Made by a program: the position numbers and the translations under genes
Notes under the pieces: model-generated
Databases searched by the model: none
Seen by the model: only the letters and a program-made list of their open reading frames with translations
Told to the model about the DNA's origin: nothing
In this document: piece after piece, positions 1 to 64,000 of the stretch
Position numbering within the stretch: the first letter of the stretch is position 1
How the letters are laid out: each line of letters starts with the position of its first letter
DNA from: a bacterium HR34
Lineage (GTDB): Bacteria > Patescibacteriota > Minisyncoccia > Minisyncoccales > HRBIN34
NCBI GenBank assembly: GCA_002923395.1
Contig: BEIK01000002.1
Span: 1,965 to 65,964 of the forward strand
DNA length: 64,000 bases
Direction of reading: 5' to 3'

Positions 1-1
1 T

Positions 2-652
2 AAGTTTAACAAAGTGATAGAGTTTTTTGGCGCTGATCATCAGGCGCATAAAAAGAGAATGGAAGTAATAGCAAAAATGTTGGGTTTTAAGGGAGATTTG
101 AATATTTTAATAACGCAGTTGGTAAACTTGAAAGAAGGTAAAATGTCAAAAAGAGAAGGAAGGGTTATTTATTTGAAAGATTTAATTGATGAAGTCGGCT
201 TGGATAGCGCCAGATTTTTTTATTTACAAAAAAGTATAGATTCTCAAATGGTTTTTGATATGGAATTGGCAAAAGAAAGATCTCAAAAAAGCCCGGTTTA
301 TTATTGTCAGTACGCTTTAGTTAGATGCAAAAGTATTTTAAGGAAAAATAAAAAGAAAAATGTAAAAGTGAAAAAAATAATTTTGAAAGATCACGAAGAA
401 ATTTTATTGGCAAAAGAAGTTTTGAGGTTTCCAGAAGTTTTACATAATATCGCCAACAATTTACAAGTTCATCTTTTAATAAACTATACGATTTCGCTTG
501 CAGATAAGTTTCACAATTTTTATCATAGTTGCAATGTTTTGACAGCCGAAAAAGAGTTAAAGGAGAGCCGATTGCTTTTAGTGAAAAAAGTTGCCGAGAC
601 ATTTGAGGTAATTTTTGATATATTAGGAATATCAAAACCGTCTAAAATGTAA
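2..652 (+). CDS. argS: Arginyl-tRNA synthetase, C-terminal portion (5' end lies upstream of window)
   Basis: Frame is open to the window edge; GADHQAH, GKMSKREG (ArgRS KMSKS-equivalent) and a DALR-type anticodon-binding tail. Confidence 0.85.
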   Translation, partial: KFNKVIEFFGADHQAHKKRMEVIAKMLGFKGDLNILITQLVNLKEGKMSKREGRVIYLKDLIDEVGLDSARFFYLQKSIDSQMVFDMELAKERSQKSPVYYCQYALVRCKSILRKNKKKNVKVKKIILKDHEEILLAKEVLRFPEVLHNIANNLQVHLLINYTISLADKFHNFYHSCNVLTAEKELKESRLLLVKKVAETFEVIFDILGISKPSKM

Positions 653-656
653 AAAA

Positions 657-3600
657 ATGTTTACCAACGAAATAGAACTTCAAATTTTAAAATTTTGGAA
701 AGATAAGGATATTTTTAAAAAAAGTCTGCGAAAAAATAAAGGCAGGAAAAATTTTGTTTTTTATGAAGGTCCGCCAACAGCAAACGGAAAGCCCGGAATA
801 CATCATATTTTAGCGAGAAGTTTTAAGGATGTTATTTGCCGATTCAAAACAATGAAAGGTTTTTATGTTTTGAGAAGAGGCGGTTGGGATACCCATGGAT
901 TACCAGTAGAACTCGAAGTTGAAAAGAAACTTGGCTTGGAAAATAAAAGAGATATAGAAAGGTTTGGAATTAAAAAATTTAATGAGATGTGTAGGCAGTC
1001 TGTTTGGGAATATAAAACAGAGTGGGAAAAACTTACAGAGAGAATGGCTTACTGGATTGATTTGGAGAACGCTTACATAACTTATGATCCGAATTACATT
1101 GAAAGCGTTTGGTATATTTTAAGTTTTCTTTACAAAAAAGGGTATTTGCAAAAAGGTTATAAAGTTTTGCCATATTGCCCGAGATGCGGCACGCCCTTGT
1201 CTTCTCATGAGGTTGCGCTTGGTTATAAAAAGGTAAAGGATAAATCAATTTATGTGAAGTTTGAAATTAAAGATAAAGAGTTTGCTAAAAAATTAGGTTT
1301 TCAAGAAGAAAAAATTTACTTAATTATTTGGACAACCACTCCGTGGACCTTGCCGGCAAACGTGCTGGTCGCCGGAAATAAAAATATAAAATACGTTGCC
1401 GTAAAAGTTGGCAACGAAGTTTATATTTTAAGCAAAAAAGCAAAAGATAGCATTTTTCCAGATATTAGCGACGAGAAAGAGATTGATTCAAAAAATTTAT
1501 ATAACTTAGAGTACAAACCTCCTTATAATGTTTTGGAAAGTTTTAATGTTAAACCAAAAAGATCACATTATGTTGTTTTTGCTGATTATGTAAGCGATGA
1601 GGATGGTTCTGGTTTTGTGCACATAGCGCCGGCATTTGGGCAGGAAGATATGGATGTGGTTGAAAAAGAAAACAAAAAAAATAAAGTTAATTTGCCTGTT
1701 TTAATTACGCTTGAAGACGATGGTGCTTTCAAGAAAATAAAAGGGTTAGAATTTATTGAGGGAAAATTTGTAAAAGAAGCAGATCCCTTAATTGTGCAGG
1801 ATTTACAAAACAAAAAACTTTTATTGAAAGAACAGGTGATAGAGCATGAGTACCCTTTTTGTTGGAGGTGCAAAAGCCCTTTGCTGTATTTTGCTAGAGA
1901 TTCTTGGTTTGTAAAGACAACTTTAATAAAAGATAAAATAATAAAAAACAACAAAACCATAAGTTGGGTACCAACTCACTTGAAGGAAGGGAGATTTGGA
2001 GAGTGGCTAAAAGATCTTAAAGATTGGGCTATCTCAAGAGAAAGATATTGGGGTACTCCTTTACCAATATGGATATGCGAAAAATGCGGCAATCAAAAGG
2101 TTTTATCAAGTAAAAGTGATATTGAAAAACAAAAATTTACAACGAATACCTTTTATATTTTAAGGCATGGCCAGTCCCTTAGAAATGTTTATAATTTTGT
2201 TTCATGCTGGCCGGAAGTAAGAAAATCTCCTTTAACAAAAGAGGGTATAGCGCAGGCTAAAGAAGCAGGAAAAAAATTAAAAGGGAAAATTGATATTATT
2301 TTCACCTCTGATTTAGAAAGGACAATGCAAACTGCTCAAATAGTTGCTGAAGAAACAGGCTGCAAAGTTTTGCTGGCGAAAGAATTAAGAGAGGTAAATG
2401 AGGGCATATTTAACGGCAAAAAAACAATAGAAGTTTTTAGGTATTTTACCAAAAAATACGGTAAAGAATTGTCAAAAGAAGAATATTATCTAATGAGGTT
2501 TAGAGAAAAGGTACCAGGAGGTGAGAGTTTGTCAGAGTTACAAAAAAGAGTTTTAAGTTTTATAAAGCGCATAAACAAAAAATATAAAAACAAAAGAATA
2601 CTTCTTGTTTCTCATGAGTTGCCTTTAACAATTTTGGAATGTTCAATGAAGGGAATGAGTCCTATTGAAATAATTAAATTTAGAGAAAAGAAAATGATAA
2701 AAACAGCCGAAGTTAGAAAAATAGATTTTAAGATACTTCCATATAATGATAATTCTGAAATTGATTTTCACCGTCCGTATATAGATGAGGTTGAGTTTTT
2801 GTGTGATAATTGTTCTTCTTTAATGAAAAGAGTTCCTGATGTTTTGGATTGTTGGTTTGATAGCGGTTCTATGCCATTCGCTCAGTGGCACTACCCTTTT
2901 GAAAATAAAGATTTAATAGACAAAAGAAAACAGTTCCCAGCAGATTATATTTCAGAGGCGATAGATCAAACAAGAGGATGGTTTTATACTCTTTTGGCTG
3001 TGTCAACATTTTTGAAAGGCGTGGCTCCTTACAAAAATGTTGTTTCTTTGGGGCACGTTTTAGATGAGAAGGGAGAAAAAATGTCAAAATCAAAAGGTAA
3101 TGTTGTTGATCCTTGGCAAATGGCTCAAAAATATACAATTGATTCTGTTAGGTGGTATTTTTTTACAGTTAATCAGCCGGGAGAACCAAAACTTTTTTCG
3201 GAAAAAGCATTGGAGGCGGTTTACAAAAAATTTATTTTAACAACTTTTAATGTAATTAATTTTTTAAAGCTTTACTCAAACGAAAAAGTAAAAATTCAAA
3301 CTAATTTTTCTAAAAATAACAACATTCTTGATAAATGGATTTTATCGAAAATTAATTCTTTAACTTTTGAGGTTACAAAAGATTTGGAAAGTTATAAAAT
3401 AGTCGATGCTGCAAGAAAAATAGAAAATTTTGTTGTGGACGATTTATCTCAATGGTATGTTAGAAGATCTCGCGACAGATTTAGGGAAAGCGGAAGTGAC
3501 TTTAATACTGCTTTTTCTGTTTTATTTTTGGTTTTAAAGAAGTTATCTATTGTTATGGCGCCTTTCGTTCCGTTTTTAGGAGAATATGTTTATCAACAGT

Positions 3601-4223
3601 TAAAAAATATAAACGAAAAAGGTTTTAAAGAAAGTGTGCACTTGGAAAATTACTTTAAGCCGAATAGGAAACTCATAAACAAAAAACTTGAGTTGAATAT
3701 GGAGAAAATAAGAGAATTGGTAAATGTTGGTTTGAATTTAAGACAAAAAGCAAAAATAAAAGTAAGGCAACCACTTTTGGAAATTTATTTACACGAGTCA
3801 TTGAGGAAAATCGTAGACAAAGATATGCAAGAAATTCTGAAAGGAGAACTTAATGTTAAGAGGATAGTGTTTTTTAAAGATAGAAATGAGATCAAAAAAG
3901 ATAAAGTTACCGAGAGCGACGAGAATAAAGATATTCTATTGAATATTGAAATAACACCTGAGCTTCAAAATGAAGGCGAGATTAGGGAGTTTGTTAGGAA
4001 TATTCAGAATATAAGAAAGAAAATGGCTTTGATTCCAAAGGACTTAATAATAATTGAAGTTTCTGGAGACGAAAAGAGCAAAGAGTTTATAGAAATGAAC
4101 AAAGAGGTTTTGAAGGAAGTTTTGAAGGCAAAGGATTTAGTGTTTTATGACAATTTAACAGGAAAATATGATACAATATCAATTGGAGATAAAAAGTTTA
4201 ATATTAAAATTAAATTAGTATAA
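657..4223 (+). CDS. ileS: Isoleucyl-tRNA synthetase carrying an inserted histidine-phosphatase-like domain
   Basis: HIGH region (GKPGIHHILARS), KMSKSKGN, WAISRERYWGTPLPIW, DFHRPYID...DCWFDSGSMP; about 215 extra residues with RHG...SHE phosphatase motifs between the last two blocks. Confidence 0.9.
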   Translation: MFTNEIELQILKFWKDKDIFKKSLRKNKGRKNFVFYEGPPTANGKPGIHHILARSFKDVICRFKTMKGFYVLRRGGWDTHGLPVELEVEKKLGLENKRDIERFGIKKFNEMCRQSVWEYKTEWEKLTERMAYWIDLENAYITYDPNYIESVWYILSFLYKKGYLQKGYKVLPYCPRCGTPLSSHEVALGYKKVKDKSIYVKFEIKDKEFAKKLGFQEEKIYLIIWTTTPWTLPANVLVAGNKNIKYVAVKVGNEVYILSKKAKDSIFPDISDEKEIDSKNLYNLEYKPPYNVLESFNVKPKRSHYVVFADYVSDEDGSGFVHIAPAFGQEDMDVVEKENKKNKVNLPVLITLEDDGAFKKIKGLEFIEGKFVKEADPLIVQDLQNKKLLLKEQVIEHEYPFCWRCKSPLLYFARDSWFVKTTLIKDKIIKNNKTISWVPTHLKEGRFGEWLKDLKDWAISRERYWGTPLPIWICEKCGNQKVLSSKSDIEKQKFTTNTFYILRHGQSLRNVYNFVSCWPEVRKSPLTKEGIAQAKEAGKKLKGKIDIIFTSDLERTMQTAQIVAEETGCKVLLAKELREVNEGIFNGKKTIEVFRYFTKKYGKELSKEEYYLMRFREKVPGGESLSELQKRVLSFIKRINKKYKNKRILLVSHELPLTILECSMKGMSPIEIIKFREKKMIKTAEVRKIDFKILPYNDNSEIDFHRPYIDEVEFLCDNCSSLMKRVPDVLDCWFDSGSMPFAQWHYPFENKDLIDKRKQFPADYISEAIDQTRGWFYTLLAVSTFLKGVAPYKNVVSLGHVLDEKGEKMSKSKGNVVDPWQMAQKYTIDSVRWYFFTVNQPGEPKLFSEKALEAVYKKFILTTFNVINFLKLYSNEKVKIQTNFSKNNNILDKWILSKINSLTFEVTKDLESYKIVDAARKIENFVVDDLSQWYVRRSRDRFRESGSDFNTAFSVLFLVLKKLSIVMAPFVPFLGEYVYQQLKNINEKGFKESVHLENYFKPNRKLINKKLELNMEKIRELVNVGLNLRQKAKIKVRQPLLEIYLHESLRKIVDKDMQEILKGELNVKRIVFFKDRNEIKKDKVTESDENKDILLNIEITPELQNEGEIREFVRNIQNIRKKMALIPKDLIIIEVSGDEKSKEFIEMNKEVLKEVLKAKDLVFYDNLTGKYDTISIGDKKFNIKIKLV

Positions 4224-4226
4224 AAT

Positions 4227-4493
4227 ATGCCATTACAAAATTGGTCAACACCTTTAAAATTATATCATTTGAAAAAAATTATAGAAGAGGCAAAAAGCAA
4301 ATTTGTTATATCGTATGGAGATAAAAAAAAGTTTATTAACTTTATAGAAGATAAAATAAAAAGTAAGGGTAAAAATTATTTGAGTGAAGATATTGTAAAA
4401 GATTTGAGGGATGATATAAGAGATTGGGAGGAGAATAAAAAAACATATAATAAATATTTAAAATTTTTTGATGAGTTGTTAAGTAAGTTGTAG
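4227..4493 (+). CDS. Hypothetical small Lys/Glu-rich protein
   Basis: 88-aa ORF tightly packed between ileS and recO; no family recognised. Confidence 0.4.
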   Translation: MPLQNWSTPLKLYHLKKIIEEAKSKFVISYGDKKKFINFIEDKIKSKGKNYLSEDIVKDLRDDIRDWEENKKTYNKYLKFFDELLSKL

Positions 4494-4498
4494 TGGTT

Positions 4499-5203
4499 AT
4501 GTATTTCACTTATAAAACAAAAGCTTTTATATTGCATCAAGAAGATTCTGGAGAAGCAGATAGAATTTTAAGTTTGTATACAAAAGATTATGGTTTAATT
4601 GAAGTTGTTGCTAAAGGAGAGAGAAAATTAACATCGAAATTAAGAGCGTTTTTGCAGCCTTTTTCTTTGTGTGATGTTGAATTTGTGCAAGGAAAAAACG
4701 CAAAAACTGTAATTGACTCTCAGGTTATAGAAGATTTTTATTTTGTGAAAAAAAATTTGCAAAAACTTGTTTGCGCCACAAATATATCGAATATTATATT
4801 AAAAACAATAACAGATTCACAAAAAGATGATAATGTTTGGTCTTTGATTTTGATTGCTTTTAGTTTATTAGATAAAATAAACAGCGAAACCGATATAAAA
4901 ATTCTTTATTATTTTTTCGTTATTAAATTTTTGTCTTTAACAGGTTATCACATAGATATTTTTAAGTGTTCTGTTTGCGGAGGAAAATTATCAAAAGAAT
5001 GTTATCTTTCTTTTTTTGACAAAAATGTTGTTTGCTTTAATTGTAGAAAGTCGTCAAAAGATAATGTTAAAATAGATTTTGAAACAATGATAGTGTTAAA
5101 ATATATTTTAAGATCTCAAATTCAAGCGCTTTTAGGATTGCCCTTAAATGAAAATCATTTTAAAAAATTAGATTTAATATCAAAGCAATACATTGAAATA
5201 TGA
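4499..5203 (+). CDS. recO: DNA repair protein RecO
   Basis: N-terminal OB-fold pattern (KTKAFILHQEDSGEADRILSLYTKDYG) and C-terminal CxxC...CxxC zinc module; ATG at 4499 preferred over the track start at 4493. Confidence 0.8.
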   Translation: MYFTYKTKAFILHQEDSGEADRILSLYTKDYGLIEVVAKGERKLTSKLRAFLQPFSLCDVEFVQGKNAKTVIDSQVIEDFYFVKKNLQKLVCATNISNIILKTITDSQKDDNVWSLILIAFSLLDKINSETDIKILYYFFVIKFLSLTGYHIDIFKCSVCGGKLSKECYLSFFDKNVVCFNCRKSSKDNVKIDFETMIVLKYILRSQIQALLGLPLNENHFKKLDLISKQYIEI

Positions 5204-6852
5204 AACTTAAAAAACTTATTTTAAAAATTTTTATAATTGGTATAGTTGGGGTAATTGGTTTTGCTTTTTATATTTTACAAACCCAAACATTTTCAAAAGA
5301 TGAAGTTTTTCTTGAAATTTTAGCGCCAGAAAAAGTTGAGGCAGGAGACCAGATAAATTTTATAGTCAAAATTGAAAACAAAGGAACTACAAGGTTGGAT
5401 GATGCTTTTTTAACATTTTTATATCCTGAAAATTCTATAGTTGAGGGCAATGAATTTCTTAGAGAAACAATTAATTTGGATAGTTTATACCCTGGAGAAG
5501 AAAAATCTTTTAAGTTTGCAGCAAGGATATTCGGTAAGGAAAATGATTTTAAAGAAGCAAAAGCCATATTAAGATACAAGCCCAAAAATTTAAACTCAGA
5601 ATTCGAGTCGTCTACATCACACTTGTTGCAAATAGAAAGAGTGCCTATAAATCTGAGTATAAATATGCCATCTGTCATAGAGCCTCCTGCAAAAATTAAA
5701 TTAAATATAGATTATTTATCTAACATAGACCTTCCATTAGAAGATGTAACAATATTTTTGGAGTATCCTTCTGGTTTTGAATTTTTATCTTCTGAGCCTT
5801 CTTCAATAGAAATAAATCAATGGGACATACCAAAATTGGAAGACAGTGAAGGGGATAGAATTATTGTTGAAGGAAATATCTCAGGAGATATAGGCGAGGA
5901 GAAGGAATTTAAAGCAAAAATTGGAATTTGGAGAAATGGCCAGTTTGTTGTTTTAAAAGAGGCAGTTAAAAAAATAGTTTTAGAAAAGGTTGATTTAATT
6001 ATTTCTCAAACAGTTAACGGCCAAGAAAATTATATTGCTGAGCCAGGAGAACTTTTACACTATGTTATAAAATTTAAAAATATAGGAGAGAAAGATTTGT
6101 CTAATCTGTTTATGGTCGTTAATTTAGATACCCAAACACTTGATTTATCCACTCTTAAAGTTATAAACGGAAAATACAACAGCAAAGACAACTTTATTCT
6201 TTACGATAATTCCAGTTCTCCTTTGTTTTCTCTTTTGAAATCAGGGGAGGAAGGTGATGTTGAATTTTTTGTTAATGTAAAAGATATAAGTGATTTGAAA
6301 CCCGCTAATGATGTTACAATTTCAAATTCTGTTTTCATTTCAAAAACTAGAGAAGAACTTCATACAAAAATAAGATCAAAACCTATATTTACTGCTAACT
6401 TTGCATATGAAGATGAGGTTTTCGGTAACACGGGCCCAAATCCTCCACAAGTTCAAAAAGACACTACCTATACTCTTACTTGGAATATTAAAAACAAAAT
6501 AAACTCATTAAAAGATGTTAGAATAACAGCAACTTTACCAGAAATTGTTTCTGTAAATACAGATAAAGTTTTCCCAGAAGAGGAAAAGCAAAATTTTGTT
6601 TTAGATGAGAAAGAGAGAAAAATATCTTTTACAATAGAAGAAATATCTCCTAATGAAGAAAAATCTATTGCTTTTCAAGTAAAGGTTTTGCCGCAAAAAG
6701 AAGAAGACCTTTCTAACTTAACAATTTTGAAAGATATAAGATTGTCAGCTTTTGACGAATGGATACAAGATAACATAGAATACAAATTTGAAGATTTAAC
6801 AATACCAATACAAAACAACAACAGCGGAGGTCAAAATAACAATAATAATTAA
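5200..6852 (+). CDS. Hypothetical membrane-anchored, probably surface-exposed beta-rich protein
   Basis: N-terminal TM helix (ILKIFIIGIVGVIGFAFYIL), about 500 aa of repetitive beta-strand-like segments, Asn-rich tail; ATGA overlap with recO. Confidence 0.55.
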   Translation: MKLKKLILKIFIIGIVGVIGFAFYILQTQTFSKDEVFLEILAPEKVEAGDQINFIVKIENKGTTRLDDAFLTFLYPENSIVEGNEFLRETINLDSLYPGEEKSFKFAARIFGKENDFKEAKAILRYKPKNLNSEFESSTSHLLQIERVPINLSINMPSVIEPPAKIKLNIDYLSNIDLPLEDVTIFLEYPSGFEFLSSEPSSIEINQWDIPKLEDSEGDRIIVEGNISGDIGEEKEFKAKIGIWRNGQFVVLKEAVKKIVLEKVDLIISQTVNGQENYIAEPGELLHYVIKFKNIGEKDLSNLFMVVNLDTQTLDLSTLKVINGKYNSKDNFILYDNSSSPLFSLLKSGEEGDVEFFVNVKDISDLKPANDVTISNSVFISKTREELHTKIRSKPIFTANFAYEDEVFGNTGPNPPQVQKDTTYTLTWNIKNKINSLKDVRITATLPEIVSVNTDKVFPEEEKQNFVLDEKERKISFTIEEISPNEEKSIAFQVKVLPQKEEDLSNLTILKDIRLSAFDEWIQDNIEYKFEDLTIPIQNNNSGGQNNNNN

Positions 6853-6855
6853 AAA

Positions 6856-8238
6856 ATGATAAGCAACAATCAACAAAAAAATCTTTCAGAAATAATATCT
6901 CTTTGCAAGAGAAGGGGTTTTATTTTTCAATCCTGTGAAATATATGGAGGTTTGTCTGGTTTTTGGGATCTCGGGCCTCTTGGTTCTTTAATGAAAAATA
7001 ATTTAAGAAAATTATGGCTTAAAAAATTTACAAGACAAACAGATAATGTTTTTTTAATTGAGGGAACTATTATAATGCACAAAAGAGTTTGGGAGGCGTC
7101 AGGTCATATCGAGAACTTTACAGATCCTTTAATGGAATGTAAAAAGTGTAATACAAGATTTAGAGCGGATCATTTAATGAATGGTAAATTTGTAGGGCAG
7201 GGTAAAGCAAAAGAGAAAGGGCAATGTGTTAATTGTGGTTCAAAAGAATTTACAGAGCCCCGTATGTTTAATTTGATGTTTAAAACATTTGTTGGTCCTG
7301 TTGAAAACGACGCTTCAATTGCTTATTTAAGACCAGAAACAGCACAATCAATGTTTACCAACTTTCAAAATGTTGTTAATTCAATGAGGGCAAAACTTCC
7401 TTTTGGTATAGCGCAGGCAGGGAAATGTTTTAGGAATGAAATAACAACAGGTGATTTTATTTTTCGTTCAAGAGAGTTTGAAATAGCAGAAATTGAGTTT
7501 TTTGTAAAACCAGGAGAAGATGAAAAGTGGTTTGATTTTTGGCTTGAAAAATGGGAGAAGTTCTTTTTAGAGATAGGCATTAAAAAAGAAAATCTAAGAA
7601 GATACGAACATCCAAAAGAAAGTTTGGCGCACTATTCAAAGAGAACAGTTGATTTAGAGTATAATTTTCCTTTTGGATGGTCAGAGTTGGCAGGTGTTGC
7701 CAACAGAACTGATTATGATTTAAGAAGACACAACGCATTTTCAGGAAAAGATTTAATGTATTTTGACGAAAAAGAAAACAGAAAGTATTTTCCTTATGTT
7801 ATTGAGCCAACAATGGGTTTAGAGAGGGTTTTAATGACTTTAATAATTGATGCTTTTGAGGAAATTGAAGGCGGAAGAACAAAAACAACTCAGCCAACAA
7901 AAGAAAAAGAGTATTTATTAAAACTTAATAAAAATATAGCGCCAATAAAAGTTGCCATACTACCGCTTGTTAAAAACAATGAGGAAATTGTTAAAAAGAG
8001 CAGGGATGTGTTTGATATGCTAAAGTGTGATTTTTATTGCCAGTATGATGATGCAGGTTCAATTGGGAGAAGATACAGAAGGCAAGATGAGATAGGCACG
8101 CCATACTGCATCACAATAGATTTTGATACTCTAAAAGATGATACAGTTACAGTAAGAGACAGAGACACCATGGAGCAGGAGAGAATAAAAATAAAAGAAC
8201 TTCCTGATTTTTTCAAAGAGCAATTTGAAGACATTTAA
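6856..8238 (+). CDS. glyQS: Glycyl-tRNA synthetase (alpha2 dimeric class II type)
   Basis: Class II motifs (FRNEITTGDFIFRSREFEIAEIEFF; EPTMGLERV), Cys-cluster insertion, anticodon-binding C-terminus. Confidence 0.9.
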   Translation: MISNNQQKNLSEIISLCKRRGFIFQSCEIYGGLSGFWDLGPLGSLMKNNLRKLWLKKFTRQTDNVFLIEGTIIMHKRVWEASGHIENFTDPLMECKKCNTRFRADHLMNGKFVGQGKAKEKGQCVNCGSKEFTEPRMFNLMFKTFVGPVENDASIAYLRPETAQSMFTNFQNVVNSMRAKLPFGIAQAGKCFRNEITTGDFIFRSREFEIAEIEFFVKPGEDEKWFDFWLEKWEKFFLEIGIKKENLRRYEHPKESLAHYSKRTVDLEYNFPFGWSELAGVANRTDYDLRRHNAFSGKDLMYFDEKENRKYFPYVIEPTMGLERVLMTLIIDAFEEIEGGRTKTTQPTKEKEYLLKLNKNIAPIKVAILPLVKNNEEIVKKSRDVFDMLKCDFYCQYDDAGSIGRRYRRQDEIGTPYCITIDFDTLKDDTVTVRDRDTMEQERIKIKELPDFFKEQFEDI

Positions 8239-8246
8239 TAAAAATT

Positions 8247-9524
8247 ATGAACTCAATTCAAATAAAAAAATTTCAAAATGGTTTAACTCTTTTGTTAGTT
8301 CCTAAGAAAAACACATTATCTGCAACTGTTTCTGTTTTTGTAAAAACAGGCTCTGAATATGAGACAAAAGAATCGAACGGAATATCGCATTTTTTAGAAC
8401 ATATGCTTTTCAAAGGCACAAAAAAGAGAAGAACACCTCTTGATATTTTTACTTTCACAGATTCTATTGGCGCTAATTTTAACGCCGCAACATCAAACCA
8501 ATATACATTTTATTATATTAAAACTCCTTACCATAACATAGAGCAGGCTTTTGATATAGTTTCAGATATTTATTTAAATTCCATTTTCCCCACTCAAGAA
8601 GTTGAAAAAGAGAGAAGTGTAATTATTGAAGAAATAAACACTTATTCTGACAACCCAATGATGAACATGCCCAACCTTTTTATAAATTGTTTGTATGGCG
8701 ATCAGCCGGCTGGTTGGGATATTGCCGGCACAAAACAAACAGTATCAAATATAAAAAGAGAAGATATTATAAGTTATATGGAAAGTCAGTATAAAGCAAG
8801 GAATACAATAGTTGTTGTGGCTGGTAATGTTAATTCTCAAGAAGTTTTAAGGTTAGTAGAAAAATATTTTAAAAACATAAGAATAGGCGAGTCAAAAGAA
8901 AAAAACAAAGTCATTATAAAATATGATGGCCCAAAAGTTTTAATTAAAGAGAGCAACACAGACCAGGTTCATTTGGCTTTGGGAGGCAATGGTTTTAGTA
9001 TGAAAGACAAAGAAAGATTTGCGCAAGATATTATAACAAGTATTTTAGGAGGTATGAGTAGCGCAAGATTGTTTTTGAAAATCAGGGAAGAAATGGGCGC
9101 TGCTTATTATATTTGGTCTGATTCTGATTTCTTTTTAGATCATGGATACATTTTTACCCAAACAGGAGTTAACATAGATAAAACAAAACAAGTTATAAAA
9201 GAAATAGTAAATCAATATAAACTTTTAACATTAGAACCAATTCCAAGCAAAGAATTAAAAAAAGTTAAGGGTTATTTGGAAGGGAAAATGACTCTATCTT
9301 TGGAAGATTCTGAGGCTTTAGCAAATTTTTATGGAGTGCAGTATTGTCTTAAAGATAGTGTTTTTAGACCAAAAGAATTGGTAGAAATTATTAATAAAAT
9401 TACTCCGCGTGATATAATAATAACATCAAGAAAATTATTTAATACTAAAAATTTATATCTTGCTATAACTGGCCCTTTTGAAAAAGAAGAGGAAAAAGAA
9501 TTTATTAACCTTTTAAAAATATGA
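8247..9524 (+). CDS. M16 family (pitrilysin-like) zinc peptidase
   Basis: Inverted zinc motif HFLEH followed by MLFKGT; length typical of the family. Confidence 0.8.
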   Translation: MNSIQIKKFQNGLTLLLVPKKNTLSATVSVFVKTGSEYETKESNGISHFLEHMLFKGTKKRRTPLDIFTFTDSIGANFNAATSNQYTFYYIKTPYHNIEQAFDIVSDIYLNSIFPTQEVEKERSVIIEEINTYSDNPMMNMPNLFINCLYGDQPAGWDIAGTKQTVSNIKREDIISYMESQYKARNTIVVVAGNVNSQEVLRLVEKYFKNIRIGESKEKNKVIIKYDGPKVLIKESNTDQVHLALGGNGFSMKDKERFAQDIITSILGGMSSARLFLKIREEMGAAYYIWSDSDFFLDHGYIFTQTGVNIDKTKQVIKEIVNQYKLLTLEPIPSKELKKVKGYLEGKMTLSLEDSEALANFYGVQYCLKDSVFRPKELVEIINKITPRDIIITSRKLFNTKNLYLAITGPFEKEEEKEFINLLKI

Positions 9525-10582
9525 ACAATTCTTCAGATAAAATATTTGACATATCTTGGGGAGCAATAATAAAGGTTTTTATAGTTATTACTGCTTTTTA
9601 TACAATTTTTTTAATAAAAGATTTGCTAATTTGGTTTGTTTTCGGCGTGGTTTTGTCTATTGTTTTTAATCCTTTAATTGATTCTCTGGAAAAGTTTAAG
9701 ATACCAAGAGTTGTTGGTGTTGTTGTTAGTTATTTTAGCGTTTTTGGTTTAATTGGCGCTTTGATTTATTTTACAATTCCAATTTTTATTTCAGAGTTGC
9801 AAAAACTTATTGCTAGTTTGCCAAATTATTTGGGCGAAATTTCTTTAATTTTACAGCCTTTTGGTATAGAAATATCAACAACTACAAACGAGTTTTTTAA
9901 CCAAGTGAAATCGTTTTTACAAGAAAGGTCTTCTGGTATATTGTCTTCTATAATGTCTTTGTTTGGAGGTTTATCTTCAACTCTTTTTGTTTTTACAATA
10001 GCAATGTTTCTTTCAATGGAACGCAATCCAATTCAAAAAGCTTTATATTTAATTTTTCCAAAAAAATACGAAAATTCAGTGGCGGTAATTTGGCAAAAAT
10101 GTAAATCAAAAGTTACAAATTGGTTTGTTGTAAGGATAATTGGAATGGTTTTTGTAGGCGCTGTTTCTTATGTTAGTTTTAGTTTGCTTGGCATAAAGTA
10201 TCCTTTAACACTTTCTTTAATATCTGGAGTTTTAGATTTTATACCGGTAATAGGACCTCTGATAGCATTTGTTATAGTTTTCTTTATGACATTGGCAGAT
10301 AATTTATTTAACGCCTTTTTAGTTGCCCTTATATTTGTTTTGGTTCAGATAATAGAAAACAATGTTTTAATTCCTATGCTCTCTGACAGATTTGTTGGTA
10401 TACCTTCTGTTTTGGTTTTAATTTCCTTGGCAATTGGCGCTAAACTTTTTGGTATGGTCGGAGCAATATTATTTGTGCCCCTCTCTGCTATTATTTATGA
10501 ATTTGCCAAAGAATTTTTAGAGCAAAGAAAAATTTTAGAAGGTGAATCAGAACAGCAAGAGTTAACCTTACCCCTAAAATAG
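9521..10582 (+). CDS. AI-2E family transporter (PerM/UPF0118-like permease)
   Basis: Multi-TM protein with the characteristic C-terminal half (VQIIENNVLIPMLSDRFVGIPSVLVLISL...). Confidence 0.7.
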   Translation: MNNSSDKIFDISWGAIIKVFIVITAFYTIFLIKDLLIWFVFGVVLSIVFNPLIDSLEKFKIPRVVGVVVSYFSVFGLIGALIYFTIPIFISELQKLIASLPNYLGEISLILQPFGIEISTTTNEFFNQVKSFLQERSSGILSSIMSLFGGLSSTLFVFTIAMFLSMERNPIQKALYLIFPKKYENSVAVIWQKCKSKVTNWFVVRIIGMVFVGAVSYVSFSLLGIKYPLTLSLISGVLDFIPVIGPLIAFVIVFFMTLADNLFNAFLVALIFVLVQIIENNVLIPMLSDRFVGIPSVLVLISLAIGAKLFGMVGAILFVPLSAIIYEFAKEFLEQRKILEGESEQQELTLPLK

Positions 10583-10646
10583 TTTTTTGTAATTTTTGAC
10601 TATATATTTATCTTCGGTATAATTAAAAAATTATATAAATAAAAAA

Positions 10647-11501
10647 ATGGAGCTAGAAAATAGTGTCTTAAATCAAAATAATAGTGAAAATAATAAAGTA
10701 GAGAGTGTTGTTACTAAAAAAGAACACAAATGTGCATGTGGTTCTTTAAAATTTGTTTTTCACTTAATTGGTATATTAATAATTTCAGCCTCAATTTTAA
10801 TAAGTTCATATATGATTTCCTCTAAAATAGAAAAGTTGAGTAGCTTGCAAATCTCTGCAAGTTCTGAGCAGAATTCTGGGCGAAATAATCAAGCCCAAAA
10901 TAACGGTGATTATGGTATTCCTAATTTTAGAACAAATAAAATTGACCCGAGCGTTATAACAGAAAATCAAGATCCTTTTATTGGAGAAAAAGACGCTTCT
11001 TTAACAATTTATTATTGGTTTGATTATCAATGTCCGTTTTGCAAAAAATTTGATTTAGAAACCCTGCCTTTAATAATACAAGACTATGTTAATAAAGGTA
11101 AAGTAAGAATAGTGTTTAAAGATTTTCAATTTTTAGGTGAAGATTCTACAACTGCTGCCTTGGTTGGAAATGCCATTTGGAATTTATATCCTGATAAATA
11201 TTTTGCATGGCATAAAAAGATGTTTGAAGTGCAGGATCAAGAAAATGGGGGATTTGGGAATATGGAATCTATAATGAACTTAATAGAAGATGAGATGCCA
11301 GGATTAGACACGAAAGCGATACAAGATTTTATAAATAAAAACAAAGAAGATATCCTCAATGAAATAAAAGAAGATATGCAAGAAGGGGCTAAGGTTGGCG
11401 TAGGGGGAACTCCATCTTTTGTTATGGGCGACGAGGCTTTCTCAGGCGCTTTGCCTTATAAAATATTTCAAATTATTATAGACAAAAAACTAAACAAGTA
11501 G
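10647..11501 (+). CDS. Membrane-anchored DsbA-like thiol:disulfide oxidoreductase
   Basis: N-terminal TM anchor, thioredoxin fold with CPFC active site and GTPSFV cis-Pro loop. Confidence 0.75.
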   Translation: MELENSVLNQNNSENNKVESVVTKKEHKCACGSLKFVFHLIGILIISASILISSYMISSKIEKLSSLQISASSEQNSGRNNQAQNNGDYGIPNFRTNKIDPSVITENQDPFIGEKDASLTIYYWFDYQCPFCKKFDLETLPLIIQDYVNKGKVRIVFKDFQFLGEDSTTAALVGNAIWNLYPDKYFAWHKKMFEVQDQENGGFGNMESIMNLIEDEMPGLDTKAIQDFINKNKEDILNEIKEDMQEGAKVGVGGTPSFVMGDEAFSGALPYKIFQIIIDKKLNK

Positions 11502-11507
11502 TTAGTT

Positions 11508-12035
11508 ATGAAAAAAGTATTTCTTTTTCTTAAAGAGACTTTTTCGAAAAGAAAATACTCTGCTACTTTTGTATTTACATCTTTTGTTGTTTTTCTTTTT
11601 TTTCTTTGGACGCCGAATTTAAGTTTTATTTTTGGTTTTCTTTCTTCGCCTGAATATACTCTACCTGATAAAATCTCTTTCTTTTTTGAGTATTTTAAAG
11701 TTTTTCCAAGTAGTTTTTCAACATTATCTCAAATTACAACAATTATAATATCTTTGCTTGTTGGTTTGAACAGCGCTTTAATAGTTAGATTTTTAGATAG
11801 TTTAAGAAAAATAGATAGGACCTGCTCAGTTAAAACAGGTGTTGGCTTTTTTGCTGGATTTTTAGGAATTGGTTGTTCTTCTTGTGGCTCATTTGTTTTA
11901 TCTTTAATCTTTGGAGCAGGAGTATCTTCAAGTATATTGGCTAATTTGCCGTTCTCAGGTCAGGAGTTTGCTTTTGCTTCCATTGCTTTGTTGTCGTTTT
12001 CTGTGATTTCTTTTTACAAAAAGTTAAGTTTTTAA
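11508..12035 (+). CDS. Hypothetical 4-TM membrane protein with intramembrane CxxC (GIGCSSCG)
   Basis: Hydrophobic 175-aa ORF 6 nt after the DsbA-like gene; three Cys (TCSV, CSSC); family not recognised. Confidence 0.5.
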   Translation: MKKVFLFLKETFSKRKYSATFVFTSFVVFLFFLWTPNLSFIFGFLSSPEYTLPDKISFFFEYFKVFPSSFSTLSQITTIIISLLVGLNSALIVRFLDSLRKIDRTCSVKTGVGFFAGFLGIGCSSCGSFVLSLIFGAGVSSSILANLPFSGQEFAFASIALLSFSVISFYKKLSF

Positions 12036-12039
12036 AACT

Positions 12040-12987
12040 ATGCAAAAAGAAAAAATATACGATGTTTTAATAGTTGGAGGAGGGCCTGCCGGAGTTGCAG
12101 CAGGAATTTACTGCGCAAGGAAAAAATTAGATACAATTTTGATTACTGATAATTTTGGTGGACAGTCTATTGTTTCTAATAAAATAGAAAACTGGATAGG
12201 TGAGATAGAAATATCAGGTTATGAACTCGCAAAAAAATTAGAGGCACATTTAAGACGTTTTTCAGATTCAATTGATATTATTACAGGCGACTTGGTTTTA
12301 AAAATAGAAAAGGAAGATTTAAGCGATAAGACAATTTTTATTTCTAAAACTCAAAAAGGAGATGTTTTTAAGAGTAAAACAGTAATAGTTTGCAGTGGTG
12401 GAAGAAGGAGAAAATTAGAGGTTCCCGGTGAAAAAAAATTTGAAGGAAAAGGTGTTTTTTATTGCGCAACATGCGACGCTCCTTTAATGAAAGATAAAAA
12501 AGTTTTGGTTGTTGGTGGTGGCAATGCTGGTTTAGAGGCTGCTCTTGAACTTTTTTCTTTTGCAAAAGAAGTTTATATAGCAGAAAGATCCGATAAATTA
12601 AAAGGAGATCCTATAACAAGAGAAAAGGTTTTGGCAAACAAAAAACTAAAAGAAATTTTTTATAATACAGAAGTCCAAGAAATTAAAGGTAATAAGTTTG
12701 TTGAAAGTGTTTTGCTCAAAAACAACAAAACAGGAGAAAGTAAAGAATTTCAAGTAGACGGAGTTTTTGTGGAAATAGGGTCTGTGCCAAATTCTGAGAT
12801 AATAGATTTCGTTGAAAAAAATAAATACGGCGAGATAATTGTTGATTCAAAATACGGCACAACATCTTTTCCAGGTATTTTTGCAGCAGGCGATGTTACA
12901 GATGATCCTTTCAAGCAAAATAATATTGCAGCTGGTGATGCCATAAAATGCGCCCTCTCTGCTTTTAATTATCTGCAAAAAGAGTAA
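12040..12987 (+). CDS. trxB: Thioredoxin-disulfide reductase
   Basis: GGGPAG FAD motif, redox-active CATCD, GGGNAGLEAA NADPH motif, AAGDV. Confidence 0.9.
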   Translation: MQKEKIYDVLIVGGGPAGVAAGIYCARKKLDTILITDNFGGQSIVSNKIENWIGEIEISGYELAKKLEAHLRRFSDSIDIITGDLVLKIEKEDLSDKTIFISKTQKGDVFKSKTVIVCSGGRRRKLEVPGEKKFEGKGVFYCATCDAPLMKDKKVLVVGGGNAGLEAALELFSFAKEVYIAERSDKLKGDPITREKVLANKKLKEIFYNTEVQEIKGNKFVESVLLKNNKTGESKEFQVDGVFVEIGSVPNSEIIDFVEKNKYGEIIVDSKYGTTSFPGIFAAGDVTDDPFKQNNIAAGDAIKCALSAFNYLQKE

Positions 12988-13056
12988 AATTTCTCTTTTT
13001 GACTTTTATTTAATTTTATTCTAAAGTAAAGTATAACCTATTTTAAAATTGCTTTT

Positions 13057-14331
13057 ATGGAAGACGTTTTATTAATAAAAGGCGGTAATAAGATAACAGG
13101 TTCTATTGAGGTGAGAGGGGCAAAAAATTCTGCCTTTGCTGTTTTGTTTGCAAGTTTGCTTACAAAAGAACCCATAATTGTCGACAATTTGCCTTTAATA
13201 GAGGATGTTTTTAGAAGTTTAGAGTTGCTAAAAAGTGTTGGCGCTGATATTGAGTGGCTTGACGAGAGAAAAGTGAGAATTCATGCAAAAAACATAGACG
13301 GCAGTAAAATTGATGATAACATAGTTTGTAAATTTAGAGGGTCTGTTTTGATGATGGGCGCCTTACTTGCAAGGGAAGGAAAGGTCTCAATGAAAACTCC
13401 TGGTGGATGTATTATTGGCGTAAGGCCAATTGATACTCATTTAGATGTTTTTTCTCAAATGGGTTGCAGAGTAGAATTTTATAAGAGAAAATACAGAATA
13501 TCTTTCAAAGGTAAAAAATATGTCCCAAAAGAAGTTATATTAAATGAGCTTAGTGTTACAGCAACTGAAAACGCAATTTTGTTTGCGAGTTCTTTACCCA
13601 AGAAAACAATAATAAAATTTGCTGACTTTGATTATCCTGTTCAATCTTTGGTGTCAGCTCTAAGGAAAGCCGGTGTTAAAATAAAATTTGTTCCAAAACA
13701 CCATACAATAGAAGTTGAGGGTTCCAAAAAAATAAAAGGTTTTAATTTTACTTTACCTCAAGACCCTCTTGAAACAGGGAGTTTTATTTTGTTGATAGCA
13801 AGCGTCAAAGGAGACGCTTTGGTGAAAAATATAAATTTAGAAATGAGCGAGCTTTTGTTAAAAAAACTTAAAAGTTTTGGTTTGGAGTTTGTCATTATTG
13901 ATAACAAACATATAAGGATTTTGCCATGGAAAACATTAAAAATAGATAAAGTACAGGCTTTGCCATATCCTGGCTTGTCGGTGGATTTGCTATCTTCTTT
14001 TGGAGTTTTGGCAACTCAGACGCCTGGCCCTACTTTGTTACATGATCCTTTGTATGAAGGAAGATTTAAATATTTGGAGGAATTAAACAAAATGGGCGCT
14101 GAAATATATTTAGCAGATCCTCATAGAGCAATTGTAAATGGTCCTTCAAAATTAGAAGGAGCTGACCTTCTAAATTATGATTTAAGGGGTGGATTTGCAC
14201 TTATAACGGCGGGTGTGATAGCAAAAGGGAAAACGACAATTAAAAATGTTTATCAGATATACAGAGGTTATGAGAATATAGAAGAAAGATTAAAAGGTTT
14301 GGGTGTAGATATAAAAACAATAAAAGTATAA
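13057..14331 (+). CDS. murA: UDP-N-acetylglucosamine 1-carboxyvinyltransferase
   Basis: EPSP/MurA fold signatures (VRGAKNS; active-site loop PGGCIIGVRPID with catalytic Cys). Confidence 0.9.
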   Translation: MEDVLLIKGGNKITGSIEVRGAKNSAFAVLFASLLTKEPIIVDNLPLIEDVFRSLELLKSVGADIEWLDERKVRIHAKNIDGSKIDDNIVCKFRGSVLMMGALLAREGKVSMKTPGGCIIGVRPIDTHLDVFSQMGCRVEFYKRKYRISFKGKKYVPKEVILNELSVTATENAILFASSLPKKTIIKFADFDYPVQSLVSALRKAGVKIKFVPKHHTIEVEGSKKIKGFNFTLPQDPLETGSFILLIASVKGDALVKNINLEMSELLLKKLKSFGLEFVIIDNKHIRILPWKTLKIDKVQALPYPGLSVDLLSSFGVLATQTPGPTLLHDPLYEGRFKYLEELNKMGAEIYLADPHRAIVNGPSKLEGADLLNYDLRGGFALITAGVIAKGKTTIKNVYQIYRGYENIEERLKGLGVDIKTIKV

Positions 14332-14336
14332 AGCAT

Positions 14337-15341
14337 ATGAGTTTTTTTATTACAAAAATAGGAATAGATTTAGGTACTTGTAATTCACGTATTTTTGTTC
14401 CAGAAAAAGGGGTAGTTTTACAGGAGCCTTCGGTTATTGCTGTGTCGGAGAAAGAAAATAAAATACTGGCGGTTGGCAATGAGGCAAAAGAGATGATAGG
14501 CAAAACTCCGGAAGACATAAATGTTTACAGGCCCCTTAAGGATGGCGTGATAGCAGATTTTAGAATAACTCATGCGATGTTTAGATACTTTTTAAAAAAG
14601 GTCTTACCACGTTATCAGTTTTTGAAACCAGAAGTTGTTGTCTCTGTTCCAGCAGGAATAAGTTCGACAGAAAAAAGGGCAGTGGCAGAGGCAGCAAGAT
14701 TGGCTGGTGCGAAAAATGTTTATTTAGTAAAGGAGCCATTGCTCGCTGCTATTGGAGCAGGTCTTCCAGTGCAAGAGTGCACAGGTAGCATGATAGTAAA
14801 CATAGGCGGAGGGACAACAGAGGTTGCGATAATATCGCTTGGAGGTTTAGTTTCTTTCCAGTCAATAAAATTTGCAGGTGATAAAATGGATTTGGCAATT
14901 GCATCTTATATTAAGAAAAAAAAGAATTTAGCAATAGGCCAGCAAACAGCAGAATTTATAAAAAAGGAAATAGGAACAGCAATTGTTGAAAAGTCGCCCA
15001 AGTTCATAGAAATAAAAGGAAACGATCTTGCAACAGGTCTTCCAAAAGCAATAAAGGTTTCTTCAAATGAAATAGCAGAAAGCATAAAAGATGTTTTAGA
15101 TGAAATTGTCAAAGCAGTAAAACAAGTTTTAAGAGATACGCCACCTGAACTTTCAGCCGATATTATAGATAAAGGAATTATTATTTCAGGAGGAGGGGCT
15201 TTATTGAGGAACATAGATACATATTTAACAAACGAAGTTCATATTCCATGCTTTGTTGCTGAGGATTCTTTTTATTGTGTGGTTAAGGGAACAGGAGAAA
15301 TAATAAAAAAATTAGACGAGTACAAAAGAAGTATATCTTAA
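14337..15341 (+). CDS. mreB: MreB-like actin homolog (paralog 1)
   Basis: Actin-fold motifs GIDLGTCNS, NIGGGTTEVAI, SGGGALL; 334 aa. Confidence 0.8.
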   Translation: MSFFITKIGIDLGTCNSRIFVPEKGVVLQEPSVIAVSEKENKILAVGNEAKEMIGKTPEDINVYRPLKDGVIADFRITHAMFRYFLKKVLPRYQFLKPEVVVSVPAGISSTEKRAVAEAARLAGAKNVYLVKEPLLAAIGAGLPVQECTGSMIVNIGGGTTEVAIISLGGLVSFQSIKFAGDKMDLAIASYIKKKKNLAIGQQTAEFIKKEIGTAIVEKSPKFIEIKGNDLATGLPKAIKVSSNEIAESIKDVLDEIVKAVKQVLRDTPPELSADIIDKGIIISGGGALLRNIDTYLTNEVHIPCFVAEDSFYCVVKGTGEIIKKLDEYKRSIS

Positions 15342-15343
15342 AG

Positions 15344-16264
15344 ATGACAATAGGACATAAAAAACAAATTGAAATACTTAACAATTTCCTTAAAAAGGGA
15401 TATATCCCTCATGCTTTTTTATTTCTTGGTCCTTCTAATATTGGAAAAACTACAGTTGCCAAATTTTTCGCCAAAAAGATTTTATGCCTTCAGAATAAAA
15501 ATAATAGTTGTAATTGTTTGAGTTGTGAGAGTTTTCAAAGGTCTTTGCATCCTGATTTTTTCATAATTGACGCTGAGACAGAAATAAAAATACGAGACAT
15601 AAAAGAAATTGAAAGTTTTTTATCAACGAAACCGTATATTAGTAAGAATAAAGTTGTTATTTTAGCAAACGCTGATTTAATGAATTTTTTTGCTCAAAAT
15701 GCTTTTTTGAAAACATTAGAAGAACCGCCTCAAAATTCCACAATAATATTAACGGCAAGCGATATTAACAAGTTTTTGCCAACAGTTCTTTCAAGATTAT
15801 TAAAAATAAAATTTTATTTAGTTGACGATAACGATATTAAAAAATCTTTGGATTTGAAAAATTTATCAAAAGAAGATGTTAATTTTGTTTTTAAAATGGC
15901 TGGTGGGAGGCCTGGTAAAATTATAGAATTAATTGAAAACAAAGAAAAACTTTTAAAGTTTAAGAGATTAGCAAAAGAGATTTTAAATTTAAAAAACAGA
16001 TCGTTAGCTCAAAGATTTAGTTATACTGCAGGTTTGATAAAAGAAATGGATATTAACAACACGAACAAAAATCAATTATTTGAATTATTAGAAATATGGA
16101 TTAGAATAATAAGATATAACCTTGTCTTGGATTTTGTAAAAGATAAGAGTTTAAATAAAAAAGAACTTTCAGCACTTTTTGCTATGGAAAAGGTTTACAG
16201 GCTTTTGAAAATGAGTAATTTAAATATAAAAATAGCGTTTAATTATTTAATGTTAAATATATGA
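15344..16264 (+). CDS. holB: DNA polymerase III delta-prime subunit
   Basis: AAA+ clamp-loader pattern (HAFLFLGPSNIGKT, Cys-rich zinc module, TVLSRL). Confidence 0.75.
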   Translation: MTIGHKKQIEILNNFLKKGYIPHAFLFLGPSNIGKTTVAKFFAKKILCLQNKNNSCNCLSCESFQRSLHPDFFIIDAETEIKIRDIKEIESFLSTKPYISKNKVVILANADLMNFFAQNAFLKTLEEPPQNSTIILTASDINKFLPTVLSRLLKIKFYLVDDNDIKKSLDLKNLSKEDVNFVFKMAGGRPGKIIELIENKEKLLKFKRLAKEILNLKNRSLAQRFSYTAGLIKEMDINNTNKNQLFELLEIWIRIIRYNLVLDFVKDKSLNKKELSALFAMEKVYRLLKMSNLNIKIAFNYLMLNI

Positions 16265-16821
16265 ATAAAATAGATGAAATAATTAAAAACTTTAATAAAA
16301 AAACAGGAGATATTATAAATTCCTTTAAAGAAGAATTAAAAAAAATAAGAACCGGAAGAGTTTCAACAGCTTTAATAGAAGATGTTATAGTTGAGGTGTC
16401 GGGTGCAAGAATGCCGCTTAAAAGTTTGGGTTCTATTAATGTTGTTGGACCAAGACAATTAAGTGTTCAACCGTGGGATAGTTCTTATTTAAAGGCAATT
16501 GAAAAGGCTTTGCAGGAGAAAAATTTAGGCTTGGTAAAGATTCAAGAAAATTTAGTTTATTTATCCTTACCAGAGTTAACTCAGGAATATAGAGAAAAGT
16601 TAATTAAAGAACTAAAGGCAATAAAAGAGCAAACAAGAGAAAAAATTAGAAGAGAAAGAGATGATGTTTTAAGGGATATTCAAAAAAAAGAGAAGGAAAA
16701 AGAAATAAGCGAAACAGACAAATTTAAAGGGAAAGAAAAAGTAGACGAGATTACAAAAGAGAGCAATGAAAAAATAGAAGAAATTTACAAACAAAAGGAG
16801 CAGGAGATAACATTGTTATAG
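16261..16821 (+). CDS. frr: Ribosome recycling factor
   Basis: RRF pattern (LKKIRTGRVSTALIEDVIVEV...), 186 aa. Confidence 0.9.
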   Translation: MNKIDEIIKNFNKKTGDIINSFKEELKKIRTGRVSTALIEDVIVEVSGARMPLKSLGSINVVGPRQLSVQPWDSSYLKAIEKALQEKNLGLVKIQENLVYLSLPELTQEYREKLIKELKAIKEQTREKIRRERDDVLRDIQKKEKEKEISETDKFKGKEKVDEITKESNEKIEEIYKQKEQEITLL

Positions 16822-16824
16822 AAT

Positions 16825-17913
16825 ATGGACATCATAAACATAATAATAGCTCTTTTAAGTTTTATATTTTTATTGGTTGCTCATGAGTTTGGACATTTTT
16901 ATATTGCTAAAAAATTTGGCATTAAAATCTTAGAGTTTGGAATTGGTTTGCCACCAAGAATAATTGGCAAAAAAATAGGCGATACAATTTATTCAATCAA
17001 CGCCATTCCTTTTGGTGCTTTTGTGAAAATGTTAGGAGAAGATCCTCAAGATGAAACAAAAGACTCTGCAAGTTTCTCCCAAAAGCCGATTTACCAAAGG
17101 ATTTTGGTTGTTTTGGGAGGAGTTTTGGCTTTTTGGATTTTAGCTTTTGTTTTGCTAAGTGCTCAAAATTTTATAGGAGCCATAAAAGTTGATAATACAG
17201 ATAAAGTAATTCCTAACTCTCGAATAATAATAGATGATGTTCTAGACAACTCTCCAGCAAAGGAAAGTGGTGTAAAACCTTTTAGTGAAATTTTATACGC
17301 AAAAGAAGATGATAAGGTTTATTACTTTAATAATGTAAAAGAATTTATAGAATTTGTTTCTAAAAGACCAAACAAAGAATTTATATTAGCAGTGAAAGAA
17401 CCAGTAGGAAAAGAAAAAGAATTTATCATAAAGCCAAGACTTTTAGAAAATGAGGGAAGAGGAATTATTGGAGTTCAAATAATAAGAACTTATTTTGAAA
17501 AAACTCCTTTACATATGGCTTTTATAAGAGGAGCGCAAGACACTTATTATTTAACCAAATCGGTTATTGTTGGAATTTATGATTTAATATCAAAAGCTTC
17601 AAAAGGGGAAAATGTGCAAGATTATGTTGCAGGACCCCCAAAGATATTTAAATTATTTACTGAGTATGCATCATCTTCTTTAACTGAATACTTGAGATTT
17701 ATTGCTGTGATAGCTATAAGTCTTGCTGTGATTAATATTCTGCCAATACCAGCCCTTGATGGAGGAAAAATTGTATTTTTAATTATAGAAGCAATAATAG
17801 GAAAGCCGGTAAATAGGGAGTGGGAGGCGAAAATAACGACATTCTTTTTCTTTTTGTTGTTAGGTTTAATAACGTGGGTTTCTGTAAAAGAAATTATTGA
17901 ATTTGTAAAATAA
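16825..17913 (+). CDS. rseP: RIP metalloprotease RseP (M50 site-2 protease)
   Basis: HEFGH zinc motif, central PDZ-like segment, NILPIPALDGG. Confidence 0.85.
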   Translation: MDIINIIIALLSFIFLLVAHEFGHFYIAKKFGIKILEFGIGLPPRIIGKKIGDTIYSINAIPFGAFVKMLGEDPQDETKDSASFSQKPIYQRILVVLGGVLAFWILAFVLLSAQNFIGAIKVDNTDKVIPNSRIIIDDVLDNSPAKESGVKPFSEILYAKEDDKVYYFNNVKEFIEFVSKRPNKEFILAVKEPVGKEKEFIIKPRLLENEGRGIIGVQIIRTYFEKTPLHMAFIRGAQDTYYLTKSVIVGIYDLISKASKGENVQDYVAGPPKIFKLFTEYASSSLTEYLRFIAVIAISLAVINILPIPALDGGKIVFLIIEAIIGKPVNREWEAKITTFFFFLLLGLITWVSVKEIIEFVK

Positions 17914-17917
17914 AAAT

Positions 17918-19162
17918 ATGCTTCAGTCAAAACTTTTTTATATAACTCAAAAAGATTTGTCAGAAAGTTTTGTGGTTCCTTCTCACAAATTTTTAGTTAA
18001 GTCAGGTTATATAGTTCAGTTGGCAGCAGGGGTGTATATTTTTACGCCTTTGGGCTGGAAAGTTCACAGAAAAATAGAAAATATTATAAGAGAAGAAATG
18101 GAAAACATTGGTGCACAAGAAATTCATATGCCAAGTTTAATAAACAAAGAGCTTTGGGAAGAGACAAACAGATGGAAGACAATAGACCCTCCTTTGTTTC
18201 AAGTTAAAGATAGGCACGATAAATTATTTGGTTTAGGATCAACTCACGAAGAAGTTATAGTTTTTTTGGCAAGAAAAAAGCAGCTATCTTACAAAGATTT
18301 GCCTTTTAGCTTGTTTCAAATACAAAATAAATTCAGAAATGAATTAAGAGCGCAGGCAGGGCTTTTAAGGACAAGAGAATTTTATATGAAAGATTTATAT
18401 AGTTTCCACAGATCTAAAGAAGATTTTAAACCATTTTATGAAAGAGTAAAAGAAGCCTATTTTAAGATATTTAAAAGATGCGGTATAAAACCAATATTAG
18501 TTGATGCTGATCCCGGAACAATAGGAGGCGAATTTTCTCATGAATTTATGGTAGAAGATGAAGTTGGCGAAGACAGAATATATTTTTGCAGAAAATGTTA
18601 TACAGGAATAAATATCGAAAAAGGAAAAGAGTTAAAATGTAAAAATTGCGGAGGTGATATGAGCTATGTTAATTCAATAGAAATAGCCCACATCTTTTAT
18701 TTGGGAGAAATATACTCCAAGAAAATGAATTTACTATTTCAAGATAAAGACGGTAGTAAAAAATATGTAATAATGGGGTGCTATGGAATTGGCTTGGGAA
18801 GGTTAATGGCTACAATTGTTCAAAAATTTTTAACAGACAAGGGAATTTTATGGCCAGATCAGATCTCTCCTTTTGATGTTCATGTAATAGAAATAAAAAG
18901 CAAAGCAAAAAAAGTTAGAGAAGTTGCGAAAAATATATATAATTTATTAAGTAAGGAAAAAATTGATGTTCTTTATGATGATAGAGAAAAATCAGCCGGA
19001 GAAAAGTTTTTTGATGCTGATTATATAGGTGTGCCAAGGAGGGTTGTTGTTTCTGAGAGAGGAGTAAAAGATAATGTTGTTGAAGTAAAAGTAAAGGATA
19101 AAATTAAAAAAGTAAAAATAAAAGATTTTAATAAAAACTTTAAAAAATATTTAAGTTTGTAA
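17918..19162 (+). CDS. proS: Prolyl-tRNA synthetase lacking the INS editing domain
   Basis: Motif 2 FRNELRAQAGLLRTREFYMKD, motif 3 GCYGIGLGRL, anticodon-binding C-terminus; only 414 aa with a CxxC...CxxC segment where INS would be. Confidence 0.85.
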   Translation: MLQSKLFYITQKDLSESFVVPSHKFLVKSGYIVQLAAGVYIFTPLGWKVHRKIENIIREEMENIGAQEIHMPSLINKELWEETNRWKTIDPPLFQVKDRHDKLFGLGSTHEEVIVFLARKKQLSYKDLPFSLFQIQNKFRNELRAQAGLLRTREFYMKDLYSFHRSKEDFKPFYERVKEAYFKIFKRCGIKPILVDADPGTIGGEFSHEFMVEDEVGEDRIYFCRKCYTGINIEKGKELKCKNCGGDMSYVNSIEIAHIFYLGEIYSKKMNLLFQDKDGSKKYVIMGCYGIGLGRLMATIVQKFLTDKGILWPDQISPFDVHVIEIKSKAKKVREVAKNIYNLLSKEKIDVLYDDREKSAGEKFFDADYIGVPRRVVVSERGVKDNVVEVKVKDKIKKVKIKDFNKNFKKYLSL

Positions 19163-19166
19163 TTTT

Positions 19167-20216
19167 ATGAAATTTTTATCAAAGTTTTCAAAAGATATAG
19201 CAATAGATTTGGGCACCGCAACTACATTAGTTTATGTGAAAGGAGAGGGTATCGTTATAACAGAACCTTCTGTCGTTGCTTTAAGTGTGAAGACAGGAAA
19301 GATTGTTGCTATTGGAAGAGAGGCAAAAGAAATGGTAGGTAGAACACCAGCTCATATAGTTGCTAAAAGACCTTTAAAAGAAGGAGTAATATCAGACTTT
19401 GAAGTAACAGAGCAAATGCTAAAATATTTCATAGAAAAAGTATACAAAGGAAAGGTTTTTTCTTTTTTAGGTCCAAGAGTAATAGTTGGGATACCTTCTA
19501 ATATAACTGAAGTTGAAAAAAAAGCAGTAAAAGATGCTGCAATTTCAGCTGGAGCAAGAGAGGTTTATTTAATAGAACAACCAATGGCAGCTGCTATTGG
19601 CGCAAGGTTGCCTGTTCAAGAGGCAACGGGTAATTTTATTGTAGATATAGGAGGAGGAACAACTGATATTGCTGTTATTTCTCTGGGAGGTCTAGTGTTG
19701 TCAAATAGTATAAAAATAGCAGGCGATAAACTTACTTCTGACATAATTCATTTTGTTCAAGAAAGATATAACCTTGCTATTGGAGAGATTACAGCAGAAG
19801 AGGTGAAGATAAAGTTGGGATCTGCATGGCCAACAAAGGAGACAAAGACATTTCCTTTGAGAGGGAGAAATATAATAACAGGTTTACCAGAAGAAATTTT
19901 AATATCAGACAAAGAAATAAGAGAGGCAATGTCAAAATCAATTAAAATGATAATAGATGAAATTAAAGCAGCTCTTGATAAAACACCGCCCGAACTTATA
20001 GCTGATATTATGGTAAGAGGTATCTATTTAACAGGAGGTGGCGCTTTATTAAAAGGGCTTGATAAACTTTTATCAGAAGAAACTAAAATGCCGGTAAATA
20101 TAATAGACGATCCTTTAACTGCTGTTGTGAGGGGAGCTGGCATTGTTATAGAAAATATTGATAAACTGAGAGATGTTTTAGCAGAAGAGGAAGAACTCCA
20201 ACCACCAAAAGATTAA
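19167..20216 (+). CDS. mreB: Rod shape-determining protein MreB (paralog 2)
   Basis: AIDLGTATTLVY, DIGGGTTDIAV, TGGGALLKGLD; 349 aa. Confidence 0.9.
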   Translation: MKFLSKFSKDIAIDLGTATTLVYVKGEGIVITEPSVVALSVKTGKIVAIGREAKEMVGRTPAHIVAKRPLKEGVISDFEVTEQMLKYFIEKVYKGKVFSFLGPRVIVGIPSNITEVEKKAVKDAAISAGAREVYLIEQPMAAAIGARLPVQEATGNFIVDIGGGTTDIAVISLGGLVLSNSIKIAGDKLTSDIIHFVQERYNLAIGEITAEEVKIKLGSAWPTKETKTFPLRGRNIITGLPEEILISDKEIREAMSKSIKMIIDEIKAALDKTPPELIADIMVRGIYLTGGGALLKGLDKLLSEETKMPVNIIDDPLTAVVRGAGIVIENIDKLRDVLAEEEELQPPKD

Positions 20217-20236
20217 ATTTAATTAAAAATAGAAAT

Positions 20237-20533
20237 ATGGATATTGATATTAAAAACATATTAAAAATAGCAAGGATACATTTGTCGCAAGAGGAAGTTT
20301 CAAGAATTGAAAATGATTTTAAAAAAATTTTAAATTATTTTGAGGTGCTATCTGAAATTAAAACAGAAAATATTCCTCCTCTTTATCATGCTCTTGAAAG
20401 TGTAAAAAACGCCTTTAAAGATGATGAAGTTTTGTCATTAAATAGTGAAGATAGGGAAAGAATTTTATCTCAGGCTCCAATGCGGGAGAAAAACTATTTC
20501 AAAACAAGACCTGTTTTTAAAAATAATAAATAA
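20237..20533 (+). CDS. gatC: Asp/Glu-tRNA amidotransferase subunit C
   Basis: Small ORF with GatC pattern (IARIHLSQEEV...) immediately upstream of gatA. Confidence 0.85.
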   Translation: MDIDIKNILKIARIHLSQEEVSRIENDFKKILNYFEVLSEIKTENIPPLYHALESVKNAFKDDEVLSLNSEDRERILSQAPMREKNYFKTRPVFKNNK

Positions 20534-20538
20534 TTTTT

Positions 20539-21954
20539 ATGGATTTAAGTTTATTATCAATTTCAGAAATACAAAAACTTTTAAAAAATAAAGAAATTTC
20601 TTGCGAAGAGATCACGAAGTTTTATTTAGAAAAAATTAAAAAAGAAGACAAAGAAATAAATTCTTTCGTGAGTGTTTTTGAAGAGGAAGCTATTAATAGA
20701 GCAAAAAATTTAGATAATATGTTGAAAAACGAAGGATTACATGGAGATTTGTTTGGCGTTCCAATAGCAGTAAAAGATAATATTTTAGTAAAAGATCTTT
20801 TGTGTACAGCAGGATCTAAAATTTTATCCAATTACATGGCAGTTTATAACGCAACTGTTGTTGAAAAACTTTTATCTCACAATGCCATTATTTTAGGGAA
20901 AACTAATTTAGATGAGTTTGCAATGGGTTCTTCTGGTGAAACATCTTTTTTTGGTAAAACTTTAAATCCTTTGGATAAAGAAAGAGTTCCTGGTGGTTCT
21001 TCTTCTGGAAGTGCAGCGGCTGTGGCAGCTGGTTTTTCTCCTGTATCTTTGGGTTCTGATACAGGGGGCTCAATAAGATTGCCGGCTGCTTTTTGTGGAG
21101 TTTATGGTTTTAAACCAACTTATGGCGCTGTTTCAAGGTATGGTTTAATTTCGATGGCTTCATCACTTGATCAAATAGGCCCCTTTGCTAAAAACATAGA
21201 CGATATAATAACCTTGTTTAATGTGATTAGAGGAAAAGATAAAAAAGACGCAACGAGTTTAGATGATAATTTATTTAAAAACAAAGAAATAGACTTAAAA
21301 GATATAAGAATTGGCTTGCCAAAAGAATATTTTGGAGAAGGTTTGGATGTTGAGATAAAAGAAAAGGTTTTATCATTTGCTAAACAACTTGAAAACCAAG
21401 GCTGTAAAATTGATGAGGTGAGTTTGCCTTATTCTAAATATGGCATTCACGTTTATTACTTGATTATGGCTTCTGAAGTTTCATCTAATTTATCAAGGTA
21501 CGATGGCATAAGGTATGGATTTTCTACAGCAGAAAAGGATAAAGAATTATTTTCTGTTTATTCTAATTCAAGAGGCGAAGGCTTTGGGATAGAAGTTAAA
21601 AGAAGAATTTTGTTAGGTACTTTTGCATTATATGCTGGTTATTACGATGCTTATTATAATAAAGCACAAAAAGTAAGGTATTTAATTAAAAAAGACTTTA
21701 ATGATGTATTTTCCAAGTACGATTTTATTTTAACTCCAACTTCGCCAACTTTACCTTTTAGGTTTGGAGAAAAATCAGATCCTTTGCAAATGTATTTATC
21801 AGATATTATGACGGTCTCTGCTAATTTAGCAGGAATACCTGCAATTTCAATTCCTTATAAAGAAAAAGAAAACGATTTTCCTGTTGGTGTTCAAATTATG
21901 GCAAACACGTTGGAAGATTATAAACTGTTAAATTTTGTAAAATTAATATCATAA
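20539..21954 (+). CDS. gatA: Asp/Glu-tRNA amidotransferase subunit A
   Basis: Amidase signature GGSSSGSAAAVA...GSDTGGSIRLPA. Confidence 0.92.
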   Translation: MDLSLLSISEIQKLLKNKEISCEEITKFYLEKIKKEDKEINSFVSVFEEEAINRAKNLDNMLKNEGLHGDLFGVPIAVKDNILVKDLLCTAGSKILSNYMAVYNATVVEKLLSHNAIILGKTNLDEFAMGSSGETSFFGKTLNPLDKERVPGGSSSGSAAAVAAGFSPVSLGSDTGGSIRLPAAFCGVYGFKPTYGAVSRYGLISMASSLDQIGPFAKNIDDIITLFNVIRGKDKKDATSLDDNLFKNKEIDLKDIRIGLPKEYFGEGLDVEIKEKVLSFAKQLENQGCKIDEVSLPYSKYGIHVYYLIMASEVSSNLSRYDGIRYGFSTAEKDKELFSVYSNSRGEGFGIEVKRRILLGTFALYAGYYDAYYNKAQKVRYLIKKDFNDVFSKYDFILTPTSPTLPFRFGEKSDPLQMYLSDIMTVSANLAGIPAISIPYKEKENDFPVGVQIMANTLEDYKLLNFVKLIS

Positions 21955-21955
21955 A

Positions 21956-22588
21956 ATGTTTGAACTATTAGCGCAGGCAAACAAAACATTTGGGGACAGG
22001 ATAACAGAATGGATGTCTGATGTTTATAATTTCTTTACAGGATCAGAAGCCAATTTAAAAACAGTTGATGTTATTTCAAACACCACATTTGCTTTGGATT
22101 ATTTAGAAAATCTTTTTTCAACCATTCTTTTGCCTGTAAAATTATTTTTAATAGCCTTTTCCATATTTTTATTTATTTTTATAATTATTCTTTTAATGAA
22201 AACAAGCTTTATAAGATATAAATACTTAGAATCAATATATCACTTTGTTGTTGGGAAACCATTTGGTATTAAGAAATATACAAAAGAGTGGAAGAAAATT
22301 ATTGATTTAATTGAAACAGACGATCCGCATAATTACAGGATAGCCATAATTCAGGCAGATGATTTGTTGTCTGAGGTGCTCTCTCAATTAGGATATAAAG
22401 GCGATACAATAGAACAACAACTTGAAAAAACAGGGGAGTATTTAATTTCTAACAAAGAAGATGTTATAAAAGCGCACAAAATTAGAGAAGATCTTATTTA
22501 TGATCCTGCATTCCAAATTACAAAGGATAAGGCAAAAGAAATAATTTCAATTTATGAGACTGCCTTAAGAGATTTAGAGTATATATAA
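21956..22588 (+). CDS. Hypothetical membrane protein
   Basis: 210-aa ORF with one strong TM segment (LFLIAFSIFLFIFIIILLM); no family recognised. Confidence 0.45.
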   Translation: MFELLAQANKTFGDRITEWMSDVYNFFTGSEANLKTVDVISNTTFALDYLENLFSTILLPVKLFLIAFSIFLFIFIIILLMKTSFIRYKYLESIYHFVVGKPFGIKKYTKEWKKIIDLIETDDPHNYRIAIIQADDLLSEVLSQLGYKGDTIEQQLEKTGEYLISNKEDVIKAHKIREDLIYDPAFQITKDKAKEIISIYETALRDLEYI

Positions 22589-22937
22589 TGACATTTTACA
22601 TCAAATAAAAAACGTACTTATCCTTATTATTTCTAATTTTCTTTTTTGCACTAGTATATTTTGTGACAACGTAATTGTTTTGTTTAAAATAGAGGTTTAA
22701 GTTTTTATTTTCTCTTGTTATTTTCAGTTTTAAAATAAAGTATAACTACCACCTTCACAAACTTAGATGCCTAGGTATTAAATTTTTGTAGGTAGTCTGT
22801 CAGTAATATTAAAAAAAGCCAATTAAACCTTAAAAGAGTAACTTAAGTAAATTAACGAATTCAATTTTTAAGATCTGCAAAGAGGATATAAATAATAAGT
22901 TTATTATCAAAAAATGTGTTCATCTTATACAAGATTC

Positions 22938-22965
22938 TTGATATAGTCATATTTTTTGTTATAAT
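22938..22965 (+). promoter_or_regulatory. Candidate sigma-70-type promoter for the tRNA(CAU) gene
   Basis: TTGATA, 16-nt spacer, TATAAT; the -10 ends 14 nt before the tRNA 5' end. Confidence 0.4.
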
Positions 22966-22979
22966 TATAAATATAAAAC

Positions 22980-23050
22980 TGCGGGGTGGACCAGTAGTAG
23001 GTCGCCAGTCTCATAAGCTGGAGGCCCAGGTGCAATTCCTGGCCCCGCAA
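22980..23050 (+). tRNA. tRNA with CAU anticodon (Met; initiator, elongator or Ile2 identity unresolved)
   Basis: Hand-folded cloverleaf: acceptor TGCGGGG/CCCCGCA, D stem GACC/GGTC (A11:U24), anticodon loop CTCATAA, T arm CCAGG-TGCAATT-CCTGG; no encoded CCA. Confidence 0.85.
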
Positions 23051-23057
23051 CAAATTT

Positions 23058-23085
23058 ACCCGCCTTAAATTGTGGCGGGTTTTAT
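23058..23085 (+). terminator. Rho-independent terminator-like hairpin
   Basis: ACCCGCC - 9-nt loop - GGCGGGT followed by TTTAT. Confidence 0.55.
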
Positions 23086-23109
23086 GTTATAGTATTATTG
23101 TAGTTTTAA

Positions 23110-23182
23110 GCCGGCGTAGCTCAGTGGTTAGAGCAGGGGCATCATAAGCCCAAGGTCGCGGGTTCAAATCCTGCCGCCGGCA
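23110..23182 (+). tRNA. Second tRNA with CAU anticodon (Met or Ile2)
   Basis: Acceptor GCCGGCG/CGCCGGC, D arm GCTC-AGTGGTTA-GAGC, anticodon loop ATCATAA, T arm GCGGG-TTCAAAT-CCTGC; no encoded CCA. Confidence 0.88.
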
Positions 23183-23185
23183 CTA

Positions 23186-23207
23186 GATTTGAACCCGACA
23201 GAGGGGA
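23186..23207 (+). repeat. tRNA-trailer motif: inverted copy of the preceding T arm plus GAACCCGACAGAGGGG
   Basis: GATTTGAACCCG is the exact reverse complement of T-arm bases 23159-23170; GAACCCGACAGAGGGG resembles the start of the 124-nt module at 23893, 24363, 24526 and 24689. Confidence 0.6.
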
Positions 23208-23223
23208 TAATAAACAAATTTTT

Positions 23224-23790
23224 ATGTTAATTTATTTCATAACTTCTAATTCTAAAAAATTTAATGAAGTTAAAGAGTTTTTTAAAGATGTAAAAAATAT
23301 TCAGATAAAGAGAATAAATTTAGATATTCCCGAGATTCAATCAGTTGAGGTTAAAGAAATTGTAAAATTCAAGATTAATTACGTTCTTAAAAATTATAAT
23401 TTTAAAAATTTTTTAGTAGAAGATACAGGTTTTTATATAAAGTGTTTAAATTATTTGCCAGGTCCTTTTATAAAATGGTTCTTACTTTCAATCCGCTCTA
23501 AGGGTTTATATGAGATTTGCAATTTTTACAGAAATTATAAAGCAGAAGTAAAAATAGCTCTCGGATTAAGATTAAAAAACAAAAGTTATATTTTCAAAGG
23601 TAGCGTTAAAGGAAGAGTTGTAAAGCCAAAGAAGCGTTTATCTAACAGTGAGATATGGTGGGATAATATTTTTATGCCGGAAGGTTTTAGTAGAACTTTT
23701 AGTGAAATGAGTTCAGAAGAAAAAAATTTAATAAGTCACAGAGGAAAGGCATTAAGAAAATTGAAAAATTTTTTAATAAAAATAAAATAA
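23224..23790 (+). CDS. rdgB: Non-canonical purine NTP pyrophosphatase (RdgB/HAM1 family)
   Basis: ITSNSKKFNEV, EDTG, ISHRGKAL motifs of the Ham1 fold. Confidence 0.8.
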   Translation: MLIYFITSNSKKFNEVKEFFKDVKNIQIKRINLDIPEIQSVEVKEIVKFKINYVLKNYNFKNFLVEDTGFYIKCLNYLPGPFIKWFLLSIRSKGLYEICNFYRNYKAEVKIALGLRLKNKSYIFKGSVKGRVVKPKKRLSNSEIWWDNIFMPEGFSRTFSEMSSEEKNLISHRGKALRKLKNFLIKIK

Positions 23791-23810
23791 TAGAATATAT
23801 GGCGGCCGTA

Positions 23811-23883
23811 GCTTAAAGGTAAAGCATCAGGCTGTGGCCCTGAGGACTACGGGTTCGAGTCCCGTCGGCCGCCCAAGGCGAAA
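23811..23883 (+). tRNA. tRNA-His (GUG) with encoded G-1
   Basis: G-1 + GCGGCCG/CGGCCGC + C73, anticodon arm TCAGG-CTGTGGC-CCTGA, T arm ACGGG-TTCGAGT-CCCGT. Confidence 0.93.
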
Positions 23884-23888
23884 ACCCC

Positions 23889-24012
23889 ACAGAGGGGGTC
23901 GGGGAGATTGGGTATCTCCCCGTGAAGGAAAATAGCTCCGACTTTATGTCGGAGCGCAAGAAACCATGGGTTTCTTGGGAGCGAAGCGACGGGTTCGAGT
24001 CCCGTCGGCCGC
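23889..24012 (+). repeat. 124-nt GC-rich hairpin module, copy A (tRNA-His-linked); candidate structured ncRNA or miniature mobile element
   Basis: 121/124 identical to copies at 24359-24482 and 24522-24645; contains three 8-bp inverted repeats and ends in GGGTTCGAGTCC. Confidence 0.85.
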
Positions 24013-24025
24013 CCAGCAGAAAGAT
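23999..24025 (+). repeat. Duplicated 3' end of tRNA-His (T arm + acceptor 3' strand + CCA-position bases), orphan fragment
   Basis: ACGGGTTCGAGTCCCGTCGGCCGCCCA is identical to 23859-23885, 140 nt upstream. Confidence 0.9.
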
Positions 24026-24164
24026 TCCATATAAGGCGTTAGGGAGACCTTGATTTAGGTCTAGGAACAGGTTGAATATCTTCTTCCGTATGACAACAGG
24101 CAGATCAATCATTATATAGGTAGGTCCAGTCATATTCCAGTATACACAAAAAATGGAAGGGTGC

Positions 24165-24250
24165 CGGAGTGGTCTAACGGAACGGCCTGGAGAGCCGTGC
24201 CTCCTTGTGGGGCTCGTGGGTTCAAATCCCACCCCTTCCGCATAATTGTC
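24165..24250 (+). tRNA. tRNA-Ser (GGA), long variable arm
   Basis: Acceptor GGAAGGG/CCCTTCC, anticodon arm ACGGC-CTGGAGA-GCCGT, long variable arm, T arm GTGGG-TTCAAAT-CCCAC. Confidence 0.9.
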
Positions 24251-24257
24251 CCCGTAG

Positions 24258-24330
24258 TTCAACAGGATAGAACGAGTCCCTCCTAAGGACTAAATGGGGG
24301 TTCGAGTCCTCCCGGGGACACCGAGCAAAG
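24258..24330 (+). tRNA. tRNA-Arg (CCU)
   Basis: Acceptor GTCCCCG/CGGGGAC, anticodon arm AGTCC-CTCCTAA-GGACT, T arm GGGGG-TTCGAGT-CCTCC. Confidence 0.92.
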
Positions 24331-24358
24331 CGAGGTGGCAACCGGAGACGAGAACCCC

Positions 24359-24482
24359 ACAGAGGGGGTCGGGGAGATTGGGTATCTCCCCGTGAAGGAA
24401 AATAGCTCCGACATTATGTCGGAGCGCAAGAAACCGTGGGTTTCTTGGGAGCGAAGCGACGGGTTCGAGTCCTCCCGGGGAC
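24359..24482 (+). repeat. 124-nt hairpin module, copy B (tRNA-Arg-linked)
   Basis: Same core as 23889-24012. Hairpins: 24381-88/24394-401, 24415-22/24428-35, 24438-45/24449-56. Confidence 0.85.
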
Positions 24483-24521
24483 ACCGAGCAAAGCGAGGTG
24501 GCAACCGGAGACGAGAACCCC

Positions 24522-24645
24522 ACAGAGGGGGTCGGGGAGATTGGGTATCTCCCCGTGAAGGAAAATAGCTCCGACATTATGTCGGAGCGCAAGAAACCGT
24601 GGGTTTCTTGGGAGCGAAGCGACGGGTTCGAGTCCTCCCGGGGAC
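24522..24645 (+). repeat. 124-nt hairpin module, copy C
   Basis: Identical to copy B, offset by 163 nt. Confidence 0.85.
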
Positions 24646-24771
24646 ACCGAGCAAAGCGAGGTGGCAACCGGAGACGAGAACCCCACAGAGGGGGTCAAGA
24701 AAATTTAGATACAAGATATGAATAGCAAATTACAAGTTTAATATTGAAAAAACCAAATTTAAAAATTATTA

Positions 24772-24800
24772 TTGAATTTATCTTATTAATTTGTTATATT
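24772..24800 (+). promoter_or_regulatory. Candidate promoter for tRNA-Asp
   Basis: TTGAAT, 17-nt spacer, TATATT; 15 nt upstream of the tRNA. Confidence 0.35.
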
Positions 24801-24815
24801 TATTATGTAAAATAT

Positions 24816-24890
24816 GGACCCGTGGTGTAGCCCGGTTAACACGCCTCCCTGTCACGGAGGAGATCGAGGGTTCAAATCCCTTCGGGTCCG
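24816..24890 (+). tRNA. tRNA-Asp (GUC)
   Basis: Acceptor GGACCCG/CGGGTCC, anticodon arm CCTCC-CTGTCAC-GGAGG, T arm GAGGG-TTCAAAT-CCCTT. Confidence 0.92.
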
Positions 24891-24916
24891 CGGTAATTAA
24901 AATATAAATTAAAAAT

Positions 24917-25483
24917 ATGAGTTTTATCTTATTTATTGTCCTCATTATAATAGTTTTTTGGTTTTTCTATACATATAATAAATTTGTTGCGTTGAAAAAT
25001 AGAGTAATGGAAGCTTGGTCTGATATAGATGTGCAGTTAAAAAGAAGATACAATTTAATTCCAAATTTAGTTGAAACAGTAAAAGGTTATGCAAGTCATG
25101 AGAAATCTGTTTTTGAGAATGTTACAAAAGCAAGGACACAAGCGCTTGAAGCAGAGAAGTCAGGCGATATAAAAGGTGTTGCTGAAGCTGAAAACTTTTT
25201 AACTTCTGCTTTAAAAACATTGTTTGCAGTAGCAGAAAATTATCCTGATTTAAAGGCGTCTCAAAATTTTTTGGAATTGCAAAGAGAATTAAGAGATGCT
25301 GAGGATAAAATACAAGCAGCAAGAAGGTTTTATAACGCAACTGTTATGGAATTTAATACAAAATTAGAAAGTTTGCCAGATGGTTTAATAGGCCGCCACC
25401 TAATGAAATTAAAACCATTTGAATTCTTTGAAATAGCAGAAGAAGAAAAGGCCGTGCCGCAAGTAAATTTTGAATCTAAATAA
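24917..25483 (+). CDS. lemA: LemA family protein
   Basis: N-terminal TM plus the LemA pattern (YNKFVALKNRVMEAWSDIDVQLKRRYNLIPNLVETVKGYASHE). Confidence 0.85.
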   Translation: MSFILFIVLIIIVFWFFYTYNKFVALKNRVMEAWSDIDVQLKRRYNLIPNLVETVKGYASHEKSVFENVTKARTQALEAEKSGDIKGVAEAENFLTSALKTLFAVAENYPDLKASQNFLELQRELRDAEDKIQAARRFYNATVMEFNTKLESLPDGLIGRHLMKLKPFEFFEIAEEEKAVPQVNFESK

Positions 25484-25513
25484 TTTTTATAACTTTTTAT
25501 CTCCTAATTATAT

Positions 25514-26413
25514 ATGCCATCTGTTTATTCTCAAATAAGTAAAAACAGAACAAAAACAATCTTGCTCATTTTGGTTTTTATAGGCTTGATAGTTTTAATT
25601 GGCAGAATAATAGATTATTTTTTTGGTTCTGATTTTGCTTTCTGGTTTGCGCTTGCTTTTGCTACTTTTATGCCATTAATAAGTTATTGGTATTCAGATA
25701 AAATAGTTTTAGGAATAACAAGAGCAAAACCAATAGATAAATCAGACAACCCAGAACTTTACAGAATTCTTGAAAATCTTTGCATTGCAACAGGTCTTCC
25801 AATGCCAAAGTTGTATATTTTAGAAGAGTTGCAACCCAATGCTTTTGCAACCGGCCGCGATCCGAAGCATTCTGCAATTGCTGTTACAAGAGGATTGTTG
25901 GAAATTTTAGATAGGAAAGAGTTAGAAGGAGTTTTGGCACATGAGTTGTCTCACATAAAGAACAGAGACACTCTTGTGTCCACAATCGCTGCTGTGTTAG
26001 CAGGAGTTATTATAACTTTAGTTGATTTCTTTTTAAGATTTGGTTTAATATTTGGTTTTCGCGGTGAGGATAGAAGAGAAGGGAATATTTTTGGTTCAAT
26101 TATTTTACTTGCTGTTTTAATTTTGGCGCCCTTAGGAGCAACGCTTTTAAGATTAGCTGTTTCAAGGCAAAGAGAATATTTGGCAGACGCTTCGGCAGCT
26201 TTAATTACGAGATATCCACAGGGTTTGATTAATGCTTTAATTAAAATATCATCCAATCCGCACCCTTTGAAAGTTGCCAATCACAATGTTAACCATTTAT
26301 TTTTTGCAAATCCTTTAAAAGAAAATAAAACTTTTTCTTTTATAGAATCATTGTTTTCAACTCATCCGCCGGTTGAAAAAAGAATAGAGGCATTAAAAAG
26401 TTTAAACATATAA
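25514..26413 (+). CDS. htpX: HtpX-like M48 zinc metalloprotease
   Basis: HELSHIKNRD zinc motif, 4 TM segments, C-terminal STHPP..RI. Confidence 0.88.
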   Translation: MPSVYSQISKNRTKTILLILVFIGLIVLIGRIIDYFFGSDFAFWFALAFATFMPLISYWYSDKIVLGITRAKPIDKSDNPELYRILENLCIATGLPMPKLYILEELQPNAFATGRDPKHSAIAVTRGLLEILDRKELEGVLAHELSHIKNRDTLVSTIAAVLAGVIITLVDFFLRFGLIFGFRGEDRREGNIFGSIILLAVLILAPLGATLLRLAVSRQREYLADASAALITRYPQGLINALIKISSNPHPLKVANHNVNHLFFANPLKENKTFSFIESLFSTHPPVEKRIEALKSLNI

Positions 26414-26416
26414 AGA

Positions 26417-26920
26417 ATGTTTCAAGAATATATTTACACTTTTTTGATATCAATGACGCCAATTGGAGAATTAAGGGTTGGTATACCTGTTGCCATAAAT
26501 GTTTATGATTTAAACGTTTTTGAAGCTTTTATTTTTGCTGTTTTGGGAAATATTTTTGTTGCCTTTTTGCTTTTACTTTCTTTTAAAAAAATTTTTGAAT
26601 ATATCGTCGGCAAGGATAATATTTTAGCAAGAGTCATAACAAAGTGGAAAAACAGAACAGAAAATAAGTATTTAGGACCTATTCAAAGACTTGGGGATAT
26701 ATTAATAGTTTTATTTATTGCCATACCTTTCCCTTTAACAGGTGCTTGGACAGGCAGTCTAATTTCTTTTTTACTTGGGATACCTCTTAAAAAAGCATTA
26801 ACTTTAATTTCAATAGGAGTTTTGATAGCAGGAGTAATTGTGACTCTTTTTACAGTAGGAATTAAAAACATAGTATGGTTTACATATTCGGCAATTGGAA
26901 GTGCAACCCTACAAATCTAA
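26417..26920 (+). CDS. Small multi-TM membrane protein (COG2426-like small export protein family, tentative)
   Basis: 167-aa hydrophobic ORF; family assignment from memory only. Confidence 0.4.
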   Translation: MFQEYIYTFLISMTPIGELRVGIPVAINVYDLNVFEAFIFAVLGNIFVAFLLLLSFKKIFEYIVGKDNILARVITKWKNRTENKYLGPIQRLGDILIVLFIAIPFPLTGAWTGSLISFLLGIPLKKALTLISIGVLIAGVIVTLFTVGIKNIVWFTYSAIGSATLQI

Positions 26921-27603
26921 AAAAAGCGAAAGAAATTTTTTATACAATAGAAAAAAATTTTAAAGGAAATAAAAAAGTACATGTTGCTGTTTTTCCTCCT
27001 TTTGTTTTTTTAAATAGTTTAAATTCTGAAAAAGTTAAAAAAGGAGCGCAGGATGTTTTTTGGGAAAAGCAGGGTGCTTTTACAGGAGAAATTTCCCCTT
27101 TAATGCTAAAAGATGCAGGTTGTAAGTATTGTTTGGTTGGACATTCTGAAAGAAGATATATAATAGGAGAAAATAACGAGATTATTGAGAAAAAGTTAAG
27201 GTCTTGTTTGGAAAATAAAATTGTGCCTATTTTATGTTTTGGAGAAAGGGAAAAGGTTAGTTTTGGAAAAGTAAAAATAGAAATAAAAGAGCAATTAAAA
27301 TTTTTAATCAATTATAAATCTTTCAAAAATGTAATTTTGGCTTATGAGCCTGTCTTTTCAATTGGAACTGGTCTTGTTTGTGATACCTCTCATATAAACG
27401 ATGTTTTGAATTTTTTGAAAAATGAGTTAAATATAAAATATAAAGTTTTATATGGTGGAAGCTTAAACAGCAAAAATTGCCAAGAAATTTTAGAAAAGTG
27501 TGATATAAACGGATTTTTAGTTGGTGGCGCTTCCTTAAAAACAAGAGAGTTTTTAAAAATTATAGAAATAGCAGAAAAATATGCCAAGTCAAAAGAAAAA
27601 TAA
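26875..27603 (+). CDS. tpiA: Triosephosphate isomerase
   Basis: GNWKCN near the N-terminus, VGHSERR, YEPVFSIGTG, GGASL. Confidence 0.9.
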   Translation: MVYIFGNWKCNPTNLKKAKEIFYTIEKNFKGNKKVHVAVFPPFVFLNSLNSEKVKKGAQDVFWEKQGAFTGEISPLMLKDAGCKYCLVGHSERRYIIGENNEIIEKKLRSCLENKIVPILCFGEREKVSFGKVKIEIKEQLKFLINYKSFKNVILAYEPVFSIGTGLVCDTSHINDVLNFLKNELNIKYKVLYGGSLNSKNCQEILEKCDINGFLVGGASLKTREFLKIIEIAEKYAKSKEK

Positions 27604-28633
27604 AAGAAGGGTAGCAGTGGCTCTGTCAGGAGGAGTTGATTCTTCTGTTTCAGCTCTTTTGTTAAAGAGACAAGGTTTTGGTGTTGTTGGTTTTTACGCT
27701 AAATGTTGGTTGCCGAGCGAGAATGATAAGTGTACAAGCGATGTAGACGAGAAAAGAGCAATGATGGTTGCTAAGCAAATTGGCATACCTTTTTATTCTC
27801 TTGACTTAGTTGAAGATTATAAAGAGAGAGTTTTCAAGTACTTTGTAGAAACTTACAAAAGAGGTGAAACTCCAAATCCTGATGTTGTTTGTAACAAAGA
27901 ATTAAAATTTGGAATACTGTTTGATAAGGTAATGGGTTTAGGTTTTGATTATTTTGCAACAGGCCACTACGCTAGGAAAACAAAAGATGGAAAATTTATA
28001 AAAGCCCACAAAGACAGCAAGAAAGATCAAAGTTATTTCCTTGCTCGTCTTGATAAAGAAAAGATATCAAAAATAGTATTTCCTTTGTCTGATTTAACTA
28101 AAAAAGAAGTAAGAGAAATAGCAAAAAAAGAAGGATTGATAACATCAGAGGCTCCTGAGAGCCAGGGTATTTGTTTTATTGGCGAAGTTAATTTGAGAGA
28201 ATTTTTGTCCCGTTACATAAAGCCTCAAAAAGGGCTTGTGGTTGAATATGAAACAAACAAAGTTTTAGGAGAGCATCAGGGAGTATTTTATTATACAATA
28301 GGCCAGAGAAAAGATATAAGAATTCCAGGAGGTCCTTATTATGTTATCAAAAAAGATGTTAATACAAATACCTTATATGTAACGAAAGACAAAGATAAAC
28401 TTTTAACAAACAAAATAAAGTTTAATGATGTTTATGTTTTTTCTGAGAATGGTTTGTCAGGAAAATTGGAAGCTAAAATTCGCTCTCAGCAAGAATTTAA
28501 AAGGTGTGAAATAAAGAAAGATAAGAACGGCTTTTTTGCTATTTTTGATGAGCCACAGTGGGGCGTTGCTCCTGGCCAGGTTATTGCTTTTTACAAGCAA
28601 AAAAAGTTGATTGGTTCTGGAATAATAGAGTAG
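27581..28633 (+). CDS. mnmA: tRNA 2-thiouridine(34) synthase
   Basis: PP-loop ALSGGVDSSV, NPDVVCN, TGHYAR, DQSYFL. Confidence 0.92.
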   Translation: MPSQKKNKRRVAVALSGGVDSSVSALLLKRQGFGVVGFYAKCWLPSENDKCTSDVDEKRAMMVAKQIGIPFYSLDLVEDYKERVFKYFVETYKRGETPNPDVVCNKELKFGILFDKVMGLGFDYFATGHYARKTKDGKFIKAHKDSKKDQSYFLARLDKEKISKIVFPLSDLTKKEVREIAKKEGLITSEAPESQGICFIGEVNLREFLSRYIKPQKGLVVEYETNKVLGEHQGVFYYTIGQRKDIRIPGGPYYVIKKDVNTNTLYVTKDKDKLLTNKIKFNDVYVFSENGLSGKLEAKIRSQQEFKRCEIKKDKNGFFAIFDEPQWGVAPGQVIAFYKQKKLIGSGIIE

Positions 28634-28658
28634 TATTTTTGTATTTTTAAATTTTAAG

Positions 28659-30113
28659 ATGATAAATATAAAAAATATTTTATTTTCAAACACGAGTTTG
28701 TGGCAAACGGTTTTTAAAAATTTTTTTTGGCTATTTGTTGGTGAGTTTTTTTCAAGATTTTTAAGGTTCTTGTTGGTAATTTTGGCTATAAAAATTTTAG
28801 GCCCCCAAGAGTGGGGAGTTTTTGCTTATGCTGTTGGTTTTGGTGCCTTGGTGACAATTTTAGTTGATATAGGAGTAAGCCCTGTTTTGACAAGAGAAAT
28901 AGCGAAAGATAACAGTCAAGAAAACGTTGTAAGAGTGTTATCTAACTCTGCTTTTATTAAATTCGCAACAACACTAATTGGTTTTATAATTGTTTTCTTT
29001 TTGTCTCCTTATTTTTCTTCTATGAAAGAAGCCTTGCCTTTGTTCTCTTTGGTTGCTCTTATAATAACTTTTGACAATATAAGAGAGTTTGTTTTTTCTG
29101 TTGTGAGGGCTTTTGAAAGGATGGAACTTGAAGCCTTTGTAAATATAGTTACAAACCTTGGAATTCTTTTAACAGGTTTGTATGTTATCTATTATTTTCC
29201 GTCTGCCTATAATCTGGCTTTTGCTTATATGATAGGTTCAATGGTAGGCGCTTTTTACGGCATTTATTTAATTAAAGATAAACTAAAAGGTTTGTTCTCA
29301 AAGATATCTTTGAGTATGGTAAAAATGTTTTTTGTTGCGTCTATGCCATTTGCCTTATATCAATCTTTATCAGCAGCGCTTTTTAACACAGATTTATATT
29401 TAATAGGCTATTTCAAAGGCGCAAAAGATGTAGGTTTTTATTCTGCTTTTCAAAGAATCGCTTTACTTATTTTTGTTTTGCCTTCTATATTCTCTTCATC
29501 TATATTTCCAAAGTTTTCTAAATTTTCACCCAGCGATAAAGACAAACTTTTAGATATTTTACAAAAATCTCTAAAGATATCGCTTTTTATAGGATTGCCT
29601 TTGTCTATTTTCGCAATTGTTTTTGCTGATAAAATAATACCTTTAATATTTTCTCAGGAATTTTCTCAACATACCTTAACATTTCAAGTTTTAATGTTTA
29701 CCTTTCTTTTGGCTTTTCCAATGTCAATTTTTGGAAACTTGTTGTTTTCGCTTCACAGAGAAAAAGAGTTTATTAAATTATTTATAATATCTTTTTTAAT
29801 AAATTTAATTTTCGACATTCTTTTAATTGATAAGTACGGAATCTTGGGCGCTGCTTTTGGTGTTTTTGTGGCTCAGGCATTTTCAACATCTTATTTTTAT
29901 TATTTATCAAAACAAATATTTAAAAAGCCAATTTTCTATAATGTTAGCAAAATAGTTTTGAGTTCTATTTTGCTTTTTGCTTTTTTGATGTTTTTGAGTT
30001 TTTTAAATATAAACTATATAATCTCCCTTGCTTCGGGAGTTTTGTTTTATATTTTGGTTTTAAGATATTTAAAAGAAGATTTATTGTTAAAGTTAAAAGC
30101 TCTAAGAGGGTAG
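28659..30113 (+). CDS. MOP-superfamily flippase (Wzx/MurJ-like oligosaccharide/lipid-linked sugar flippase)
   Basis: 484 aa, about 12-14 TM segments, typical polysaccharide-biosynthesis-protein N-terminus. Confidence 0.6.
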   Translation: MINIKNILFSNTSLWQTVFKNFFWLFVGEFFSRFLRFLLVILAIKILGPQEWGVFAYAVGFGALVTILVDIGVSPVLTREIAKDNSQENVVRVLSNSAFIKFATTLIGFIIVFFLSPYFSSMKEALPLFSLVALIITFDNIREFVFSVVRAFERMELEAFVNIVTNLGILLTGLYVIYYFPSAYNLAFAYMIGSMVGAFYGIYLIKDKLKGLFSKISLSMVKMFFVASMPFALYQSLSAALFNTDLYLIGYFKGAKDVGFYSAFQRIALLIFVLPSIFSSSIFPKFSKFSPSDKDKLLDILQKSLKISLFIGLPLSIFAIVFADKIIPLIFSQEFSQHTLTFQVLMFTFLLAFPMSIFGNLLFSLHREKEFIKLFIISFLINLIFDILLIDKYGILGAAFGVFVAQAFSTSYFYYLSKQIFKKPIFYNVSKIVLSSILLFAFLMFLSFLNINYIISLASGVLFYILVLRYLKEDLLLKLKALRG

Positions 30114-30305
30114 TTTTACATTATTCTTTGCCAATGTTTTTGCGCACTTCATGCAAACTCTTATTTTAATACCTTTATCTATTTCAATTTTTTTAAGGTT
30201 TGGTTTTTGCCTTTTCTTTTGCGTTGGATTGTACTTGCCTCTTAATTTTTTTAACTTTACAGCAGTCCTTGTTGTTTTTTTACAAAGTTCGCATTGTCTT
30301 GCCAT
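30102..30305 (-). CDS. rpmB: 50S ribosomal protein L28 (zinc-ribbon form)
   Basis: MARQCELCKK... start and ...NPTQKKRQKPNLKK...RVCMKCAK pattern. Confidence 0.85.
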   Translation of the reverse strand: MARQCELCKKTTRTAVKLKKLRGKYNPTQKKRQKPNLKKIEIDKGIKIRVCMKCAKTLAKNNVKLPS

Positions 30306-30364
30306 ATTTTATATTTATTTGTTATATTGTTAATATTATACAAAATTAATTTTTTTTCAAGTTT

Positions 30365-30979
30365 ATGTTAATTTCTCAATTAATTAGCGACCCAATTTTA
30401 TTTTTTATAATTTTAATATCCCTTATAATAGCCTTTAGCGTTCACGAGTACTTCCACGCTTTCGCCGCCTACAGGCTTGGTGATCCTACTGCCAAGTTTC
30501 AAGGCAGGTTAACTCTTAATCCAATATCTCACATAGATCCATTAGGTTTTATTTTGCTTTTGTTTTTAGGTTTTGGTTGGGCAAAGCCAACCCCTGTTAA
30601 TCCTTTTAACTTTTCGAATAAAAGGTGGGGAAGTTTGTATGTTTCAATTGCAGGACCTTTGTCTAACTTTGGTATGGCAATTTTTGCGGGTTTAATTTTG
30701 CATTTTGGTTTCTTAACTTCAGAGTTGTCAATTAATTTTTTAGTCTCGTTTGTATATATAAATGTTTTGTTAGGAGTTTTTAATCTTTTGCCTTTTGCTC
30801 CTTTAGATGGTTTTCATATTTTTACATCTTTGTTTAGGCCAGAAAGATTTAGCCATTATACATTGCTCCTTGCAAATCCTTTTATGGTTATAATAGCGGT
30901 TTTTTTAATGATGTGGGTTATGATAGATTACGTTGTTAAACCAATAACAAGAATTTTAACAGGAGATCTACTGTTTTAG
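30365..30979 (+). CDS. Site-2 protease family (M50) membrane metalloprotease
   Basis: HEYFH zinc motif and NLLPFAPLDG. Confidence 0.8.
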   Translation: MLISQLISDPILFFIILISLIIAFSVHEYFHAFAAYRLGDPTAKFQGRLTLNPISHIDPLGFILLLFLGFGWAKPTPVNPFNFSNKRWGSLYVSIAGPLSNFGMAIFAGLILHFGFLTSELSINFLVSFVYINVLLGVFNLLPFAPLDGFHIFTSLFRPERFSHYTLLLANPFMVIIAVFLMMWVMIDYVVKPITRILTGDLLF

Positions 30980-31021
30980 AATTGTAAATTTGTTTTATAA
31001 AACTAGAACAATTCAAATAAT

Positions 31022-31050
31022 TTGACAATTTTTTTTCAATATACTAAATT
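31022..31050 (+). promoter_or_regulatory. Candidate promoter of the str operon
   Basis: TTGACA, 17-nt spacer, TAAATT; about 45 nt upstream of rpsL. Confidence 0.3.
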
Positions 31051-31095
31051 TATAACTATTATTAAAAGTAAGCAAATATTGAAGTAATTTAATTT

Positions 31096-31518
31096 ATGCC
31101 AACAATAAATCAGTTAATTAAAAAACCAAGGAAGCAAAAAACAAAGAGAACAAAGTCTCCTGCCTTGAAGTTTGGTTTTAATACTTTAAAAAACAAAAAA
31201 GTTTATCACCCATCTCCTTTTAAAAGAGGAGTTTGTATTAAAGTGTTTACAACAACACCTAAAAAACCAAACTCTGCTTTGAGGAAGGTTGCAAGAGTGA
31301 AACTTACTAATGGAATGGAAGTAACAGCTTACATTCCTGGTATTGGCCACAATCTACAGGAGCACTCAGTTGTTTTGATAAGAGGTGGTAGAGTTAAAGA
31401 TTTGCCAGGTGTAAGATATTATGTGGTTAGAGGTGTTTTAGATGCAGCAGGAGTTGAGGGTAGAAAACAAGAAAGGTCTAAATATGGAGTTAAAAAGCCT
31501 AAAGATGAAAATAAATAA
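31096..31518 (+). CDS. rpsL: 30S ribosomal protein S12
   Basis: [12 protein letters not shown]..., [39 protein letters not shown]. Confidence 0.97.
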
Positions 31519-31523
31519 AAAAT

Positions 31524-31973
31524 ATGAAGGTAGAAATCAAACCAGATCCTAAATACAATAGTGTTTTAGTTGAGAAATTTGTAAATCAAATAATGAAAAA
31601 TGGAAAAAAGTCAGTTGCAAGAAAAATAGTTTATAATTGTTTTGAAATAATTAAAAATACGACAAAAAAAGATCCTTTAGAAGTTTTTGAAAAGGCAATC
31701 AAAAATGTTGGTCCTTTGGTTGAGGTGAGGCCAAAAAGAATTGGTGGTGCTACTTATCAGGTTCCTTTTCCTGTTTCTGAAAAAAGAAGGATAAGTTTGG
31801 CTATGAAATGGATAAGAGATATTGCAAGAAAAAAGAAAGGAAAAGGGATGGCTGAAAAATTAGCGCAAGAAATAATAGATGCTTCCAACAATATAGGCGC
31901 CGCTGTTAAAAAGAAAGAAGATACTCACAAAATGGCAGAAGCAAACAAGGCTTTTGCTCATTTTGCTTCATAA
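31524..31973 (+). CDS. rpsG: 30S ribosomal protein S7
   Basis: [13 protein letters not shown]..., [16 protein letters not shown]; str-operon order. Confidence 0.96.
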
Positions 31974-31989
31974 AAAATAAAAAAAACTT

Positions 31990-34098
31990 ATGGCAAGACT
32001 ATATCCAATAGAAAGATATAGAAATATAGGAATTATAGCGCACATAGATGCGGGTAAAACAACGACTACCGAAAGAATTTTATTTTACACAGGCATTTCC
32101 CATAAAATAGGTGAGGTTCACGAGGGTGAAGCGATTATGGACTGGATGGAACAAGAAAAAGAAAGAGGTATAACAATTACAGCCGCTGCCACCACATGTT
32201 TCTGGATACCAACTTATGAAAAAGAAAAATTAAAAGAAAAAGAATACAGAATAAACATTATAGACACTCCAGGCCACATAGATTTTACAGTTGAAGTACA
32301 AAGATCTCTGAGAGTTTTAGACGGTGCTGTTGTTATTTTTGATGGTGTTGCTGGTGTTGAACCTCAATCTGAAACTGTTTGGCGTCAAGCTGATAAATAT
32401 ATGGTGCCCAGAATATGTTTTGCCAATAAAATGGATAGAATGGGGGCATCTTTTGATTATGTTTTAGATTCGATAAGAAAGAAGTTAACAAACAACGCTA
32501 TTCCTATACAAATGCCAATAGGTCAAGAAAGCGATTTTAAGGGAGTTATAGATTTATTAAGAATGAAGGCATATTATTTTGATGGTGATTTTGGTCAAAT
32601 TGTTAGAGAAGAAGAAATACCTCCAAATTTAGTTGAAAAAGCAAAACAATTAAGATATCAGACGATTGAAAGAATTATATCAGAAGATGATCAGTTGATG
32701 GAGGATTATTTAAACGGAAAAGATATACCTCTTGAAAAAATTAAGCAGGTTTTGAGAAAATCAGTTTTAAGTTATAAATTAGTTCCTGTATTATGTGGAG
32801 CTTCTCTGCAAAATAAAGGTGTTCAACTTTTACTCGATGCTATTTGTGACTATTTGCCATCTCCAAAAGATCTTCCACCTATTAAAGGTATAAATCCAAA
32901 AACCAATAAGGAGGAAGTAAGGCATCCAGATGACTCCGAGCCATTTTGCGCTCTTGCCTTTAAAATTGCAGCCGATCCTTATGTTGGTACTTTAACATAT
33001 TTTAGGGTTTACTCAGGTTCATTGAAAAAGGGTTCTTATGTTTTAAACTCAACGACAGGAGAAAAAGAAAGAATTGGAAGAATTTTAAGAATGCATGCTA
33101 ATCAAAGAGAGGATGTTGATGAAGTGTTTGCAGGAGATTTAGCAGCAACTGTTGGTTTGAAAAATACTTTAACAGGCCACACTTTATGCGACGAAAACCA
33201 TCCTATTGTTTTAGAAAAAATTACTTTCCCAGAGCCTGTTATTTCAGTAAGAATAGAACCAAAAACAAAAGCAGATCAGGAGAAATTGTCTATAGCACTT
33301 AAAAAGTTAGCTGAAGAAGACCCGACTTTTAGAGTTAAAACTGATTTAGAAACAGGGGATACTTTAATATCTGGAATGGGAGAGTTGCATTTGGAAATTA
33401 TTGTTGACAGACTAAAGAGAGAATTTAAAGTGGAAGCCAACATAGGTAAACCCCAGGTTGCTTATAAAGAAACAATTTTAGGTAAGGCTGAGGCTGAAGG
33501 AAAATATATAAGGCAATCTGGTGGAAGGGGTCAGTATGGTCATGTTTGGTTAAGGGTTGAACCCTTAGAAAGAGGCAAGGGTTTGGAATTTGTTGATGAG
33601 ATTAAAGGAGGTATTATACCGCAAGAGTTTATTCCTGCAGTAGAAAAAGGTGTGAAAGAGGCTGCTGAAAAGGGAATTTTGGCAGGTTATCCCGTGGTAG
33701 ACTTAAAGGTTACTTTATACGATGGTTCTTTTCACGAGGTTGATTCTTCAGAATTTGCTTTTAAAATAGCTTCATCTATAGCTCTTCAAGAGGCCTGCAA
33801 GAAAGCAAAACCTATTTTACTGGAACCAATAATGAAATTGGAAGTTATTACACCTTCCGAATTTTTTGGTGATGTTATAGGAGATTTGAATGCAAGAAGA
33901 GGAAAGATAGAGGATACAGAAGATAAAGATAACTTAAAGATTATTAAGGCAAAAGTTCCTTTAGCTGAAATGTTTGGTTATGCAACATCTCTAAGATCTT
34001 TAACTCAAGGAAGAGGTAATTTTAATATGGAATTTTCTCACTATGAACCAGTTCCCCAGAACATTGCCCAAGAAATAATAGAAGGTAAAAGGAAATAA
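31990..34098 (+). CDS. fusA: Elongation factor G
   Basis: [33 protein letters not shown]; 702 aa. Confidence 0.97.
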
Positions 34099-34111
34099 TT
34101 AAATTAAAAAT

Positions 34112-34417
34112 ATGGATTTTGAAAATTTTAAAAAAATTATAGAACACGACAAAGATGCCAAGTTTATATTTATCGAAGACGGAAAACCATCTTTTGTAAT
34201 TATAAGTTTTGAGAAATATCTAAGTTTAATATCCAATGGAAATAAAATGGTTTTACAAGATACACAACAGAGCAAAAATTTAGATATTATTAAGAAAGGT
34301 TTTTTTGGAAACAATAATTATGATTTGTCGCAAAAATTAAACAAAGAACTTGATTTGTTAAAAGATGATAGTGAAAGTAATAAAGAAATTGTTGACATAG
34401 AGCATTTTTCAATTTAA
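34112..34417 (+). CDS. Hypothetical protein; N-terminus weakly resembles the Phd/YefM antitoxin fold
   Basis: 101-aa ORF inserted between fusA and tuf; DGKPSFVIISFEKYLSL pattern; no partner toxin ORF. Confidence 0.35.
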   Translation: MDFENFKKIIEHDKDAKFIFIEDGKPSFVIISFEKYLSLISNGNKMVLQDTQQSKNLDIIKKGFFGNNNYDLSQKLNKELDLLKDDSESNKEIVDIEHFSI

Positions 34418-34418
34418 T

Positions 34419-34446
34419 TTGACTTTATTTTATTTTTTAGTATGAT
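34419..34446 (+). promoter_or_regulatory. Candidate promoter upstream of tuf
   Basis: TTGACT, 16-nt spacer, TATGAT; about 70 nt upstream of the tuf ATG. Confidence 0.4.
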
Positions 34447-34517
34447 TAATATTATAAATATAAGGTCGTAATATAAAAAATTACTAACAAAATTATTAAA
34501 AATTTTAAATAAAAAAC

Positions 34518-35717
34518 ATGGCAGAAAAAGAAAAATTCGTAAGAGGGAAACCTCACTTAAACATTGGTACATTAGGACACGTTGATCATGGTAAAACCAC
34601 AACGACAGCCGCTATTTTGCACTGCTTAAAATTAAAAGGGTTGGTAAAAGAAGAGAAATCTGTTGATCAAATTGACGCCGCACCAGAAGAAAAAGCAAGA
34701 GGATTGACTATTTCAATATCGCATTTGGAATATGAAACAGAGAAAAGACATTACGCTCATATTGATTGTCCAGGGCACGCTGATTACGTTAAAAATATGA
34801 TAACAGGTGCAGCGCAGATGGATGGAGCAGTTTTAGTCGTTTCAGCAGCCGATGGTGTTATGCCACAGACAAGAGAACACGTTTTGTTGGCGAAGCAGGT
34901 TGGCGTTCCATCAATGGTAGTTTACTTAAATAAAATTGATATGGTAGATGATCCAGAACTTATAGATTTAGTTGAGGCAGAAGTTAGGGAATTGCTTAAA
35001 AAATATGATTTTCCGGGAGATGAAGTGCCTGTGGTAAGAGGATCTTCTTTGAAGGCATTAGAAGCAACATCTCCAGATGATGAATGGGCAAAGAAGATAT
35101 ACGCACTTTTAGATGCAGTAGATAATTATATTCCAGAGCCCCAAAGAGACATTGATAAACCATTTTTGCTGGCAATAGAAGATGTGTTTAGTATTCAAGG
35201 TAGAGGAACAGTTGTAACAGGAAGAGTTGAAAGAGGAAAATTAAAGCCAAACGATGAAGTTGAAATAGTTGGTTTAAGACCAACACAAAAAACAGTTGCT
35301 GTTTCAATAGAGATGTTTCAAAAGGTATTAGATGAAGCAGTTGCAGGTGATAACATTGGTGTTCTGTTAAGAGGTATTAAAAAAGAAGATGTTGAAAGAG
35401 GTCAGGTTTTGGCAGTACCAGGAACTATAACACCCCATACAGAATTTGAAGCAGAAGTATATGTCTTAACAAAAGAAGAAGGAGGAAGAAGTACACCTTT
35501 CTTTTCTGGTTATAAACCTCAATTTTACTTTAGAACAACAGATGTAACAGGTGAGGTAACATTGCCCGAAGGAGTTGAAATGGTTATGCCAGGAGATACA
35601 GTTAATTTAAAAGTAAAGTTAATAGCACCCATTGCTATGGAAGAGCAACAAAGGTTTGCGATCAGAGAGGGTGGTAAAACAGTAGGTGCTGGAGTAGTAA
35701 CAAAGATTATAAAATAA
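34518..35717 (+). CDS. tuf: Elongation factor Tu
   Basis: [21 protein letters not shown]; 399 aa. Confidence 0.98.
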
Positions 35718-35741
35718 TTTTAAGCATTGTAATTCAAGAAA

Positions 35742-36074
35742 ATGTCAGCACAAAAAGCAAAAATGAAAGCAAGAAATAAGATAAGAATAAAACTGAAAGC
35801 GTTTGATTCAAAAGTGATAGATGCCAGTGCTAAAAAAATAATGGAAACTGCCATTCGTCAGGGAAGTGATGTTGTAGGTCCAATTCCTTTGCCAACAGAA
35901 ATTCAGAAAATCACAGTAAACAGATCAACATTTGTTCATAAAGATGCAAGAGAGCAGTTTGAAATAAGGGTTCACAAGCGCATCATTGACATATTAAATC
36001 CAAATCCAAAAGTAATTGATGCTTTAACAAATCTTAGTTTGCCAGCAGGTGTGAATATTGAAATAAAAATGTAA
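35742..36074 (+). CDS. rpsJ: 30S ribosomal protein S10
   Basis: [20 protein letters not shown]...GPIPLPT...HKRIIDI. Confidence 0.96.
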
Positions 36075-36138
36075 ATATAATCGATATATGATAAGTTTTA
36101 TAAAAATTATATAAAGTAAACAGGCCGGAATAATTTTA

Positions 36139-36173
36139 TCTAAAACCGGCCTTTAAAGGCCGGTTTTAGATTT
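36139..36173 (+). terminator. Intra-operon terminator/attenuator hairpin between rpsJ and rplC
   Basis: Perfect palindrome TCTAAAACCGGCC-TTTAAA-GGCCGGTTTTAGA followed by TTT; an upstream GGCCGG (36123-36128) could pair alternatively with CCGGCC (36146-36151). Confidence 0.5.
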
Positions 36174-36189
36174 AGGCAATAGAAAAATT

Positions 36190-36825
36190 ATGAAATTCAT
36201 ATTAGGAAAAAAAATAGGAATGACGCATATTTTTAACGAAAAAGGAGAGCAAGTTCCGGTTACTTTAGTTTTTTCAGACGGATGTGTAGTGTCACAGGTA
36301 AAAAATAAAGAAAAAGATAAATACACAGCGGTTCAAGTAGCATTTGAAAAAGTAAAGGAAAAAAATGTGCCAAAACCTGTTTTAGGTCATTTAAAAAGCA
36401 AGAAAATAGAAGGTGCTTTTAGATATTTAAGAGAGTTTAGGGTTCCTGAAAATGAAGTGCAAAACTTTAAAGAAGGAAGTGTAATTACTGTAGATGTTTT
36501 TAAACCAGGAGATATTGTTAAGGTTAGTGGAATATCAAAAGGCAAAATGTTCCAAGGAGGTGTTAAAAGATGGGGTTTTTCAGGTAGAAGTGAAACTCAT
36601 GGTGTAAAACATGAGCATAGGACGATAGGTTCTGTTGGAACACAAGGACTGGGTAAAGTATTAAAAGGAAAAAGAATGCCAGGTAGAACAGGAGGAGTGA
36701 GAGTTACCCAAAGAAACCTTGAGGTTGTGTTAGTTGATAAAGAAAATAATATATTAGGTATTAAAGGATCTGTTCCAGGTAGAAAAGATACTTTATTAAA
36801 AATAGAATCAATAGATAATAAATAA
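36190..36825 (+). CDS. rplC: 50S ribosomal protein L3
   Basis: GKKIGMTHIF..., KGKMFQGGVKRWGF.G; S10-operon order. Confidence 0.96.
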   Translation: MKFILGKKIGMTHIFNEKGEQVPVTLVFSDGCVVSQVKNKEKDKYTAVQVAFEKVKEKNVPKPVLGHLKSKKIEGAFRYLREFRVPENEVQNFKEGSVITVDVFKPGDIVKVSGISKGKMFQGGVKRWGFSGRSETHGVKHEHRTIGSVGTQGLGKVLKGKRMPGRTGGVRVTQRNLEVVLVDKENNILGIKGSVPGRKDTLLKIESIDNK

Positions 36826-36833
36826 TATTTCAT

Positions 36834-37484
36834 ATGTCAGAGGTTCCTGTATACAATTTCAAAACAGGAGAAAAAATTGACACGGTGAATTTACCCGATA
36901 ATATTTTCAATTATCCTTTAAACCAAGATTTAATTCATCAAGTTTTATATGTACAATCTTTAAGAAGGAAGCCAACATTAGCTCATACAAAAAACAGAGG
37001 TGAGGTTAGGGGAGGAGGCAGAAAGCCATGGAGGCAAAAAGGAACTGGTAGAGCAAGGCATGGGTCAATAAGATCTCCACTATGGAGAGGCGGTGGAGTT
37101 GTTTTTGGTCCAAGAAAAGAAAGAAATTACAAAAAAAACATACCAATAAAAATGAGAAGGAAAGCGCTTTTTAGTGTTTTATCGCAAAAAAACAGAGAGA
37201 AAGAATTAATAATTTTTGATAAAATAGATATTGATGAACCAAAAACCAAGATTCTTGCACAAAATTTAAAAATATTAAGGGATAAAATACAGGATTTTAA
37301 AAAAGGTTCGATGAATATTGTTTTGCCATCTAAAAATAAAAACATTTTTTTAGCGGCAAAGAATTTACCAAAAGTAAATACTATTTTGGCAAAGGATTTA
37401 AACGTGTTTGATTTATTAAATTTTAAATATGTTTTAATTGATGTGCCAGGAGTTGAGGTAATAAAAGAAACATTTAAGACATAA
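36834..37484 (+). CDS. rplD: 50S ribosomal protein L4
   Basis: RGEVRGGGRKPWRQKGTGRARHGSIRSPLWRGGG. Confidence 0.96.
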   Translation: MSEVPVYNFKTGEKIDTVNLPDNIFNYPLNQDLIHQVLYVQSLRRKPTLAHTKNRGEVRGGGRKPWRQKGTGRARHGSIRSPLWRGGGVVFGPRKERNYKKNIPIKMRRKALFSVLSQKNREKELIIFDKIDIDEPKTKILAQNLKILRDKIQDFKKGSMNIVLPSKNKNIFLAAKNLPKVNTILAKDLNVFDLLNFKYVLIDVPGVEVIKETFKT

Positions 37485-37488
37485 AAAT

Positions 37489-37920
37489 ATGAAAATTTTT
37501 GGAAGAAATAAAAAAATTAAGGATGACAAAAAAACAGAGAAAAATGAAAAAGAAGAGAATGTTGTGAAAGAAGAAAAGAAAAGTCAAGTTGTTGAGGAAA
37601 AAGAGGCAAAAGATGTAAGCTCGACAGATTCTTATTTGTATTCTTTAATAAAAAAACCAAGATTATCAGAAAAAGCTTTAGAATTGGTTTCTTCTCAAAA
37701 CAAATATATTTTTGATGTTGTGGAACACGCAAACAAAACTGAGATAAAAAAAGCAATAGAAAAAATTTTTAATGTAGAAGTCGTTAAGGTAAACATTGTT
37801 AAAAGACCACATAAACCAAAAAACTTAAGAGGAATAATAGGTAAGAAAGGTGGGGGTAAAAAGGCAATAGTAACAATAAAAAAGGGCCAAAAAATACCAA
37901 TTTATCCAGAACAAAAATAA
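37489..37920 (+). CDS. rplW: 50S ribosomal protein L23 with a roughly 45-aa Lys/Glu-rich N-terminal extension
   Basis: Core LIKKPRLSEKALEL...KTEIKKAIEKIFNVEVVKVN; no alternative start downstream of 37489. Confidence 0.9.
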   Translation: MKIFGRNKKIKDDKKTEKNEKEENVVKEEKKSQVVEEKEAKDVSSTDSYLYSLIKKPRLSEKALELVSSQNKYIFDVVEHANKTEIKKAIEKIFNVEVVKVNIVKRPHKPKNLRGIIGKKGGGKKAIVTIKKGQKIPIYPEQK

Positions 37921-37929
37921 TAGAAACAT

Positions 37930-38781
37930 ATGGCTTTAAAGAAAGTAAAACCAGTAACTCCAGGACAGAGACATATTGTAAAAGAGGATTTTTCTATTTT
38001 GACAAAAAAAGAGCCTGAAAAATCCTTGATTGTTAGATTGCCAAAAAGAGCTGGGAGATCGAAAACAACAGGTAGGATAACTACAAGACATAAAGGAGGA
38101 GGAGCAAGAAAATTGTATAGAATTATTGAATTTGGTCAAAGGAAGCTTGGTATTAAAGCTAAAGTTTTGGCAATAGAATATGATCCTAACAGAACTGCTT
38201 TTATAGCTTTAATTCAATATGAAGATGGAGATAAAGCATATATAATAGCGCCACAGAATTTAAAAGTTGGTGATGAAGTTGTTTGCGATGAGAAAGCAGA
38301 AATAAAAGAAGGAAATAGAATGAAACTAGAACATATTCCTGTTGGTACTCTTGTGTATAATGTGGAGATAGTACCAGGAGGAAAAGGTAAAATGGTAAGG
38401 GCAGCTGGAACTTCAGCCAAGGTTGTTGCTCATGAGGGCGATTACGTGCACTTACAAATGCCATCTGGTGAAGTAAGAAAAATTCATAAAAATTGTTTTG
38501 CAAGCATAGGTGCTATTTCAAGGCCAGATTGGAGATATACCGTTATTGGAAAGGCAGGTAGAGTAAGAAAGAAAGGTATAAGGCCAACCGTTAGAGGATC
38601 AGCGATGTCAGCTGTTGCGCATCCTCACGGAGGAGGAGAAGGAAAAACAGGAATAGGTTATAAATACCCAAGAACTCCATGGGGTAAACCTGCTCGTGGG
38701 GTAAAAACAAGAAAGAGAAAGAACACAGATCAATTTATAGTTATAAGTAGACACGATCTTAAGAATAAAAATAAAGCATAA
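37930..38781 (+). CDS. rplB: 50S ribosomal protein L2
   Basis: GRITTRHKGGGARKLYR, SAVAHPHGGGEGK. Confidence 0.97.
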   Translation: MALKKVKPVTPGQRHIVKEDFSILTKKEPEKSLIVRLPKRAGRSKTTGRITTRHKGGGARKLYRIIEFGQRKLGIKAKVLAIEYDPNRTAFIALIQYEDGDKAYIIAPQNLKVGDEVVCDEKAEIKEGNRMKLEHIPVGTLVYNVEIVPGGKGKMVRAAGTSAKVVAHEGDYVHLQMPSGEVRKIHKNCFASIGAISRPDWRYTVIGKAGRVRKKGIRPTVRGSAMSAVAHPHGGGEGKTGIGYKYPRTPWGKPARGVKTRKRKNTDQFIVISRHDLKNKNKA

Positions 38782-38799
38782 ATATAAATAATTAAAACT

Positions 38800-39114
38800 A
38801 TGACAAGAAGTTTAAAAAAAGGTCCATATATAGATAAAAGATTGTTGAAAAAGATCGAGGGCAAAAAACCGGATCCAAAATTAATAATTAAAACATGGTC
38901 AAGGAGCGCAACCATAACTCCTGAAATGGTAGGTTTTACTTTTGGTGTGCACAACGGCAAAGAATTCATTCCTGTTTATGTTACAGAGGAAATGGTTGGT
39001 CACAAACTTGGTGAGTTTGCTCCAACAACGAAATTTGTAAGACATGGTGGTAAGATGCAAAGAGAATTAGAAGCAAAGCAAAAAGAAGCTGAATTAAAGT
39101 CAATTAATAAATAA
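38800..39114 (+). CDS. rpsS: 30S ribosomal protein S19
   Basis: [10 protein letters not shown]..., [23 protein letters not shown]. Confidence 0.96.
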
Positions 39115-39128
39115 ATTTTATAATTATT

Positions 39129-39515
39129 ATGGCAGTGAAAGCTAAATTAAAATATTTAAGGATAGCGCCGAGAAAAGTGAGGTTGGTTGCTGATATGGTA
39201 AGAGGCAAAAAAGTAAATGATGCCTTAGATATTTTAAGTTTTGTTGTTAAAAGAGCTGCTAAACCATTAAAGAAACTTTTACAATCTGCGATTGCCAACG
39301 CAGAAAATAATTTTAAGTTAGACAAAGATAATTTATTTATATCTAAAATTCTTGTAAATGAAGGTCCTAAATTAAAAAGATTTATGCCAAGAGCAATGGG
39401 AAGAGCTTTTATGATTCAGAAAAAAACATCACATATAGAAATAGAACTTGATGAAATTAAAAAAAATGATAAAACAGATAGTATTGCTTCCGGAGACAAA
39501 AAACCAAGAGAATAA
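39129..39515 (+). CDS. rplV: 50S ribosomal protein L22
   Basis: AKLKYLRIAPRKVRLVADMVRGKKV..., PRAMGRAFMIQKKTSHI. Confidence 0.95.
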   Translation: MAVKAKLKYLRIAPRKVRLVADMVRGKKVNDALDILSFVVKRAAKPLKKLLQSAIANAENNFKLDKDNLFISKILVNEGPKLKRFMPRAMGRAFMIQKKTSHIEIELDEIKKNDKTDSIASGDKKPRE

Positions 39516-39545
39516 TAAACAAAAAATAGAAGCAAAAATAAAAAT

Positions 39546-40208
39546 ATGTCACATAAAGTTCATCCAAAAATTTATAGAGTTTCAAAAACAGAAGACTGGA
39601 GATCGAGGTGGTTTGCTACCAAAAATTTTAGTGTTCTATTAGAGCAGGATTATAAAATTAGAGAATTTTTGTCAGAAAAGTTGAAGGATGCTGCGGTAAA
39701 AGATATTATAATAGAAAGAATACCTGGGAAACTAATAATTACAATAGAAACAGCTAAGCCAGCATTTATTATTGGTAAGGGTGGTAAAGGTTTAACAGAA
39801 TTAAAAACTGAAATAGAAAAACTGTTAAAACTTAATCTTAAAAAGAAAAAAGAAAGAGATTATGATGTTGAAATAAATGTTAAGGAAGTAATAGATTTTT
39901 GGAAATCGGCAGAGTTAGTTTCTCAATGGATGGCAAAACAAATAGAAAATAGAGTTCCTTTCAAGAGAGTATTAAAGCAAGCAATGGCGAAGATATGTGA
40001 GAATAGAGATGTAGAAGGTGTAAAGCTTATGGTTTCTGGAAGATTAGATGGTGTTGAGATAGCAAGGACAGAGTGGATTGCAAAAGGTAAGCTTCCCAGA
40101 ACTACAATTAAAAGTGATATTGACTTTGCGAGAAATACGGCTTTCTGTAGGTATGGTACTGTTGGTATAAAAGTTTGGATTTATAAAGGTGAAAGAGAAA
40201 ATGTTTAA
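39546..40208 (+). CDS. rpsC: 30S ribosomal protein S3
   Basis: HKVHPKIYRV..., KH-domain segment, GRLDGVEIARTEW. Confidence 0.96.
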   Translation: MSHKVHPKIYRVSKTEDWRSRWFATKNFSVLLEQDYKIREFLSEKLKDAAVKDIIIERIPGKLIITIETAKPAFIIGKGGKGLTELKTEIEKLLKLNLKKKKERDYDVEINVKEVIDFWKSAELVSQWMAKQIENRVPFKRVLKQAMAKICENRDVEGVKLMVSGRLDGVEIARTEWIAKGKLPRTTIKSDIDFARNTAFCRYGTVGIKVWIYKGERENV

Positions 40209-40218
40209 ATAAAAAATT

Positions 40219-40632
40219 ATGTTTTTCCCAAGTAGAGTAAAATATAGAAAATCGCAAAAAAGACCACAAAAAGGAGTAGATAGAAGTGGTACTTATTTAG
40301 CTTTTGGGAGTTATGGATTAAAGGCAATGGAAGCAAGGTGGATTACTTCTAAACAATTAGAGACGTGCAGAAGAGTTATAATTAGATTTTTAAAAAAAGG
40401 AGGAAAATTATGGATAAGAATCTTTCCAAACAAACCTGTAACCAAAAAAGGGAATGAAGTACCAATGGGAGGAGGTAAAGGTTCTGTAGATCATTATGTT
40501 TTTCCTGTTAGACCGAATAGAATATTATTTGAAGTAGATGGCATTTCAGAACAAGAAGCAAGAGAAGCACTTAGAATAGCAGCATCGAAGTTGCCCATTA
40601 AAACTAAGTTTGTAAAGAAAGAAGAAATATGA
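40219..40632 (+). CDS. rplP: 50S ribosomal protein L16
   Basis: PSRVKYRKSQKR...GSYGLKA..., MGGGKGSVDHYV. Confidence 0.96.
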   Translation: MFFPSRVKYRKSQKRPQKGVDRSGTYLAFGSYGLKAMEARWITSKQLETCRRVIIRFLKKGGKLWIRIFPNKPVTKKGNEVPMGGGKGSVDHYVFPVRPNRILFEVDGISEQEAREALRIAASKLPIKTKFVKKEEI

Positions 40633-40850
40633 AGAAAAAAGAAAAACAAGCCCTAAAAGCAAAAGATGAAAAAGATTTAATAAAGCTGTTGGCTGAGAAA
40701 AGGAAAAAGTTGCAAGAATTGAGGTTTTCTATTAGTTTGGGGGAAAAAGTTAAAAACATAAAAGAAATATCAAAATTAAAAAAAGAAATAGCAGTTATCC
40801 TTACTTTTATAAATCAAAAAAGAAGAGAGAAAGAGAATAAAAGTAATTAA
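40629..40850 (+). CDS. rpmC: 50S ribosomal protein L29
   Basis: Small helical ORF (LKAKDEKDLIKLLAEKRKKLQELRF) in the conserved position. Confidence 0.9.
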   Translation: MKKKEKQALKAKDEKDLIKLLAEKRKKLQELRFSISLGEKVKNIKEISKLKKEIAVILTFINQKRREKENKSN

Positions 40851-40859
40851 TTTTAATAT

Positions 40860-41093
40860 ATGCCAAAAAAAGAATTAATAGGAGAAGTAGTATCAACGAA
40901 AATGCAAAAAACACTTGTTGTTAAAGTGGCAAGAGTTAAAGTTCATCCTAAATATAAAAAGAGAATAGTTGTGCATAAAAAATACAAAGCCCATTATGAG
41001 GAAGGTAATTTTAAAGAAGGAGACAAGGTTTTAATAAGGGAATCAAGACCTATTTCAAAAGATAAAAAATGGGTAGTTGTTAAAAAATTATAA
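40860..41093 (+). CDS. rpsQ: 30S ribosomal protein S17
   Basis: GEVVSTKMQKTLVVKV...HPKYKKR...ESRPISKDKKW. Confidence 0.95.
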   Translation: MPKKELIGEVVSTKMQKTLVVKVARVKVHPKYKKRIVVHKKYKAHYEEGNFKEGDKVLIRESRPISKDKKWVVVKKL

Positions 41094-41098
41094 AAATT

Positions 41099-41470
41099 AT
41101 GATACAAAAAGGAACAATGTTAAAAGTAGCAGATAATTCAGGTGCAAAGTTAGTAAAGTGCATCCATATTTATGGTGGTTCAAAAAGAAGATATGCAAAA
41201 TTGGGTGATGTTATTAATGTTGTTGTAAAAGAAGCAGAACCTAGAAAGGCAGTAAAAAAGCATGAAATAATAAGAGCCGTTGTTGTAAGGCAAAAAAAAC
41301 CATATAGAAGAAAAGATGGTTCTTATATTTATTTTGATGATAACGCTTGTGTTCTTTTGGATGGTAATACAACAAATCCAAAAGGGACAAGAATTATTGG
41401 CCCAATAGCAAGAGAAGTAAGAGAAAAAGGTTTTAGTGAAGTTGCTGGATTAGCAGAAGATATATTATAA
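41099..41470 (+). CDS. rplN: 50S ribosomal protein L14
   Basis: MIQKGTMLKVADNSGAK..., GDVINVVVKEA. Confidence 0.97.
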   Translation: MIQKGTMLKVADNSGAKLVKCIHIYGGSKRRYAKLGDVINVVVKEAEPRKAVKKHEIIRAVVVRQKKPYRRKDGSYIYFDDNACVLLDGNTTNPKGTRIIGPIAREVREKGFSEVAGLAEDIL

Positions 41471-41474
41471 AAAT

Positions 41475-41792
41475 ATGCAGAATAAACTTAAGATAAAAAA
41501 AGGAGATACTGTATTAGTAATCTGTGGTAAGGATAGAGGTAAAACAGGTAAGATTTTGAAGTGTTTCCCAAAATTAAGGAAAGTTATTGTTGAAAAAGTT
41601 AACATCAAAAAGAAGCATATGAAGCCAAGAAGACAAGGAGAAAAAGGTCAAATAATTGAATTTCCAGCCCCCATCAATGTTTCCAACGTAAAATTTATAT
41701 GTCCTAAATGTTCAAAGCCAACAAGATTAGGATATAAAGTTTCAGGTCGAACAAAAAAAAGAATTTGCAAAAAATGTAAAAGTGAAGTATAA
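41475..41792 (+). CDS. rplX: 50S ribosomal protein L24 with C-terminal CxxC...CxxC zinc ribbon
   Basis: KIKKGDTVLVICGKDRGKTGKI (KOW) plus CPKCSKP...CKKCKS tail. Confidence 0.93.
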   Translation: MQNKLKIKKGDTVLVICGKDRGKTGKILKCFPKLRKVIVEKVNIKKKHMKPRRQGEKGQIIEFPAPINVSNVKFICPKCSKPTRLGYKVSGRTKKRICKKCKSEV

Positions 41793-41796
41793 ATAT

Positions 41797-42357
41797 ATGA
41801 TTACACTAACGAAAGAAAAAGTTAAGGAGGTTAGAGAACAGATAAAAAGAGATTTAAGTTTAAAAAACATTAACCAAGCCCCTAAATTGGAGAAGATAGT
41901 TTTGAATGTTGGTTTTGGTAGAATGGTGGCTGGTAAGTCATCAGATGAACAAATGAAAATAAGAGAAGATATATTGAAGAACCTCTCTTTAATTGCTGGA
42001 CAAAAAGCAGTTTTTACAAAGGCAAGGGGAGCAGTTTCAGCATTCAAGATAAGAAAAGGTATGATAATCGGTGCGAAAGTGACTTTAAGGGGCAATAGAA
42101 TGTATGATTTTTTTGATAGATTTATAAATATAGTTTTGCCGAGAATAAGAGATTTTAGAGGAATATCACTTAACAGTATTGATAAATGGGGTAATTTAAC
42201 AGTTGGAATAAGAGAAGTTATAGTTTTTCCAGAAATATTACCAGAAAATTTAAAATATCCCTTTGGTTTAGAAGTTACTTTGCATTCTACGGCCAAAGAT
42301 AAAGAAACAGGGATACTATTTTTTAAAAAATTAGGAATACCATTTCAAGAAAAATAA
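41797..42357 (+). CDS. rplE: 50S ribosomal protein L5
   Basis: [14 protein letters not shown]..., [12 protein letters not shown]; ATG at 41797 (5 nt after the rplX stop) preferred over the GTG at 41782. Confidence 0.95.
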
Positions 42358-42361
42358 AAAT

Positions 42362-42547
42362 ATGCCGACATTAGCACAAATAGTAAAATCAAAAAAGAAA
42401 CCAAAATATTCAACGAGAATTGTAAGGAGGTGTTTTAGATGCGGTAGAAAACGTGGTTATATGAGAAAATTTGGACTTTGCAGAATATGTTTTAGAGAAA
42501 TGGCAAACGAAGGTTTAATCCCAGGCGTTAGAAAATCTTCATGGTAA
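42362..42547 (+). CDS. rpsN: 30S ribosomal protein S14, zinc-binding short (type Z) form
   Basis: 61 aa, CFRCGR...CRICFRE. Confidence 0.95.
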
Positions 42548-42562
42548 ATAATTTTAAAATTT

Positions 42563-42955
42563 ATGTTAGATCTAATAGTTGATTTTTTAAACAGAATAAG
42601 AAACGCTCAAATGGCACAGAAAAGTGTTGTATATATTCCTTTTTCAAACTTAAAATATGAAATAGCAAGTTTGTTGGAAAGAGAAAACTTTATTGATAAA
42701 GTTGAGAGAAGAGAAAGAAAGGGTAAAAAGTTTATAAAAATATATCTTAAATATACAGAAAACAAACAACCTGCAATTTCAGGATTAAGACGTATATCAA
42801 AACAAGGGCAAAGAATTTATGCAGGTTATGACGAGATTTCAAAATATAAAAAAGGTTACGGTATTGTTGTGTTAACAACTTCAAAAGGTATTTTAACAGA
42901 TAAAGAGGCAAGAAAAGAAAAGGTTGGAGGAGAGTTAATTTGTGAAGTTTGGTAA
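42563..42955 (+). CDS. rpsH: 30S ribosomal protein S8
   Basis: DFLNRIRNAQMA..., TSKGILTDKEARKEKVGGELICEVW. Confidence 0.96.
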   Translation: MLDLIVDFLNRIRNAQMAQKSVVYIPFSNLKYEIASLLERENFIDKVERRERKGKKFIKIYLKYTENKQPAISGLRRISKQGQRIYAGYDEISKYKKGYGIVVLTTSKGILTDKEARKEKVGGELICEVW

Positions 42956-42960
42956 AAAAT

Positions 42961-43521
42961 ATGAGTAGAATAGGCAAAAAACCAATTAAAGTAGAGGAAG
43001 GGGTTGATATTAAATTAGAGAATGGAAAGGTTAAAGTAAAAGGTCCAAAAGGGGAACTAACTTTTGATATTCCACCATATATAACAGTTGAAAAAAAAGA
43101 TAACGAGGTGATAGTAAAACCTATAGAAAAATTTCCTAAAAGATTGAAAAATCAAGTAAAAGCACTATGGGGAACAACGAGGGCAATAATTAATAATATG
43201 GTTCAGGGAGTTTTAAGAGGTTATGAAAAGAAACTACAAATAGAAGGAATAGGTTATAAAGCAAGTGTACAGGGTAAAGATTTGATATTAGAAGTTGGTT
43301 TTACTCATCCAGTAAAAGTTCAATGCCCAGAAGGTATACAGTTTTCAGTAGAAAAGAATATAATTACAGTTTCTGGAGTCGACAGGCAAAAAGTTGGTCA
43401 AATTGCAGCTTTTATAAGATCAATTAAAAAACCAGACCCATATAAAGGTAAGGGGATAAGATACGTGGGAGAGCAAATTAGAAAGAAATTAGGTAAAAAA
43501 GCAGTAGGAGCAGGAGCATAA
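42961..43521 (+). CDS. rplF: 50S ribosomal protein L6
   Basis: MSRIGKKPI..., EGIGYKA; ATG at 42961 preferred over the track start at 42949. Confidence 0.95.
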   Translation: MSRIGKKPIKVEEGVDIKLENGKVKVKGPKGELTFDIPPYITVEKKDNEVIVKPIEKFPKRLKNQVKALWGTTRAIINNMVQGVLRGYEKKLQIEGIGYKASVQGKDLILEVGFTHPVKVQCPEGIQFSVEKNIITVSGVDRQKVGQIAAFIRSIKKPDPYKGKGIRYVGEQIRKKLGKKAVGAGA

Positions 43522-43532
43522 AAAATAAAAAT

Positions 43533-43889
43533 ATGAATATTAAAGAAAAAATAGAAAAAAGAAAAAGAAGGATCAAGAGAGTAAGATCTAAGATTATTGG
43601 AACAAAAGAGAGGCCACGCCTTTATGTTTTTAAATCTAATAAGTATGTATATGCAGGTTTAGCAATTGATTTGGAAGATACATCAAAAACTCTTTTTTAT
43701 ATTTCAACAAAAGATATAAAAAATAATAAAAAACCATTAGAAAAAGCCCTAGAATTAGGTAAAATTGTTGGAGAAAAAGCGAGACAAATAGGAATAGATA
43801 AAGTTGTTTTTGATAGAAGAGGTTATAAATACCATGGAATAGTAAAAAATATAGCTGAGGGTGCAAGGCAAGTAGGGTTAAAATTCTAA
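43533..43889 (+). CDS. rplR: 50S ribosomal protein L18
   Basis: RRIKRVRSKIIGTKERPRLYVFKSNKYVYA..., FDRRGYKYHGIVK. Confidence 0.95.
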   Translation: MNIKEKIEKRKRRIKRVRSKIIGTKERPRLYVFKSNKYVYAGLAIDLEDTSKTLFYISTKDIKNNKKPLEKALELGKIVGEKARQIGIDKVVFDRRGYKYHGIVKNIAEGARQVGLKF

Positions 43890-43893
43890 AAAT

Positions 43894-44418
43894 ATGGCAA
43901 AAAGAAATTTAAAACAAAAAAATAATAACGAAGAACAGTTAGAATCAAAACTTATTGATTTGGCAAGAACGATAAGAGTTACTGGTGGTGGAAAGCATCT
44001 AAGTTTTAGAGCTGCTGTAGTTGTTGGTGATAAAAGGGGAAAAGTGGGTTTTGGAATTGGAAAAAGTAAAGATACAACAGAAGCAATAGAAAAGGCATTT
44101 AAGCAGGCAAAGAAGAATATGTTTCCTGTCGTTATAAAAGATGAGACAATTCCTCATAAAGTTTACGCAAAGCATGATGCTGCTGAAGTTTATTTATTTC
44201 CTCAAAGAAAAGGAATAGGTATTGTAGCAGGTGGTGTTGTGAGAGTTATTTGTAATTTTGCCGGTATTAAAAATGTTTCTTCAAAAATTATTGGAAGGAC
44301 AAAAAATAAAATTAGCAATGCCTTAGCAACAATTAAAGCACTAAAGAAATTAAAACCGATTGTCACAAAAGAAAACAAAGAAGATATTAAAAACGAAGAG
44401 TCAGCGCAAAGTAATTAA
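43894..44418 (+). CDS. rpsE: 30S ribosomal protein S5
   Basis: RTIRVTGGGKHLSFRAAVVVGDKRGKVGFGIGKSKD. Confidence 0.96.
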   Translation: MAKRNLKQKNNNEEQLESKLIDLARTIRVTGGGKHLSFRAAVVVGDKRGKVGFGIGKSKDTTEAIEKAFKQAKKNMFPVVIKDETIPHKVYAKHDAAEVYLFPQRKGIGIVAGGVVRVICNFAGIKNVSSKIIGRTKNKISNALATIKALKKLKPIVTKENKEDIKNEESAQSN

Positions 44419-44422
44419 AAAT

Positions 44423-44854
44423 ATGCAAATTCATCAATTACAACGAAAAACTAAATTAAAGAAAAGGAAAAGAATAGGAAGAGGAGGAAAAAGAGGCACT
44501 TATAGCGGAAGAGGTGCTAAAGGGCAACGTTCAAGGGCGGGAAGAAATTTGCAGCCTTTAGTTAGGATTTTAATTAAAAGATATCATAAATTAAGAGGAT
44601 ATAAGTTTAATCCTGTTAGAGAGAAATTTATTGCCTTAAAACTATCTCTTATTAACAAACATTTTAGCGACGGCGATAAAATAACTCAACAGGTTTTAAG
44701 AGATAAAAAATTAATAAACCAAAACGAAAAAGCAAAAATAGTCGGTGATTCAAAAGAAATTGAATTTAATAAAAAATTACATATAATAGATGTGCCGGTA
44801 AGTTCTAAAGTAAAAGAATTAATAAAAAGCAAAGGAGGCACGGTAGAAAATTAA
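44423..44854 (+). CDS. rplO: 50S ribosomal protein L15
   Basis: KRKRIGRGGKRGTYSGRGAKGQRSRAG; ATG at 44423 lies 4 nt after the rpsE stop, with no rpmD between them. Confidence 0.93.
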   Translation: MQIHQLQRKTKLKKRKRIGRGGKRGTYSGRGAKGQRSRAGRNLQPLVRILIKRYHKLRGYKFNPVREKFIALKLSLINKHFSDGDKITQQVLRDKKLINQNEKAKIVGDSKEIEFNKKLHIIDVPVSSKVKELIKSKGGTVEN

Positions 44855-44855
44855 T

Positions 44856-46142
44856 ATGACTAATTTTTTTGAAAAAATATCTTATATTTTCAAGTTACCT
44901 GACTTAAGAAATAAAATACTCTTCATTTTATTAGGATTTTTAATTTTTAGAATAGTAGCTAACATACCAGCCCCTGGTATAAACGAATTACAACTCAAAG
45001 AATTTTTTGCAAGGTTTGAATTTTTTGGTTTGTTGAGCGCTTTTACAGGTGGAGCCTTGGATAATCTTTCTATCGCAATGTTGGGGTTAGGTCCTTATAT
45101 TACGGCGAGCATTATAATGCAGCTTTTGACAATGGTTTTTCCAAGTCTTGAAAAAATGTACAAAGAAGAAGGTGAAGTTGGAAGAAAAAAAATAAATCAA
45201 TACGCAAGGTTTTTAACAGTTCCAATAGCCTTTGTGCAAGGTTATGGGACGTTAATGTTTTTACAAAATCAAAGAGCTATCACTTTTGCCGACACAGAAT
45301 CTTTGATTTTATCTTTGTTTACAATTGTAGCAGGAGCCGTATTTTTAATGTGGCTTGGTGAAATTATCTCAGAAAAAGGTATTGGAAATGGAATTTCTTT
45401 GTTAATTTTTGCCGGAATAGTTTCAGCCCTCCCAACTAATATAAGATCTACTGCGCTTTCTTTCACTGATCAAAGTCAAATAATTTCTTACTTAGAATTT
45501 TTTGTGATGGCTTTTGCTATTATAACATTGGTTGTATACGTGCAGGAAGCAAGAAGGAATATACCTGTTTCTTACGCAAGAAGAGTAAGGGGTATGAAAC
45601 TATATGGAGGAGTTGCAACTTATCTTCCTTTGCAGTTAAATCCAGCTGGTGTTATACCAATTATATTTGCCTTTTCCTTTTTACTTTTACCAGGAACTTT
45701 AGGCGCTATTTTATCTAACTTTGGAGGTTTTATAGGTTTTGCAGCCGAAAGAATATCTAATATATTCAAAGACCAACTTGTTAACGGCGTTTTATTATTC
45801 TTCTTAATTATTGGTTTTACATATTTTTATACTGCTGTTATTTTTGATCCAAAGACAATTTCAAATAATTTGCAAAGAATGGGTGGATTTATTCCTGGTA
45901 TAAGACCTGGGACTCCAACAGTAAATTATTTGTATTATGTTTTAAATAGAATTTTATTCGTTGGGGGTATAACTCTTGGTATTGTTGCTTTGATGCCATC
46001 TATTGCAGGAGCTTTTACCAACGTACACACATTTGGATTTTTTATAGGAGGAACGTCTGTTATAATTATAGTGTCTGTTATTATTGATTTGATAAACAAA
46101 ATAAACGCCCAATTAAAAATGAGAGAATACGACACTATATAA
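44856..46142 (+). CDS. secY: Preprotein translocase subunit SecY
   Basis: 10-TM protein with SecY signatures (GLGPYITASIIMQLL, GEIISEKGIGNGISLLIFAGI). Confidence 0.96.
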   Translation: MTNFFEKISYIFKLPDLRNKILFILLGFLIFRIVANIPAPGINELQLKEFFARFEFFGLLSAFTGGALDNLSIAMLGLGPYITASIIMQLLTMVFPSLEKMYKEEGEVGRKKINQYARFLTVPIAFVQGYGTLMFLQNQRAITFADTESLILSLFTIVAGAVFLMWLGEIISEKGIGNGISLLIFAGIVSALPTNIRSTALSFTDQSQIISYLEFFVMAFAIITLVVYVQEARRNIPVSYARRVRGMKLYGGVATYLPLQLNPAGVIPIIFAFSFLLLPGTLGAILSNFGGFIGFAAERISNIFKDQLVNGVLLFFLIIGFTYFYTAVIFDPKTISNNLQRMGGFIPGIRPGTPTVNYLYYVLNRILFVGGITLGIVALMPSIAGAFTNVHTFGFFIGGTSVIIIVSVIIDLINKINAQLKMREYDTI

Positions 46143-46152
46143 AAGTAAAAAA

Positions 46153-46869
46153 ATGCATAGACCCCAAAAAAGAGAAAAACCTTTTATAATTATTTTGGGA
46201 CCCCCTGGCGCTGGAAAAGGCACACAGGCAGAACTTTTAAGAGAAAAGTTTGATTTCTACTACCTTGAAACAAGCAGAGTTTTAGAAAAAATTATTTTCC
46301 ACCCTCAAGAAGAATTTATAGAGGTAAACGGCGAAAAATTTTATTTGGAAAAAGAAAGAGAAAATTTTGTTAAGGGAATTTTATTATCGCCGCCTTTTGT
46401 TTCTTATATAATAAAAGAAAAATTAAAGGAAGTTAAGAAACTTGATATGGGTGTTGTTGTTGTCGGCTCTCCAAGAACTGTTTACGAATGCGAAGAGCTA
46501 ATGCCGTTTATTATTGACCTTTTTGGAAAAGAAAATATAAAAGTTGTACTCATAGACATATCTTCTAAGGAAACAATATTTAGAAATTCTCACAGAAGAA
46601 TATGCTCTTTGAGCAGGCATCCAATTATTTATTCTGAAGAAACTAAAGATTTAACAATATGCCCCTTAGATGGTTCAGTTCTTTTGAGAAGAAAAGGTTT
46701 AGACGACCCCGAAGTTATAAAAACAAGGCTAAAAGAATATAGAGAAAGAACATTACCTCTATTAAAGTGCATAGAAAATCTTGGAATAAAAATCTCAATT
46801 GTTAACGGCGACGATACACCTTCAAATGTGTTTCAATCTCTCTTGAGCGTGTTAAACTTAGAGGAATAA
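46153..46869 (+). CDS. adk: Adenylate kinase
   Basis: P-loop ILGPPGAGKGTQ, lid segment, conserved position after secY. Confidence 0.88.
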   Translation: MHRPQKREKPFIIILGPPGAGKGTQAELLREKFDFYYLETSRVLEKIIFHPQEEFIEVNGEKFYLEKERENFVKGILLSPPFVSYIIKEKLKEVKKLDMGVVVVGSPRTVYECEELMPFIIDLFGKENIKVVLIDISSKETIFRNSHRRICSLSRHPIIYSEETKDLTICPLDGSVLLRRKGLDDPEVIKTRLKEYRERTLPLLKCIENLGIKISIVNGDDTPSNVFQSLLSVLNLEE

Positions 46870-46927
46870 AAACTATCTTTTCCAACGACTTTAGTTTTTG
46901 CTATTATTTACTATAAGCTTTTTTATT

Positions 46928-47695
46928 ATGCAACCAGAATTAAAAACAAAAAAAGAAATAGAAATAATGAGAGAAGGTGGTAAAAAACTAGCCCGCATTT
47001 TTGATGTTGTTAAAAAAGAAATAAGACCTGGTATTACACCTTGGTATTTGGAGGAACTTGTGGAAGATTTAATAAAGAAAGAAGGGGCAAAACCTGCTTG
47101 TAAAAATTACAAAACATCAGAGTTTGCAGAATCTTATCCTTGTTGTATCTGCGCTTGCGTGAATGAGCAAATTGTTCATGTTGTTCCCGAAAAAGACAGA
47201 GTTTTAAAAGAAGGCGACATTATAACAGTAGATACTGCTATAATATGGCAAGATTTCTATGTAGATAAAGCAATAACTTTTCCTATTGGTAAAGTTGATT
47301 TTGAAGTTCAAAGATTTTTAAGGGTTGGCAAAAAAGCCTTAAAACTTGGCATTAAAAAAGCAAAAGTTGGCAATACTTTGGGCGATATTGGAAATACAAT
47401 TCAAAGATTCGTGGAGTCTCAAGGCTTTACTATTTTAAAAGAATTTTGCGGTCATGAAATAGGAAGAACTTTTCATGGCAGTTTTAATGTTTTAAACTTT
47501 GGCAAAAGAAAAAAAGGCTTGCCAATACAAGAAGGAATGACTTTTTGCATAGAGCCAATAATAAGTATGGGTTCTAATGAAATAGTTCCTTTGCCAAAAT
47601 TCGGCTATATCACCAAAGATAAATCACTTGCTTGTCACTTTGAAGATACAATAGCGATTGTAAACGGAAAAGCGCAAGTTTTAACCCAACTTTAA
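46928..47695 (+). CDS. map: Methionine aminopeptidase type I
   Basis: Pita-bread fold motifs (DIITVDTAI, GHEIGRTFH, FCIEP, FEDT); ATG at 46928 preferred. Confidence 0.9.
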   Translation: MQPELKTKKEIEIMREGGKKLARIFDVVKKEIRPGITPWYLEELVEDLIKKEGAKPACKNYKTSEFAESYPCCICACVNEQIVHVVPEKDRVLKEGDIITVDTAIIWQDFYVDKAITFPIGKVDFEVQRFLRVGKKALKLGIKKAKVGNTLGDIGNTIQRFVESQGFTILKEFCGHEIGRTFHGSFNVLNFGKRKKGLPIQEGMTFCIEPIISMGSNEIVPLPKFGYITKDKSLACHFEDTIAIVNGKAQVLTQL

Positions 47696-47699
47696 TTTT

Positions 47700-49508
47700 A
47701 TGGAACAAAACTCAAACATTAGAAATTTTTGTATAATAGCCCATATAGACCACGGCAAATCTACTTTAGCCGACAGATTTTTAGAATTAACAGGGGCTGT
47801 TGATAAAAGTAAAATGGTAGAGCAGTATCTCGATAGCATGGATCTTGAAAGAGAAAAAGGCATAACCATAAAAATGCAGCCAGTTACTATGCACTATAAA
47901 GGATACACTTTAAACTTAATCGACACACCTGGTCACTATGATTTTAGTTATGAGGTTTCAAGATCCCTTAAGGCTGTGGAAGGAGCAATTTTATTGGTCG
48001 ATGCAACAAAAGGAGTTCAAGCGCAGACAATCTATAATTTAGAAATGGCATTATCCGCCAATTTGGAGATAATACCTGCAATCAACAAAATAGACCTTCC
48101 TTTGGCTAGGATAGACGAAGTTTTATCTCAGTTATCGGATTTGTTAGGTGTTAAAGAGGATGAGGTTTTTAAAATTTCTGCTAAAACAGGACAAGGCGTC
48201 GAAAAACTTTTAGAAGCTGTAATAGAGAGGATTCCACCGCCTTCCTCTTCCCAAGAGAAAAGATTAAAAGCCTTAATTTTCGATTCTTTGTATGATAACT
48301 ATAAAGGAGTAGTAGCATTTGTAAGGGTTTTTGAAGGAGAAGTGAAAGCAGACGATAAAATTTTATTGTTTGCCTCAAAAGAACAATCTCAAGTAAAGGA
48401 AGTTGGAATTTTTACGCCAGATTTTAAGCCAAAAGATGTATTAAGAGCAGGTGAGATAGGCTATATTGCGACTGGCATAAAAGATGTTTCGAAAGTAAGA
48501 GTAGGTGACACAATTTTTACAATAAACGATATTAATTATATTAAAGATTTCAACTTCCTTAAACCTTTAGAGGGTTACAAAGAACCATTGCCAAATGTTT
48601 TTATGGGTATTTATCCAAAAAATCCAGAGGAATTTGATGACCTTAAAAACGCTTTTCAAAAAATAAAACTTACTGATTGGTCATTTCATTTTGAGGCAGA
48701 ATCTCCAAATATGTTAGGTAGAGGTTTTAGATGTGGTTGTTTGGGGACTTTACACGCCGAAATAATAGTTGAAAGAATAAAAAGAGAATTTGGTCTAGAA
48801 CTTTTACTTTCCGTGCCTCAACCTGTTTACAAATATATAACGAAAGACAACAAAGAAGATTATATTTATTCTCCTTCTCAATGGCCCAATTTGGCTTTTA
48901 TCAAAGAAATTTTAGAGCCGTGGGTAAACTTAAGAATAATTGTGCCATCCCAATATGCAAGCAATGTATATCAATTAATGGATACCTTAGAGACAAAAGA
49001 ATTTAAAGACATTAAAAATTTATCATCACAGACTCTTTTAATGGAATTTGAAGTGCCATTAAGAGAAATAATTTATGGTTTTTACAACAATTTGAAAAAC
49101 TGCACTCAAGGTTATGCTTCAATGAGTTATGAAAATATAGGTTATAAAAAAGCAAATCTTGTAAAATTAGATGTTTTAATTTTAGGCAAAAAAGAAGAAG
49201 CGTTTTCAAAAATAGTATCTGCCCAAAAAGCGCAGAAAGAAGCGAAAAATTTAGCTCAAAAAATAAAAGAAAATATTCCTCCTCAATTATTCGCTGTTCC
49301 GGTTCAAGTTGCTATAGGAGGTAAAATAATAGCAAGAGAGACAGTAAAAGCAAGAAGAAAAGATGTTACAGCGCCCTTATATGGTGGTGATGTAACAAGA
49401 AAAATGAAGTTGTTGGAAAAACAGAAAAAAGGTAAAAAAGAAATGCAAAAGAAAGGAAGAGTAAGAATTCCTTACGAAAACTTCATTAGAGTTTTTACTC
49501 AGGAATAA
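47700..49508 (+). CDS. lepA: Elongation factor 4 (LepA)
   Basis: IRNFCIIAHIDHGKSTLADR, DTPGHYDF, NKID, LepA-specific C-terminal domain. Confidence 0.95.
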   Translation: MEQNSNIRNFCIIAHIDHGKSTLADRFLELTGAVDKSKMVEQYLDSMDLEREKGITIKMQPVTMHYKGYTLNLIDTPGHYDFSYEVSRSLKAVEGAILLVDATKGVQAQTIYNLEMALSANLEIIPAINKIDLPLARIDEVLSQLSDLLGVKEDEVFKISAKTGQGVEKLLEAVIERIPPPSSSQEKRLKALIFDSLYDNYKGVVAFVRVFEGEVKADDKILLFASKEQSQVKEVGIFTPDFKPKDVLRAGEIGYIATGIKDVSKVRVGDTIFTINDINYIKDFNFLKPLEGYKEPLPNVFMGIYPKNPEEFDDLKNAFQKIKLTDWSFHFEAESPNMLGRGFRCGCLGTLHAEIIVERIKREFGLELLLSVPQPVYKYITKDNKEDYIYSPSQWPNLAFIKEILEPWVNLRIIVPSQYASNVYQLMDTLETKEFKDIKNLSSQTLLMEFEVPLREIIYGFYNNLKNCTQGYASMSYENIGYKKANLVKLDVLILGKKEEAFSKIVSAQKAQKEAKNLAQKIKENIPPQLFAVPVQVAIGGKIIARETVKARRKDVTAPLYGGDVTRKMKLLEKQKKGKKEMQKKGRVRIPYENFIRVFTQE

Positions 49509-49655
49509 TTTGAATTTTTTAGTTTATTTGTTAATTTAAATTATTAAAAAGTCGTAAAAAGATAAGAGAACACCATTGCAAAAGCAGTAATGACAGCAAT
49601 AATGCCAAATAATACCCTCGTCCTTTTTTTGGTAAGATATTGAAGCATAAAATTT

Positions 49656-50015
49656 ATGAATTATTATAATAAACCTTCAAAATTTCCTTTAATTGTTGGA
49701 GTGGTTATAATTTTTTTAAGTTTAAGTTTTACATTTTTTATAATATACAGTATTTTCAAAAAAGAGGCAAGAGAACAAAAAATTAAAGATCAGGTGGTGG
49801 AATTGCAAAGGAAAATAGAAGAACTTGAAAGTAAAAAGAAATCATTTGAAAATATTGAAGCATCTTTGGGAAATAATTATTTTTTTGAGAAAGAAGTCCG
49901 TTTGAAACTAAACTTAAAAAAACCCGGAGAAAAGGTTATAACTATTTTAAGGGAAGAAAATAATAAAAAAGAGGAAGAGAAAAAAACTCCCTGGTGGCAG
50001 ATTTTTAATAAATAA
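49656..50015 (+). CDS. FtsB/DivIC-like septum formation initiator family protein
   Basis: N-terminal TM followed by a coiled coil (QVVELQRKIEELESKK) and EKEVRLKLNLKKPGE tail. Confidence 0.5.
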   Translation: MNYYNKPSKFPLIVGVVIIFLSLSFTFFIIYSIFKKEAREQKIKDQVVELQRKIEELESKKKSFENIEASLGNNYFFEKEVRLKLNLKKPGEKVITILREENNKKEEEKKTPWWQIFNK

Positions 50016-50019
50016 TTTT

Positions 50020-50090
50020 GCGGGTATGGTGCAACGGCAACACGCTTCCTTCCCAAGGAAGAAATACGGGTTCGACTCCCGTTACCCGCA
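50020..50090 (+). tRNA. tRNA-Gly (CCC)
   Basis: Acceptor GCGGGTA/TACCCGC, anticodon arm CTTCC-TTCCCAA-GGAAG, T arm ACGGG-TTCGACT-CCCGT. Confidence 0.9.
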
Positions 50091-50111
50091 CAAATTATAC
50101 ACATTAACAAT

Positions 50112-50258
50112 ATGGCAAGATTTGTTGATATAGAAACTCCATATTCGGGATATTTAGGGAATAATGAAGAAGAAATCAAACGGAATCTTCTTTATGCTAG
50201 AATGTGCACAAGAGGCAGTTTGTTGCATATAGAAATACCTTCATTCTCGAGAACATGA
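50112..50258 (+). pseudogene. Truncated ORF fragment (48 codons); resembles the N-terminus of phage/plasmid-borne nucleoside-deoxyribosyltransferase-like (DUF4406-type) proteins
   Basis: MARFVDIETPYSGY...NLLYARMCTRGSLL... ends prematurely; family recall is from memory and tentative. Confidence 0.3.
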
Positions 50259-50321
50259 GAATATTATTTAGGATAATTTCTTTTATATTTTTATTTTTCC
50301 TTTAAAGTAGTCAAGAAAATT

Positions 50322-50756
50322 TTACTTTAAAAATTGAGTAAATTCTTTCATTTCTTTTTGGTATAGTTTTATTTTTTCTTCTCTTTTTTCTTCCGGGATT
50401 ACTGATAATATTTCATTTCCTATAGATGCTAATTTAAATCCATAACCGATCGGGTTTATACCAAGCATAACATCATAATCTACTTTTCTATTCTCGTAAA
50501 AACATACTTAAAAGATTTATGACCATCTTTTGATATTCTAAAACTTTTCTTTCAACATCTTTTCTTACTCATACCAATTTTCAATCAAAGGTTCTTCTGG
50601 TTTTATTAATATCCATGGTCCTATCTGTCTGTCTTTTTCAAAATGTCCTTCACAAGATTGCACTGTTCTTATTTTATAAGCATTGAGCATTATAACAGTT
50701 TCTTTAATATTTTCTTCTATTTTCATACCCAGATTATCTCTTAGATTTTCTACCAT
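50322..50756 (-). pseudogene. Disrupted gene of unknown function (63-codon head plus out-of-frame 53-codon tail)
   Basis: The ORF at 50565-50756 ends in TAA, followed in-frame by EKMLKEKF then another stop. A further open segment VDYDVMLGINPIGYGF...QFLK (50322-50483) lies on the same strand in another frame. Confidence 0.4.
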
Positions 50757-50938
50757 ATTTTTTATTTTGTTTAATTATTCTTGAGCTTTCTCATTCCATT
50801 CTTCTTTTACTACTCTTTCTTTAGGATTGTATTTTTCTCCTTCCATAATGTTATAATATTTGTTGATTTTTATAATTTTATAATGTAACCTTTATTTATT
50901 AAATTTTATTATAAACCTTTTCTTAAATCAAAACTTTT

Positions 50939-51595
50939 ATGACACTTTTTGTGGTTCCAACTCCAATAGGAAATTTAAAAGATATAACTTTTAGAGCAGT
51001 TGAGGTTTTAAAATCTGTTGATTATATTATATGCGAAGACACAAGAAGAACTAAGATATTACTCAACCACTATGATATTAAAGACAAAAAATTAATTTCA
51101 TATTTCGCTCCAAAAGAAGACTTAAAAATTCCCAAAATTCTTGAACTTCTAAAAGAAAAAGATGCCGCTTTGGTTGTTGACGCCGGCTTCCCTGGTGTTT
51201 CAGATCCGGGGCACAAATTAATTAATAAATGCTTAGAAAAAGATATAAAAGTTGAGGTTTTACCAGGACCTTCTGCTTTTTTAACTGCTTTAATAGGCTC
51301 TGGTCTTCCAACAAATAAATTTTTATTTTTAGGTTTTCTTCCTAAAAAAGGCTTGCAAAACTATTTACTAAAATTCAAAGATATAGATGCCACTTTAATT
51401 TTTTATGATTCTCCTCAAAGGTTATCGAAAAATCTTAATGTTATTAAAAATGTTTTTGGCAATGCAAAAGTTGTTGTTGCCAGAGAACTTACCAAAGTTT
51501 TTGAGGAATACATAAGAGGAACAATAGATGAAGTTTTAAATATCATTTCGGAAAAGAAAATAAGAGGTGAGGTGACAGTGATATTAAAAATATAA
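50939..51595 (+). CDS. rsmI: 16S rRNA (cytidine1402-2'-O)-methyltransferase
   Basis: LFVVPTPIGNLKDITFRAVEVLKSVDYIICEDTR; tetrapyrrole-methylase-like fold. Confidence 0.88.
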   Translation: MTLFVVPTPIGNLKDITFRAVEVLKSVDYIICEDTRRTKILLNHYDIKDKKLISYFAPKEDLKIPKILELLKEKDAALVVDAGFPGVSDPGHKLINKCLEKDIKVEVLPGPSAFLTALIGSGLPTNKFLFLGFLPKKGLQNYLLKFKDIDATLIFYDSPQRLSKNLNVIKNVFGNAKVVVARELTKVFEEYIRGTIDEVLNIISEKKIRGEVTVILKI

Positions 51596-51600
51596 GAAAC

Positions 51601-52161
51601 TTAAACCCTTCTTACATATTCTCCTGTTTCTGTATTTATTTCTATAACATCACCTTCTTCAACAAATAAAGGAACATTGATTGTAGCACCTGTTTCAATT
51701 TCAACTTGTTTTGTTCCTCCTTGTGCTCTATCGCCTTTGATTCCTGGAGGAGCTGACACAACTTTTAACTGTACTTTTATTGGCAACTCTACGCCTACTA
51801 TATTATTATTAAACTTTATTGCTTTCACATCCATGCCGGTTTTTAAAAATTTTTTAGCATCACCAATAATATTTTCATCAAGTTCAAATCTATTTGCTTT
51901 GTTTCCTTTTTCGCAAAAAACATATCTGCCTCTGTGACTATATATAAATTCAGCATCTGTTTTTTCTATCTCAGCCTCTTCAAACTCATCGCTTGCGTGG
52001 AATGTTTGAGTTAGAAACTCACCAGATATTAAATTTTTTATTTTAACTTTTACTACCGCTTGCCCTCCTGCTCTTTTAATAAGGTTGTATTCTAAAACAA
52101 TATAAGGATTATTTTTATAAATGAAAATAGTTCCTTTTTTAAGATCAGTATAACTCAACAT
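51601..52161 (-). CDS. efp: Elongation factor P
   Basis: 186 aa with KOW-like N-domain and two OB domains (...VELPIKVQLKV..APPGIKGDRAQGGTK...); unusual loop KRAGGQA. Confidence 0.92.
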   Translation of the reverse strand: MLSYTDLKKGTIFIYKNNPYIVLEYNLIKRAGGQAVVKVKIKNLISGEFLTQTFHASDEFEEAEIEKTDAEFIYSHRGRYVFCEKGNKANRFELDENIIGDAKKFLKTGMDVKAIKFNNNIVGVELPIKVQLKVVSAPPGIKGDRAQGGTKQVEIETGATINVPLFVEEGDVIEINTETGEYVRRV

Positions 52162-52234
52162 AAGTAACTTTATTTTTTAATAAATTGTGATATAATAAAA
52201 ATATAAAAAAATTAAAATAAATTCAAGTTCTAAA

Positions 52235-54943
52235 ATGATTGGAGGAAATTTTACAAACAAAGCTCAGGAAGCTTTACTTTTGGCTCAAAACATTTCAAAA
52301 AAACATCGACATCAACAAGTAGATGCCCTTCATTTGTTATTGGCTTTACTTGAACAAGAAGGGACGATTGTAACATCAATGTTAACAAAGCTTGGTGTTG
52401 ATTTTGAAGATTTAAAACAAAAAACAATAAAACAAATAACAAGAATGCCACCTATATTCGCGCCTAATATTGCAGGCCAACTTTATCTTACCCAAGATAT
52501 GGCAAGTGTTTTAGAGCAAGCAAAAGAAGAAGCATTTGCTATGGGAGATGAGTTTATATCTGTTGAGCATTTGTTTTTGGCATTGTTGGAAGTTCCAACA
52601 AAAGCAAAAAGTATTTTGGATACGGTAACAGTAATTGATACATCTGGGGGTTCAGGGCAGGTGTCATTTCAAAAACTTACAAAAGAAAAAGTTTTGAAAA
52701 TTCTTTCAGATTTAAGAGGCGGGGTGAAAATAACTTCACCTGAACCTGAGGCAACTTTCGAAGTTATTGAAAAATATACAGTCAACCTAACTGATGAAGC
52801 AAGGAAAGGAAAGCTTGATCCTGTTGTTGGAAGAGAAGAAGAAATGAGAAGAGTAATGCAAATACTTTGCAGAAGAACAAAAAACAACCCTGTTTTAATA
52901 GGAGAGCCCGGTGTTGGAAAGACAGCAATTGTTGAAGGATTAGCCCAAAAAATTGTTAAAGGAGAAGTTCCTGAAAGTTTGCGTGACAAAGAAATAATTT
53001 CTTTAGATATGGGCGCTTTAATAGCAGGAACAAAGTATCGTGGTGAGTTTGAAGAAAGAGCAAAAGCGCTACTAAAAGAAATTAAAAGAGCAGGAGGAAG
53101 ATATATTTTGTTTATCGACGAAATCCATACATTGGTTGGAGCAGGAGGAGCAGAAGGCGCAATTCAAATGCAAGATTTACTAAAACCAGCCTTGGCAAGG
53201 GGAGAATTAAGGTCAATAGGAGCAACAACCTTAAATGAATATCAAAAATATATAGAAAAAGACGCTGCTTTGGAAAGAAGATTCCAACCTGTTTATGTTT
53301 CAGAACCATCAATAGAAGATACGATAACTATATTAAGAGGTATAAAAGAAAAATACGAGGCTCATCATGGTATTAAAATTTTAGACGAAGCAATAGTAGC
53401 AGCTGTAAATTTGTCCGCAAGATATATTACCGATAGATTTTTACCAGACAAAGCAATAGATTTGTTAGATGAAGCTTGTGCTGCTTTAAGAATGGAAATA
53501 GAATCAAAACCAGAAGAACTTGAAAAAGTTGAAAAAGAAATACAAAAATTTGAAATGGAAATGGAAGCAATTAAAAAAGAAAAAGGTGCGTCAATTCAAA
53601 AAAGATTAAAGGCAATTCAAAGGCAAATAGCAGATTTACTCGAAAAGAAAAAGCACGTAGAAATGAAATGGGAAACGGAAAGAAATTTAATAAAAGAAAT
53701 AAAAGATATAAAAAGAGAAATAGATAACACTTACTTTCAAATAGATTTAGCCCAAAGAGAAGGGGATTTGCAAACAGCAGCGGAATTTAAATACGGAAGA
53801 TTGCCAGAATTAATGAAACAACTTTCAGAGAAAGAAAAAAAACTTAGAAAAATACAATCTAACAAGCCATTATTAAAAGAGCAGGTAACTCAAGAAGATA
53901 TAGCCGCCGTTGTTTCAAGGTGGACGGGAATTCCTGTTACAAGGCTTGTTGAGGATGAAGCAAAAAAACTTTTGAAGATAGAAGAATATTTATCAAAAAG
54001 AGTTGTTGGGCAGGAAGAAGCAATAAAAGCATTAGCAAACGCTATAAGAAGGGCAAGGGCGGGAGTTGCAGAGGAAAAAAGACCATTAGGATCTTTTATG
54101 TTTTTGGGTCCAACAGGAGTTGGTAAAACAGAAACAGCAAGAGCGCTCGCAGAGTTTTTGTTTAACGATGAAAACGCAATGATAAGGCTTGATATGTCAG
54201 AGTATATGGAAAAGCACGCTGTATCGAAAATAATAGGTTCTCCCCCAGGCTATGTTGGTTATGAAGAAGGCGGTCAGTTAACAGAAAAAGTAAGAAGAAG
54301 ACCTTACAGTGTTATTCTTTTTGATGAAATAGAAAAAGCACATCCAGAAGTATTCAACATTTTACTTCAAATTTTAGAAGATGGCAGGCTAACAGACGCC
54401 AAAGGCAGAGTTGTTTCTTTCAAGAACACTATCTTAATAATGACCTCTAACATTGGCTCAGAATACATTATCCAAATGGCTCCAATGGGTTTTGTTGAAG
54501 AGCAAATAAGTGAAGAGGATATAAAAGAAATAAAAGAATCAGTAAAAGCAAAGGTTTTTGATTCTCTAAGGGAGTACTTCAAGCCAGAGTTTTTAAACAG
54601 AATAGATGAGATTATAATCTTTAATTATCTTGGTAAGACAGAAATAAGGCAAATAGTTGAATTAGAACTTCAAAAAGTTGCCAAAAGATTAGATCAAAAA
54701 GACATTACTTTATCTTTTGACCCAAAAATAAAAGACTATCTTGCTGAGAAGGGTTTTAATAGGGAACTTGGAGCGAGGCCATTGAGAAGAGTTATTCAAA
54801 AAGAAGTTTTAGATAAACTTGCATGGTATATAATAGAAGGTTCAGTTAAAGAAGGAGATAGGGTACATGTTAGTTTTGATCCTAAAAAGCAAGAAGTTGT
54901 TTTCAGCGCCAGTAAGAACGCAAAAGTTAAACAAGAAGCATAA
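52235..54943 (+). CDS. clpB: ATP-dependent chaperone ClpB
   Basis: Clp N-domain repeats, two AAA+ modules (GEPGVGKT; GPTGVGKT), long coiled-coil middle domain. Confidence 0.95.
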
Positions 54944-54993
54944 GTTTATTGACAATTTAAGTTAAAATTAATTTAATTTTATAATAACTAAAA

Positions 54994-55995
54994 ATGGATT
55001 ATCAAAACATTTGTAAAAAATTAATCCAACCACTTCCATCAAAATATCAAGATGTGATAGCAAACAGATTTGGTTTAGGTGGTGGCACAAAAACTACCTT
55101 ACAGGCACTAGGCAACAAATATAATATTACAAGAGAAAGGGTAAGGCAGATTCAAAATAGAGCTTTATCTCTGATAAAACAGACAAATAAAAAAATTATA
55201 GAGGAGGCAGCAAAAGAAATAGAATATGTCTTGAAAAAGGAAGGTGGAATTAAAAGAGAAGACATCTTACTTGAAAAAGTTGACAAAGAGAACGCTAACG
55301 AGGTTTTCTTTCTACTACACTTAGCAGATCCTTTTTATAGAGGAGGTGGGAATGAAAAAATTCATTTTGTTTGGTCTATTGGAAAAGAAAAAGTTGACGA
55401 AGCAGAACAATTTATAACTGATATAATAGAGCAATTAGAAGATATAGGAGAGCCTGTTTCTTTGGTTGATTTAGATATACCAAAAAATCTTGATAGAAAA
55501 TGGATAAACTCTGTTATAGAAGCGTCCAAAACAATTCAATTTACAAGAGATGATCTTGTTGGTCTTTATTTTTGGCCAGAAGTAAACCCTAAATATATAA
55601 GGGATAAAGCATATTATGTTTTAAAAAGAGAAGGAAAACCTTTACATTTTGTTGATATAGCCAAAAAAATAAATGAAATTTTCTTTCAAAATGATAAAAG
55701 AGCGCAGACAAATGTCAAAACAGTTCACAACGAATTAATAAAAGATGAAAGATTTGTTTTAATAGGAAGAGGGTTGTATGCTCTATCAGAATGGGGCTAT
55801 CAACCAGGATTTACAAAAGAAATTATCGCGAGAGTTTTAAAGGAAGCGGGAAAACCTCTGTCTTTTGAAGAAATTAAAAACAAAGTATTACTTCAAAGAA
55901 AAATAAAAGAAAATACAATTATTTCTGTTTTGTCTAACAACAGAAATATATTTTTAAGAACAGAAGATGGCAAATATTATTTAAAGGATGAGTAA
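54994..55995 (+). CDS. Putative DNA-binding protein: sigma-70 region-4-like HTH plus two HARE-HTH-like winged-helix modules
   Basis: LGNKYNITRERVRQIQNRAL (region 4.2-like). Two repeats of the EGKPLHF.DI...V / GRGLYAL pattern typical of RpoE-delta/HARE-HTH. Confidence 0.55.
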   Translation: MDYQNICKKLIQPLPSKYQDVIANRFGLGGGTKTTLQALGNKYNITRERVRQIQNRALSLIKQTNKKIIEEAAKEIEYVLKKEGGIKREDILLEKVDKENANEVFFLLHLADPFYRGGGNEKIHFVWSIGKEKVDEAEQFITDIIEQLEDIGEPVSLVDLDIPKNLDRKWINSVIEASKTIQFTRDDLVGLYFWPEVNPKYIRDKAYYVLKREGKPLHFVDIAKKINEIFFQNDKRAQTNVKTVHNELIKDERFVLIGRGLYALSEWGYQPGFTKEIIARVLKEAGKPLSFEEIKNKVLLQRKIKENTIISVLSNNRNIFLRTEDGKYYLKDE

Positions 55996-56008
55996 CTCTT
56001 TTTGAATT

Positions 56009-57367
56009 ATGGATGCTCTTTCCATTTTACAATTTTTGCAATATGTGTCTAGTTTAGTAAAACCAATAAAAGAATTTCTCATGAATTTTTTAATAGATTG
56101 GTGGTGGTTAATTGCGCCTTTTATCCTATGGAGACCTTTTTATTTGTTATGGCATTGGTGGAGAAATGAAATTTTCTTTTCTTATATAAAGTTTGTTTTT
56201 CTGGAGGTTATTCTTCCAAAAGAAACAAAAAAACCTTTAAGGGCAATGGAGCAGGTTATAAGTAGTATATGGGGTAGTGTTTATGATCCTCCAGATTGGT
56301 GGGAAGAGCATATAGAAGGTAAGGTTATTTTAAGTGTAGTTTTTGAGATTATAAGTTTGGAGGGTAAAATTCATTTTTTTATAAGGGTGCCAGAACGCGC
56401 TAGGGCAGGCGTAGAATCATCTATTTATTCTCAATATCCTGACGCTGAAATCATAGAAGTAGACGATTACACAAAATATGTTCCTCAGGACATTCCAAAT
56501 AAAGATTGGGATTGCTGGGGTTTCGACGTCCAACTTTTAAAACCAGAAGTTTATCCAATTAGGACCTATGAAATGTTTTTTGAGGAAAGACCTGAAACAA
56601 CAGAAGAAAAAAGATTAGACCCTCTCTCTCCACTTTTAGAGGGTATGACAAAATTAAATAAAGGAGAGCATATGTGGCTTCAAATAGTAGTAAAGCCAAT
56701 AGCGCCGGCAGATTATCCTTATCCAGAAATTGGCAAAAAAGAAGTAAATAAATTAATGAAAAGAGTTAAGGAAGAAAAAAAAGGAACTAAAAGTTTAATA
56801 GAAATGATAATAGATGAATTTATTTTTTTGTTTACAGGCAAAAAGCCTCCAACAGAAGCTCAAAAATCTGCTGAAACAAGCGCGCTTTTTACAGAGTATA
56901 TTTTTGGCTTAACAGAGGACGAAAGAAAAGTTATAGCAGCGATAGAGAAGAAAGTAAGTAAATTTTGTTTTATGGGATTTATAAGGTTCTTGCATGTATA
57001 TAAAAGAGATTCTGTTAGTACCGCTGCAAAACCTGTAGTTATTGGTTTTCTTGAGTCATTATCAACAACAAACCTAAATACAATGAAGCCTTGGGGTGAA
57101 ACTATCACAAAGGTTCATAAACACTGGTTCTTACCTTACAATTTATTTTTACCACGACTTTTATATCTTAAAAAAAGAAAAATGTTTAATAATTATATGA
57201 TGAGAGTGCCACCTAAATTTCCAAACCCCGGAGGGACATTCATTTTAAATACCGAAGAATTAGCAACATTATTTCATTTCCCAAGCAGAGACATATCGCC
57301 AGTGCCGTTTATTAGGAGAGTTGAGGCTACGAAAGGAATACCCCCTTCAACTATACCATTAGAATAA
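56009..57367 (+). CDS. Hypothetical Trp-rich membrane-associated protein, probable partner of the downstream ATPase
   Basis: N-terminal hydrophobic/Trp-rich segment (FLIDWWWLIAPFILWRPFYLLWHWW); C-terminal EELATLFHFP motif; 4-nt gap to the next gene. Confidence 0.55.
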   Translation: MDALSILQFLQYVSSLVKPIKEFLMNFLIDWWWLIAPFILWRPFYLLWHWWRNEIFFSYIKFVFLEVILPKETKKPLRAMEQVISSIWGSVYDPPDWWEEHIEGKVILSVVFEIISLEGKIHFFIRVPERARAGVESSIYSQYPDAEIIEVDDYTKYVPQDIPNKDWDCWGFDVQLLKPEVYPIRTYEMFFEERPETTEEKRLDPLSPLLEGMTKLNKGEHMWLQIVVKPIAPADYPYPEIGKKEVNKLMKRVKEEKKGTKSLIEMIIDEFIFLFTGKKPPTEAQKSAETSALFTEYIFGLTEDERKVIAAIEKKVSKFCFMGFIRFLHVYKRDSVSTAAKPVVIGFLESLSTTNLNTMKPWGETITKVHKHWFLPYNLFLPRLLYLKKRKMFNNYMMRVPPKFPNPGGTFILNTEELATLFHFPSRDISPVPFIRRVEATKGIPPSTIPLE

Positions 57368-57371
57368 AAGT

Positions 57372-58985
57372 ATGATTTTAAAAGACATACAAGACAACAA
57401 ACTAATACCAAAAAAAGATCTTTGTATAATGGGAGAGATAAACTTTAGAAATACAAAGCGTCGTTTTGGAATAAAATTAGACGACAGAAGACGCCATATC
57501 TATAGTGTTGGTAAAACAGGTATGGGTAAAACAGAATTTTTAAAATCAATGGCAATTCAAGATATTTTGGTTGGCCACGGAGTTGCTTTTATTGACCCCC
57601 ATGGTGACGCTGCCGACTCCCTTTTAGATTTTATTCCAGAACAAAGGCAAAAAGATGTTATCTATTTTAATCCTTCTGATGTAGATTACCCTATTGCTTT
57701 TAACATAATGGAGAACGTTGACTACAAAAATAGGCATCTTGTTGCAGGTGGTCTTTTAGGGATATTTAAAAAACTTTGGCCTGATGTTTGGTCTCCAAGA
57801 ATGGAATATATTTTAAACAACTGCATTTTAGCTCTTTTGGAAACCCCAGACGCGACTCTTTTGGGAATAAACAAACTTTTAGCAAACGAAGAATACAGGA
57901 AAAAAGTTTTAACCTATGTTAAAGATCCTGTTGTAAAATCGTTCTGGTTGCAAGAATTTGCAAGGTACACCCAAAGATACGAAGTTGAAGCAACAGCAGC
58001 GGTTCAAAACAAAATAGGTCAATTCATTTCAATCCCCTTGATAAGAAATATTGTTGGTCAAAAACGTTCAACAATAGATATAAGAAAAATAATGGACGAA
58101 GGAAAAATTTTAATAGTAAATATATCAAAAGGAAAAATAGGCGAAGATCAATCAAACTTATTGGGCGGTTTAATAATTACAAAACTTCAATTGGCAGCAA
58201 TGTCTCGCGTTGACATACCAGAAGATGAGAGAAAAGATTTCTTTTTATATGTAGATGAGTTTCAAAACTTTGCTACCAAATCTTTTGCAACAATTTTATC
58301 AGAAGCGAGAAAATACCGCCTTTCCATTATTTTAACTCACCAATATATATCTCAAATGGAAGAGAGCGTAAGAGATGCCGTTTTTGGGAACGTTGGCACA
58401 ATTGTCTGTTTTAGAGTTGGAGCAGAAGACGCAGAATTTTTGCAAAAAGAATTCGACCCTGTTTTTACAGCAGAAGATCTTGTAAATCTTCCAAAGTATA
58501 ATATGTATGTAAAACTTATGGTAGATGGCGTAACTCAAAGGCCATTTTCGGCCCGAACCCTACCGCCTTTCAAACCGCCAGAATTATCATTTAGAAAAGA
58601 AGTAATAGAAAATTCAAGAAAGCAATACGCTGTTGAAAGAGAAAAAGTTGAAAAAGAAATACTTGCTTTTATAGGAGAGATAAAAGAACCGCCTCAAAGA
58701 TTGAAGTTATACGATGCCATTTGTTCAAACTGCGGTAGAAGAGAAAAGGTGCCGATTGACCCTTCTGTATCGCCGCCTCTTTGTAAATCCTGCCGAAAGA
58801 AAATGGGATTAAGGAAAGAACAAAAAATCCAAAATCAAGCAAGCAAAGCTAACACAATTTCAAATCAAGATAAAAAACCAGATTCTTCAGTTCAAGAACA
58901 ACGAGTTTCTCAAGAGCCACCGCAAGTACAACCGCCTATCAAAAAAGCAGGTTTATTAAAACCTGGCGATAAAGTAATTTTTTAA
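57372..58985 (+). CDS. VirD4/TraD/TraG-like (type IV coupling protein-like) P-loop ATPase with C-terminal zinc ribbon
   Basis: Walker A GKTGMGKT, Walker B FFLYVDEFQNF, THQYISQ sensor region, CSNCGR...CKSCRKK, Gln/Pro-rich tail; no N-terminal TM helices. Confidence 0.65.
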   Translation: MILKDIQDNKLIPKKDLCIMGEINFRNTKRRFGIKLDDRRRHIYSVGKTGMGKTEFLKSMAIQDILVGHGVAFIDPHGDAADSLLDFIPEQRQKDVIYFNPSDVDYPIAFNIMENVDYKNRHLVAGGLLGIFKKLWPDVWSPRMEYILNNCILALLETPDATLLGINKLLANEEYRKKVLTYVKDPVVKSFWLQEFARYTQRYEVEATAAVQNKIGQFISIPLIRNIVGQKRSTIDIRKIMDEGKILIVNISKGKIGEDQSNLLGGLIITKLQLAAMSRVDIPEDERKDFFLYVDEFQNFATKSFATILSEARKYRLSIILTHQYISQMEESVRDAVFGNVGTIVCFRVGAEDAEFLQKEFDPVFTAEDLVNLPKYNMYVKLMVDGVTQRPFSARTLPPFKPPELSFRKEVIENSRKQYAVEREKVEKEILAFIGEIKEPPQRLKLYDAICSNCGRREKVPIDPSVSPPLCKSCRKKMGLRKEQKIQNQASKANTISNQDKKPDSSVQEQRVSQEPPQVQPPIKKAGLLKPGDKVIF

Positions 58986-58995
58986 AAATATACTT

Positions 58996-60033
58996 ATGCT
59001 AAAAATATTTTCAAAAAAAGATATATTCAAGAAAACTGTTTTCTTAAGAGTCGATTTAAACATTTCCCTAAAATCAAAGGAAAGCCATTTTAGAATCGAA
59101 AGAGTTTTACCAACGATAAAAAAACTTCAAAACTATAAAGCAAAAATAATTTTGGCAACTCATATAGGCAGACCAAAATTTCCTTTTCAAAAAGAATTCA
59201 GCACTCGTTTTCTAAAAAATGTTCTATCAAAAAAACTTAAAACTGAAATTATTTATATTCCAGATGTAATAGGCGAAAGGGTAGAGAGCACAATTAAAAA
59301 ATCAGATTACGGCAAAATTCTGCTTCTTGAAAATTTAAGATTTTATGAAGGTGAACTTAAAAATTCTTTGCCTTTTGCCAAAAACTTGTCAAAGTTAGCA
59401 CAAGTTTATGTTTCAGATGCTTTTAGTGTTTGCCACAGAAAACAAGCATCTGTTTACTCCTTGCCAAAACTTTTGCCGTCTTTTGCAGGTCCGCTTTTAT
59501 TTTCAGAAGTAAAAAACTTATATAAAATAAAAAACAACCCAAAACATCCTTGTATAGTCATTTTAGGCGGTAAAAAAGTAGACGATAAAGTAAAATCAAT
59601 AAAAGGTTTTTTAAAATTTGCAGATTATATTTTAGTTAATAATTTAGCCCAAATAGAAATACAAAAAAACTACCCAAAACTTTCGAAAAATAAAAAAATA
59701 ATTTTCCCCTTAGATACAAACAAAGATTTAGATATAGGAGAAAAAACAATAGAACTATTTTCAAACTACATTTACAAAGCAAAAAGCGTTGTTTGGTCAG
59801 GTCCATTAGGAAAGTTCGAAGATAAAAAATATGCAAAAGGGAGCATAGCCGTTGCAAAAACCATAATAAAATCAAAAGCATTTTCAGTAATAGGAGGCGG
59901 CCAGACAATAGAATTTGCAACAAAGTATAAGTTTTTAAATAAGTTCTCGTTTGTATCAACTGGTGGCGGCGCTATGTTGCACTTTTTGGCAGGTAACCCT
60001 ATGCCGGGACTAAAAGCCCTTTCAGAAAAATAA
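58996..60033 (+). CDS. pgk: Phosphoglycerate kinase (short form, 345 aa)
   Basis: FLRVDLN, ATHIGRPK, STGGGAMLHFLAGNPMPGLKAL. Confidence 0.85.
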   Translation: MLKIFSKKDIFKKTVFLRVDLNISLKSKESHFRIERVLPTIKKLQNYKAKIILATHIGRPKFPFQKEFSTRFLKNVLSKKLKTEIIYIPDVIGERVESTIKKSDYGKILLLENLRFYEGELKNSLPFAKNLSKLAQVYVSDAFSVCHRKQASVYSLPKLLPSFAGPLLFSEVKNLYKIKNNPKHPCIVILGGKKVDDKVKSIKGFLKFADYILVNNLAQIEIQKNYPKLSKNKKIIFPLDTNKDLDIGEKTIELFSNYIYKAKSVVWSGPLGKFEDKKYAKGSIAVAKTIIKSKAFSVIGGGQTIEFATKYKFLNKFSFVSTGGGAMLHFLAGNPMPGLKALSEK

Positions 60034-60041
60034 AAGTTATT

Positions 60042-60070
60042 TTGACATCACTTCTCTTATTTAATAAAAT
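60042..60070 (+). promoter_or_regulatory. Candidate promoter upstream of the DHH-family gene
   Basis: TTGACA, 17-nt spacer, TAAAAT. Confidence 0.3.
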
Positions 60071-60092
60071 AATCTCTTAGCCAATTTTAATT

Positions 60093-61277
60093 ATGCCAGG
60101 AGAAAATTTTTTAAAAAAAGCAGAAAAAATAAAAAACATAAAAAAGTTTGAAAAAGTATTTTTCGACGCCGTAAATAAAAACAAAAACATAGTTTTATAT
60201 TCTGACTCAGATCCAGACGGCGCTTGTTGTGCTGTTATATTAAAAGAAGCTCTTGAACTGCTTGGCAGAAAACCAAAAAAAGTTTATTTTCCAGATAGAG
60301 AAAAAGAAGGTTATGGTTTAAATTTTAGAGCAATCGAAAAACTTAAAAAGTACGCACCAGGCCTTTTAATTGTAACTGACTGCGGAACAACAAGCGTACA
60401 AGAAGTAGAACTTGCAAAAAAATACGGCTTTGAAGTTGCAATAATAGATCATCATGTTGTTTTTAGTAAAACACCAAGAGCGATTTTTATAAACCTCCAC
60501 CAAAAAGGAGACAAATTTTATTTCAAAGAATTGTGCGCCGCAGGACTGGTATATGTTATTGTTAAATACCTCTTTTTAAAAAACAAAATAAGTTTTTCAC
60601 CAGAAAGCTTTTTAGAACTTGCAATGCTCGCCACTATTGCTGATAGGGTTCCCCTTGTTTCATTAAATAAAGAAATTGTAGAGCAGGGAATAGAAGCTCT
60701 TAAAATAACCAAAAGGCCAGCCCTTAAAGTATTAAAAAATAAAACAAAACTAAGGCAGTATACCTTAGATAAAATAAATTACAAAATCGTTCATGTTTTG
60801 GGAGCTGGCTACAACGAAAGAAATATAAATAAAACCTACAAATTTTTAATTGAAAGAAATGATGAAAAATTAAATAAAATGTCAGACGAATTAACCCACA
60901 GTTTACAGGTTAAATATTATGAAATTCAAAGAATAGTAGATGAAGTAGAAGAAAGATTAAAAGTTAAAGGAATAAACGAATTTATTTTTGAAGGGTCTCA
61001 CGATTGGCAGCTTTTTTATTTAGGCCCTGCAGCCTCCCGTTTAATAGAAAAATATAAAGTTCCTGTTTTTCTTTACCACATCTTAAAAGATGTAAAAGAA
61101 GCAGTAGGCGCTGTTAGAAGTACAGACAAAATAGACAGTGTAAAAGCAATGCAAAATTGCAAAAAATACCTTTTGTTATATGGAGGCCATCCAAAAGCAT
61201 CTGGTTTCAGAATAAAAATTGAAAACCTTTCAGACTTTTATTATTGTCTTTTAAATTACATTAAGAAAAACAAATGA
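60093..61277 (+). CDS. recJ: DHH/DHHA1 family phosphoesterase (RecJ-like, short form)
   Basis: DSDPDG, VTDCG, IDHH, GGHPKASG motifs. Confidence 0.7.
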   Translation: MPGENFLKKAEKIKNIKKFEKVFFDAVNKNKNIVLYSDSDPDGACCAVILKEALELLGRKPKKVYFPDREKEGYGLNFRAIEKLKKYAPGLLIVTDCGTTSVQEVELAKKYGFEVAIIDHHVVFSKTPRAIFINLHQKGDKFYFKELCAAGLVYVIVKYLFLKNKISFSPESFLELAMLATIADRVPLVSLNKEIVEQGIEALKITKRPALKVLKNKTKLRQYTLDKINYKIVHVLGAGYNERNINKTYKFLIERNDEKLNKMSDELTHSLQVKYYEIQRIVDEVEERLKVKGINEFIFEGSHDWQLFYLGPAASRLIEKYKVPVFLYHILKDVKEAVGAVRSTDKIDSVKAMQNCKKYLLLYGGHPKASGFRIKIENLSDFYYCLLNYIKKNK

Positions 61278-61714
61278 AAAACGAAACACCAAAAAAATTA
61301 ATAGTCTACACAGATGGCTCCTCTCTTGGAAATCCCGGAAAATCAGCAATAGGGTTTGCCATATTTGATGATAAAGGAAACCTTATTAAAGAATACTCAC
61401 AAGAAATTGGAATAAAAACAAACAATGAAGCAGAATACGAAGCCCTACTCTTCGCTCTTAAAAAAATAAAACTTTTATTTGGAAAAGATAAAATTAAAAA
61501 TATAGAAATAGAAATAAGATCTGACAGCCAACTTATGACCTCTCAACTCCTTGGAAAATATAAAATTTTAGATGAAAAAATTAAAAATTTATTTATAGAA
61601 TTTTGGAACCTTAAAACAGATTTTGGTAAAATAACAATTACTCAAATACCACGAGAACAAAACAAATTAGCCGATGCCCTTTCCAAAAAACTTAAACAAC
61701 CAAACCTTTTTTAA
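61274..61714 (+). CDS. rnhA: Ribonuclease HI
   Basis: YTDGSSLGNPG, NNEAEYEAL, SDSQL, NKLADALS (DEDD catalytic pattern). Confidence 0.85.
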   Translation: MKNETPKKLIVYTDGSSLGNPGKSAIGFAIFDDKGNLIKEYSQEIGIKTNNEAEYEALLFALKKIKLLFGKDKIKNIEIEIRSDSQLMTSQLLGKYKILDEKIKNLFIEFWNLKTDFGKITITQIPREQNKLADALSKKLKQPNLF

Positions 61715-61791
61715 TACAACGAAAACAGATCTGTAATTTTTCTAACTTGCATTTGATTTTTTATTTTGTGTATTCTATTATTATTTTATAT

Positions 61792-62199
61792 GTGGATGCT
61801 TTAAGGCAACCGCTTTCCGACTATTGTCGGAAAGAGGAAACTCCGGACATCCTGCTCCGATTTTTTCGTCGGAGTATAAAACCCTGCGGGTAAAGGCCCG
61901 CCGCCGTAAACTTATTGTAGTTTGCGGTAGGGGTGCGAACAGAGACGAGGTTGCCAGTAATGGCGCCTGTCCTTTTCGCTTCAAAATAATTTTGAAGCGA
62001 AAAGGAAAGCTCTGCGGTAACGCAGAGGTGAAACGGCTAAATCCCAGGGGGATGCAAGGCTAAAACCTGCTAAAAATCTAGCAGGTATGGGTAAGCCGCA
62101 ATGAGTGTTATGGGTAACCATAACACCAAGATAAATGGTTGCCACTCTTCCTGCTTGAAATAGGAAGAGCACAGAATCCGGGTTATTAAAGCTTCCACA
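61792..62199 (+). ncRNA. rnpB: RNase P RNA (bacterial type A-like)
   Basis: P1 pairing GTGGATGCTTTAA / TTAAAGCTTCCAC, conserved AGAGGAAACTCCGGAC (CR-I/P4) and CACAGAATCCGGGTTAT (CR-V/P4); GC-rich island in AT-rich DNA. Confidence 0.9.
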
Positions 62200-62208
62200 A
62201 AATAGACC

Positions 62209-62236
62209 AGACCTCGAGAAAATTTTCTCGAGGTCT
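62209..62236 (+). terminator. Perfect 28-nt palindrome immediately 3' of rnpB (termination or processing hairpin)
   Basis: AGACCTCGAGAAAA|TTTTCTCGAGGTCT; no U-tract follows. Confidence 0.4.
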
Positions 62237-62289
62237 ACTTGCAAGTAAACCATAAATAAAAAATTTTTTTAATTATTGTATATTGTATT

Positions 62290-62880
62290 ATGGAAGAAAT
62301 TTTCAACGCCATAAAAAATTTAACAACATATATTTATAAGGTAACAGACAACTTACCTCAAGACCCACTGAAACACAAAATAAGAGAAAAAACTTTGGAT
62401 TTATTAAACAAATTTTACTCAAGCGAAATTACTTCTTCTGAAAAAGAATTTTTAATTAATGAACTAAAAATTTTTTTTGCCTATTTAGATATATCAGAAC
62501 ACCAAAACTTAATTGAAAAACGCCACATAATAACAATAAAAGAAAGTTACATAAAAATACTAAAACTTCTCTTAGCCAACAATCAACAAAAAGCTAAACA
62601 AAAACCTCAACAAAAAACCACCAAAGCAAAAAATTCCATAAAGATTCATAACACAAACAACAACGAAAGAAAAACAAAAATTCTCAGCATAATTAAAGAC
62701 AAGAAAATTATTTCTATTTCATCTCTTTATGATTTATTTCCAGACATTACAACCAGAACATTAAGAAGAGATATGGCAGACTTAGTTCAAAAAGGATTTA
62801 TAGAACCTATAGGAAAAGGAATATATAGATTGAAAGATTTTTCACAAAAGGACAGGATTTCTCATATAATTTCCACATAA
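62290..62880 (+). CDS. Hypothetical protein: N-terminal four-helix-bundle-like region plus C-terminal DeoR-like HTH
   Basis: C-terminus ITTRTLRRDMADLVQKGFIEPIGKG resembles a winged-helix HTH; Gln/Lys-rich linker. Confidence 0.45.
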   Translation: MEEIFNAIKNLTTYIYKVTDNLPQDPLKHKIREKTLDLLNKFYSSEITSSEKEFLINELKIFFAYLDISEHQNLIEKRHIITIKESYIKILKLLLANNQQKAKQKPQQKTTKAKNSIKIHNTNNNERKTKILSIIKDKKIISISSLYDLFPDITTRTLRRDMADLVQKGFIEPIGKGIYRLKDFSQKDRISHIIST

Positions 62881-62911
62881 TTTCCACATCATTTCCACAT
62901 CATTTCCATAT
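62868..62911 (+). repeat. Four tandem 11-bp repeats (AATTTCCACAT x2, CATTTCCACAT, CATTTCCATAT)
   Basis: Read directly from the sequence; they span the stop codon of the upstream ORF and end in the ATG of the sigma-factor gene. Confidence 0.9.
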
Positions 62912-63416
62912 GAATAAACCGCAAGATATAAAACAATATTTTTCTAATATATACGACAAATACTTTGACAGTATTTATAAATTTATATTTCTTAAAACTC
63001 CTTCAAAAGAAACAGCACAAGATATCACTTCAGATGTCTTCTTGAAATTTTTCAACTACATTGTTAAAAATGGATACAAATCTATAAACAACCCCCGCGC
63101 CTTTTTATACAAAACAGCAAGAAACCTCATATCAGATTATTACAGAAAAAACTCCCATATCCCATTCTCTCAATTGCCAGACGACCTCCCAGATCTGGAA
63201 CAAGGCATAGAGCAAAAAATAGATATTGATATTCAAATTAACTTTGTCAAAAAACAGCTCCAACAACTTCCGCAAGAATATCAGGACATTATAATAATGT
63301 ATTATTTAGAGGAAATTCCAATCAAAGAAATTGCTGAAATTGTGGACAAAACAGAAAACAATGTTAGGGTTATAATCCACCGCTGCCTACAACACCTCAA
63401 ACAAAGCCTCCAATAG
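62910..63416 (+). CDS. ECF-type sigma-70 family RNA polymerase sigma factor
   Basis: Region 2 (AQDITSDVFLKFF...ARNLISDYYRK) and region 4 HTH (IKEIAEIVDKTENNVRVIIHRCLQHLK). Confidence 0.85.
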   Translation: MNKPQDIKQYFSNIYDKYFDSIYKFIFLKTPSKETAQDITSDVFLKFFNYIVKNGYKSINNPRAFLYKTARNLISDYYRKNSHIPFSQLPDDLPDLEQGIEQKIDIDIQINFVKKQLQQLPQEYQDIIIMYYLEEIPIKEIAEIVDKTENNVRVIIHRCLQHLKQSLQ

Positions 63417-63535
63417 CAACATCTTCTAATAATTTTGTAATATTTTCCCCTAATTTTCGTCTACTATATATCAACAGCAAGAACGCGAACGCCCAATAAA
63501 CCGTAATTCAACCCAACACAACAAACTCCAAAACA

Positions 63536-64000
63536 ATGCAAATACAAAATCTTAAAAAACTATATAACGCAATTCAACCTGATAAAACTTGGAAAGAAAG
63601 CCAAAAGAATTTTATATTATCAACACTTGACATCCAATTTTCAAACCAATACAATTATTCTAATAACTTTATTTCAGCAATTTCAAAAATTTTGTCGTTT
63701 AAAAATCATCCTGTTTTGACATCAGAAGTTGTTGTTTCACTTTTGGCGCTAATTTTTTTATTCGGTGCTTATTTAAGTTTACCAGGCGACCCGCTTTACA
63801 CAGTAAAAGAAAATGTAATTGAAAAAGTTTCCATTCCGCCAGAAAACGAACTTGCACTACTTGAAGCAAAACTTTCAGAAATTGAAAGAGCAGTTCAAGA
63901 AAACAAAACCCAGAACATAAAACCAGCAGTAGAAAAAGTAGTTCAAACAGTTGCCAAAGTAAATCCGCAAGATATTGCTAAAAAAGTAAAAGAAAACCAT
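63536..64000 (+). CDS. Hypothetical single-TM protein downstream of the sigma factor (possible anti-sigma/DUF-type partner), 3' end outside window
   Basis: ATG at 63536, then 155 codons with no stop up to the window edge (translated by hand); TM segment VVVSLLALIFLFGAYL. Confidence 0.5.
   Translation, partial: MQIQNLKKLYNAIQPDKTWKESQKNFILSTLDIQFSNQYNYSNNFISAISKILSFKNHPVLTSEVVVSLLALIFLFGAYLSLPGDPLYTVKENVIEKVSIPPENELALLEAKLSEIERAVQENKTQNIKPAVEKVVQTVAKVNPQDIAKKVKENH

Follow-up and report, generated by a model that had tools for sequence, protein, structure and literature searches.

RtT-like repeat elements with a three-hairpin core in the tRNA trailers of two Patescibacteria-type lineages

The GC-rich repeat found behind the tRNA-His and tRNA-Arg genes of the window (the whole stretch of 64,000 nt analysed here) belongs to a family whose members follow four different tRNAs and come from two distant Patescibacteria-type lineages. 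Across the family the elements are 140-177 nt long and are located in the trailer of tRNA genes. They are present or absent between close strains and amplify in tandem. Their architecture is that of the RtT repeat of E. coli, and by this analogy we regard them as a family of duplicative, RtT-like elements that reside in tRNA operons and are probably transcribed and then excised by tRNA-processing enzymes.

The preliminary description of this region reported a 124-nt core that occurs once behind tRNA-His and twice behind tRNA-Arg. The three copies are found, at positions corrected for coordinates that had all been given 10 nt too high (Table 1). The start motif CGA[A/G]AACCCCACAGAGGGGGTC sits at 23879, 24349, 24512 and 24675, the last of these being the fourth, 22-nt core start (now 24675-24696), and the end motif GCGAAGCGACGGGTTCGAGTCC has its final base at 24002, 24472 and 24635. 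The core motifs did not occur in any of 100 shuffled sequences. As claimed, the His and Arg cores differ at exactly 3 of 124 positions, namely 23882 (A/G), 23943 (T/A) and 23966 (A/G), of which the second and third fall in the loops of hairpins 2 and 3; Arg core copies 1 and 2 are mutually identical. The three inverted repeats are real and perfect, but they measure 9, 8 and 9 bp rather than 8 bp throughout. Both the CCCC/GGGG hairpin (hp0) and the GCGAAGC mini-hairpin were located in the His unit, and the high GC content of the core was also borne out (56% versus 31% for the 64-kb window).

Table 1. Positions of the element parts and of the tRNA genes that carry them (window coordinates).
Feature	Position	Strand	Basis or remark
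Solo left part behind tRNA-Met (23110-23183)	23186..23206	+	GATTTGAACCCG + ACAGAGGGG, without core
tRNA-His(GTG), intact	23802..23874	+	ARAGORN; Rfam tRNA 70.8 bits
His unit left part, AGG + CGAAAACCCC + ACAGAGGGGGTC	23876..23900	+	ACAGAGGGGGTC is hp0 CCCC/GGGG
Core, His copy	23879-24002	+	124 nt, motif-delimited
Hairpin 1, CGGGGAGAT/ATCTCCCCG, 9 bp	23900..23922; also 24370-24392, 24533-24555	+	Inverted-repeat search; compensatory change versus L003
Single-stranded junction TGAAGGAAAATA, family consensus GTGNNGGAAA	23923..23934	+	Alignments, regex matches; conserved
Hairpin 2, GCTCCGAC/GTCGGAGC, 8 bp	23935..23955; also 24405-24425, 24568-24588	+	Inverted-repeat search
Hairpin 3, CAAGAAACC/GGTTTCTTG, 9 bp	23957..23977; also 24427-24447, 24590-24610	+	Inverted-repeat search
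Core right end, GCGAAGC mini-hairpin + GAC	23981..23990; also 24451-24460, 24614-24623	+	Alignment
tRNA-His 3' part copy 2, ACGGGTTCGAGTCCCGTCGGCCGCCCA	23989..24015	+	Direct repeat; native trailer next
tRNA-Arg(CCT), intact	24248..24322	+	ARAGORN, Rfam
Tandem array behind tRNA-Arg, 163-nt unit x 2.4, 100% identical	24298..24696	+	TRF
Imperfect inverted copy of tRNA-Arg 3' part, GGTGGCAACCGGAGACGAGAACCCC	24334..24358; also 24497-24521, 24660-24684	+	19/26 positions
Core, Arg copy 1	24349-24472	+	Previously given as 24359-24482; model R1 135.5 bits
Core, Arg copy 2	24512-24635	+	Previously given as 24522-24645; motif match and model R1

The core is part of a larger unit of 140 nt at tRNA-His and 163 nt at tRNA-Arg. 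In a full unit the tRNA 3' part, from T-arm to discriminator or CCA, is followed by a short linker, an inverted copy and A(N)(N)GGGGGTC. Next come three GC-rich hairpins with the GTGNNGGAAA junction, GGGAGCGAAGCGAC, an exact second copy of the tRNA 3' part and the native trailer. Full-length units start with an inverted copy of the local tRNA 3' part, and each unit ends in an exact direct copy of it. The T-arm described at the 3' end of the core is present, but it is not generic, since it runs on as an exact copy of the local tRNA's entire 3' part. At tRNA-His the direct repeat is 27 nt long, with copy 1 at 23849-23875; at tRNA-Arg it amounts to 25 nt plus spacer. The CGAAAACCCC segment of this unit is the truncated remnant of an Arg-type inverted copy, and the complementarity of the His left part to tRNA-His was not significant in a shuffle test. 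The Arg unit is composed of the tRNA-Arg 3' part (25 nt), the loop GAGCAAAGCGA, the inverted copy, ACAGAGGGGGTC and a 91-nt core, and the array stops after the third ACAGAGGGGGTC. For the Arg inverted copy an equal or higher score was reached in 7 of 2000 shuffles. Behind tRNA-Met, GATTTGAACCCG repeats 12 nt of the T-arm of this same tRNA exactly, in inverted orientation, with a score matched in none of 2000 shuffles; this solo left part is also found in L001. The 163-nt tandem unit, the tail copy of the local tRNA and the inverted copy in the left part were not in the preliminary description.

Diverged copies of the element were found behind tRNA-Glu and tRNA-Leu in L003, a Niyogibacteria-like metagenome-assembled genome. 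At the Glu site there is one copy, together with a duplicated Glu 3' part of 24 nt. The second copy, at tRNA-Leu, scores 27.3 bits with model R1 (E 3e-5); between it and its tRNA stands a strong hairpin that resembles a terminator. The L003 copy recurs in L032, which was assembled independently. The tail copies measure 27 nt (His), 25 nt (Arg), 24 nt (Glu) and 17 nt (Leu), and the GCGAAGC + GAC right end is invariant between the HR34 and L003 lineages. GCGAAGC is known as an extra-stable DNA mini-hairpin (PMC13037366). In the relatives L013-L031 of L003 the Glu and Leu sites are empty, and a synteny walk along L19 homologues through about 20 relatives of L003 encountered only empty sites and no further copies. 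The gap between tRNA-Glu and rplS varies, with a 256-aa ORF in L003, an 86-aa ORF in L013 and nothing in L024. Such a variable islet, together with repeats made of the tRNA 3' part, would be expected if the modules were decayed attL/attR scars of larger prophages or islands, having no function or mobility of their own. The same 91-nt core is present with the same boundaries at two tRNAs of one genome (121/124 identical), and a core of about 90% identity, with compensatory changes, is found in the distant L003 lineage. Independent decay would not converge on one core, which makes this origin very improbable. The related proposal of a relic att region, made in the preliminary description, accounts for the direct tRNA 3' repeats but leaves the conserved covarying core and the inverted copy unexplained.

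Comparison of the two lineages is informative about structure. In hairpins 1-3 of the window and L003, 100% of the cells pair, against 32-52% in slid controls. Three pairs have changed on both sides, none on one side only and none is broken; two more compensatory pairs are masked by alignment gaps. On these alignments, all three hairpins are maintained by compensatory substitutions between the two lineages. A further helix is predicted to close the structure by pairing of the inverted copy with tail copy 2. It comprises about 20 bp in the Glu copy and 9 or more bp in the Leu copy, and is imperfect in Arg. For the His copy, with its truncated left part, the shuffle test gave no convincing inverted copy or closing helix. 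Inverted copies were significant for Met2, Glu, Leu and Arg in the same type of test, and among about 80 tRNA loci scanned they are confined to tRNAs that carry the element.

The strand on which the structure acts can be approached from the pairs that are not Watson-Crick. Wobbles occur in the Glu closing helix and in hairpin 3 of the Leu copy, and they are of the G-U/G-T type on the + strand only. If the minus strand were the functional one, hairpin 2 followed by UAUUUUCC could form an intrinsic terminator, or a short RNA with antisense polarity to the tRNA tail could have its 3' end here. Minus-strand terminator-like sites were scored at hairpin 2 in all three copies, and the conserved GGAAAA junction, which L003 shares, is the counterpart of the U-rich tract. 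However, the wobbles would become A-C mismatches on that strand, no minus-strand promoter was found beside the copies, and the duplicated tRNA tails would be left unexplained. We consider a minus-strand function hardly credible. In the window and Glu copies the stems are built of Watson-Crick pairs only. Since in addition the GCGAAGC hairpin is known chiefly from DNA, a role of the element as single-stranded DNA is possible.

Close relatives of the window provide empty sites. With 99-99.5% identity to the window, L001 and L034 nevertheless have no modules behind tRNA-His and tRNA-Arg. At the His site of L001 the native trailer directly follows the tRNA, and at the Arg site of both genomes a 72-nt segment is present once, without core, where the window has 2.4 units. 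The L002 contig ends inside the repeat. The polymorphism between the window and L001 lies within a 1.4-kb tract of raised divergence, so the difference may be a single recombination import instead of fresh insertions. In a synteny walk along Ham1 homologues the identity fell from 95% to 49%; the window's lineage is barely sampled. These empty sites in close relatives, and the occupied His, Arg, Glu and Leu sites in two lineages, speak for the T-loop-targeting mobile element that was the second candidate of the preliminary description.

In view of the above, several mechanisms can be considered. We give an even chance to one in which the modules are RtT-like elements in tRNA trailers, transcribed with the operon and cut out by tRNA-processing enzymes. 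The unit, without a promoter of its own, would be read from the same strand as part of the tRNA operon transcript. In this RNA the inverted copy would pair with the downstream tail copy, and the resulting closing helix would run out into a single-stranded, tRNA-like tail. A stable RNA of about 125-140 nt could then be set free by the tRNA end-processing enzymes, with RNase P acting at the 5' side and trimming and CCA addition at the 3' side. Beyond the closing helix 4-8 nt are single-stranded, more than in ideal RNase P model substrates. Co-transcription would be limited for the Leu copy, as the terminator-like hairpin separates this element from its tRNA. The released RNA is patterned on E. 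coli RtT/RttR, for which such an RNA is reported: PMC3318445, citing Bosl & Kersten 1991, describes rttR as an RNA from one repeat unit of the tyrT operon. Copy number would change by unequal crossing-over between repeated tRNA tails, and copies could be transferred between strains by homologous recombination. The conserved T-loop sequence GGGTTCGA might serve as the anchor for the recombination or copying step that seeds a new tRNA. The first candidate of the preliminary description, a tRNA-linked structured RNA released by processing, gains from the compensatory changes in the three hairpins and from the analogy to RtT.

A second option is that the modules are miniature non-autonomous integrative elements. 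Here a circle of 140-177 nt, double-stranded or more plausibly a folded single strand, would use the tRNA 3' part as attachment site, with the inverted copy mimicking a duplex target as in CTX-phi and attC. A tyrosine recombinase encoded elsewhere would insert it at the T-loop, regenerating the tRNA and leaving attL/attR-like repeats, and tandem copies would result from repeated integration. The direct repeats indeed span the region from the T-arm to the tRNA end, with site-specific lengths of 24, 25 or 72, and 27 nt, and the array behind tRNA-Arg, the all-Watson-Crick stems and the DNA mini-hairpin GCGAAGC would all fit. At L003-Leu both copies of the tRNA end carry CCA where the native gene of relatives has CAC, and copy 1 is followed by the foreign terminator hairpin, as if this had been brought by the element. 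Furthermore, the closing helix sets ...GAAC opposite GTTC..., comparable to the AAC/GTT boxes of attC sites. On the other hand, no integrase, transposase or relaxase was found by Pfam among the scanned window ORFs with a length of 130 aa or more, or among seven scanned ORFs of L003. Exact and degenerate pattern scans of viral contigs gave 0 matches, and BLAST against phages and plasmids returned nothing meaningful. The His copy mixes His-specific repeats with an Arg-type left part, for which the circle model needs extra repair steps, solo left parts are not predicted, and we know of no integrative element this small. Such an integrative origin is unlikely.

The third option is retro-insertion. 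An element RNA with a T-loop-like 3' end (...GCGAAGCGACGGGUUCGA) would anneal to a nicked T-loop and prime reverse transcription at the target, and variable second-strand cleavage would yield variable duplications with truncated or extended left ends. This would agree with a right junction ...GCGAAGCGAC|GGGTTCGA that is fixed in His, Arg and Glu in contrast to the variable left ends, with the absence of about 25 nt of left part in His, and with duplication lengths ranging from 24 to 72 nt. The CCA of the inserted Leu copies, absent from the native gene of relatives, would also be explained, but that argument comes from one locus, and the duplicated His tail does not have the full CCA end of a mature tRNA but the CCCA of the genome. 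Moreover, locally matching inverted copies would need extra template jumps, and no reverse transcriptase is present in the window, which encodes only an RNase H (61274-61714). We find this route quite improbable.

A broader proposal would join the units and E. coli RtT in one unrecognised class of miniature mobile elements. These would copy themselves into tRNA T-arms via a folded single strand of DNA or RNA, in which the inverted tail copy pairs with the direct copy as a target mimic, and would be moved by a recombinase or a reverse transcriptase. We hold this to be doubtful, though not far-fetched.

Database searches bear on whether the modules were known before. The Rfam scan proposed in the preliminary description was run on the modules and gave no family even at E<=10. 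On the window only tRNA and RNase P exceeded the gathering threshold, and the sub-threshold matches (Hrs1, LAGLIDADG-2, osmY) are generic hairpins. The label 'unrecognised' thus holds at the level of sequence but not of kind, because E. coli RtT (RF00391) has the same architecture. Searching the literature, we found no tRNA-linked mini-element in Patescibacteria. A metagenome scan with the over-specific pattern GAGCGAAGCGACGGGTTCRA produced 7 matches, all of them chance occurrences in GC-rich coding DNA with no tRNA near, and a query with a concatenated six-frame pseudo-protein for spurious module ORFs found no match. None of the outcomes that the preliminary description had named as speaking against it turned up, these being a confident match to an Rfam family or catalogued MITE, a lack of homologues combined with a lack of transcript, and homologues with uncompensated broken stems.

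Several other identities were ruled out. A self-cleaving ribozyme, tmRNA or Y RNA is excluded as there is no Rfam match, and a tRNA intron or split tRNA because the upstream tRNA is already complete in the absence of the insert. A tRNA-like RNA with its own acceptor stem is incompatible with an acceptor strand that has no 5' partner. Independent assemblies agree, which eliminates an assembly artefact, and a protein-coding role is dismissed since the ORFs are not conserved between the lineages.

The RtT construction, in which about 100 nt of hairpins lie between an inverted and a direct copy of the tRNA tail, is encountered with an unrelated core at four or more tRNAs, in two distant streamlined bacteria, and polymorphic in strains of 99% identity. 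The same construction in distant lineages, together with the polymorphism between strains, suggests a general and still active process by which such elements are built or moved at tRNA 3' ends, and for which covariation, empty and filled sites and solo remnants offer a comparative handle. There is also a practical side. Element units break short-read assemblies at tRNA loci (L002, L032), and the partial tRNA copies that they contain can confuse annotation.

Among known systems, tRNA-integrating elements and CIMEs share with the modules direct repeats of the tRNA 3' part and an intact gene. By definition, CIMEs are flanked by att sites and have lost the integrase, and they too can accrete in tandem at one tRNA (PMC5704250). 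The modules are 10-100 times smaller, have no coding capacity and no integrase nearby, and have as features of their own a conserved covarying hairpin core and an inverted target copy. MITEs and REPINs are likewise short, non-coding, hairpin-forming, multi-copy and variable in presence between strains. However, the modules have no element-borne terminal inverted repeats. Their sole inverted repeat is derived from the target and fits the local tRNA, and their duplications are 24-72 nt long and always a tRNA tail, not a short fixed target duplication. A REP head of the GTAG type and a RAYT or transposase, as in REPINs, are absent. The integron attC and CTX-phi attP sites are imperfect hairpins of about 60-140 nt with inverted boxes (…AAC / GTT…) and a variable or branched centre, as in the modules, and attC sites also occur as units in arrays. 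In the modules the boxes that pair are nothing more than the T-loop of the tRNA and the sequence complementary to it, and there are no cassette ORFs; we know of no integron integrase or attI for the loci that bear them.

The closest counterpart is E. coli RtT, which came to notice in the late 1970s as a peculiarity of a single operon. Its array in the tyrT-tyrV operon consists of 3.1 copies of a 178-nt unit, comparable to the 2.4 copies and 140-177 nt of the modules, and in both cases copy number varies between strains (1-10 RtT per E. coli genome). Both occupy the trailer or a spacer of a tRNA operon and share the strand of the tRNA, and both units end in a direct copy of the upstream tRNA 3' end (19 nt of tRNA-Tyr in RtT). 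In both, an inverted copy of the T-stem and acceptor strand lies about 100 nt upstream of the direct copy and the pair is predicted to form a closing helix, with inverted and direct copies at +60/+160 in RtT, +30/+142 in Glu and +44/+161 in Leu. In the Rfam consensus of RtT this helix is GGGGAAGGAU/AUCCUUCCCC, followed by CACCACCA. They also have in common a GCGAAGCG motif close to the right end, and in both the repeats are traversed by a very basic ORF.

The likeness is one of architecture, with no significant sequence or covariance-model match in either direction. The Rfam RtT model, which scored 133-137 bits on four E. coli units as control, found nothing at E<=10 on 2 kb or on slices of 171-173 nt of the modules, and its threshold of 45 bits was not reached. 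Model R1, built from the modules, matched one of the four RtT units weakly, colinearly and on the right strand, at 12.7 bits (rough E 0.005 in 3 kb), whereas the other three gave no score. As these matches are absent or weak and the inner helices differ, it is by architecture that the modules are set beside RtT. The modules have three adjacent hairpins where RtT has nested helices, and their duplicate starts in the 5' strand of the T-stem (position ~51-53) and not at the end of the T-loop. They occur behind tRNA-His, Arg, Glu and Leu, with a remnant at Met, in Patescibacteria-type genomes, while RtT is restricted to tRNA-Tyr in Enterobacteria. Elements of the RtT type seem to be far more widespread and mobile than thought.

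Six tRNA genes lie between 22980 and 24891 of the window, whose GC content is 31%, and the GC-rich, three-hairpin core is distributed among them as follows.

Copies of the 124-nt core in the window
Feature	Position	Location
124-nt core, His copy	23879-24002	behind tRNA-His
124-nt core, Arg copy 1	24349-24472	behind tRNA-Arg-CCT
124-nt core, Arg copy 2	24512-24635	behind tRNA-Arg-CCT
partial core, 22-nt start	24675-24696	Arg array

The repeat is real and its motifs exist, being absent from every shuffled version of the sequence, but the preliminary description had placed them 10 nt too far downstream. The two complete Arg cores are the same, and the reported divergence of the His core from them (3 of 124 positions, two within hairpin loops) was reproduced. 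The inverted repeats are perfect as claimed, but the stems of the three hairpins (hp1, hp2 and hp3) measure 9, 8 and 9 bp rather than 8 bp each.

The core is part of a larger unit. The tRNA-Arg array (24298-24696) was resolved by Tandem Repeats Finder as a 163-nt unit present 2.4 times at 100% identity. Right after each core comes an exact duplicate of the adjacent tRNA's own 3′ part, which is ACGGGTTCGAGTCCCGTCGGCCGCCCA for His (23849-23875 equals 23989-24015) and GGGTTCGAGTCCTCCCGGGGACACC downstream of the Arg core. The T-arm noted earlier at the 3′ end is thus present, but as an exact copy of the neighbouring tRNA and not as a generic element. The same tRNA-Arg segment recurs, inverted and imperfect, on the left side of the core in the Arg unit (19 of 26 positions matching, an equal score being reached by 7 of 2000 shuffles). 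A left part of the element stands alone behind the second tRNA-Met: at 23186-23206 the trailer repeats 12 nt of that tRNA's own T-arm exactly, in inverted orientation, and then reads ACAGAGGGG, but has no core (a 'solo' left part). The same inverted copy and ACAGAGGGG are found at 2718-2740 of L001, a near-identical strain sequence, and are therefore conserved in both strains.

In L001 and L034, which are 99-99.5% identical to the window, the native trailer directly follows tRNA-His, and tRNA-Arg is followed by a single 72-nt segment (tRNA tail, loop, inverted copy, ACAGAGGGGGTC) without a core. The contig from a third sample begins within the repeat, the expected outcome if the array is present in that sample. 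Mismatches between the window and L001 are concentrated at 23000-24360 (40 of 66, plus 16 nt of indels), and one change in this region falls in tRNA-Ser. Judged from these differences the region, modules included, looks like a recombination tract, so that the polymorphism is real but need not reflect a fresh insertion in the HR34 strain.

One scan of a genome collection gave a single true homologue, contig L003, which is labelled Saccharibacteria but whose L19 protein instead clusters with Niyogibacteria; its sequence is reproduced in an independent Logan assembly. The tRNA-Glu copy starts with a ~20-nt inverted copy of the Glu T-arm/acceptor strand and GGGGGTC, and continues with three hairpins, GGGAGCGAAGCGAC and an exact 24-nt duplicate of the Glu 3′ part. 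The tRNA-Leu copy on the same contig (27.3 bits, E 3e-5 with R1, a covariance-type model built from modules) has diverged further and consists, in order, of a 16/16 inverted copy, AGGGGTC, hp1, GTGGCGGAAA, two hairpins and a 17-nt Leu tail copy. Both sites are empty in ~20 relatives of L003 (L19 85-94% identical).

Other features of L003 were also observed. At 4432-4579 a 43-nt direct repeat (promoter and first 10 nt of tRNA-Leu, including GAGCGAAGCGA) flanks a 62-nt GC-rich two-hairpin insert, a mirror-image event at the tRNA 5′ end that is missing in relatives such as L013. The Leu element is followed by a second insert, module B (4834-4951), which is closed by a stem AAATTCACCCCG/CGGGGTGAATTT and whose right end coincides with the native junction GCGCA/CACTTGAC; a weak minus-strand match (family model, 19 bits, E 0.0045) makes it a possible inverted member of the family. 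The tRNA-Glu-rplS gap is a variable islet in L003 and its relatives. A 256-aa ORF (3159-3929) starts 20 nt past the Glu element and is missing from all relatives, where an 86-aa ORF or nothing is present instead; its sole match is a weak one to a fungal tRNA-ligase phosphodiesterase domain (E 0.0038).

Window and L003-Glu cores share ~90% identity, and the stem substitutions are compensatory: G-C to A-U in hp1, together with a U-A to C-G change masked by an alignment gap, U-A to C-G in hp2, and A-U to C-G in hp3. All 81 of 81 stem cells pair, without one-sided changes or broken pairs, against 32-52% in slid controls; the shuffle control is weak with three distinct sequences, 22 of 500 shuffles reaching the observed score. 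In the Leu copy the stem sequences are mostly different, yet the three-hairpin layout is retained. In predicted folds of the Glu, Leu and Arg copies, the inverted copy pairs with the tRNA-tail copy downstream of it to make a closing helix. The few wobbles, of which the Glu closing helix has two and Leu hp3 one, read G-U on the tRNA strand but would read A-C on the opposite one, which in these predicted folds favours the + strand as the folded strand. On the minus strand, every copy has a predicted intrinsic terminator made up of hp2 and UAUUUUCC (23955-23935, 24425-24405, 24588-24568), whose U-tract is complementary to the conserved GGAAAA junction.

The modules are structured inserts that make up one family and are linked to tRNA 3′ parts, with duplication of the local tail, tandem amplification, strain polymorphism and a conserved structure. 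A promoter-like site is present upstream of tRNA-His and none was found within the modules. The module would be transcribed together with the tRNA operon, the closing helix would form with the tRNA-like tail, and tRNA-processing enzymes could release the module RNA, as for RtT/RttR RNA (PMC3318445; bioRxiv 2024.07.17.603846). Structural conservation and the link to tRNA 3′ parts agree with the tRNA-linked structured RNA proposed earlier, its release by processing being suggested by the RtT/RttR analogy. The second proposal, a mobile mini-element, is in line with strain polymorphism and the occurrence at several tRNA species, and each of these two proposals is right in part. None of the window ORFs scanned against Pfam, each 130 aa or longer, gave a match to an integrase, a transposase or a reverse transcriptase. 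The window is instead made up of housekeeping genes (aminoacyl-tRNA synthetases, a ribosomal protein operon, SecY, ClpB, RNase H). Colonisation of new tRNAs by site-specific recombination at the T-loop fits the direct repeats, which begin in the T-arm, and the Leu insert, which brings CCA and a foreign terminator where the native gene in relatives reads GCGCACAC and not CCA. The element's tiny size, its stems of Watson-Crick pairs only and GCGAAGC, a DNA mini-hairpin (PMC13037366), would favour a folded single strand as the substrate. A target-primed retro mechanism also fits, the right end being fixed and both the left end and the duplication length variable.

Elsewhere in the window, an isoleucyl-tRNA-synthetase-like protein (657-4223, 1188 aa) is interrupted at residues 500-676 by an inserted histidine-phosphatase-superfamily domain (PF00300, E 1e-34). 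The bacterial type A RNase P RNA (61794-62200) scores 102 bits against an Rfam threshold of 100 and measures 407 nt against a 367-position model; length and near-threshold score suggest an unusual or insert-bearing RNA. In an otherwise tightly packed genome, the ~850 nt after tRNA-Gly (50092-50938) contain only short ORFs (48-63 aa, both strands), possibly the remains of an insertion next to the tRNA. Amid housekeeping genes, a type IV secretion coupling-protein-like ORF with TrwB/TraG domains (57372-58985) adjoins an unassigned 452-aa ORF (56009-57367).

The module had been called unrecognised, and no Rfam family matches it even with the laxest filters; by architecture, however, it is of the same kind as the RtT repeats of E. 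coli. The tyrT repeat has a 178-nt unit present 3.1 times, compared with 163 nt and 2.4 for Arg, and ends in the last 19 nt of tRNA-Tyr just as window and L003 units end in the local tRNA tail. The reverse complement of the tRNA-Tyr T-stem/acceptor strand, GGGGAAGGAT, lies ~100 nt upstream of the tail copy, and the closing helix of the Rfam RtT consensus is exactly this pair of inverted copy and tRNA tail. Offsets of inverted and direct copies are alike (+30/+142 in Glu, +44/+161 in Leu, +60/+160 in RtT). Among ~80 tRNA loci scanned, an inverted copy of the tRNA tail at most 130 nt downstream occurs only at element-bearing tRNAs, the Met solo and E. coli tyrT/tyrV. E. coli genomes carry 1 to 10 RtT copies. 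A single RtT unit is hit by the module model (12.7 bits), and the likeness is one of architecture without demonstrated sequence homology. A very basic 50-aa ORF through the Arg array (24411-24563, + strand; MSERKKPW...RGGRGDWVSPREGK) resembles the protamine-like tpr ORF annotated within RtT repeats, but it is not conserved in L003 and hence probably spurious. The element is an RtT-like tRNA-operon element, of a kind that is known but obscure, and not a categorically new object. What is new is its mobility across tRNA species and its occurrence in distant phyla, through which the origin and role of RtT-like elements become testable.

Follow-up and report, generated by a model that had tools for sequence, protein, structure and literature searches.

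The tRNA-Arg(CCT) gene of bacterium HR34 is followed by a tandem array that is a genuine, recent and variable rearrangement. The window in which it lies is the whole stretch of DNA analysed, 64,000 nucleotides (64 kb) long, and all features described here are on its plus strand. On balance, we favour the reading that the array is a strain-variable, minisatellite-like segmental duplication within one tRNA operon, formed by recombination between neighbouring tRNA loci through short shared sequences. It is probably a product of local recombination and not a new machine. A local event fits better than a spreading element, since no mobility genes were found in the 64 kb and no copies were recovered elsewhere in the scans. 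The comparison covers one strain, and the searches cover the 64-kb window together with exact-pattern scans of databases.

The tandem array downstream of tRNA-Arg

The intact tRNA-Arg(CCT) gene is located at 24248–24322 (ARAGORN; Rfam score 63.8 bits), and its T arm (GGGGG/CCTCC) includes the 12-mer GGGTTCGAGTCC at 24298–24309. From this 12-mer onwards, Tandem Repeats Finder detects a single array at 24298–24696 with a period of 163 nt, 100% matches, 0 indels, a score of 798 and ~2.4–2.45 copies, the copy number being that of a short-read assembly. String comparison finds unit 1 (24298–24460) and unit 2 (24461–24623) to be the same letter for letter, while the partial unit 3 (24624–24696, 73 nt) matches the first 73 nt of unit 1. 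The period, the number of copies, their identity and the partial last copy had all been recognised in the initial annotation, which placed every coordinate 10 nt too high (24308, 24471 and 24634–24706). As it also noted, 163 is not a multiple of 3 and the array cannot encode a repetitive protein; the four largest ORFs that overlap the locus are all without Pfam matches.

Each unit comprises the T-loop 12-mer (starting at 24298 within tRNA-Arg, at 24461 and at 24624), 13 nt of the tRNA-Arg 3′-end, a 23-nt spacer, a 25-nt block containing hairpin 1 (H1) and a 90-nt core. Alignment of the filled site with the empty site of a sister strain leaves 24371–24696, exactly 2 × 163 nt, without a counterpart. 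This segment contains two cores (24371–24460 and 24534–24623), each made up of hairpins H2, H3 and H4 plus a linker and each followed by a 73-nt re-copied stretch running from the T-loop to H1. The unit-unit junction reads GCGAAGCGAC|GGGTTCGAGTCCTCCC and its native counterpart AAATGG|GGGTTCGAGTCCTCCC; after H1, GGGGAG marks continuation into the core and AAGAAA continuation into the flank. The 26-mer GGGAGCGAAGCGACGGGTTCGAGTCC occurs three times against 0.00 expected, and the hairpin-1 16-mer has five matches at ≤3 mismatches against 0.01 expected, so that repetition by chance is excluded.

The T stem of the genuine tRNA-Arg is AAATGGGGGTTCGAGTCC, whereas that of array copies 2 and 3 is GCGACGGGTTCGAGTCC|TCCCGGGGACACC, in which ACGGG, as in tRNA-His, is followed by the Arg-specific 3′ strand. 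Only three of the five pairs are kept in these duplicated tRNA 3′ fragments (ACGGG/CCTCC). The chimeric T stem reported earlier is therefore real, and, since a His-type 5′ half is joined to an Arg-type 3′ half, one junction (the right-hand one) lies inside the 12-mer shared by tRNA-His and tRNA-Arg, with His-type sequence before it and Arg-specific sequence after it. The proposal of recombination or insertion at this 12-mer is thus correct for one junction but overlooks a second, left-hand one within the 25-nt H1 block AGRCGARAACCYCACAGAGGGGGTC, which is common to the native tRNA-Arg trailer and the His-linked cassette (23/25 identical when the sister strain's trailer is compared with the cassette). 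Likewise, to describe the array as seeded inside the T arm captures the junction in the T loop but only half of the event, the donor being the cassette behind tRNA-His, 470 nt upstream. The event resembles a local recombination or template switch more than a free element inserting at the 12-mer.

The hairpin cassette downstream of tRNA-His

The tRNA-His(GTG) gene is found at 23802–23874, with G-1 at 23801 (ARAGORN; 70.8 bits with the Rfam tRNA model), and its T arm carries GGGTTCGAGTCC at 23851–23862. It is followed by a 113-nt hairpin cassette (23876–23988), evident from the empty site in the sister strain and from folding. The cassette consists of a 25-nt trailer block (23876–23900, with H1 at 23885–23897), H2 (23900–23922), the linker UGAAGGAAAAUA, H3 (23935–23955), H4 (23957–23977) and the linker GGAGCGAAGCG; it starts with AGGCG and its 3′-end is GCGAAGCG. 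On its left is the 27-nt direct repeat ACGGGTTCGAGTCCCGTCGGCCGCCCA (23849–23875), which extends from the T-stem 5′ strand to 2 nt beyond the tRNA-His discriminator and was detected by string identity and as repeat-finder family D2. The perfectly identical repeat on its right (23989–24015) duplicates the T arm and acceptor 3′ strand of tRNA-His without the 5′ half. The cassette and one repeat together form a 140-nt insertion that is missing from the sister strain.

The His- and Arg-linked cassettes share 123 of 127 nt in a gapless alignment, their homology beginning at the first base past the tRNA-His 3′-end and ending with the 12-mer. Within the cores, 2 of 102 positions differ (~2%), and both differences sit in hairpin loops. 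The predicted fold contains four perfect hairpins, unlike one another by eye, which are retained at 65°C. The 142-nt stretch comprising the cassette and the right-hand repeat (23875–24016) has a folding energy of −72 kcal/mol (z = −5.5); z-scores for the cassette range from −4.4 to −5.5, and no shuffled sequence was as stable. The cassette has a GC content of about 60%, and values for the region are 0.52–0.61, compared with 0.315 for the window.

A promoter-like site, TTGAAA-16-TAAAAT (23761–23788), is found directly 5′ of tRNA-His. As a consensus match only (10/12 in a consensus scan), it is likely the start of a putative transcript spanning tRNA-His, the cassette, tRNA-Ser, tRNA-Arg and the array; the same scan detects no promoter-like sites inside the cassettes. 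The whole region is probably transcribed together with the tRNAs, which would make the cassette a structured 3′-trailer RNA. Any role of such an RNA, for example in blocking 3′ exonucleases or in processing, is evidently dispensable, since the cassette is missing from a strain that is 99% identical.

Native tRNA trailers

The native tRNA-Arg trailer (24323–24370) is composed of the 23-nt spacer GAGCAAAGCGAGGTGGCAACCGG and the 25-nt block AGACGAGAACCCCACAGAGGGGGTC, which contains H1. The spacer and first hairpin had initially been assigned to the added module, a view which the sister strain contradicts: these 48 nt are native trailer, as they are present at its empty site (positions 9732–9779 of contig L001) with 2 SNPs. 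Between the trailer block of the sister strain and the initial 25 nt of the His cassette, 23 of 25 positions agree. The spacer was also considered as a relic of the cassette 3′ linker (GAGCAAAGCGA versus GAGCGAAGCGA, 10/11 identical, shuffle p 0.05), which is a hint at most.

The native tRNA-His trailer (24016–24154) is present in both strains and falls within a hot spot of SNPs between them (23514–24147). In matching register, its opening 33 nt are similar to those of the cassette: 18 of 33 positions agree in the window (shuffle p = 0.0006) and 22 of 33 in the sister strain, the latter a score that none of 62,867 background 33-mers attains. That this trailer is a full decayed cassette was rejected, the likeness being limited to the first 33 nt and the trailer not significantly structured.

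An H1-like trailer hairpin, AACCCGACAGAGGGG, occurs without a cassette after tRNA-Met (23192–23206) and is also present in the sister strain. Discriminator and stem are separated by 11 nt, as they are at tRNA-His. The motif AACCNNANAGAGGGG has five matches in the window against 0.01 expected, every one of them in tRNA trailers. A search for further carriers of the module among tRNAs sharing the T loop had been suggested. tRNA-His does have both the T loop and a cassette, but no further case exists among the window's seven tRNAs: GGGTTCGAGTCC is confined to tRNA-His and tRNA-Arg, and tRNA-Gly, with GGGTTCGACTCC, has no cassette.

Variation between strains

Over 20 kb, the sister strain (L001, run DRR163687) shares 99.0–99.3% identity with the window, and neither tRNA-His nor tRNA-Arg is occupied there, both sites being cleanly empty. 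At the latter, tRNA-Arg, the spacer and the H1 block are present once, without a core, and are followed by the same flank, AAGAAAATTTAG. The suggested comparison of sister tRNA-Arg(CCU) loci thus reveals variation, and the expectation that copy number varies in the population is borne out by this one comparison strain, with 0 versus 2 extra units. Divergence between the strains is 0.7–1%, compared with ~2% between the His and Arg cores. Since the divergence of the cores is not below that of the strains, the Arg copy may be older than the separation of the two strains, and both copies may have been lost in the sister; the sister strain may either never have had the cassette or have lost it via the same repeats.

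The window itself derives from a short-read metagenome bin, and its copy number rests on that assembly. In an independent Logan assembly of run DRR101367, contigs break on both sides of the locus, and one contig begins with the Arg-specific 30-mer ACCGGAGACGAGAACCCCACAGAGGGGGTC, which ends in H1. If Logan contigs are built with k = 31, as we take them to be, this 30-mer is the k−1 overlap at a branch point, and the reads carry the Arg-specific H1 context with two continuations.

Exact-protein look-ups with LemA, S12, GatC and a Ham1-like protein for sister strains returned only runs DRR163687 and DRR101367 and one MGnify contig. The nearest further homologues are ~70–75% identical for LemA and <50% for the Ham1-like protein. 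No tRNA cluster lies upstream of LemA in the loci of these homologues, and no cassette was found in 20 loci examined, which include those of the further LemA homologues. A pattern search for outgroup tRNA-Arg(CCU) genes yielded six genomes, one of them a Patescibacteria bin (Nealsonbacteria). Its tRNA-His and tRNA-Arg trailers are plain and AT-rich, and it is too distant to polarise the event.

A proposed model of local recombination

The array has the hallmarks of a tandem repeat of variable number: high-identity copies arranged head to tail, junctions inside short pre-existing homologies at both ends, and a copy number that differs between close relatives. In the model proposed here, the starting point would be the end state observed at tRNA-His, namely a 113-nt four-hairpin cassette in the 3′ trailer, bracketed by the 27-nt duplication of the tRNA-His 3′-end. 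To judge from the junctions, recombination would then have occurred via two shared sequences, the T-loop 12-mer GGGTTCGAGTCC and the AGRCGARAACCYCACAGAGGGGGTC block, a native part of the tRNA-Arg trailer. This could have been a replication template switch, in which the fork copied the Arg trailer as far as H1, jumped to H1 of the His cassette, copied the core up to the T-loop and jumped back to the T-loop of tRNA-Arg. Equivalently, the H1 block could have been the site of an unequal crossover, with a later deletion from one T-loop 12-mer to the other. Both routes would place one core behind tRNA-Arg together with a re-copied Arg 3′-end, spacer and H1. The predicted sequence, His-type ACGGG before the 12-mer and Arg-specific sequence after it, matches exactly what is observed.

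The 73-nt direct repeat (12-mer to H1) would by then flank the 90-nt core, and unequal crossing-over or slippage between its copies could have produced two cores; it could equally collapse the array to zero. The genuine tRNA-Arg would be left intact throughout, and the duplicated tRNA 3′ fragments would be by-products. The mechanism is reconstructed from end points, and neither a 470-nt duplication nor any other intermediate was seen.

Minisatellite or VNTR loci form and change size by unequal crossing-over or replication slippage. Like the bacterial examples (mycobacterial MIRU-type loci), the array consists of identical head-to-tail units in the ~50–200 nt range within a transcribed intergenic region and differs in copy number between very close strains, by 0 versus 2 extra units. 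Unlike them, its chimeric unit combines a tRNA 3′ fragment with a native trailer and a cassette imported from a neighbour, one of its junctions lies in a T loop, and it is found at a single locus with no dispersed family.

Searches for related sequences and mobility genes

No further cassette copies exist in the 64-kb window outside 23876–24696. An exact pattern based on the two linkers, which diverged relatives would escape, gave no matches in one genome per GTDB species and one match in the JGI metagenomes (L003). This was rejected as a chance match: its position is the 3′-end of a transposase gene, on a GC-rich contig with no tRNA. Four other exact cassette patterns had no matches among IMG/VR viral contigs, and when the 142-nt His cassette was compared by blastn with records of phages and plasmids, the only matches were to its tRNA T-arm stretch of 21–22 nt. 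Among the checked ORFs of the window, Pfam scans and precomputed Pfam assignments identified no integrase, transposase or reverse transcriptase. Full-text literature searches returned nothing on this locus in the organism, nor on any comparable array seeded in a T loop.

No cassette match was obtained with Rfam 15 at gathering thresholds, nor a tmRNA with ARAGORN. At E-values up to 10, Rfam yields weak, scattered matches, among them Hrs1 (16.6 bits; gathering score 56.4) and the beta_tmRNA T arm (8.6 bits), none of which approaches a gathering score. A known ribozyme, tmRNA, riboswitch or small RNA was rejected accordingly.

Tandemly amplified, stable GC-rich hairpins that sit where a transcription unit ends and could impede 3′ exonucleases recall REP and BIME clusters and other small GC-rich extragenic palindromes. 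The four hairpins here are, however, unrelated to one another, and the cassette occupies two adjacent loci in 64 kb without being dispersed. No RAYT or IS200-type gene was seen. A repeat search and inspection of the end sequences by eye found no inverted repeat joining the cassette ends, and the cassette has neither the terminal inverted repeats or single palindrome nor the many dispersed copies of MITE or REP elements.

Alternative explanations

The cassette could be a miniature non-autonomous integrative element, with a circular form of 140 nt (His) or 163 nt (Arg), whose attP mimics the 3′-end of a tRNA together with the T arm. Insertion into tRNAs with the T loop GGGTTCGAGTCC would be the work of a tyrosine integrase encoded elsewhere, and tandem copies would arise by repeated integration. 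The T arm and 3′-end are where integrases that use tRNA genes as targets usually act. As in the integration of genomic islands and prophages at tRNA 3′-ends, a perfect direct repeat from the T stem to just beyond the tRNA 3′-end brackets the insert (23849–23875 and 23989–24015), tRNA-His is intact and a relative has a clean empty site. This 27-nt duplication at the donor is a classic footprint of site-specific integration and counts against a purely local origin. The occupied tRNAs are moreover exactly the two with the 12-mer, the left end of the insert resembles the tRNA-His trailer, as expected if attP was captured from the attB region, and integrative Thermus phages bear the same 21-nt T-arm segment near their genome end. 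This explanation is nonetheless unlikely. The 64 kb contain no integrase or other mobility gene within or near the cassette, and the exact-pattern scans and blastn described above disclosed no credible copies among GTDB representatives, JGI metagenomes, IMG/VR, phages or plasmids. The gene-free payload of 113 nt is, to our knowledge, far below that of any integrative element. A single crossover at the 12-mer, furthermore, predicts the 5′ part of tRNA-Arg fused to a His 3′-end, instead of which an intact tRNA-Arg is followed by its own trailer and then the core. Nor do the two sites share a junction architecture: at tRNA-His the cassette adjoins the tRNA 3′-end, but at tRNA-Arg it begins 48 nt downstream, after the native trailer, and the 73-nt re-copied segment there is more than a tRNA 3′-end.

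It is similarly doubtful that the cassette acts as a tRNA-His-derived functional small RNA, a “top half” mimic cut by RNase P and RNase Z and possibly CCA-tailed or recognised by HisRS, with the Arg array as a dosage amplification or derivative. In the proposed layout, a 4-bp closing helix copies the pairs G-1:C73, G1:C72, C2:G71 and G3:C70 of tRNA-His next to a 7-bp T arm, and the four hairpins take the place of the D and anticodon arms. Folding gives this helix, GGCG (23877–23880) with CGCC (24010–24013), a predicted probability of ~0.9 and the T arm 0.83–1.0, and the structure is still predicted at 65°C. Perfect hairpins and a high GC content are exceptional in a 31% GC genome, and both core substitutions fall in loops. 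The tRNAs here lack an encoded CCA, so that their 3′-ends must come from endonuclease cleavage at the discriminator. The likeness to the tRNA-like domain of tmRNA lies in this predicted acceptor-like helix beside a canonical T arm, with extra helices replacing the D and anticodon arms. Unlike tmRNA, however, the cassette has an acceptor-like helix of only four pairs, no tag reading frame and no pseudoknots, and it is recognised as tRNA, tmRNA or another family by neither ARAGORN nor Rfam, even at E-values up to 10. A 4-nt complementarity may also arise by chance. The mimicry is lost in the Arg copies, which have a broken T stem with three pairs and, with AGACG facing the Arg 3′-end, no GGCG/CGCC pairing, and absence from a 99%-identical strain again implies dispensability.

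There is only a slim prospect that the cassette is a self-propagating small RNA gene derived from tRNA-His, either a bacterial counterpart of tRNA-derived SINEs or a miniature tmRNA-like top-half mimic. Such a gene would keep the G-1:C73 acceptor end and the T arm, with four hairpins for the rest, be processed by tRNA maturation enzymes and spread to other tRNA trailers via recombination at the T-loop sequence and at H1, a trailer hairpin specific to the lineage. The H1-only remnants at tRNA-Met and in the sister's tRNA-Arg trailer would then be footprints of earlier copies, and the cassette-like start of the native tRNA-His trailer likewise a decayed footprint.

That the array or its copy number is an artefact of an assembler cycling through near-identical His and Arg cassettes is very improbable: the short-read metagenome source, the 100% identical units, whose 163 nt exceed usual k-mer sizes, and the broken Logan contigs would allow it, but four differences and distinct flanks mark the His and Arg cassettes as two real loci, the Logan contig start fits a graph branch between core and flank and so means that one or more cores behind tRNA-Arg are backed by reads, and an assembler would not create the chimeric T-stem junction.

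Significance

The finding alone reveals no new mechanism, and its value would be far higher should the cassette turn out to be mobile or to be processed into a tRNA-like RNA. If the reconstruction by local recombination is right, the few conserved GC-rich sequences of a very AT-rich reduced genome, such as the invariant tRNA T loop, act as recombination handles that can move and amplify adjoining sequence without mobile-element machinery. The locus is also a ready strain marker (0 or 2 extra units) for an uncultured, hot-spring-type Patescibacteria-like lineage. Neither the cassette nor the H1 trailer hairpin is annotated, and both are candidates for structured RNAs. H1, which occurs behind tRNAs only and at two of them with the same 11-nt spacing, may inform on tRNA 3′-end processing or on how these transcripts end.

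Hairpin cassette downstream of tRNA-His

The window has a GC content of 31.5%, and a 934-nt island within it (23788–24721) reaches 55%. The island contains tRNA-His, tRNA-Ser, and tRNA-Arg, all on the + strand, while tRNA-Asp (24816–24891) lies just 3′ of it, outside its boundary. A promoter-like site is located directly 5′ of tRNA-His (23802–23874, + strand), and no + strand terminator was found inside the island. Directly 3′ of tRNA-His is a 113-nt cassette (23876–23988). The 3′-end of tRNA-His is perfectly duplicated over 27 nt (ACGGGTTCGAGTCCCGTCGGCCGCCCA; 23849–23875 and 23989–24015), the second copy following immediately on the cassette. The cassette comprises four perfect hairpins, given here as stem-loop-stem: H1 (CCCC-ACAGA-GGGG; 23885–23897), H2 (CGGGGAGAU-UGGGU-AUCUCCCCG; 23900–23922), H3 (GCUCCGAC-UUUAU-GUCGGAGC; 23935–23955), and H4 (CAAGAAACC-AUG-GGUUUCUUG; 23957–23977), with two purine-rich linkers between them. 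Its predicted folding energy is −72 to −74 kcal/mol (z of −4.4 to −5.5), with no shuffled sequence folding as well, and the hairpins are still predicted at 65 °C. The same cassette is found in the tandem array behind tRNA-Arg, with 123/127 identical positions in an ungapped alignment of 23876–24002 with 24346–24472. The His and Arg cores differ at just two positions (23943/24413 and 23966/24436), each in the loop of a hairpin. Of the window's seven tRNAs, only tRNA-His and tRNA-Arg share a T-loop 12-mer; tRNA-Gly(CCC) has GGGTTCGACTCC in its place and is without a cassette.

Tandem array downstream of tRNA-Arg

Tandem Repeats Finder detects one strong array at 24298–24696 (score 798, period 163, 2.4 copies with 100% matches and no indels), starting within tRNA-Arg(CCT) (24248–24322, + strand; ARAGORN and Rfam). 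Direct comparison shows that units 24298–24460 and 24461–24623 are identical, and that 24624–24696 exactly matches the opening 73 nt of the unit. Both analyses show that the array reported in the initial annotation is real, with all of the coordinates given there 10 too high: GGGTTCGAGTCC of tRNA-Arg starts at 24298, not 24308. A chance origin is excluded by the counts of a cassette 16-mer (five occurrences against 0.01 expected) and a 26-mer (three against 0.00 expected). The T arm in the repeat copies reads GCGACGGGTTCGAGTCC joined to TCCCGGGGACACC, compared with AAATGGGGGTTCGAGTCC joined to TCCC in the genuine tRNA-Arg, which bears out the earlier proposal that the tRNA-His T-stem 5′ strand (ACGGG) is fused to the Arg 3′ strand.

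A sister-strain contig from run DRR163687 (L001), retrieved via exact-protein look-ups, shares 99.0–99.3% identity with the window across 20 kb and has clean empty sites at both tRNA-His and tRNA-Arg. At its His site, the native trailer comes straight after CGGCCGCCCA; at its Arg site, the tRNA continues into GAGCAAAGCGAGGTGGCAACCGG-AGGCGAGAACCTCACAGAGGGGGTC, beyond which lies a flank, AAGAAAATTTAG, identical to that of the window. Because of these empty sites, the spacer and hairpin H1, which the initial annotation had counted among the parts of the repeat unit, can be recognised as native tRNA-Arg trailer, and the DNA added in the window relative to L001 is 24371–24696, exactly 2 × 163 nt. 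The overall interpretation of the array is otherwise upheld and extended, and the most likely origin falls among known kinds of event, minisatellite formation and tRNA 3′-end duplication.

The contigs of run DRR101367 break at the locus, and one of them has the 30-mer ACCGGAGACGAGAACCCCACAGAGGGGGTC at its start, with the flank coming next. If Logan contigs are built with k = 31, this 30-mer is the k−1 overlap at a graph branch, so that the Arg-specific H1 context would occur in reads with two continuations, core and flank. There would thus be read-level support for at least one core behind tRNA-Arg, a minimum and not an exact number. Another Logan contig from this run, DRR101367_136 (L006), runs into an Illumina adapter (AGATCGGAAGAGCG; 13543–13556) just before tRNA-His, which makes the contig end an assembly artefact, uninformative on the locus. 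The LemA protein adjoining the locus is 100% identical to hypothetical protein HRbin34_00138 of bacterium HR34, an unclassified bacterium at NCBI, and its next-best homologues (~70%) are from Paceibacterota and Patescibacteria bins. The HR bins presumably originate from Japanese hot-water sites.

Origin of the array

Two blocks are common to the His cassette and the Arg locus: the T-loop 12-mer and a 25-nt H1 block (AGGCGAAAACCCCACAGAGGGGGTC at His vs. AGGCGAGAACCTCACAGAGGGGGTC at Arg in L001, 23/25 identical). Their order is T-loop then H1 at the Arg locus, and H1, core, then T-loop in the His cassette. On balance, the tRNA-His trailer cassette was probably copied locally into the trailer of tRNA-Arg through short homologies and then amplified there by unequal recombination, giving a strain-variable array. 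Copying would pass through the Arg trailer to H1, switch to H1 of the His cassette, continue through the core to the T-loop, and return to the Arg T-loop; the product of such template switching would have exactly the structure seen, with ACGGG preceding the 12-mer and Arg sequence following it. The same product could be reached in two steps, an unequal crossover at H1 that duplicates 470 nt and a later deletion between the two 12-mers. As an outcome, the 73-nt stretch from T-loop to H1 would become a direct repeat flanking the 90-nt core, and later unequal crossing-over or slippage could account for the two cores, their perfect identity, and a possible collapse to zero. The His-to-Arg direction is favoured by the AC before GGG, which comes from the tRNA-His T stem, by the full 27-nt length of the repeat at His, and by the cassette start GGCG, which is complementary to the acceptor strand of His and not to that of Arg.

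Recombination between the 27-nt (His) or 73-nt (Arg) repeats would restore perfect “empty” sites, and the cassettes could therefore have been lost from L001. The His and Arg cores differ at 2/102 positions, which is not below the strain divergence of 0.7–1%, and these numbers are too small to decide between gain and loss. A SNP hot spot with 6–10% divergence between the strains extends from 23514, inside a Ham1-like gene, to 24147, at the far end of the His trailer, with tRNA-His and this trailer at its centre. The background is 0–9 differences per 500 nt outside hot spots, and 0–7 flanking the locus out to ~30,500. This SNP profile points to movement of the His allele, with or without its cassette, between lineages by homologous recombination. 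A second hot spot at ~30500–31500 covers an M50-type peptidase gene, an intergenic stretch, and the start of rpsL; both hot spots are probably recombination tracts.

The H1 motif in tRNA trailers

All five matches to the H1 motif AACCNNANAGAGGGG in the window (23192–23206, 23883–23897, 24353–24367, 24516–24530, and 24679–24693; 0.01 expected) are in tRNA 3′ trailers, and L001 contains two (8725–8739 and 9762–9776). The match at 23192–23206 follows tRNA-Met, where the motif is present in both strains without a cassette, and tRNA-Met and tRNA-His share a discriminator-to-stem spacing of 11 nt. Over their first 33 nt, the native tRNA-His trailer and the cassette match in the same register at 22/33 positions in L001 (9409–9441) and 18/33 in the window (24016–24048), with none of 62,867 background 33-mers in the window reaching 22. 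This likeness may reflect an older copy that has decayed, or a common trailer ancestry. Given its trailer-only occurrence, the 11-nt spacing, and the 33-nt likeness, H1 may serve as a trailer or processing signal specific to this lineage, or be the footprint of earlier cassettes. The Arg trailer spacer (24323–24345) opens with GAGCAAAGCGA, a 10/11 match to the cassette 3′ linker GAGCGAAGCGA (23978–23989; shuffle p = 0.05), and the native Arg trailer could be a relic of the junction between two older cassettes.

Alternative explanations for the cassette

The cassette is shaped, in composition and structure, as an RNA or hairpin DNA, although a functional RNA seems unlikely. In the RNA left after tRNA-His discriminator cleavage, a closing helix GGCG (23877–23880):CGCC (24010–24013) is predicted with a probability of ~0.9 beside a 7-bp T arm. 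Its four pairs match G-1:C73, G1:C72, C2:G71, and G3:C70 of tRNA-His, so that the His-linked cassette would resemble the top half of a tRNA in which four hairpins replace the D and anticodon arms. However, a 99%-identical strain is without the cassette, the Arg copies do not show the mimicry (three T-stem pairs and a start of AGACG), complementarity over four bases can be coincidental, and there are no homologues for a covariation test. The cassette is unannotated and has no match in Rfam. The RNase P RNA of the window (bacterial class A; 61794–62200, + strand) scores 102 bits, barely above its gathering score of 100, and spans 407 nt where the model has 367 positions, which marks it as divergent or insert-bearing.

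The His site has the classic appearance of integration into a tRNA 3′-end, yet a mobile element is similarly improbable, as no integrase, transposase, or reverse transcriptase was found among the ORFs checked across 64 kb, the Arg junctions are incompatible with a single att crossover, and the window has no additional cassette copies. The sole RVT_3 match among window ORFs is an RNase H-type protein. Exact-pattern scans of IMG/VR viral contigs and of one genome per GTDB species found no copy of the cassette, and their only match in JGI metagenomes (contig L003) is a chance one inside a transposase gene; BLAST against phage and plasmid records returned the T-arm segment only. Three Thermus phages (PQ109075.1, PQ109076.1, and PQ109080.1) carry the 21-mer ACGGGTTCGAGTCCCGTCGGC near a genome end; it is identical to this tRNA-His over the T arm and the start of the acceptor, and probably represents their attP.

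Genes suggestive of conjugation or DNA transfer were seen in the window only as an adjacent trio at 54994–58985 (+ strand), encoding a sigma-70 region 4/HARE-HTH protein, a 452-aa ORF lacking Pfam matches, and a TrwB/TraG-like type IV coupling ATPase. Elsewhere in the window, an ORF at 657–4223 (+ strand) encodes a 1188-aa class I tRNA synthetase of the isoleucyl/valyl type, in which a His_Phos_1 (histidine-phosphatase) domain (aa 500–676, E = 1e-34) splits the two halves of the catalytic core.
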